Origin: an uncultured Verrucomicrobiota bacterium
GTDB lineage: Bacteria > Verrucomicrobiota > Verrucomicrobiia > Limisphaerales > CAIYYI01
Length of the DNA stretch: 22,798 bases
Assembly: GCA_903930345.1 (NCBI GenBank)
Contig: CAIYYI010000683.1
Coordinates: 1 to 22,798, forward strand
Direction of reading: 5' to 3'
A program made the position numbers and the translations under genes. Below the pieces are notes generated by a model that searched no databases, was not told where the DNA came from, and saw nothing but the letters and a program-made list of their open reading frames with translations. Below are positions 1 through 22,798 of the stretch, one piece after another (position 1 is the stretch's first letter; each line of letters starts with the position of its first letter).

Positions 1-479
1 CCAATCCCTTCCTGCATCACCGTGAAAAAACCTTCCAGCCCATTGATCTCTGGGAGTGGCTGCTGCAATCCGCCGTGTTCCTCTTCCTGCTGGACATTGC
101 GGTGCGGCGCATCCATGTGGACCGTGAGGAATGGCTCAAGGCCACGGAAAACCTGCGGCGGTTGGTCTGTTTTTGGAAGCGGCCCGCCCCGCCGGTGGCC
201 TCGGATGAATCGTTGGCCAGCCTCCTGACCCGCCGGGATGAGGTCCGTTCCCGGCAATCCTCCGTCCCCCAGGTGGCACCCCGCGCGGAACTCTTCCGCC
301 CGGCCAGTGCCCCGGTGGCTCCGTTGCCCGGCACCGAGCCGCCCCCGGATTCCGTCAAGCCCGCTGTCCCGGTCGCCCCGGCCGAGAACGCCCCGGCCAA
401 GGGGCCGGAATCCAGTGCCAGCCGCCTGCTGGAGGCCAAGCGCCGTGCCCTCAGGAACAAGCAGTCAGGGGGCAATTGA
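1..479 (+). CDS. 3' end of a gene continuing upstream of the window; hypothetical membrane-associated protein with a Pro/Ala-rich C-terminal tail
   Basis: Frame 3 is open from the window edge to TGA at 477-479 (..NPFLHHREKTFQPIDLWEWLLQSAVFLFLLDIAVRRIHVD.., then a low-complexity PAPPVAS..PVAPLPGTEPPPDS tail). The hydrophobic stretch looks like a TM helix. No family recognised. Confidence 0.5.
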   Translation, partial: NPFLHHREKTFQPIDLWEWLLQSAVFLFLLDIAVRRIHVDREEWLKATENLRRLVCFWKRPAPPVASDESLASLLTRRDEVRSRQSSVPQVAPRAELFRPASAPVAPLPGTEPPPDSVKPAVPVAPAENAPAKGPESSASRLLEAKRRALRNKQSGGN

Positions 480-483
480 TGGT

Positions 484-948
484 TCAGATACCGCCGCCGT
501 CGGTGAATTCTCCCGCGAAGACCTCATACCCGGCCACCGGTGCCCCGGTGGCCACGCTGGCGAGGGTGGCGTGATCCATCAGGCCGGCCACGGAATTGCG
601 GGCCATGAGGAAGATGCGCCGGAACCGGCAGACCGATTCCTGGCTGCACCGCTCATAGCCATGCACGGAAACACATCCGATCGGGGCCAGAATGCCGTCA
701 AACATCCTGACCACCTCGCCCATGGTGATTTTCTCCGGCGGCTTGGCCAGAAAGTAACCGCCGCGCGCTCCCGCCGCGCTATTCACAAAGCCCTTGGCCT
801 TCAAGGCGAGCATGATCTGCTCCAGGAAGCGCTTGGGGGCGTCGTTGCGCCGCGCCAGCTCGCGGATGGGTATGGGCTGCCCCCCATAATGCTCCACCAG
901 CGTAAACATCGCCCGCAGCGCGTAATCGGTCTTCTTCGAAATCTTCAC
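484..948 (-). CDS. Rrf2-family (IscR/NsrR-like) transcriptional regulator
   Basis: N-terminal wHTH signature ..KISKKTDYALRAMFTLVEH.. is typical of Rrf2 proteins. Three Cys with CX8CX5C spacing (CVSVHGYERCSQESVC) could ligate an Fe-S cluster. Start chosen as GTG at 946-948 (VKISKK..), because Rrf2 proteins begin just before the YALRA motif; the ORF remains open to GTG at 994-996. Stop TGA at 484-486. Confidence 0.8.
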   Translation of the reverse strand: MKISKKTDYALRAMFTLVEHYGGQPIPIRELARRNDAPKRFLEQIMLALKAKGFVNSAAGARGGYFLAKPPEKITMGEVVRMFDGILAPIGCVSVHGYERCSQESVCRFRRIFLMARNSVAGLMDHATLASVATGAPVAGYEVFAGEFTDGGGI

Positions 949-1014
949 GTTGAATGACGATAGGGGTGGTCGTTGATTAGTCAATCGCAAACCCACTGAA
1001 GCTGGGTTTGCGGC

Positions 1015-2430
1015 CTATCGGCCAGTCTTTCGCCGTTGCTCCAGCACAACCAGACGCTGGGTGCTGTACCGGAGCAGGTTGGTATCCGAGATCAGTTTGA
1101 GCTGGTGGATGGCGTCACTAAACGCCTTTTGCTGCTCATAGACGAAGCTCAGGGAATAACGGGCACTGTCCGCCCGGCGCGGGTCGGTGGCGTATTCCAC
1201 CTGCAGTTGGTAGTTTCGGATGAGCTGGTTGGTGGCTTCTGCCCGTTGAAAAGTCTGGCTGGTGGTCAGCAGATACTGCTCGGCGTTCAGGTGGGGTTTG
1301 TCCGGGGGGTCCGCCCGGCTGAGGTTTGGCAGCAGGTAGATTTCCGCAATGAGCGACGCCACCCAGGAGTTCTCGGCGGAATCGTTGGCGTGGCGGCACG
1401 CTTCCGCCGCCAGCGCCAGGCCGGCCCGCTGCTTGGCGGGATCCGGTTGCTCCAACAGTCGGTCAGCTACCCAGAGCACTTGGCCGATCTGCAGGTAGAT
1501 CGCTCCATACGTCGGGGCCTCGGCAATCTTTTTGCGCACCTCGCGCAGGAAGAACAGGGTTTGGGAGGCTGCCTCCTGCTCCTTCAGGTTAAGCTCCCGC
1601 ACTTTGGCGGGCAGTTCCCGGATTCGCCGGGCCTCATATTCAGCGCGCAACCGGGTGAGTTCTTTTTGCTGCTCCGCCAACCGGGTCTGGCAGGCGGCCT
1701 CCGCCTTTTGCTTCTCCAGCCAGGCCAGCCGTTTTTCGCGGGCGGTGGTGCGGAGGGCGGCCAGGTTGGTTTGCAGGTTGAACACGTTTGTCTCCGCGAG
1801 CGCCTGCGCCATCCGGCTGGTTTTGAGGCCGTTCTCACGGGTGGCCAGCTCCTCGCGTTTGAGGGCGGCCATTCGGGCCAGCTTCTGGTTGGGGGCGTTG
1901 GTCAGCCGCTGGGCTTCCTCTGTCGCCGTGGCCGCTTGCCTGGACAGGTCGAGCACGTTGGTCTCCCGCGTGAGGACGTTGGTCTGGGCCAGCCGCAGCT
2001 CCGTGAGGCGGTTGGTCAGCCGGCGCTCCTTTTCGGCCAGGTCGCTTTCCAGGGCTGTCACCGCCACCCGCAGGCTGCGGGTTTCCTCGCGCAGGGTCAG
2101 GCTTTCCTTGCGCCGCCCGGTCAGATCCAGGGCGAGCTGGGCCAGGTTGGTCTCCATCAGCCACAGGTTGGTGCGAAACTGTGTGATCGCCGCCTGCCGG
2201 TTGCTGACGGTTTGCTGGATGTTGAAATCAAAGGGCACCTCCAGGCTGCGCCGTCCGGCCTCCTTTTTGAGGTAATGCCGGAGGGAGAACTTTTTCCACG
2301 TCTCGCTGGCTTGCAGCTTTTGCCAGCCCCACCACCCGCCCACGGCCAGCAGTCCGATGGCGCACGCAATGATGAGCACCCATCGCAGCAGCGAGGCGGT
2401 CACCGGCTGGCTCAGGGGGGTGGCTTTCAT
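1015..2430 (-). CDS. Membrane-anchored coiled-coil protein with Thr-Asn heptad motifs and a C-terminal helical (TPR/Sel1-like?) domain; paralog A
   Basis: ATG start (MKATPLSQ..). One N-terminal TM helix (LLRWVLIIACAIGLLAVGGWWGW), then about 250 aa that are R/E/Q/L-rich and coiled-coil-like with recurring xTN[VL] motifs. The C-terminal ~150 aa (..ENSWVASLIAEIYLLPNLSRADPP..NYQLQVEYATDPRRADSARYSL..) clearly aligns with the C-terminus of the next gene. Confidence 0.7.
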   Translation of the reverse strand: MKATPLSQPVTASLLRWVLIIACAIGLLAVGGWWGWQKLQASETWKKFSLRHYLKKEAGRRSLEVPFDFNIQQTVSNRQAAITQFRTNLWLMETNLAQLALDLTGRRKESLTLREETRSLRVAVTALESDLAEKERRLTNRLTELRLAQTNVLTRETNVLDLSRQAATATEEAQRLTNAPNQKLARMAALKREELATRENGLKTSRMAQALAETNVFNLQTNLAALRTTAREKRLAWLEKQKAEAACQTRLAEQQKELTRLRAEYEARRIRELPAKVRELNLKEQEAASQTLFFLREVRKKIAEAPTYGAIYLQIGQVLWVADRLLEQPDPAKQRAGLALAAEACRHANDSAENSWVASLIAEIYLLPNLSRADPPDKPHLNAEQYLLTTSQTFQRAEATNQLIRNYQLQVEYATDPRRADSARYSLSFVYEQQKAFSDAIHQLKLISDTNLLRYSTQRLVVLEQRRKTGR

Positions 2431-2452
2431 CGGGCGAACAAACAGGTTCCGG

Positions 2453-3682
2453 TCATTTCTGCTGGGCCTTGATGCGCTGCTCCAGGTACGGCACCATGCG
2501 GTTCAGGGCCTTGGTGTAGTTGTTGGTGTTCTTGATGTCCTTCAGGTACCCCAGCGCCTCGCTGTAGTTGCCCGCCTGGTCGTGGGTCACCGCCAGTTGG
2601 TAGCGCGCCCAGTCTGTCCGGTTGGGGTTGGTGGCCTTCGTCAGCAGCAGCTCGTAGTTGCTGATCACCTTGTCCATTTCCTCAGCCTGGCGGAACACGT
2701 TGGCCGTTTCCATCAGCAGGTTCTCCACCGAGAGCGTTCCGCGCCAGTTCGGGTCATCTGCGACATCCAGGTTGGGCCAGATGTAGCCCTCGCAGATGCG
2801 CGCCGCGAGCCAGAAATTCTCCGTGGCGCCCAGGGCGTTGTTGCAGGCCTGGCGGGCGGCGGTGAGGGCCACGCGCCGATGCACCGGATTGGCGCTGCCG
2901 GAAAGCCGCCTGGAGACATACAGTTGCTGGCCGATCAGCTCGTACATGGACCGGTAGGTGGTGGCGGTATCCAGCTTCGATTTGATCGTTTTGGCCAGGG
3001 TGTCATGGGCCACAACGACCTCGTTGGTGGCCGCACTTTGCACGGCGGCCTGTTGGGCCGTCCAGGTGCGGCTGTACACCCCCAGGTCGAGCATTATCGG
3101 TCCCAGTTGGTTGGTTTTGGCGGCGATGGATTGGATGCTTTGCGGGATCTGGTTGGTCAGCGCGCTGATGCTCGCCTTGAGGACCGTCACGTTGGTCTGC
3201 AGCGTCAGGACCGCCGGGTCGGTGGCGTTGGTGCCGACAGAGGTCAGTTGCCTTTCCTGGGCCGCCAGTTGTTTGCGTTTGGCGGCCAGGTCCTGGTACA
3301 GCTCCGTGAGGGAGCGGCGCAGGTGGGTGATTTCCCGTTGCAGGTCATCGGCATCCTTGCGCAGGATTTTGTACTCCTTCTTGGTCAGCAGGTTGGTGGC
3401 CACCACATCGGCGGGCACCTGGTTGGTGTTCCCGGCCGCCATTTCCCGGTCCGAGGGGAACTTGAATTCCACGGTGAAGCTGCCTTTGCCGGTCTGCTTT
3501 TTCAGGTAGCTGTTCACCTGCCACCGGGCGTACCAGGGCTGTTCGGACCCGATGTAATGGAACCAGGCAGCCCCGGCCCCGAGCAAGACCACCGCCGCCA
3601 GAAACAGGGCGATGGCCAGTTTGTTCGACTTGGGCGGCGCGGCGGGCGTCCGTCGCTGGTTCGTGCTTGCGCTTTGATTCAT
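2453..3682 (-). CDS. Membrane-anchored coiled-coil protein with Thr-Asn motifs; paralog B of 1015-2430
   Basis: Same architecture: TM helix LAIALFLAAVVLLGAGAAWF, a TN-rich coiled-coil region, and a C-terminal domain ..ENFWLAARICEGYIWPNLDVADDP..NYELLLTKATNPNRTDWARYQL.. homologous to paralog A. Shared blocks include SYLKKQTGKGSFTVEFKF vs HYLKKEAGRRSLEVPFDF and YELIGQQLYVSRRL vs YLQIGQVLWVADRL. ATG at 3680-3682 preferred (MNQSASTNQ..); the frame stays open to GTG at 3743-3745. Confidence 0.7.
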   Translation of the reverse strand: MNQSASTNQRRTPAAPPKSNKLAIALFLAAVVLLGAGAAWFHYIGSEQPWYARWQVNSYLKKQTGKGSFTVEFKFPSDREMAAGNTNQVPADVVATNLLTKKEYKILRKDADDLQREITHLRRSLTELYQDLAAKRKQLAAQERQLTSVGTNATDPAVLTLQTNVTVLKASISALTNQIPQSIQSIAAKTNQLGPIMLDLGVYSRTWTAQQAAVQSAATNEVVVAHDTLAKTIKSKLDTATTYRSMYELIGQQLYVSRRLSGSANPVHRRVALTAARQACNNALGATENFWLAARICEGYIWPNLDVADDPNWRGTLSVENLLMETANVFRQAEEMDKVISNYELLLTKATNPNRTDWARYQLAVTHDQAGNYSEALGYLKDIKNTNNYTKALNRMVPYLEQRIKAQQK

Positions 3683-3979
3683 AACAATTTCTGACGGAAA
3701 ACGGTTGTGCCGGGCGGGGCGTGCATCAATGAGTGCCTGGTTCACCGAACGCCCCAGCCAGTGACTTATTCAGTTTGACGGAAACCATCCCCCGCACATT
3801 CAGATAATATCTTCCTGTGGTGGCCCCCAAAGGTTGGGTGAATTTCTATCGCCAGGATGATTACTGCGCCACCGCGTATTTTCACCTGGATAGCCCGACG
3901 CATGACCTGCCGCCCTTGCCGCCAGTGGCGGAGCGGACCGCCGGTCTCAAGTAGAACGGTGACCGGCAAATCGCCTGTC

Positions 3980-5425
3980 TCAACCCCGCTGCCCCATCTG
4001 CGTCAGCTTTGCCGTGCCTTCGCTCCATCCCACTGCGTGCGGCGGGCGCCCGCTCTTCGCCGCCAGGGCCGCCACCACCCCGGCGGCCTCGCCCATGGCC
4101 ACGGCGTTGCCGGTCACGCGGTAGCTCGCGTGGGAGATGAAATCCCCGCTGATGCAGCGCCCGGCCATCAGGAGGCCGTCTACTCCTTTGGCGATCAGGG
4201 CGCGCAGCGGGATGTCGTAAGGCCTCATTTTAAGGTCGCCGTGCGAAATGGTTTCAACGTCGTTCCTGGTCCGGCTGTCCGCATGGATGTCCACCCCGAA
4301 CGTCACGCGGGCGACGGCATCGGCGTGGCGCGCGCCGGTAATGAGATCCTGCCGACCCATCGTGTACCGCCCGTGGATGCGGCGGCCGTCGCGGATGCCG
4401 ATCTGCTCGGCGGTGGCCGCGATTTGCACGCCTTCCCACCTGCCGCCGAGCTGCCGCAGAGCACGCATCACGCGGAACACCTCCGCGCGGGCGCGCACGG
4501 TGGCCTCGGTGATGGCGGCGGCGTCCCACGGCTTGATGCCGTACTCGTGGTTCAGCATCAGCATCACGAGATTCTCCCGCACCGGGAAGAGGGTGGGGTG
4601 GCCGTACGAGGTCTCCACGCCCGCCCGCTTCAGCTCCCGCTTGAAGGCCTCCACACAGGTGAGGTGGCCGCCCGGGCCGGTGAACGCGTCGGTTCCGTTG
4701 AAAGATGTGAACTCCGCGAGCGCCTTGGCGTCCCGTACCACGGCGAGTGCGTTCATTGTCAGTGGCTGGCAGGGGCAGTCCTTGGCTTGGCCCACGTCCC
4801 AGCCGCAGCCGGCCTGCGCGCCCAGGTCCCCATCGCCTGTGGCATCGATGAACACCGGGGCCGACCACGCCTCCCGGCCTGCCTTCGACTCCGTCACAAT
4901 CGTGCTCAGGCGGCTTCCCTCGCGGAACGCCGCCGCAACGCGGGTGTGCAGTTGGAATTTAACGCCGGCCGCCGCGCACATCTCCTCCACCAGCACCTTC
5001 ATCTCCTCCGGCTCATAGACAAAGCGATCCGGGTTCTGGCTGCGGCGCGCGGCCCGCTCATCCAGCCTCCGTGTGATCTCCCGCGCCAGGCCGGGCTTGT
5101 TAAAATCAAAGATGTAGGTGAGCAGCCCCGCCGTCCACACCCCGCCGAGGCAGCCATGCACCTCGAACAGTCGTGTGCGCGCGCCCGCCCGCGCCGCCGT
5201 GATGGCCGCCGCGATCCCCGCCGGGCCCGCGCCGCAGACAATGACATCGGCGTCGTTCACCAGCGGCAGCGTCCTTGCCGGTTCCGCAAAGGATTTGCCC
5301 CCGGGGACACCGGTCAGCAATGCCTCTGCTGCCCGTCCGGTCGGGGGGCCGGCTACGGCGCCCAGCGCGGCAGCCTGCAGAAAATGGCGGCGGGTCAGGG
5401 AGGCATGTAGCGTGGCCGCCTTCAT
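3980..5425 (-). CDS. FAD-dependent oxidoreductase (PF12831-like) with twin-arginine (Tat) signal peptide
   Basis: N-terminus MKAATLHASLTRRHFLQAAALGAVAG is a Tat motif (RRxFLQ). The dinucleotide-binding fold DVIVCGAGPAGIAAAITAARAGARTRLFE has GxGxxG followed by an acidic residue. Size and architecture match the FAD_oxidored family that commonly neighbours sulfatases and glycoside hydrolases. ATG at 5423-5425 chosen over the upstream in-frame start because it begins the signal peptide. Confidence 0.75.
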   Translation of the reverse strand: MKAATLHASLTRRHFLQAAALGAVAGPPTGRAAEALLTGVPGGKSFAEPARTLPLVNDADVIVCGAGPAGIAAAITAARAGARTRLFEVHGCLGGVWTAGLLTYIFDFNKPGLAREITRRLDERAARRSQNPDRFVYEPEEMKVLVEEMCAAAGVKFQLHTRVAAAFREGSRLSTIVTESKAGREAWSAPVFIDATGDGDLGAQAGCGWDVGQAKDCPCQPLTMNALAVVRDAKALAEFTSFNGTDAFTGPGGHLTCVEAFKRELKRAGVETSYGHPTLFPVRENLVMLMLNHEYGIKPWDAAAITEATVRARAEVFRVMRALRQLGGRWEGVQIAATAEQIGIRDGRRIHGRYTMGRQDLITGARHADAVARVTFGVDIHADSRTRNDVETISHGDLKMRPYDIPLRALIAKGVDGLLMAGRCISGDFISHASYRVTGNAVAMGEAAGVVAALAAKSGRPPHAVGWSEGTAKLTQMGQRG

Positions 5426-5622
5426 GCAGGGTGTTTCGTTGTTGCCATGGGTGGGAGCATTCCACATTTCCGGCCTCCCGTCACCCTCCAATAAAATCCC
5501 CCCCGGGGCGGTTCCTCCACCTTCCGGCGGGTATCAGGATGAACAATTCACTTTGCCGGTTCCGGGCAGCGATTCAGCGTGGGAGCGCAGCCCTTGAAAC
5601 TTGATAAAGTTACCTGCGCGGA

Positions 5623-6963
5623 TTAATCCTGCCATGGAACCGCCCCGCCGCGCTGGATGTGGTGGCGGAGGCGTTCGCTTAGCTGCCGGGCCACCGCCCG
5701 TTCCGATGGGAACAGGTTGTTGGTTTCGCCGGGATCGGTCCGCAGGTTGAACAATTCCAAGGGGGCAAAGGGGCTGTCCTGAACCAGTTTCCAATCCCCG
5801 CTGCGCAAGGCCTCAATCGTCTTGCCGCCATACTCGGCACCCCCCTCACGCCGGACGAAGTAATACTCGCGCTCCAGCGCGGGCACCTGCTCACTGCGCA
5901 GCACGGGTAGGAAGCTGCGACCGTCAATGCCGGATGGTATGGGGAGTCCGGCGGCTTCCAGAAAGGTGGGGAAAATGTCCATGCTCAGGGCGGTGCGGGC
6001 CGTCTGGCTGCCAGCCGTGATATGCCCGGGCCACCGCACCGCGCAGGGGACGCGCAGACCTCCCTCGTACAGGTGCTGTTTGCCTGACCGCCAGGGGCCG
6101 TTGTTGGCGCCCAGGGCCAGCACGCCGCCGTTGTCCGAGGTGTAAAGGATCAGGGTGTTCTGCTCCAGGCCGCGTTCCTTCAACGTGGCCAGCACCCGGC
6201 CAATGCCGGCATCCAGATGCTCGATCAGCGCCACCAGCTTGGCCCGCTTGGGGCTCAAGCCAGGTTCGCGCTTGCGCACTTTTTCCAGCCACTCGGGTGG
6301 TGGTTGGATGGGGTCGTGCGGGGCGTTGAAGGCCAGGTAGAGGAAAAAGGGCTGCGCTGGGGTTTGGGTGGCCAGCCACTCGCTCGCCCAATCCGCAAAC
6401 AGATCCGTGGCATGCCCGGTGGGGTTGATGTCCTCATCGTTATGGCGCAGGTAATTGGTGTCGTGGCGCAGGTGCGTGTAATAGTCGTCCATCATGTCGC
6501 CCAGAAAACCGTGGAAGTGGTCGAATCCCCGTTCGCGGGGAAGATTCGGGGAGGCCAGGCCCAGATGCCATTTACCCACCAGGGCGGTCCGGTATCCGGC
6601 CTGCTTGAGGTATTGGGGGAGCAGTCGGGCGCGGGGATCCAGATGCCCCCAGGAATTGGAGCCGTGCGACCGGATCACGCCGGGCACCCCCACCCGGTCG
6701 GGATGGCACCCGGTCAGCAGCGCGGCGCGGGTGGGGGAGCAGACGCAGCTGTTGGCGTAGAAGTTGTCAAACGTCATGCCCTCCTGAAACAATCGGTCCA
6801 GGCTGGGGGTCTGGAGGTCGCGGGTGCCATAGGCGCTGTAATCCCCGCGCCCTTGGTCGTCGGTCACAATCAGGAGCAGGTTGGGCGGGGTGGGTGCTCC
6901 CTTGACCGCCATGGTGGCGGCCAGCAAAAGGGCTGCCCAGGCGAAGTGGCGGATTGCTTTCAT
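5623..6963 (-). CDS. Arylsulfatase (type I sulfatase, formylglycine-dependent), secreted
   Basis: Signal peptide MKAIRHFAWAALLLAATMAVKG. Sulfatase signature ..LLLIVTDDQGRGD.. and the CxPxR active-site motif inside SCVCSPTRAALLTG (formylglycine Cys). Downstream GKWHLG and other conserved sulfatase blocks are present. 446 aa. Confidence 0.9.
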   Translation of the reverse strand: MKAIRHFAWAALLLAATMAVKGAPTPPNLLLIVTDDQGRGDYSAYGTRDLQTPSLDRLFQEGMTFDNFYANSCVCSPTRAALLTGCHPDRVGVPGVIRSHGSNSWGHLDPRARLLPQYLKQAGYRTALVGKWHLGLASPNLPRERGFDHFHGFLGDMMDDYYTHLRHDTNYLRHNDEDINPTGHATDLFADWASEWLATQTPAQPFFLYLAFNAPHDPIQPPPEWLEKVRKREPGLSPKRAKLVALIEHLDAGIGRVLATLKERGLEQNTLILYTSDNGGVLALGANNGPWRSGKQHLYEGGLRVPCAVRWPGHITAGSQTARTALSMDIFPTFLEAAGLPIPSGIDGRSFLPVLRSEQVPALEREYYFVRREGGAEYGGKTIEALRSGDWKLVQDSPFAPLELFNLRTDPGETNNLFPSERAVARQLSERLRHHIQRGGAVPWQD

Positions 6964-7760
6964 AGGGGTTTGCCAGGGTCATCGTAGCCGCGCAGGCGAC
7001 GGACCCAGATGTTGCGGTAGCGGACGGGGTTGTTGTGGTTTTGCAGGCTAAGGGTGGATTCCACAGTGGCCCCGGGCACCTCCACCGCGTGGTGGACGAG
7101 CAGTCCGTTGTGCAAGACGGTGTAGGTTGCCGGTTTGGTGATCTTGCCTGTGGCGTCCAGCCGGGGTGCATAGTAGATGATGTCGTAGGTCTGCCATTCG
7201 CCCGGCTTGCGGGAGGCGTTGACCAGCGGCGGGTACTGGCCATAAAGCGCGGAGGCCTGCCCGTCCGGATAAGTGTCGTTCTCGAAGGAGTCCAGCACCT
7301 GGATTTCCGGATGTCCGGATAGAATGACCCCGCTGTTGCCACGGCCCTGGCTTTTGCCGGTCACCACGGAGGGCGTCGCCCATTCAAGGTGGATCTGGCA
7401 GTCGGCGAATTTCTCCTTGGAAACAATGCCACCACCCTCCGGGGTGACTTCCATGTAGCCATTCTCGATTTTCCAGAGCGGGGTGGTGGAAGGGAGGGCA
7501 TTGGTGCCTCGACCAGTGCGGGTCCACTGGGAAAGATCATGGCCGTTAAAAAGCACAATGGCATCTGAGGGGGCGGTGGCCGGGCCGGGTGGCGTCACGT
7601 CGGCCGGATGGGGGCGGGATTCGTCGCCCGCTCTCCACCTGCCCCCGGGGGTGAATGGCTTTTCCTTTTTTGGTGCTGCCGCAGGGGTGGCTGCGGAGGC
7701 TGGCACCGATAGCAGGATGCAGGTTGAAAAGGCGAGTAAAACGGTCCGTGTTATGCGCAT
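6960..7760 (-). CDS. DUF1080 (3-keto-disaccharide hydrolase-like, concanavalin-type) secreted protein
   Basis: Signal peptide MRITRTVLLAFSTCILLSVPASA. Blocks LFNGHDLSQWT.., ..NSGVILSGHPEIQVLDS.., ..EWQTYDIIY.., ..LHNGLLVHH.. and a C-terminal ..LQNHNNPVRYRNIWVRRL are characteristic of PF06439. Its stop at 6960-6962 overlaps the sulfatase start at 6961-6963 by 4 bp, which suggests translational coupling. Confidence 0.7.
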   Translation of the reverse strand: MRITRTVLLAFSTCILLSVPASAATPAAAPKKEKPFTPGGRWRAGDESRPHPADVTPPGPATAPSDAIVLFNGHDLSQWTRTGRGTNALPSTTPLWKIENGYMEVTPEGGGIVSKEKFADCQIHLEWATPSVVTGKSQGRGNSGVILSGHPEIQVLDSFENDTYPDGQASALYGQYPPLVNASRKPGEWQTYDIIYYAPRLDATGKITKPATYTVLHNGLLVHHAVEVPGATVESTLSLQNHNNPVRYRNIWVRRLRGYDDPGKPL

Positions 7761-7817
7761 AGGATTGAGTTCTCAGCATAAACCGGCTCTGGGCTGGCTG
7801 GCAACCATAACCCGCGT

Positions 7818-8771
7818 TCAGACGGCCGGGCTAATGACCTTGCTTTCCAGTAAATCGCTCAGGATTCCGCAGGCGGTGATTTCATCGCCGCCATAATTAT
7901 CGATGATCGCCTGCAGGACGGCGTGCTTGCGTACCAGGTCCAATATCTGCAACTCGGTCGGCTGGTCCGACCGGGGCTGGGTGGTGGCCTGCGGGGTAAC
8001 TTTCAGACGGGCTTGTAAATCAGGCAGCCGGGCTTCCAGGCTGGTGATCACATCGTCGTAATGAGCAGCGTCCAGCAGTAGGAAATCCAGCGCGCAATCC
8101 AGGCTGCCATCAGCGACGAATGGCTCTGGCTTGGTGAAAGCAAAAGTGCCGGTTTTCCAGCGCAGCAGCCGTAGCCAGGTGCGTTTGGCGGTTAGCGACG
8201 GACCGGGGGTTAGCGTTACGTGCGCCACTTGGCCGCCTTGCAGGTGGATGCTGCCTTGCTGGTGCTTGCGCTGGACTTTCAAAACCCCGTCGCTGTTGGC
8301 GTGCGAAAGTAGTTGGACTACGCTCCCCATGGGCACTTCCGTGAGGGAGCCGGACATGGAGTTGGCGAGCTCTCGAGCTGTGCTGGCGCCTGATGCTGCC
8401 GCCGGCTCAGTGGCTGCCGGTTGGAAGGCGGCACTGAAGCGGGTGATCCGGATCAGCATGAATGAATGCCTGCCAATGCGGACCCGGTCGCCTTCTTTCA
8501 TCAACACGCTTATGACCTTCTTGCGATTGAAGGAAAGTGTTGGGGTGCGGCCCAGATCGTTAACCAGCGCGCACTGGTCATTTTGGCTCACAGAAGCCAG
8601 CGGGATTTGAGGGTTGGGTTCATTGATGAGGATGTCTCCGGTATCCGGAGCGGCTCCCGGCTCGGACGGAGCCTGGCTGATGATGAGCGAACCTTCCGCA
8701 GGCAGCGGAAAATCCCGCCCTTGGTTTTGCCCAGTTAGAAAGTGCAAGGCCAGCATCATTGTCTTCCCCAT
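7818..8771 (-). CDS. Signalling adaptor: divergent FHA-like N-terminal domain plus DUF4388 domain
   Basis: The N-terminal region (..LHFLTGQNQGRDFPLPAEGSLIIS..DILINEPNP..NDLGRTPTLSFNRKKVISVLMKEGDRVRIGRHSFML) follows the FHA beta-sandwich pattern, with ..L.dGD.i.iG...f at the end, but the phospho-Thr-binding residues are changed. The central block GSLTEVPMGSVVQLLSHANSDGVLKVQRKHQQGSIHLQGGQVAHV..WLRLLRWKTGTFAFTKPEP is a classic DUF4388 (PF14332) signature. Start placed at ATG 8769-8771 (MGKTMML..); the longer ORF to 8885 would overlap the upstream gene by 90 bp. Confidence 0.65.
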   Translation of the reverse strand: MGKTMMLALHFLTGQNQGRDFPLPAEGSLIISQAPSEPGAAPDTGDILINEPNPQIPLASVSQNDQCALVNDLGRTPTLSFNRKKVISVLMKEGDRVRIGRHSFMLIRITRFSAAFQPAATEPAAASGASTARELANSMSGSLTEVPMGSVVQLLSHANSDGVLKVQRKHQQGSIHLQGGQVAHVTLTPGPSLTAKRTWLRLLRWKTGTFAFTKPEPFVADGSLDCALDFLLLDAAHYDDVITSLEARLPDLQARLKVTPQATTQPRSDQPTELQILDLVRKHAVLQAIIDNYGGDEITACGILSDLLESKVISPAV

Positions 8772-8794
8772 CTTGCCTGTGGCATGGCGGGTAT

Positions 8795-10483
8795 TCAAGC
8801 GCCAACCAACCCCGTGGGCAGTCGGAATTTTCGGGCTTTCCGGCCCGTTAGAAAGGAGGTGGATAGTTCCATTCGGCCTGGCCAAGAGATGGTTCTGCCA
8901 GGCAGGAGCTCGTATTTGTCCCGCAGGAGCACACGTGTCGACTCTGAGATTTGAATGCTTCCTGCTTGCCCTTGAGCTTCCAGCAGGCAGGCGGCTTGAA
9001 CGGTTTCACCCCAGAGGTCGTAGATTAGCTTCTTTCTTCCAATCACGCCGCCCACCACAGGTCCGCTGCATAGGCCGATCCGCAGATGCAGTGGCATGCC
9101 GTTGTTTGCGGACAAACGCTTGATCACGCGCTGCATTTCCAAAGCCATCTCTGCGGCGGCGCTTGCATGGTCCTTGCGCAACATGGGTACTCCTGCCGCT
9201 GCCATGTAGCAGTCCGCCACCGTTTTGATCTTTTCCACTTCATGCAGCTCCGCCAGCCAGTCGAACTGGGCATAAATTTCATTGAGCAGGCTGACTGCCC
9301 CAGTGGGGGGGTGATCACGGGTAGCGCTGATAAAGCCGGTAATGTTGGCAAAGAGGACTGTGGCGCTGGGGTGGACGTCGGCAATGGGGGTCTCCCCTTG
9401 GATTAGGCGTTCCGCAATTGTTTTGGGGAGCAAATTGGCTATCAGTTGCTGTGTTTTTCGCTGCTCCAATTGCAGCAGCTCCAGCATGCCATGCTCTCGG
9501 TCACGCAAACGCTTTTTCTCTAGGGCCGCATTCAGGCGGACGTTGAGCAGTACCGGGTTGAACGGCTTCGTCAGGTAATCCTCGGCTCCGATCTCTATGC
9601 AGCGGATGACGTTGTCGGCCTCGTCCAAGGCAGAAAGCATGATCACCGGAATGTGTTTGAGATCCGGGTCAGCTATGATGGCCTGCAGAGTTTGGTAACC
9701 GTCCATCCGGGGCATTATCACATCCAGCAGAATCAGGTCGAATGGCTGTGATTTCAGCAGTTGCAGCGCCTCCAGGCCGTTTTCTGCTTCCACCAGTCGG
9801 TGGCCCTGACGCTCCAGTCGGCGGGAGAGCATATCCCGGTTCATCTCGTTGTCATCCACCAGCAGGATGTCGCTTTTGCGGCTGCTGGAAGCGGTGGCTT
9901 CCTTTTCGGTGGCGACGGACGAGGAGAGGGGTGGGGGACTGCTGGGCAGAATGGCAGGACCCCGTTTGTGCACATCCAGCCGGCTGGGGAAGCTGGCGCT
10001 CTCGAACAGAGCCATCAGGTTGCGCGCTGCCGCGCTAATCTTTTGCAGGTCAGGCAACAGTTCCAGGGACCCGGACTCCTCCACCAGTTCCTGACAAAGC
10101 TCGCTGTAGCCAATGATTAAATTGAGCGGGGTGCGCATCTCCAGCCGGAGGGCGTTCATATCAAGCGCGCCAGATTCCAGCCTCCACGGGGCTAGGGCCT
10201 CGTTGATCAGGGAGAGCAGTTGTCCCCCCGCCGTGTGCACTTTTTGCAGGTCGGGAAGGAATTCCTTTTGCGCCTCGGTGGTTAATTCCTCCATCAGGAG
10301 TTCGCAATACCCCAGAATCTGGTTTAGCGGGGTGCGCAGGGAATGGCGCATGCCGGCCAGTGAATCCTGGGGATTGTGGCCACCAAAGCTGGAATCAGCG
10401 TCCGCCGTCTGCGCCTCCTGGGCTGTGGAGTTGGCGGGTTTTTGGCTGGCTTTTGCGTGGCCTGTGGCGTCCGGGGAGTTCAC
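8795..10483 (-). CDS. Multidomain signalling protein: tandem DHp (HisKA-like) domains without an ATPase domain, a REC receiver, and a degenerate class III adenylate/guanylate cyclase homology domain (probable pseudo-cyclase)
   Basis: DHp1 ..GMRHSLRTPLNQILGYCELLMEEL.. (H47 present) and DHp2 ..LRLEMRTPLNLIIGYSELCQEL.. (Leu at the His position) both resemble the DHp of the upstream hybrid kinase. No HATPase_c N/G1/G2 boxes follow. REC: DILLVDDNEMNRDMLSRRL..LILLDVIMPRMDG..LTKPF. CHD (aa ~372-525): ..VLFANITGFIS..KIKTVADCYMAAAG..LRIGLCSGPVVGGVIGRKKLIYDLWGETVQAACLLEAQG..IQISEST. GTG start at 10481-10483 overlaps the TGA of the upstream REC gene (GTGA). Confidence 0.8.
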   Translation of the reverse strand: MNSPDATGHAKASQKPANSTAQEAQTADADSSFGGHNPQDSLAGMRHSLRTPLNQILGYCELLMEELTTEAQKEFLPDLQKVHTAGGQLLSLINEALAPWRLESGALDMNALRLEMRTPLNLIIGYSELCQELVEESGSLELLPDLQKISAAARNLMALFESASFPSRLDVHKRGPAILPSSPPPLSSSVATEKEATASSSRKSDILLVDDNEMNRDMLSRRLERQGHRLVEAENGLEALQLLKSQPFDLILLDVIMPRMDGYQTLQAIIADPDLKHIPVIMLSALDEADNVIRCIEIGAEDYLTKPFNPVLLNVRLNAALEKKRLRDREHGMLELLQLEQRKTQQLIANLLPKTIAERLIQGETPIADVHPSATVLFANITGFISATRDHPPTGAVSLLNEIYAQFDWLAELHEVEKIKTVADCYMAAAGVPMLRKDHASAAAEMALEMQRVIKRLSANNGMPLHLRIGLCSGPVVGGVIGRKKLIYDLWGETVQAACLLEAQGQAGSIQISESTRVLLRDKYELLPGRTISWPGRMELSTSFLTGRKARKFRLPTGLVGA

Positions 10484-10854
10484 GTGCGGGGGCGTTTGAG
10501 CAGAAGGTCAATCTTTTCCAGCAGTCGAGGCAGCTCGATGGGCTTCGTGTCGTAATCGTCGCAGCCGGCTTCCAGGGCTTTTTCGCGGTCGCCCGCCATG
10601 GCATGGGCGGTCAGGGCAATGATGGGGATGTCGGTGGTCAATGGTGCGGACTTGATCACTTTGGTGGCCTCCCAGCCGTCTAATACGGGCAGGCTCATGT
10701 CCATCAGGATCAGGTCCGGCAATTCGCTCTGGGCCTTGGCCACTCCATCCGAGCCGTCGGCTGCCATCACCACCTCAAAGCCCCTTCGGATCAGTCGGCG
10801 GGAGAGCATGTCCCGGTTCATTTCGTTGTCTTCTACCAGTAAAATTTTGGGCAT
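10480..10854 (-). CDS. Stand-alone response-regulator receiver (CheY-like) protein
   Basis: MPKILLVEDNEMNRDMLSRRL..LILMDMSLPVLDG..IIALTAHA..KALEAGCDDYDTKP has all the conserved REC positions (DD pair, phospho-Asp in LMDMS, T/S, K). 124 aa, no output domain. Confidence 0.9.
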   Translation of the reverse strand: MPKILLVEDNEMNRDMLSRRLIRRGFEVVMAADGSDGVAKAQSELPDLILMDMSLPVLDGWEATKVIKSAPLTTDIPIIALTAHAMAGDREKALEAGCDDYDTKPIELPRLLEKIDLLLKRPRT

Positions 10855-10879
10855 GTTATGGGCTCCTGGTCGGGAGCGG

Positions 10880-13294
10880 TTAAGAGTTGGGTTTGGGTAA
10901 AACCTTTTTTACCAGGTCGCGTACCTGTTGTGCCAGAGCCTCGGGCGAGCAGGAACCCTTTTGGACCACTGTCTCGACCAGGCCTTGCAGCCGCTGGTGT
11001 TCTGCGTCTGTCATCTCCATTCCAGTCACCACTACCACCGGGATTGACTGCCATTCTGGCTGTTGGCGGAAGTACTCCAGAAATTCAAAGCCGTTCATTT
11101 CCGGCATCATCATGTCGAGCATGATTAGCGATGGGGGCGGGCCTTGCTCTAGTTTCTCCACGGCATCGTGGCCGTTGCTTGCCTCGCTTACCTGCCAGCC
11201 TTCCTTTGTCAGGATGGCGCGCAGAATGCGCCTGGTTTCCTCATCATCATCCACTAGCAGCACTTCGCTGTGCTGGCTGCTCTTGCGGTATTTTTTCAGC
11301 AGCGTGGAGAGCTGGTCCCGTTGGATGGGTTTGGTGAGATACTCTGATGCGCCCAGTGCAAAGCCCATGTGGCGGTCTTCGATCATGCTCAGCATGATCA
11401 CGGGGATTTTTGCTACTTCCGGATCGGCCTTCAGGGCATTCAGCACCGTCCATCCGTCCATGTCAGGCATCATGACATCTAGGGTGATGACATCGGGCTT
11501 AAACTCCCTCGCCATGCGCAGACCATCTTTGCCGCCCTTGGCGGTTTCCACCCGGTATCCTTCCTTTTCCAGGAAGCGCTTCATGAGATCGTGAACCACT
11601 GGATCATCGTCCACGACCAGGATTCGGCTGGCATCCTTGGGCAGGGTTGCGCGGTTGCGGGCGGGTTCCGTGGTCGCGTTTTCCTCACCTTCGGTGGCGG
11701 GTTGGCAGACGGATGGCAGCCTTAGGGTGAAGGTGGACCCTTTCCCGTATTCACTGCTTACCAGGGCGTCGCCGCCCATTAGCCTACAGAACCGCCGGGT
11801 GATGGCCAGACCCAGTCCGGTGCCGCCAAACTTTTTGGTCGTGCCCGCGTCCGCCTGCACAAAAGGTTGGAATAATCTCTCCATCTGTTCAGGCAGCAGG
11901 CCGATTCCGGTGTCGCTCACGCTCAGGTTGATCCATTCCCTGTCGCTTTCCGACTGCCTTTGGGCTTGCAGGGTGATGGTTCCTTGCTTGGTGAATTTGC
12001 AGGCGTTGCTGAGCAGGTTAAACAGCGATTGTCTTACCTTGGTCAGGTCGGCAGTCATGCTCCCTAGAGCCGCATCGCACTTCACGGTGATGTTGTTGTT
12101 GTTCTTTTCCAGCAGGGGCTGAATGGTGGCGGTCACCTCCTTCACTAGATCGTCAACGGAGAATTCCTCCAGATACAGGGTGATTTTCCCAGCCTCAATC
12201 TTGGAAAGGTCTAGGATGTCATTGATAAGGGAAAGCAGATGCTTTCCGGCACTGTGAATATTTTTCAGGTCTGCCTCCATCGCCTCCTCCCCCATGTCGG
12301 CAGTCTCCTCCATCAGCATCTCGCTGTAGCCAATGATGGCATTGAGGGGGGTGCGCAGCTCATGGCTCATGTTGGCCAGAAAGGCGCTTTTGGATTGGCT
12401 GGCCTCCTCAGCGTCGTTTCGGGCTTTTTGCGCATCCATGGTGGCCTGCTCCAGTTCCACCGTGCGCTCCCTGACCTTGGTTTCAAGGGTGGAGTTGGCC
12501 TCCTGCAGGCGGTGGTTGGACTCCTCAGTGGCGGTGTTGGCCGCCCGCAGCTCCTCATTTCTGCGGCTGATCGTGCCCACCATCTCGTTGAATGCCCGCA
12601 TCAGTGCTCCCATTTCGTCCTGCCCTTTTGGGATGACGCGCACGGAAAAATCATGTCGGTCTGTTAGTGCCCGCGCGGCTGCGCCCAACTCTTGAACGGG
12701 CCTGATGATGATCCGTTGTAACGCAAAGGAAATAAAGAGGGAAGCCAGCGAGGAAACTAGTATGACGATGGCCGCGATGTTGGCATAGCGCTTGTAATTG
12801 GTGTTGAGGGCTCCCTTCAAGTCAGCTTTTAAGTAGAGCACCCCCACCCGTTTTCCTTCGTTCTCAATGGGGCGGAACAGGATCAGGGTCCCCCCTTCAA
12901 AGTGATGTCGGAGCTGCCGGGGAACCAGTGGCACTAATTCAGAGCTTGAAGGATGCAAGTATCTTGCAATTAACAAATTATCTGAGCCCTCGTTGTAGTT
13001 ATACAGGCCGGCTGCCAGAATATGCGGATAACCAGCTAGTGTATTCAGTGCCTGGGTGGCTTCAGCCCGTTTATCCTGTTGCATCAACCCGCTTACGCTG
13101 CTGCTCAGCATCGTGGCGGTGGCGTTCAGATCCTGGATGGCATTCTGGTTAAACTTGTATACTTCATAAGCGATGATGCCGCCACCTCCAGCCAGCGATG
13201 AAATCAGACTGGCCGTCAGCAATCCCCCCATCAGCTTCCAGCGAAATGAAACAGTGTCTAGCCAGCGCATGGTTAGTTTTATTTTGCCCGGCAT
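10880..13294 (-). CDS. Hybrid sensor histidine kinase: 2 TM with periplasmic sensor, HAMP, HisKA, HATPase_c, then two REC domains
   Basis: TM1 ~aa 20-43, a periplasmic domain of about 125 aa, and TM2 IAAIVILVSSLASLFISFAL. HAMP-like region QRIIIRPVQELGAAARAL..MGALMRAFNEMV. H-box ..FLANMSHELRTPLNAIIGYSEML. (H311). N/G boxes ..LFNLLSNACKFT..DTGIGL..GGTGLGLAI.. REC1 ILVVDDDPVVHDL..LDVMMPDMDG..LTKP and REC2 VLLVDDDEETRRIL..LDMMMPEMNG. ATG at 13292-13294; an alternative ATG lies 8 codons in. Confidence 0.9.
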   Translation of the reverse strand: MPGKIKLTMRWLDTVSFRWKLMGGLLTASLISSLAGGGGIIAYEVYKFNQNAIQDLNATATMLSSSVSGLMQQDKRAEATQALNTLAGYPHILAAGLYNYNEGSDNLLIARYLHPSSSELVPLVPRQLRHHFEGGTLILFRPIENEGKRVGVLYLKADLKGALNTNYKRYANIAAIVILVSSLASLFISFALQRIIIRPVQELGAAARALTDRHDFSVRVIPKGQDEMGALMRAFNEMVGTISRRNEELRAANTATEESNHRLQEANSTLETKVRERTVELEQATMDAQKARNDAEEASQSKSAFLANMSHELRTPLNAIIGYSEMLMEETADMGEEAMEADLKNIHSAGKHLLSLINDILDLSKIEAGKITLYLEEFSVDDLVKEVTATIQPLLEKNNNNITVKCDAALGSMTADLTKVRQSLFNLLSNACKFTKQGTITLQAQRQSESDREWINLSVSDTGIGLLPEQMERLFQPFVQADAGTTKKFGGTGLGLAITRRFCRLMGGDALVSSEYGKGSTFTLRLPSVCQPATEGEENATTEPARNRATLPKDASRILVVDDDPVVHDLMKRFLEKEGYRVETAKGGKDGLRMAREFKPDVITLDVMMPDMDGWTVLNALKADPEVAKIPVIMLSMIEDRHMGFALGASEYLTKPIQRDQLSTLLKKYRKSSQHSEVLLVDDDEETRRILRAILTKEGWQVSEASNGHDAVEKLEQGPPPSLIMLDMMMPEMNGFEFLEYFRQQPEWQSIPVVVVTGMEMTDAEHQRLQGLVETVVQKGSCSPEALAQQVRDLVKKVLPKPNS

Positions 13295-13548
13295 TTATTG
13301 CCATGACGACGTCATCCCAGGCTTGTATTTTTCAGTTTGGCTTCCCGCCGGTCGCTACCTGAAAATATAATTAAAGTTCCAATCAATCAAGTGATTTCAA
13401 ACGATCCCACGATTACAGACAGCGTATTCTCACAACACTGCATCTGAAGGGTTTTTGCCTTTCATTATGAATACCCAGTGTAACGCGAGCATCTAATTGG
13501 CATCAGGTTGGTAAATTAAAAAAACGCATGAATTGGAAGGTTCGAGCC

Positions 13549-14295
13549 ATGAAATACACCCACAGCGGATTCACCGGGCTGGCCATCGCGGCAGTATTAA
13601 CCGGGCTAAGCGGTTGCGGCGGTGATGCCCCTCCGCCCATTCCCACCCCGGTCAAACCGACCAACTCAGTCGTGGCTGTGGCGGCAGCCCCGGTTGCGGG
13701 GGCAACCAAGCCGGTTTCCGCCGTGGGCCAGGTTCGTTTGGAGGCCCAGGTGGGGGGCAAAATCCGCTACGAGGGCACTTCCACCATCCATGACTGGTAC
13801 GCCGAGGGTTCCATCATTAGCGGCTCCGTTGAAATGGATCCCGCCTTCCCACTCGACCCGGCTGCCAAGCCGCCGGTGGGCAAGATCAACATGAAGGCCA
13901 CGGTCACCATCCCGGTGCGCACCCTGAAAAGCTCCAGCAAGAAGCCCATGGATATCATCATGTACGACTACATGAAGATCGACCAATTCCCCAAGATCGA
14001 GTACAAGCTCACCGAGATGACCCTCAAGGAAATCCCGGCGCGCGGCGGGCTGATGTGTGAGGCGGTGGGGGACCTCACCGTGGCGGGTGTCACCAAGAAG
14101 ATCACCATGCCCATCGGGCTGGAACGTCTGACCAAGGATACGTGCAAGTTTTACACAATGGCTCCGGTTAAGCTCAAGATGACCGATTACGGCATCACTC
14201 CCCCCAATCCGAACATCGCCGGGGTCGGCATCAAGACCGGGGATGAAATCTCCCTCACGTTTGAATGGCCGGTGGGTGTGGGCGGCACACAATAA
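13549..14295 (+). CDS. YceI-like periplasmic lipoprotein (polyisoprenoid-binding family)
   Basis: Lipoprotein signal peptide with lipobox LSGC (MKYTHSGFTGLAIAAVLTGLSGC). The body shows a YceI-like pattern (..EGTSTIHDWYAEGSIISGSVEMDP.., ..MCEAVGDLTVAGVTKKITMPIGL..). ATG 13549 preferred over 13528 because GGAAGG sits 8 nt upstream. Confidence 0.65.
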   Translation: MKYTHSGFTGLAIAAVLTGLSGCGGDAPPPIPTPVKPTNSVVAVAAAPVAGATKPVSAVGQVRLEAQVGGKIRYEGTSTIHDWYAEGSIISGSVEMDPAFPLDPAAKPPVGKINMKATVTIPVRTLKSSSKKPMDIIMYDYMKIDQFPKIEYKLTEMTLKEIPARGGLMCEAVGDLTVAGVTKKITMPIGLERLTKDTCKFYTMAPVKLKMTDYGITPPNPNIAGVGIKTGDEISLTFEWPVGVGGTQ

Positions 14296-14301
14296 GGCCG
14301 T

Positions 14302-14985
14302 TCACCGTTTTTGATTGTGATCAGCCCGGCAGTATTTTAGGGCGGCCAGTTCGGCCGCCCGCTGCCGGGTCGGGTCATCCGGTTGCCAAGGCAGCCACGT
14401 CACCCCCCAATCCCGGGTGGCCGCCTGCTGCAAAGCCAGGGCAAAAGCCGAACGTTCCAGCCCCAGCGGGGGCGGTTGAATGGAACCCTGGATCAGCAAC
14501 CCCAGGTGATTGCGGCGCTGGGCGGCGCCGGCCACTTTGCGCCCCTGCCACAGGACGTCGGACTGCTCGTACCCGGCAAAGCACTGGCCCGGAAGATCAT
14601 GCCGGGCGGCGGTGGCCAGTTCCGTGGGGATGCCCAGCCCCTCAAAGCCCCGTCGAAGCCAGTCATGGGTGCGATGGTAGCTTTCCTGGGCGCGCAGTTC
14701 GTGCCAGGGGTGCCCGGGGGGGAAACACAGGCTATAGGTCCAATCCGCGTCATGCGGTACCAATCCGCCCCCGGTGGGCCGCCGCACCAGGGGGCGAAGC
14801 TGGGTGGTCCGCGCAATTTCCGCGTGCTTTTGGAAATACCCGAAAGTGGCCGCCGGTTCGGTCCAGCCATACCAGCGGAGGACCGGGTGTTTCCTGGCCT
14901 GCGCGTTCTCCAGCAAGGCCTCATCCCACGCCATGTTTTCCGGCGGGGGCTGGGGGCCGCTCTCCAGTACGCACCACGTTTCCAT
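14302..14985 (-). CDS. Lipoate-protein ligase / octanoyltransferase family protein (BPL_LplA_LipB catalytic domain only)
   Basis: ..LVRRPTGGGLVPHDADWTYSL.. matches the LplA RRxSGGGAVYHD lipoyl-AMP-binding motif. At 227 aa it lacks the LplA C-terminal accessory domain, so it resembles LipM/LipB-sized enzymes. Confidence 0.7.
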   Translation of the reverse strand: METWCVLESGPQPPPENMAWDEALLENAQARKHPVLRWYGWTEPAATFGYFQKHAEIARTTQLRPLVRRPTGGGLVPHDADWTYSLCFPPGHPWHELRAQESYHRTHDWLRRGFEGLGIPTELATAARHDLPGQCFAGYEQSDVLWQGRKVAGAAQRRNHLGLLIQGSIQPPPLGLERSAFALALQQAATRDWGVTWLPWQPDDPTRQRAAELAALKYCRADHNQKR

Positions 14986-14991
14986 GATGGG

Positions 14992-15651
14992 TTAGGCGGC
15001 CACCACGTTGGCGGATGGGCAAAGGGTGGCTATCTCACACTGGCCGCATGCCGGGTTACGGGCCCCACACCGGCGGCGTCCGTGCCAGATCAGCCAATGG
15101 CTGATGACAATCCATTGCTCTGGCGGGAGCAGTTTTTGCAGGTCCAGTTCGATTTTCTCCGGTTGCTTTTCCGGGGTCAGCCCCAACCGCTCGCTCAGGC
15201 GGGCCACATGGGTGTCCACCACAATCCCGGAAGTGATGCCAAAGGCATTGCCCAGAACCACATTGGCGGTCTTGCGCCCCACGCCGGCCAGCGCCGTCAG
15301 CGCGTCCATGGTGCGCGGCACCTCCCCGCCGTGGTCCTGGACCAGGGTGCGGCAGGCGGACTGGATGTTTTTGGCCTTGTTCCGGTACAGGCCGATGCGT
15401 TTGATGTCGGTCTCGAAGATCTCCGGTGCCGCATTCGCGTAATCCGCCGCCGTCCGGTACTTGGCAAATAGGTCCGCCGTGACCAGGTTCACCTGTTTGT
15501 CTGTGCATTGGGCGGAAAGGATGGTCGCCACCAGTAATTCCAGCGGGTTGCGAAAATCAAGTTCGCAATGGGCATCCGGATACGCCAGCGCCAGCGCGGC
15601 GTTGATTTTCGCCAGCCGTTGCTGGCGTTGTGCCTGTGTTTCGCGGGCCAT
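14992..15651 (-). CDS. nth: Endonuclease III (DNA glycosylase / AP lyase)
   Basis: HhH-GPD fold: ..ELLVATILSAQCTDKQVN.., catalytic Lys in LAGVGRKTANVVL and Asp in VDTHVARL. C-terminal [4Fe-4S] ligands CGARNPACGQCEIATLC (C-X6-C-X2-C-X5-C). Near full-length alignment to E. coli Nth from memory. Confidence 0.9.
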   Translation of the reverse strand: MARETQAQRQQRLAKINAALALAYPDAHCELDFRNPLELLVATILSAQCTDKQVNLVTADLFAKYRTAADYANAAPEIFETDIKRIGLYRNKAKNIQSACRTLVQDHGGEVPRTMDALTALAGVGRKTANVVLGNAFGITSGIVVDTHVARLSERLGLTPEKQPEKIELDLQKLLPPEQWIVISHWLIWHGRRRCGARNPACGQCEIATLCPSANVVAA

Positions 15652-15681
15652 AGAATGCGCTTAAAGAGGGCGGAGCGTTCT

Positions 15682-17940
15682 CTATTTTGCCGCCGCCGGG
15701 GCGTTGGTTGATTCCAGGTTGGCCGGAGTTTTTACCACCGGGCTTTTGACCTGCCGAACAACGCCCGGCAACGGATCGCCTAGGCGGCCGTTGGTCCATT
15801 CATTGATGAAGCCCATATTGTTCAGGACTGTGTAGGTCAGCCACAGGAGGACCACCAGCACCACTACCGACGGCCACGGGCTCTTCTTGTCGGCAAAGGC
15901 GTCGGTGATGTCGCGTTGCGCGCCGGGTGGCAGCTTGGCCACCTCCGTGAGGGAGCTGCCAAAAGGCACGTTTATACGCGCCTTGGCGTTGATGGCCCAG
16001 CCGTTGGCATCCAGGATCGGCCCCAGGTTGCGTTTGCGCAGCTTGAGCCATGCAATCAACATGGAAGGACCTGAAATGAGGAGGGTGAGGGCCACAAACA
16101 CCAGCGGAATCTGCCAGGTGGGCAGCTTGATGATGCCCGTGGCCAGCGCGGAGAGCGCCGTGCCAATGGCCCCGAAAGCCACGCCCAGGGCCGCCACCGC
16201 TCCGACATCGATCTTCTTCACCTCCGCCGGTTTCGATTTGTCCAGGTTCGCGGTCGTGGCGGCTGCCGTCTGGAGCTTGGTGGTGGATTCCGCGTCGGCC
16301 GCTGCTGCGCGTTTGGCGATCTGCTCCTCGATCATCCGCACCAGTTTCTTGTACGGTGCCCAGAAGGCCTGCCGGATGCTGATCGGGTTATCCACAATGC
16401 GGGTGATCGTCGCGTCCCAATCCCGCCCTTTGCGGTCGTAAAACACGCCGTTGCGGCCCGGCATCAGATTGTCGCTGTCGCCATCGGTGAACGCTGCGAG
16501 GATCTGCATTTTCTCCCCGGTGCTCTTGCGCACGCAGTCGCAGTACGCCAGGTAGGTGCCCGCCAGTCCCGCCATGGCGGCGTGCTTGCCGGCATCCTCC
16601 ACGGTGAGGCAGAGGTCGCAGCTCCGCTGGTCCAGATAGAGCTTGCCCGCCTGGAAAATGGCCTTGGTTTTGCGTCCGTAAAAATCGTAGAACGAGACGA
16701 AGTTGACGAGCAGCCGGTACAGGTCGCGGTTGAGGCGGACGAGCTTGTCCACCGCCACAATCGAGTTGGACTCGGCTTCCAGGGCTTTGTCCTTGGCGAG
16801 GAGCGCCAGGATGGCCGCCTGGCCCGGACCAGCCAGGATTTCCCGCACCCGACCCAGCCCCAGCTTTTCCACGCTGACCCCCGCTTTGGCGGCCTGCCAA
16901 GTCTCAAAAGGGATAAACTTGGCCGCCAGCAAATTCCAGTCGGCTTCGGTGATCGTCGTCTGATTTCCCAGCACTGGCGCCACCACCTCGGCTTGCAACC
17001 GGGCCAGCACACCTGCCCAGGCCGGGTTGACGCCCACCAGCAGGTCCAGCGGCTTGCCTGACTCCACCCGCGCCGCAGGCAAGGCCAGGATTTCGGCCGA
17101 GCCCAGGGTTAGATCCCGTGTGGCCAGGGTCTGGTATTCCTTCTCGTCTCGGTTTAACGGCGCTTGGGCCCGTGGGTCAAACGCCGCCAGTCGGCACCGG
17201 GCAAAATAATCGTCCACCTTGGTCCGGGCGGCCTTGATGGCGGCCAGAGCGCTGCCCGTGGCCTCCCCTAATGGCCGTAGCGTGGGATCGGTCTCCGCCT
17301 TTTTCCACCAATCTGAATAGGCCCGGGCCTCGGCCAGAAACAGTTCCAGCCGTGCCTGGCTGATGCCTGGTTTGCCGCTGCGATCCGGCTCCGATCCGCT
17401 GCAGGCAATGATGTCGGTGATGACGCTCACAATCGCCGCATCCGTGGTTGAATCGGCGGGGATGATGCCGTCGCCGTTGAACTTCGTCTGCGCAAAGATT
17501 CGGGTCGTGTCGGTGGTGTCTTCCACTGAAATCTCCGTGGCGTCCGGCTTGCCAAGGTTGACCAGGATTTGTTTGGCGGAGGTTAGCAGTTGCTTGCCTT
17601 CCGGCAGCGCGTCGTTGATGGCGTCCAGCGGCAGGGAGGGGGAGCTTTTCAGCAGGATATCTGCGTTCTTCAGGTTGGCGCAGGCCCACTTGGTGGCCGC
17701 CAGAATCTCCGGTGCCCGCACCCGCCCGTCCTTGTCCGTGTCTACCAGGTCCAGCGTGCGGGTGTCGAACTCCAGCCCGCGGGTGGGGCAGCTCAGCGCC
17801 ACCCAAAGTTTCTGGTCCAGCTTTTCCAGGTTCTGAATGTCCGCTCCCGATTGCAGGTTGACCTGGTCAAAACCACCGGCCCGGAAAAAATTCCAGACAT
17901 GCCGGTTTCCGTTGCCGGTTTTTATCAAGGTTGAGGTCAT
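15682..17940 (-). CDS. Large conserved hypothetical membrane protein: ~600-aa soluble N-terminal region with EF-hand-like loop and CxxC..CxC cluster, plus three C-terminal TM helices
   Basis: ATG at 17938-17940 (MTSTLIKTGNGNRHVWNFF..); an in-frame GTG at 17968-17970 would add 10 aa. DTDKDGRVRAPEI resembles a Ca-binding loop. CDLCLTV..(22 aa)..AYCDCV could be a metal site. Distinctive block GEKMQILAAFTDGDSDNLMPGRNGVFYDRKGRDWDATITRIVDNPISIRQAFWAPYKKL. Three predicted C-terminal TM segments. No family recognised. Confidence 0.7.
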   Translation of the reverse strand: MTSTLIKTGNGNRHVWNFFRAGGFDQVNLQSGADIQNLEKLDQKLWVALSCPTRGLEFDTRTLDLVDTDKDGRVRAPEILAATKWACANLKNADILLKSSPSLPLDAINDALPEGKQLLTSAKQILVNLGKPDATEISVEDTTDTTRIFAQTKFNGDGIIPADSTTDAAIVSVITDIIACSGSEPDRSGKPGISQARLELFLAEARAYSDWWKKAETDPTLRPLGEATGSALAAIKAARTKVDDYFARCRLAAFDPRAQAPLNRDEKEYQTLATRDLTLGSAEILALPAARVESGKPLDLLVGVNPAWAGVLARLQAEVVAPVLGNQTTITEADWNLLAAKFIPFETWQAAKAGVSVEKLGLGRVREILAGPGQAAILALLAKDKALEAESNSIVAVDKLVRLNRDLYRLLVNFVSFYDFYGRKTKAIFQAGKLYLDQRSCDLCLTVEDAGKHAAMAGLAGTYLAYCDCVRKSTGEKMQILAAFTDGDSDNLMPGRNGVFYDRKGRDWDATITRIVDNPISIRQAFWAPYKKLVRMIEEQIAKRAAAADAESTTKLQTAAATTANLDKSKPAEVKKIDVGAVAALGVAFGAIGTALSALATGIIKLPTWQIPLVFVALTLLISGPSMLIAWLKLRKRNLGPILDANGWAINAKARINVPFGSSLTEVAKLPPGAQRDITDAFADKKSPWPSVVVLVVLLWLTYTVLNNMGFINEWTNGRLGDPLPGVVRQVKSPVVKTPANLESTNAPAAAK

Positions 17941-18055
17941 GATTTGCTTGGCTTGGTTTATCGTTTGCACCGGTGTTTTTCAATCTGAAACGCCCTGCGA
18001 CCGGCCCGGATACTTTGGGTGGCCACGGAGCATATACTAGGCTGGGTTTTTGTTT

Positions 18056-18094
18056 TTGCAACCGGTTGCTTTGCGCGGACATACCCGCTATAAG
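18056..18094. promoter_or_regulatory. Candidate divergent sigma70-type promoters sharing a 12-bp palindrome GCAACCGGTTGC (18058-18069)
   Basis: Plus strand: TTGCTT (18066-18071), 17-nt spacer, TATAAG (18089-18094), just upstream of ATG 18106 (near-leaderless). Minus strand: TTGCAA (rc of 18056-18061), 16-nt spacer, TAGTAT (rc of 18034-18039), reading toward the 752-aa gene. Prediction from sequence only. Confidence 0.3.
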
Positions 18095-18105
18095 TGTCCA
18101 GCCTT

Positions 18106-18660
18106 ATGCCTGAAGTTGGAATCAAACCTGCCGGAGTGCCGCACCTCTACGAGGTGAATTACCCTTCCCAGGGGCAGTATGGTTATCTCGTCAAACTGAC
18201 CCGGCACCGGAAAAAAATCTACAAGGTTTTCAATTTCAACAAGTACGGCTCCTCCGCCGAATGCCGTGCGGCGGCCGAGGGGCATGCCCGGCAGGTGGAT
18301 CTGGAGTTTCCCTGCCTCAGTCGGCGCGAGCGCTCGGAGCTGCGCCGTTCCCACTTCAAGGAGGGCACCGTGGGGGTCCGGCGCGTTCAGCGGCGCATCA
18401 ACGGACGGCTAATCCCCTATTGGCAGGCATCCTGGAGCCCGGAGCCGGGCCGGGTGGCCCGCAAGATCTTTTCTGTGGAAAAACACGGGGATGAAACCGC
18501 GCGCACTCTCGCTTTGGCCGCCCGGGAGGCGGCGCTCGGTGCTTTGGATGACATTCTCCCCCGGCAGAACCTCCCGGTTCCCGTGCCCGCACCGGTCGCG
18601 CCTGAGCCGGTCCCGGTGGAGGAGTTTTTCGGGTTCAACCTGGATGTCTCGCTGCTTTAG
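18106..18660 (+). CDS. DNA-binding protein with two tandem AP2-like domains
   Basis: Repeat 1: YGYLVKLTRHRKKIYKVFNFNKYGSSAECRAAAEGHARQV. Repeat 2: VGVRRVQRRINGRLIPYWQASWSPEPGRVARKIFSVEKHGDETARTLALAAREAA. Both fit the AP2 pattern (beta-strands with a basic core, then the helix ..eeAARAYD..). ATG at 18106 preferred; GTG at 18094 lies inside the predicted -10 box. The stop TAG 18658-18660 overlaps the convergent stop of the next gene. Confidence 0.55.
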   Translation: MPEVGIKPAGVPHLYEVNYPSQGQYGYLVKLTRHRKKIYKVFNFNKYGSSAECRAAAEGHARQVDLEFPCLSRRERSELRRSHFKEGTVGVRRVQRRINGRLIPYWQASWSPEPGRVARKIFSVEKHGDETARTLALAAREAALGALDDILPRQNLPVPVPAPVAPEPVPVEEFFGFNLDVSLL

Positions 18661-19526
18661 GAGGCAAATTGCGGGTGTTGCCGCAACTTTTCCCACGTTT
18701 CGGGGCGCAGTGGTGACTGCTGATAAACCGGTTCCACCATTGGCTCCGCGCTGGTGGAGCGGTGGGCGCGTGTCAGCCAGGTCCGGTCCAGCGGTTGCGC
18801 CAGCAATTCTAGGCAGTTGGCTGCCAGGGTGGTTTCCTCCTTTTCACCCGTGGCGTGCCCGGCCCCCACAAAAAATCCCGCCAGCAACAGGGTCACCCGC
18901 AGCAGCGTGCTCCGCGAGTAGGTGGGCAGCGCGCAGGGGCGTTGCGGATCCAGCAGTCCGTACAGCCGGGCAAACAACGGCAGGGTCCACATGGTGGGAT
19001 TGCGGGCGGGCGAATAAGCGTCAAACAGGATGGCATGCGGCGCACAATTGGCCGGCTTGCCCCCCGTTTGCCAGGCGGCCAGTCGGCTGGGGAAATCCCC
19101 TGGAAAAACCTCCCAGTCCACCCGCAGTTGTTCCCATGTGAAAGTCACCCGCCCCGCATTCAGCAGTTCGCGCAACGGCGTTTCCAGCCCCGTCAGGTAA
19201 CCCAGTTCATTCGCATGTTCCAAGGCGAACGCCAGCGGTTCCAGGGTGTGGTCAAAACTCAGGATGCGCACCTGGCGGTCGAGCCCGGCCAGCGCCCGGA
19301 TGGCCTCCGCCGGATTGGCCGCGGCCCCCAGGCCCACGTCCCAAATGACAAATTCCTCCGGCGTTTGTGCCACCCGCTCGCGCAGTTTCAGTTGTTCCAC
19401 ATAAAGCGCTCGGGCCTCCTGGGCGGGACCGATGACCGGGTGAAAGGTTTCCCGCTCCGCCAGGGAGTGAATGCTCCGGCTTCCATTGGCCAGAGTGACG
19501 AGTTTATAGCCCGCGTTGGCGTGCAT
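18657..19526 (-). CDS. Stand-alone MnmC-like SAM-dependent methyltransferase domain protein (DUF752; tRNA mnm5s2U-type)
   Basis: ..FVIWDVGLGAAANPAEAIRAL..VRILSFDHTLEPL..HAILFDAYSPARNPTMWTLPLFARLYGLLDPQRPCALPTYSRSTLLRVTLLLAGFFVGAGHATGEKEETTLAAN aligns block-for-block with the N-terminal methyltransferase domain of E. coli MnmC (DAWFLDGFAPAKNPDMWT..LATFTSAGFVRRGLQEAGF..GFGRKREML). ATG 19524-19526 chosen; the 96 codons upstream in the ORF track overlap the next gene and look non-coding. Confidence 0.65.
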   Translation of the reverse strand: MHANAGYKLVTLANGSRSIHSLAERETFHPVIGPAQEARALYVEQLKLRERVAQTPEEFVIWDVGLGAAANPAEAIRALAGLDRQVRILSFDHTLEPLAFALEHANELGYLTGLETPLRELLNAGRVTFTWEQLRVDWEVFPGDFPSRLAAWQTGGKPANCAPHAILFDAYSPARNPTMWTLPLFARLYGLLDPQRPCALPTYSRSTLLRVTLLLAGFFVGAGHATGEKEETTLAANCLELLAQPLDRTWLTRAHRSTSAEPMVEPVYQQSPLRPETWEKLRQHPQFAS

Positions 19527-19564
19527 GCAAAATTGGGTTGTCGGCAAGGGGTTGGGGAGGAGGG

Positions 19565-20023
19565 TCAGGCGTCCGGTTCGGTGGCCGCTGTTTGGGGGGC
19601 AGTGGTCACGTCGCCGATCGGGGTGCGCAAGGCCAGCAGTTTGGCCACATCCCCGAACCAGGTGACCTGGCCGCACCGGGTACACATCCACGCCCTCGTC
19701 TCCACATTCGCGTCCTGAAACACCCAGAATTTCGTCTTCAGCGGACGGAAATAACACGCTCCGGTGCTCTGGACATGTCCTTCCACCAAATCGGTGCCAT
19801 GGCAGGAGGGGCAAGTCTGCTGCGCTTTATCCACCTCCACCGCGCTCCGATGCACCTGCACCATTCCTTCCAGATCCTCCTGTAGAAACCGTATGGAATC
19901 CCCCACCTTGCGATAGGTGATCTTGCCCTCCCGAATCCACCGGTACAAGGTCGGTTCCCCCACATCCAAGTAATCGGCGGCATCCTTGATGGCGAACCAT
20001 TTTGGCTTTGAAACCGTAGTCAT
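19565..20023 (-). CDS. Excisionase-family HTH (HTH_17) DNA-binding protein with C-terminal zinc-ribbon
   Basis: WFAIKDAADYLDVGEPTLYRWIREGKITYRKVGDSIRF matches the excisionase/MerR-type HTH_17 pattern. It is followed by CPSCHGTDL..(34 aa)..CTRCGQVTWF, a CxxC..CxxC zinc ribbon. ATG at 20021-20023 (MTTVSKPKW..); an alternative ATG lies at 20042-20044. Confidence 0.65.
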   Translation of the reverse strand: MTTVSKPKWFAIKDAADYLDVGEPTLYRWIREGKITYRKVGDSIRFLQEDLEGMVQVHRSAVEVDKAQQTCPSCHGTDLVEGHVQSTGACYFRPLKTKFWVFQDANVETRAWMCTRCGQVTWFGDVAKLLALRTPIGDVTTAPQTAATEPDA

Positions 20024-20078
20024 ATGCAACACAAGTACAGCCATGGATATGAATAATCAATAAAAACCATAAATGGAG

Positions 20079-20128
20079 TAGTCAATAGTGAGAACCGACC
20101 CCTGGGGGTCGGTTCTCACTATTGACTA
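20079..20128. repeat. Perfect inverted repeat: 24-nt arms TAGTCAATAGTGAGAACCGACCCC / GGGGTCGGTTCTCACTATTGACTA separated by 2 nt (TG)
   Basis: Read directly: 20079-20102 is the exact reverse complement of 20105-20128. It lies 51 bp upstream of the HTH/zinc-ribbon gene start (20023), abuts the stop codon of the propeller remnant (20126-20128), and is flanked on the left by an AT-rich stretch (20045-20078). Confidence 0.9.
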
Positions 20129-20416
20129 ATGGCACGCGGCGTGGTTTCCAATCAAGGCATCAGAAGGGCGCGATAAAATCAGTTGGTATGGCCTGCCGCT
20201 TGGGGACCAATCACCGTCCCGGTGGCATGGGAAACCAGGACATTTGTTGCGAAACTGATCCACCCCGGAGGCAATCTCAACTGTCGTCAGCACCGTGCCG
20301 ATGTCCGAATCCATCACCGCGAGTTTGCCGTTGGTGTCGGCGCAATACAGCCGCTTGGCTTTCGGGTCGAATGCCAGACCATGGGGGCTTTTCGCCGTGC
20401 CCGTGTTCCAGCGCTG
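20126..20416 (-). pseudogene. Remnant of a YVTN/NHL-type beta-propeller repeat protein gene (internal fragment, no proper start)
   Basis: Minus-strand frame reads ..TGTAKSPHGLAFDPKAKRLYCADTNGKLAVMDSDIGTVLTTVEIASGV.., a textbook propeller blade (P.GlAfdP.gkrLYvad..g.l.viD..tg.v..ti.vg). The frame is bounded by a stop at 20417-20419, has no ATG before the motif, and the C-terminal 45 aa do not look propeller-like. Only about one blade is present. Confidence 0.35.
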
Positions 20417-20752
20417 TTAGGGTGGTGAAAACAGCCCTGGATTGACATTCCGACATTTTGGTGAGACCGTTTCTCCGTTGGTTAATGCAGCCTAAGTTGG
20501 CTTTCCTTCCTGAAAGTCAACGCGGGGGACCCAGATTCCTCGGACGTGTGTCCGGGGGCGGGGCGAATGGACGCGGGTAACCGTGAACTAGGTCACTTCC
20601 TTGACCGAGCCCGTCAGCTAACCTCGTCGGCATTGGGAAGGGCGATCCTCTAGGATTCCGCTGCGCGGAATTCCCATGTTCTCCCCGTTCTGAAACGCGT
20701 TGTACGCCGTGCGACCTCAGTCGTGCGGTGCGCAGCCACATTGGAGTTGAGT

Positions 20753-22534
20753 ATGAGAACTATGATCCTGTTGGCGGAGTTAACCCCGGTTCACCTCGGG
20801 TTGGTGTCGGTGTTGCTGTTGTTCCTGATCGCAGGCATTCCCCTGCTGACGGGGGCGGTCCTGATCCATGAACGGCAGGTGGGCATTGTCATCAAAAAGT
20901 TTGGCGGACGGTCGCTGCCACCGGAGCGATTGGTTGCCCTGGCAGGTGAGTCTGGCTACCAGGCCGACACTCTCGCGCCGGGTTTGCACTTCGGCTTGTT
21001 CCGCTGGCAATACCGCATCCTCAAAGTGCCCGTGACGGTGGTGCCTCAGGGCGAGATCGCATTGGTGGTTGCCGCGGATGGCTCCTCCATTCCGCCGGAG
21101 TGCATCCTGGGCCGGATTGTCAATTGCGATAATTTCCAGGACGCGCGCAAATTCCTCGTCAATGGGGGCGAGAAGGGCCGTCAGCTCGGCCTTCTCACCG
21201 CAGGCACCTATCGCATCAATACCGCGCTGTTCACGATCATCCAGTCAGCCACCGCTCCGGCGAACGGCATGGAGCATTGGCAGCTCCAGCTCCAGCGGGT
21301 TGAGCCGGACATGGTCGGCATTGTCACCACCCTTGATGGCCGGCCCATTGAGGCTGGCGAGATCGCCGGGCCGACAATCCCCGGCCACGAGAACTTCCAG
21401 AATTCGCAGGCCTTTCTGGATGGCGGTGGCCGGCGCGGTCTGCAGGAGCAGATCCTGCTGTCCGGCACCTGGAATCTCAACCCGTGGTTTGTTCAGGTTG
21501 AACAGGTGCCGATGGTGCAGATCCCCATCGGTTATGTCGGGGTGGTCATCTCGTTCGTGGGTCAGGCGCACGTTGATGTCAGCGGCCTGGAGTTCAAGCA
21601 TGGCGATCTTGTCAACGTGGGTCACAAGGGCGTGTGGGTGAACCCGCTCTATCCGGGCAAGCACCCGCTCAACACCCGGGTGATGAAGGTGGAGCTGGTG
21701 CCCACCACCAATATCGTCCTCAACTGGGCCACCCGCACTGAGGCCCACCATTACGATGAGAAGCTTCAGTCCATCACCGTGCGTTCCCGGGATGGTTTCG
21801 CCTTCAACCTCGATGTGTCGCAGATCATCCATGTCGGCGCGCTGGATGCCCCCAAGGTCATCTCGCGTGTCGGCTCCATGCAGAACCTGGTGGATCATGT
21901 CCTGCAGCCGATCGTGGGCAATTACTTCCGCAACTCGGCGCAGGACTACACCGTGCTGGACTTCTTGGGCGCCCGCAGCCAGCGCCAGGTGGAGGCCGCC
22001 GGGCATATCCGCACCGCTATCTCCGCCTACGATGTGCAAGCCATTGATACCCTGATCGGCGACATCAATCCGCCCGCGCAGCTCATGCAGACGCAAACCG
22101 ACCGCAAGATCGCCGAGGAGCAGCGCAAGACCTACGAGGTGCAGGAGGCCGCGCAAATCCAGCGCCAGCAGCTCGTCCGCCAGACCTCGCTGGCGGATAT
22201 CCAGCAGCAGGTCGTGGGCGCCGAGCAGGGCGTCAACATTGCGGAGCTTCAGGCCAACGCGCACGTCAAGCAGGCCACCGGAGAGGCGGAATCCGTCCGC
22301 CTCCGCGCCCATGGCGAGGCGGAGGCCATCCGGGCCACAGGCCAGGCCAAAGCCGAAGCCTATCGCGCCGGGGTGGAGTCGTTGGGAGCCCAGTCCTACA
22401 CCGTGATGCAGCTCATGCAGATTGTCGGCGAACGCAACGTGCGCATCGTTCCGGATGTCGCGGTCAGCGGTGCCAACGCCAACCCCGGCCTGGTGGATGG
22501 CCTGTTGGGCCTGATGGTTCACCGCCAATCCTGA
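20753..22534 (+). CDS. Flotillin-like SPFH/Band-7 domain membrane protein
   Basis: N-terminal TM (LGLVSVLLLFLIAGIPLLTGAVLI), then the SPFH start ..HERQVGIVIKKFG... Long body with a C-terminal flotillin-type Ala/Glu/Gln-rich coiled coil (..RKIAEEQRKTYEVQEAAQIQRQQ..EAEAIRATGQAKAEAYRAGVESLG..). ATG 20753 chosen because GGAG sits 6 nt upstream (20743-20746); the track start at 20723 is a GTG. Confidence 0.8.
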   Translation: MRTMILLAELTPVHLGLVSVLLLFLIAGIPLLTGAVLIHERQVGIVIKKFGGRSLPPERLVALAGESGYQADTLAPGLHFGLFRWQYRILKVPVTVVPQGEIALVVAADGSSIPPECILGRIVNCDNFQDARKFLVNGGEKGRQLGLLTAGTYRINTALFTIIQSATAPANGMEHWQLQLQRVEPDMVGIVTTLDGRPIEAGEIAGPTIPGHENFQNSQAFLDGGGRRGLQEQILLSGTWNLNPWFVQVEQVPMVQIPIGYVGVVISFVGQAHVDVSGLEFKHGDLVNVGHKGVWVNPLYPGKHPLNTRVMKVELVPTTNIVLNWATRTEAHHYDEKLQSITVRSRDGFAFNLDVSQIIHVGALDAPKVISRVGSMQNLVDHVLQPIVGNYFRNSAQDYTVLDFLGARSQRQVEAAGHIRTAISAYDVQAIDTLIGDINPPAQLMQTQTDRKIAEEQRKTYEVQEAAQIQRQQLVRQTSLADIQQQVVGAEQGVNIAELQANAHVKQATGEAESVRLRAHGEAEAIRATGQAKAEAYRAGVESLGAQSYTVMQLMQIVGERNVRIVPDVAVSGANANPGLVDGLLGLMVHRQS

Positions 22535-22798
22535 CGAACAGCACCCACGTCCTCGGGCGTTTCGGGACGCTCCAATTCGTGCCACAAACCGGCGGCGACG
22601 CGCTCCTGCGTGCCGCCGGAAAGCACAATTGGTTGGCCGTGCCGTGAACACAACACTCGTGCTTGCTGTGGACACCTCGGACAAAAACCGGATCGAAAAA
22701 GTCTCCTCATCGGCTGGTCTGCTCTCGTTCATTTTCGAACCCCATCATTTGGTGGGGAGAGGCTCCCGCCGAGCCGTGCCCAGAGTGGCAGCGGCGTC

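What the first reader, a model, noticed from the sequence alone, without database searches (positions are those of the whole stretch)
1015..3682. Tandem paralogous membrane-anchored coiled-coil proteins with heptad-spaced Thr-Asn motifs, encoded by GTTGGTC DNA repeats, followed by an Rrf2 regulator
The two adjacent genes (22-bp gap) encode proteins with a single N-terminal TM helix, a long coiled-coil and a homologous C-terminal helical domain. In paralog A, xTN[VL] motifs occur in pairs exactly 7 residues apart (RTNL/ETNL at aa 87/94, QTNV/ETNV at 150/157, ETNV/QTNL at 214/221), and the pairs recur every ~63-64 aa. Extra single TN motifs sit at aa 139-140 and 177-178. Paralog B has TN every 13-14 residues (aa 150, 163, 176, 190). 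At DNA level this appears as at least seven GTTGGT hexamers on the plus strand between 1765-2175 (five as GTTGGTC), and eight more between ~3030-3430. Asn at fixed heptad positions usually sets coiled-coil register and oligomeric state. I do not recognise the family. The downstream Rrf2 gene (Cys CX8CX5C) may complete the operon.
Basis: seen in the sequence. Interest (0 to 1): 0.6.

Follow-up and report, generated by a model that had tools for sequence, protein, structure and literature searches.

The report
Membrane-anchored hairpin-plus-TPR paralog pair
Two adjacent genes encode paralogs of an unnamed protein family, found so far only in Verrucomicrobia, with a membrane anchor, a long folded-back helical arm and a TPR-like base; the Thr-Asn motif is real and conserved, but it sits beside the helix core rather than in it, and the DNA repeats are only its codons.

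Summary
Genes B (2453-3682, minus strand) and A (1015-2430, minus strand) are paralogs. Each has an N-terminal TM helix, a long helical stalk and a homologous C-terminal helical domain.

- **Stalk:** AlphaFold2 (pLDDT 90-94) folds it as an intramolecular antiparallel hairpin, not a parallel coiled coil. The tip sits at a conserved TN-x-P/D turn.
- **Asn position:** heptad analysis puts Thr at f and Asn at g (consensus a-g = [LV]-x-x-L-Q-[TS]-N). Asn is therefore not at core positions a or d.
- **DNA repeats:** GTTGGT(C) is the reverse complement of (G)ACC-AAC. Low-GC orthologs keep TN with other codons, so the constraint is on the protein.
- **Rrf2:** the gene is genuine but is absent from all other loci examined. 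A strong hairpin and a promoter-like site separate it from gene A.

The family has no Pfam or NCBIfam model. It has about 126 clusters at 50% identity, and every genome hit is a Verrucomicrobiota MAG. Arm length runs from none to about 180 residues. Distant members carry signal-peptide-like N-termini, so the body is probably periplasmic. Heterotypic tandem pairs recur. Function is unknown; my inference is a periplasmic scaffold or adaptor. Interest is modest.

The parts
2453..3682 (-). Gene B: 409-aa member of the B-type subfamily (~400 aa) of the TM-hairpin-TPR family. NCBI calls an alternative GTG start at 3745 (430 aa).
   Evidence: ORF. Homologs P0004-P0013 are 33-46% identical over 84-100% of the query. 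The homolog alignment begins at the ATG at 3682. JGI aa and NCBI 430 aa.
3554..3622 (-). B: N-terminal transmembrane helix (aa 21-43), a probable uncleaved signal anchor.
   Evidence: AF2 helix H21-43. Hydropathy scan.
3032..3373 (-). B: antiparallel helical hairpin. Arm 1 is aa 104-149 and arm 2 is aa 156-217.
3218..3235 (-). B: hairpin tip loop G-T-N-A-T-D (aa 150-155). It carries the most widely conserved TN of the B-type subfamily.
   Evidence: Loop in the AF2 model. An aligned x-TN-x tip is present in most B-type homologs.
2456..3022 (-). B: C-terminal TPR-like helical-repeat domain (aa 221-409) with the family signature N-x-W-L-A-A-R-I-C-E-G-Y-x-W-P-N-L.
1015..2430 (-). Gene A: 471-aa member of the long A-type subfamily. 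Its signature motif is degenerate (WVASLIAEIY).
   Evidence: ORF. BLASTP against B gives E = 7e-35. Its C-domain is closest to L014_1, P0015, L007_B, P0018 and P0167 at 41-43% identity. Motif divergence is seen.
2308..2397 (-). A: N-terminal transmembrane helix (aa 12-41).
   Evidence: AF2 helix H12-41. Hydropathy scan.
1522..2220 (-). A: long antiparallel helical hairpin. Arm 1 is aa 71-175 (~16 nm) and arm 2 is aa 182-303. It carries the heptad-paired TN motifs at 87/94, 150/157 and 214/221.
1888..1905 (-). A: hairpin tip loop L-T-N-A-P-N (aa 176-181).
   Evidence: Loop in the AF2 model. Equivalent TN-x-P tips lie at mid-stalk in P0056 and P0015.
1018..1509 (-). A: C-terminal TPR-like helical-repeat domain (aa 308-471).
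986..1012 (-). Stem-loop immediately after the stop codon of A (CGCAAACCCA - 7 nt - UGGGUUUGCG). It is terminator-like but has no U tract.
   Evidence: Sequence. RNA fold of 940-1030: -28.2 kcal/mol, z = -3.5 against shuffles.
957..984 (-). Sigma-70-like promoter match (TTGACT-16-TATCGT) just upstream of the probable Rrf2 start.
   Evidence: This is a consensus match only.
484..948 (-). Rrf2-family regulator. The probable start is the GTG at 948 (MKISKKTDYALRAM...); the ORF is open back to 996. It has Cys-x8-Cys-x5-Cys. It is a neighbour, not a conserved part of the unit.
   Evidence: PF02082 at E = 2e-33 and TIGR00738 at 1e-29. No Rrf2 in any other family locus.

Best explanation
A and B are ancient paralogs from two subfamilies of an uncharacterised protein family. 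So far it has been found only in Verrucomicrobiota.

**Architecture (predicted).** Each protein has these parts in order:
- an N-terminal signal-anchor TM helix;
- a conserved basic juxtamembrane helix (Y-L-K-K-x-T-G...F);
- an intramolecular antiparallel two-helix hairpin;
- a C-terminal TPR-like helical-repeat domain.
Because the hairpin returns on itself, the C-terminal domain ends up back at the membrane-proximal base. The hairpin is a variable insertion. It is absent in the 233-260-aa members, 46 residues per arm in B, 105 in A and about 175 in the 604-628-aa members. At 1.5 A per residue that is roughly 0-26 nm.

**TN motif (shown).** It is a protein-level, heptad-phased feature with consensus a-g = [LV]-x-x-L-Q-[TS]-N. 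Thr sits at f and Asn at g, so the motif forms an uncharged polar stripe beside the hydrophobic seam rather than in it. A TN-x-P/D turn also forms the hairpin tip. The GTTGGT(C) DNA repeats are the antisense of (G)ACC-AAC codons in a GC-rich gene with strong codon bias.

**Location and function (inferred).**
- The body of the protein is periplasmic.
- It acts as an inner-membrane-anchored scaffold or adaptor, possibly chaperone-like. The TPR-like base would bind a partner, and the hairpin would work as a reach or spacer arm.
- The Q/T/N stripe and TN tip would mediate association with another hairpin, probably that of the tandem paralog, or with an envelope ligand.

**Rrf2.** It is an unrelated neighbour with its own promoter.
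For: **Family**
- An exhaustive profile search with the C-terminal domain finds 126 clusters (50% identity) at E <= 1e-30, with lengths of 105-628 aa. About 233 aa is the shortest apparently full-length member.
- No Pfam or NCBIfam family matches.
- All 9 genome loci come from Verrucomicrobiota MAGs.

**Architecture**
- AF2 models have pLDDT 90.5 and 94.4 and pTM 0.72 and 0.70. Each shows two long helices joined by a 6-residue loop at mid-stalk.
- Helix-breaking tips lie at a median relative position of 0.49 of the stalk; tip position scales with stalk length with slope 0.51.
- Short members contain only the TM helix, the juxtamembrane motif and the C-domain.
- The juxtamembrane motif and the C-domain are conserved together.

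**TN motif**
- Family stalks hold 243 TN against 48 expected.
- The heptad profile gives Thr = f and Asn = g.
- TN-TN spacings of 7 and 14 are enriched 4-5-fold.
- TN blocks align positionally between homologs that are only 30-40% identical.

**Codons**
- L007_A (39% GC) has 13 TN encoded by five different codon pairs.
- The window uses ACC-AAC in 18 of 20 TN, in line with its general Thr and Asn codon bias.

**Periplasmic location**
- Distant homologs begin with N-termini that look by eye like cleavable signal peptides (P0143, P0145, P0146, P0147, P0151, P0152, P0161, P0162).
- Others begin with an N-terminal zinc ribbon followed by a TM helix (P0150, P0158).
- A Spy/CpxP-like Metal_resist gene, itself carrying a signal peptide, is the divergent neighbour in 4 independent loci.

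**Pairing**
- Tandem pairs occur in the window, L007, L014 and L016, and probably on the P0002 contig.
- In the four pairs with sequence in hand, the two genes cluster apart in a rough C-domain identity tree.

**Rrf2 independence:**
Against: - No experiment and no coordinates were available to me. The hairpin is a monomer AF2 prediction, and monomer runs tend to fold long helices back on themselves.
- The positive-inside rule is ambiguous for the anchored members. The N-flank carries +2.5 net charge and the C-flank +1.7.
- Gene context is not consistent across loci. Neighbours are Metal_resist in some, nusA-infB-rbfA in others and psd-pssA-tricorn in others, so context gives no firm functional link.
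- Fold matches are only at module level (generic TPR proteins, generic hairpins).
- The role of the TN stripe is pure inference.
- In B only one of the stalk TN motifs has a confident f/g assignment. The others fall at e/f or a/b with low margins.
Confidence: 0.55

Rival explanations
1. The stalks are inter-chain parallel coiled coils, and Asn at fixed heptad positions is buried in the core. It would set register and oligomeric state, as Asn at a does in GCN4 or Asn at d in trimeric adhesins.
For: The stalk has clear heptad periodicity, and TN pairs lie 7 or 14 residues apart. Monomer AF2 cannot exclude inter-chain pairing.
Against: - Asn falls at g, or at f in the LTN[RQ] class, and not at a or d.
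- Conserved G/P/N-containing turns lie at mid-stalk.
- Both arms are modelled with pLDDT above 95, and pTM is about 0.7.
- The C-domain is conserved together with the juxtamembrane segment, which fits a fold-back.
Confidence: 0.1
2. The family is a Verrucomicrobial counterpart of YfgM, the inner-membrane-anchored TPR partner of PpiD at the SecYEG translocon. It would have acquired a coiled-coil hairpin insertion and would act in periplasmic protein biogenesis.
For: - The inferred topology and the TPR-like body are the same as in YfgM.
- Short members (233-260 aa) are close to YfgM in size (206 aa).
- PF09976 (TPR_21) gives sub-threshold hits in 11 of 55 members.
- A Spy-like chaperone gene lies next door in 4 loci, and one member gives an OmpH/Skp hit.
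Against: - hhalign of the family profile against E. coli YfgM is not significant (probability 0.8%).
- TPR_21 matches cover only one ~60-residue TPR stretch and stay below the gathering score.
- No ppiD or sec gene was identified among the neighbours examined.
Confidence: 0.15
3. The bulk of the protein is cytoplasmic (N-out, C-in). It would act as a membrane-tethered cytoskeletal or membrane-organising coiled-coil protein of the EzrA or PspA type.
For: - The juxtamembrane segment after the TM helix is strongly basic (+4.3 net charge over 30 residues).
- Three loci have nusA-infB-rbfA immediately downstream.
Against: - Several distant homologs have N-termini that look like cleavable signal peptides, and two have a zinc ribbon ahead of the TM helix. 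Both features put the conserved domain outside the cytoplasm.
- The N-terminal tails are short and net positive right next to the TM helix.
Confidence: 0.1
4. The GTTGGT(C) hexamers are functional DNA elements, for example protein-binding sites or recombination or slippage repeats that drive stalk-length variation. The TN motif would then be their by-product.
For: The window holds 32 copies against about 11 expected, and 21 of them are concentrated in 2.7 kb. Stalk length varies widely in the family.
Against: - Nearly all copies lie in frame as ACC-AAC, the preferred Thr and Asn codons of these genes.
- Orthologs keep TN with ACA-AAT, ACT-AAT, ACG-AAC and other pairs, and have 0-2 ACCAAC copies.
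- Sequence similarity between the stalk segments carrying the motif pairs is only marginal, which argues against recent repeat-driven duplication.
Confidence: 0.02
5. B, A and Rrf2 form one functional operon. The Fe-S or redox-sensing Rrf2 regulator would control, or be controlled with, the two membrane proteins.
For: The three genes share a strand. The gap between the stop of A and the probable Rrf2 start is 66 bp.
Against: - Rrf2 is absent from all other family loci.
- A stable stem-loop follows the stop of A, and a promoter-like site precedes Rrf2.
Confidence: 0.08

Closest known systems
YfgM (PF09976/TPR_21; ancillary SecYEG subunit, partner of PpiD)
   Different: There is no significant sequence or profile relationship. 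YfgM has no coiled-coil hairpin and none of the family signatures (YLKKxTG, WLAARICEGY). The structural similarity is no better than to many unrelated TPR proteins.
CpoB/YbgF (Tol-Pal-associated; coiled coil plus TPR)
   Different: CpoB is soluble, has a cleaved signal peptide and carries a short parallel trimeric coiled coil. Here the protein is TM-anchored with an intramolecular antiparallel hairpin. No tol-pal genes lie nearby.
EnvC / RipA / PcsB-type proteins (long antiparallel coiled-coil hairpin plus globular domain, docked on FtsX)
   Different: The globular domain here is TPR-like, not a LytM, NlpC/P60 or CHAP hydrolase. No ftsEX genes were identified among the neighbours examined. These proteins are not TM-anchored in the same way.
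Hairpin domains of periplasmic adaptor (membrane-fusion) proteins and MCP signalling hairpins
   Different: The lipoyl and beta-barrel domains of adaptor proteins are absent, as are the MCP methylation and signalling motifs. The tip motif here is TN-x-P/D.
Core-Asn coiled-coil motifs (GCN4 Asn at a; trimeric-adhesin 'N@d' [ILV]-x-x-N-T-x-x layers; recalled from memory)
   Same: Asn recurs in a fixed heptad phase next to Thr.
   Different: The order is T-N, not N-T. Asn is at g (flanking) and Thr at f, so the motif is not a buried polar layer.

Membership tests
Rrf2 transcriptional regulators (gene 484-948/996 only) | A match to PF02082/TIGR00738 above the curated cut-off, including the N-terminal wHTH. 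| tested here: met
   PF02082 scores 115.7 bits (cut-off 30) and TIGR00738 scores 103 bits (cut-off 73.3).
Rrf2 transcriptional regulators (Fe-S-binding subgroup: IscR/NsrR/RirA) | Three clustered C-terminal Cys ligands, and an equivalog-level match. | tested here: inconclusive
   C-x8-C-x5-C is present. All equivalog models (CymR, IscR, NsrR, RirA) score far below their cut-offs.
TPR repeat proteins (C-terminal domain of A and B) | TPR sequence repeats above the Pfam gathering score. | tested here: not met
   The best hit for B is TPR_12 at 20.6 bits against a 30.1 cut-off. A has no hit.
TPR repeat proteins (C-terminal domain of A and B) | A TPR-like helical-repeat fold. | tested here: met
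YfgM / TPR_21 (PF09976) | A sequence match to PF09976 above the gathering score, or a significant profile match to YfgM. | tested here: not met
   The best TPR_21 hit is 19.6 bits against a 25.5 cut-off and covers profile positions 88-140 of 193. hhalign probability is 0.8%.
YfgM / TPR_21 (PF09976) | An N-terminal TM anchor with a periplasmic TPR-like domain. | tested here: met
   TM helices are seen. Periplasmic location is inferred from signal-peptide-like N-termini (by eye) and zinc-ribbon-TM homologs.
YfgM / TPR_21 (PF09976) | Association with PpiD and SecYEG. | not testable with these tools
   No interaction data exist. No ppiD or sec gene was identified among the neighbours examined.
CpoB/YbgF | An N-terminal trimerisation coiled coil (PF16331) and a tol-pal gene context. 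| tested here: not met
   PF16331 gives E = 0.059 and 13.9 bits against a 30.1 cut-off. No tol-pal genes are present in the window or the loci.
Canonical coiled coil with register-setting core Asn | Asn occupying heptad position a or d. | tested here: not met
   The TN-anchored hydrophobicity profile gives Thr = f and Asn = g. Per-motif register calls for A are f/g for five of the six paired motifs.
Periplasmic adaptor (membrane-fusion) proteins | Lipoyl and beta-barrel domains flanking the hairpin (HlyD-family Pfam models). | tested here: not met
   Neither A nor B has a HlyD-type Pfam hit. Both models are all-helical.
EnvC/RipA/PcsB-type hairpin hydrolase regulators | A catalytic or degenerate LytM, NlpC/P60 or CHAP domain, and an FtsEX partnership. 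| tested here: not met
   No such domain is present. No ftsE or ftsX gene was identified among the neighbours examined.

The most novel reading that the evidence does not exclude
The Q(e)-T(f)-N(g) stripe and the TN-x-P tip are a dedicated recognition code. It would zip hairpins of unequal-length paralogs (B ~7 nm, A ~16 nm, others up to ~26 nm) into hetero-oligomeric, inner-membrane-anchored struts. These struts would probe or set periplasmic spacing, or reach peptidoglycan or the outer membrane. That would make this a Verrucomicrobia-specific envelope 'ruler' or scaffold system with no sequence homolog in model bacteria.
Probability: 0.1. Interest if true: 0.55.

Novelty: new variant of a known kind. 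Interest (0 to 1): 0.3.

Why it matters
- The result defines and delimits an unannotated family: about 126 clusters at 50% identity, with no Pfam or NCBIfam model, found only in Verrucomicrobiota among the genomes scanned. The phylum's envelope biology is largely unexplored.
- The family is a natural series of one fold with hairpin arms from none to about 180 residues, and it often occurs as heterotypic tandem pairs. That suits tests of how coiled-coil length relates to envelope geometry.
- The conserved uncharged Q-T-N flank (e, f, g) is an unusual heptad composition. Coiled-coil specialists could test it as an association or orientation determinant.
- On present evidence it is still a hypothetical structural or scaffold protein built from familiar modules. 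It is not a new mechanism.

Tried and rejected
- **Family libraries.** Pfam and NCBIfam scans of A and B gave only sub-threshold TPR and generic coiled-coil noise such as SMC, crescentin and ATG16.
- **Word-indexed homolog search with A.** It found only A itself and one other protein. The family became visible only through B and the exhaustive profile search.
- **Stalk of A against PDB sequences.** Nothing relevant was found.
- **Internal duplication as the source of the 63-64-aa spacing.** Only marginal similarity was seen (z = 2.1-2.8).
- **Positive-inside rule for topology.** It was inconclusive, and homolog N-termini were used instead.
- **N-glycosylation sequon reading (N-x-S/T).** By eye in the table, Ser or Thr is present two residues after Asn in only about 17% of motifs, so I rejected it.
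- **Conserved gene context.** Neighbours differ between clades.
- **AFDB Foldseek.** The library was unavailable.
- **Literature.** Four full-text searches found no description of this family or motif.


Full report
**Observation**

All three genes lie on the minus strand. B is 2453-3682 (409 aa), A is 1015-2430 (471 aa) and the Rrf2 ORF is 484-996. The B-A gap is 22 bp.

- A: 87, 94, 139, 150, 157, 177, 214 and 221.
- B: 151, 163, 176 and 190.
- Both proteins have further copies.

TN is enriched in both proteins: 10 observed against 1.6 expected in A, and 10 against 2.4 in B. On the plus strand GTTGGT starts at 1765, 1897, 1957, 1978, 2011, 2146 and 2167, five of these as GTTGGTC. Eight further copies lie at 3023-3422. 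The window holds 32 copies against 11.3 +/- 3.5 in shuffles.

A and B are paralogs. BLASTP gives E = 7e-35 and 27% identity, and the C-terminal domains are 36% identical.

**The DNA repeats are a codon by-product**

GTTGGT is the reverse complement of ACC-AAC, and GTTGGTC adds the final G of a preceding CAG or GAG codon (Gln or Glu). In the window 18 of 20 TN dipeptides use ACC-AAC. That matches the genes' general codon bias (Thr ACC 26 of 37 and Asn AAC 21 of 21 in A).

Orthologs with 39-44% GC keep the TN enrichment but encode it differently. L007_A has 13 TN spread over five codon pairs. L008, L011 and L012 have no ACCAAC at all. The constraint is therefore on the protein.

**The family**

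Neither protein matches a Pfam or NCBIfam family. Only sub-threshold TPR hits and coiled-coil noise appear. Word-indexed searches found 20 relatives.

An exhaustive profile search with the C-terminal domain found 126 clusters (50% identity) at E <= 1e-30 and 471 at E <= 1e-10. Source annotations read 'hypothetical protein' or 'TPR repeat protein', apart from two evidently automatic labels. All nine loci found among GTDB species representatives come from Verrucomicrobiota MAGs.

Conserved elements are:
- the TM helix;
- a basic juxtamembrane motif (P-W-x-V-R-W-x-I-x-R-Y-L-K-K-Q-T-G...F);
- the C-terminal domain, with signature Y-x-x-x-Y-x-L-I-G-Q-x-L-W-V-A ... N-x-W-L-A-A-R-I-C-E-G-Y-x-W-P-N-L.

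The region between the juxtamembrane motif and the C-domain ranges from about 17 to about 388 residues. Members of 233-260 aa lack it altogether.

**Structure**

AlphaFold2 with a 55-sequence alignment gives confident models.

| | B | A |
|---|---|---|
| Mean pLDDT / pTM | 90.5 / 0.72 | 94.4 / 0.70 |
| TM helix | 21-43 | 12-41 |
| Juxtamembrane helix | 49-64 | 43-58 |
| Hairpin arm 1 | 104-149 | 71-175 |
| Tip loop | 150-155 (GTNATD) | 176-181 (LTNAPN) |
| Hairpin arm 2 | 156-217 | 182-303 |
| C-terminal helical repeats | 221-408 | 308-470 |

The stalk is thus an intramolecular antiparallel hairpin. It brings the C-terminal domain back to the membrane-proximal base, which explains why the juxtamembrane motif and the C-domain are conserved together.

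Two further points support the hairpin:
- A crude helix-breaker scan across 33 members puts the break at a median 0.49 of the stalk, and its position scales with stalk length with slope 0.51.

**The TN motif**

I anchored on 105 TN motifs from 20 family members, and then on 180 motifs from 41 members. Strongly hydrophobic residues peak at -12, -9, -5, -2, +2, +5, +9 and +12 relative to Thr. This 3-4 spacing fixes +2 as position a and -2 and +5 as position d. Thr is then f and Asn is g. The consensus heptad is a-g = [LV]-[LA]-x-L-Q-[TS]-N.

A second class, L-T-N-[RQ], places Asn at f. A window-based register call for A gives f/g for the motifs at 87, 94, 157, 214 and 221.

The motif is nevertheless real and constrained:
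- Family stalks hold 243 TN against 48 expected.
- TN-TN distances of 7 and 14 occur 18 and 21 times against about 4.2 expected, with no enrichment at 21-42.
- Blocks such as R-R-L-T-N-R-L-x-E-L-x-L-A-Q-T-N-V-L-R-x-E-T-N and x-T-N-V-x-x-L-Q-T-N-L align between homologs that are only 30-40% identical.
- A TN-x-P/D turn forms the hairpin tip in both subfamilies.

These counts include related sequences, so they are not independent events. The proposed 63-64-aa super-period rests on three motif pairs and marginal internal similarity (z = 2.1-2.8).

**Location**

The positive-inside rule is ambiguous for the anchored members. Distant but clear homologs (E about 1e-24 to 1e-28) settle it better.
- Several start with what look by eye like cleavable signal peptides, for example P0151 MIIKLFLTCLVVVGTTVLA|QG, and also P0143, P0145, P0146, P0147, P0152, P0161 and P0162.
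- Others start with a zinc ribbon followed by a TM helix (P0150, P0158).

Both arrangements place the conserved domain outside the cytoplasm. I therefore infer that A and B are type-II anchored periplasmic proteins. At 1.5 A per residue the arms would project about 7 nm in B, about 16 nm in A and up to about 26 nm in the 604-628-aa members. This geometry is inference.

**Context**

Rrf2 occurs next to the family only in this window. tblastn found none in the other 14 fetched loci, about 10 of them independent.

Directly after the stop codon of A lies a 10-bp-stem hairpin at 986-1012 (fold of 940-1030: -28.2 kcal/mol, z = -3.5). A TTGACT-16-TATCGT match at 957-984 follows it. The homology-supported Rrf2 start is the GTG at 948. 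Rrf2 is most likely an independent unit.

Recurrent neighbours differ by clade:
- a divergent, signal-peptide-bearing Metal_resist/LTXXQ gene (Spy/CpxP-like) in L001-5, L006 and L009;
- nusA-infB-rbfA downstream in L008, L010 and L011;
- psd-pssA-lysE-tricorn protease upstream in L014 and L016, and the tricorn-type protease alone on the P0174 contig.

The only feature that recurs across clades is tandem pairing of members from different subfamilies:
- B-type then A-type in the window and in L007, whose family genes are 39-44% GC against 63-64% here;
- A-type then short-type in L014 and L016;
- probably a 604-aa gene followed by a 420-aa gene on the P0002 contig.

Paralog A has also degenerated the family's most conserved motif, reading WVASLIAEIY.

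**Mechanism**

| Status | Statement |
|---|---|
| Shown | Paralogy; family membership; protein-level TN conservation; the f/g register |
| Predicted with high confidence | TM anchor, fold-back hairpin and TPR-like base |
| Inferred | Periplasmic location; a scaffold or adaptor role for the TPR-like base; a reach or spacer role for the variable hairpin; hairpin-hairpin or ligand contacts through the uncharged Q/T/N flank and the TN tip; cooperation between the tandem paralogs |

**Comparison with known families**

The nearest analogues share architecture, not ancestry:
- YfgM (TM plus TPR);
- CpoB (coiled coil plus TPR);
- EnvC, RipA and PcsB (long hairpin plus globular base);
- the length-variable hairpins of membrane-fusion proteins and MCPs.

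Membership of YfgM/TPR_21 was tested and not met. CpoB, membrane-fusion-protein and EnvC-type membership also fail on their defining domains.

**Verdict**

This is an uncharacterised family, so far found only in Verrucomicrobiota, built from familiar modules and carrying an unusual conserved flanking-polar heptad motif. I class it as a new variant of a known kind, of modest interest (0.3).

Noticed in passing
window 20479-20647 (+) and 20723-22534 (+): A c-di-AMP riboswitch (RF00379, 57.8 bits against a gathering score of 38) lies directly upstream of a 603-aa SPFH/Band_7-domain gene. I do not recall SPFH genes among the usual ydaO-type riboswitch targets.
   Followed up: partly
window 7818-13294 (-): A signalling cluster with three genes: a DUF4388 protein, a HisKA-receiver-adenylate/guanylate cyclase fusion, and a CHASE8/HAMP hybrid histidine kinase with two receiver stretches.
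   Followed up: no
window 15682-17970 (-): A 762-aa ORF with no Pfam match at E <= 0.001.
   Followed up: no
window 18094-18660 (+): A 188-aa ORF with a sub-threshold AP2-domain hit (29.0 bits against a 33.3 cut-off).
   Followed up: no
L001 7248-7823, L004 6206-6793, L006 6496-7020, L009 ~6571-6960: In four independent loci a Metal_resist/LTXXQ gene (Spy/CpxP-like) is transcribed divergently from the B-type family gene. The L006 copy has an N-terminus that looks like a signal peptide. The window has no such gene.
   Followed up: partly
L008 3895-9525, L010 2366-7201, L011 8763-13566: In a low-GC clade the family gene sits about 200 bp upstream of what I read, from the N-terminal sequences alone, as a nusA-infB-rbfA operon.
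   Followed up: no
L014 283-6002, L016 1-7847, P0174 contig: In L014 and L016, phosphatidylserine decarboxylase, a CDP-alcohol phosphatidyltransferase, a LysE exporter and a tricorn-type S41 protease lie divergently upstream of the family gene or pair. On the P0174 contig only the tricorn-type protease is seen there.
   Followed up: partly
P0150 (545 aa), P0158 (502 aa); P0143, P0145, P0146, P0147, P0151, P0152, P0161, P0162: Distant family members replace the simple signal anchor. Two have an N-terminal zinc ribbon followed by a TM helix; eight have an N-terminus that looks by eye like a cleavable signal peptide. I used this to infer the topology.
   Followed up: partly
window 3683-3745 (-): Annotation discrepancy: NCBI calls B from the GTG at 3745 (430 aa) and JGI from the ATG at 3682 (409 aa). 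The homolog alignment favours 3682.
   Followed up: yes
window 1345-1374 (-), protein A aa 353-362: Paralog A deviates at three nearly invariant positions of the family signature, reading WVASLIAEIY against the consensus WLAARICEGY. Other A-type proteins keep the consensus. A may be a degenerate partner subunit.
   Followed up: partly
window 75-479 (+): The C-terminal end of a gene that runs off the left edge of the window. It is Pro/Ala-rich, has no Pfam match and is convergent with Rrf2.
   Followed up: no
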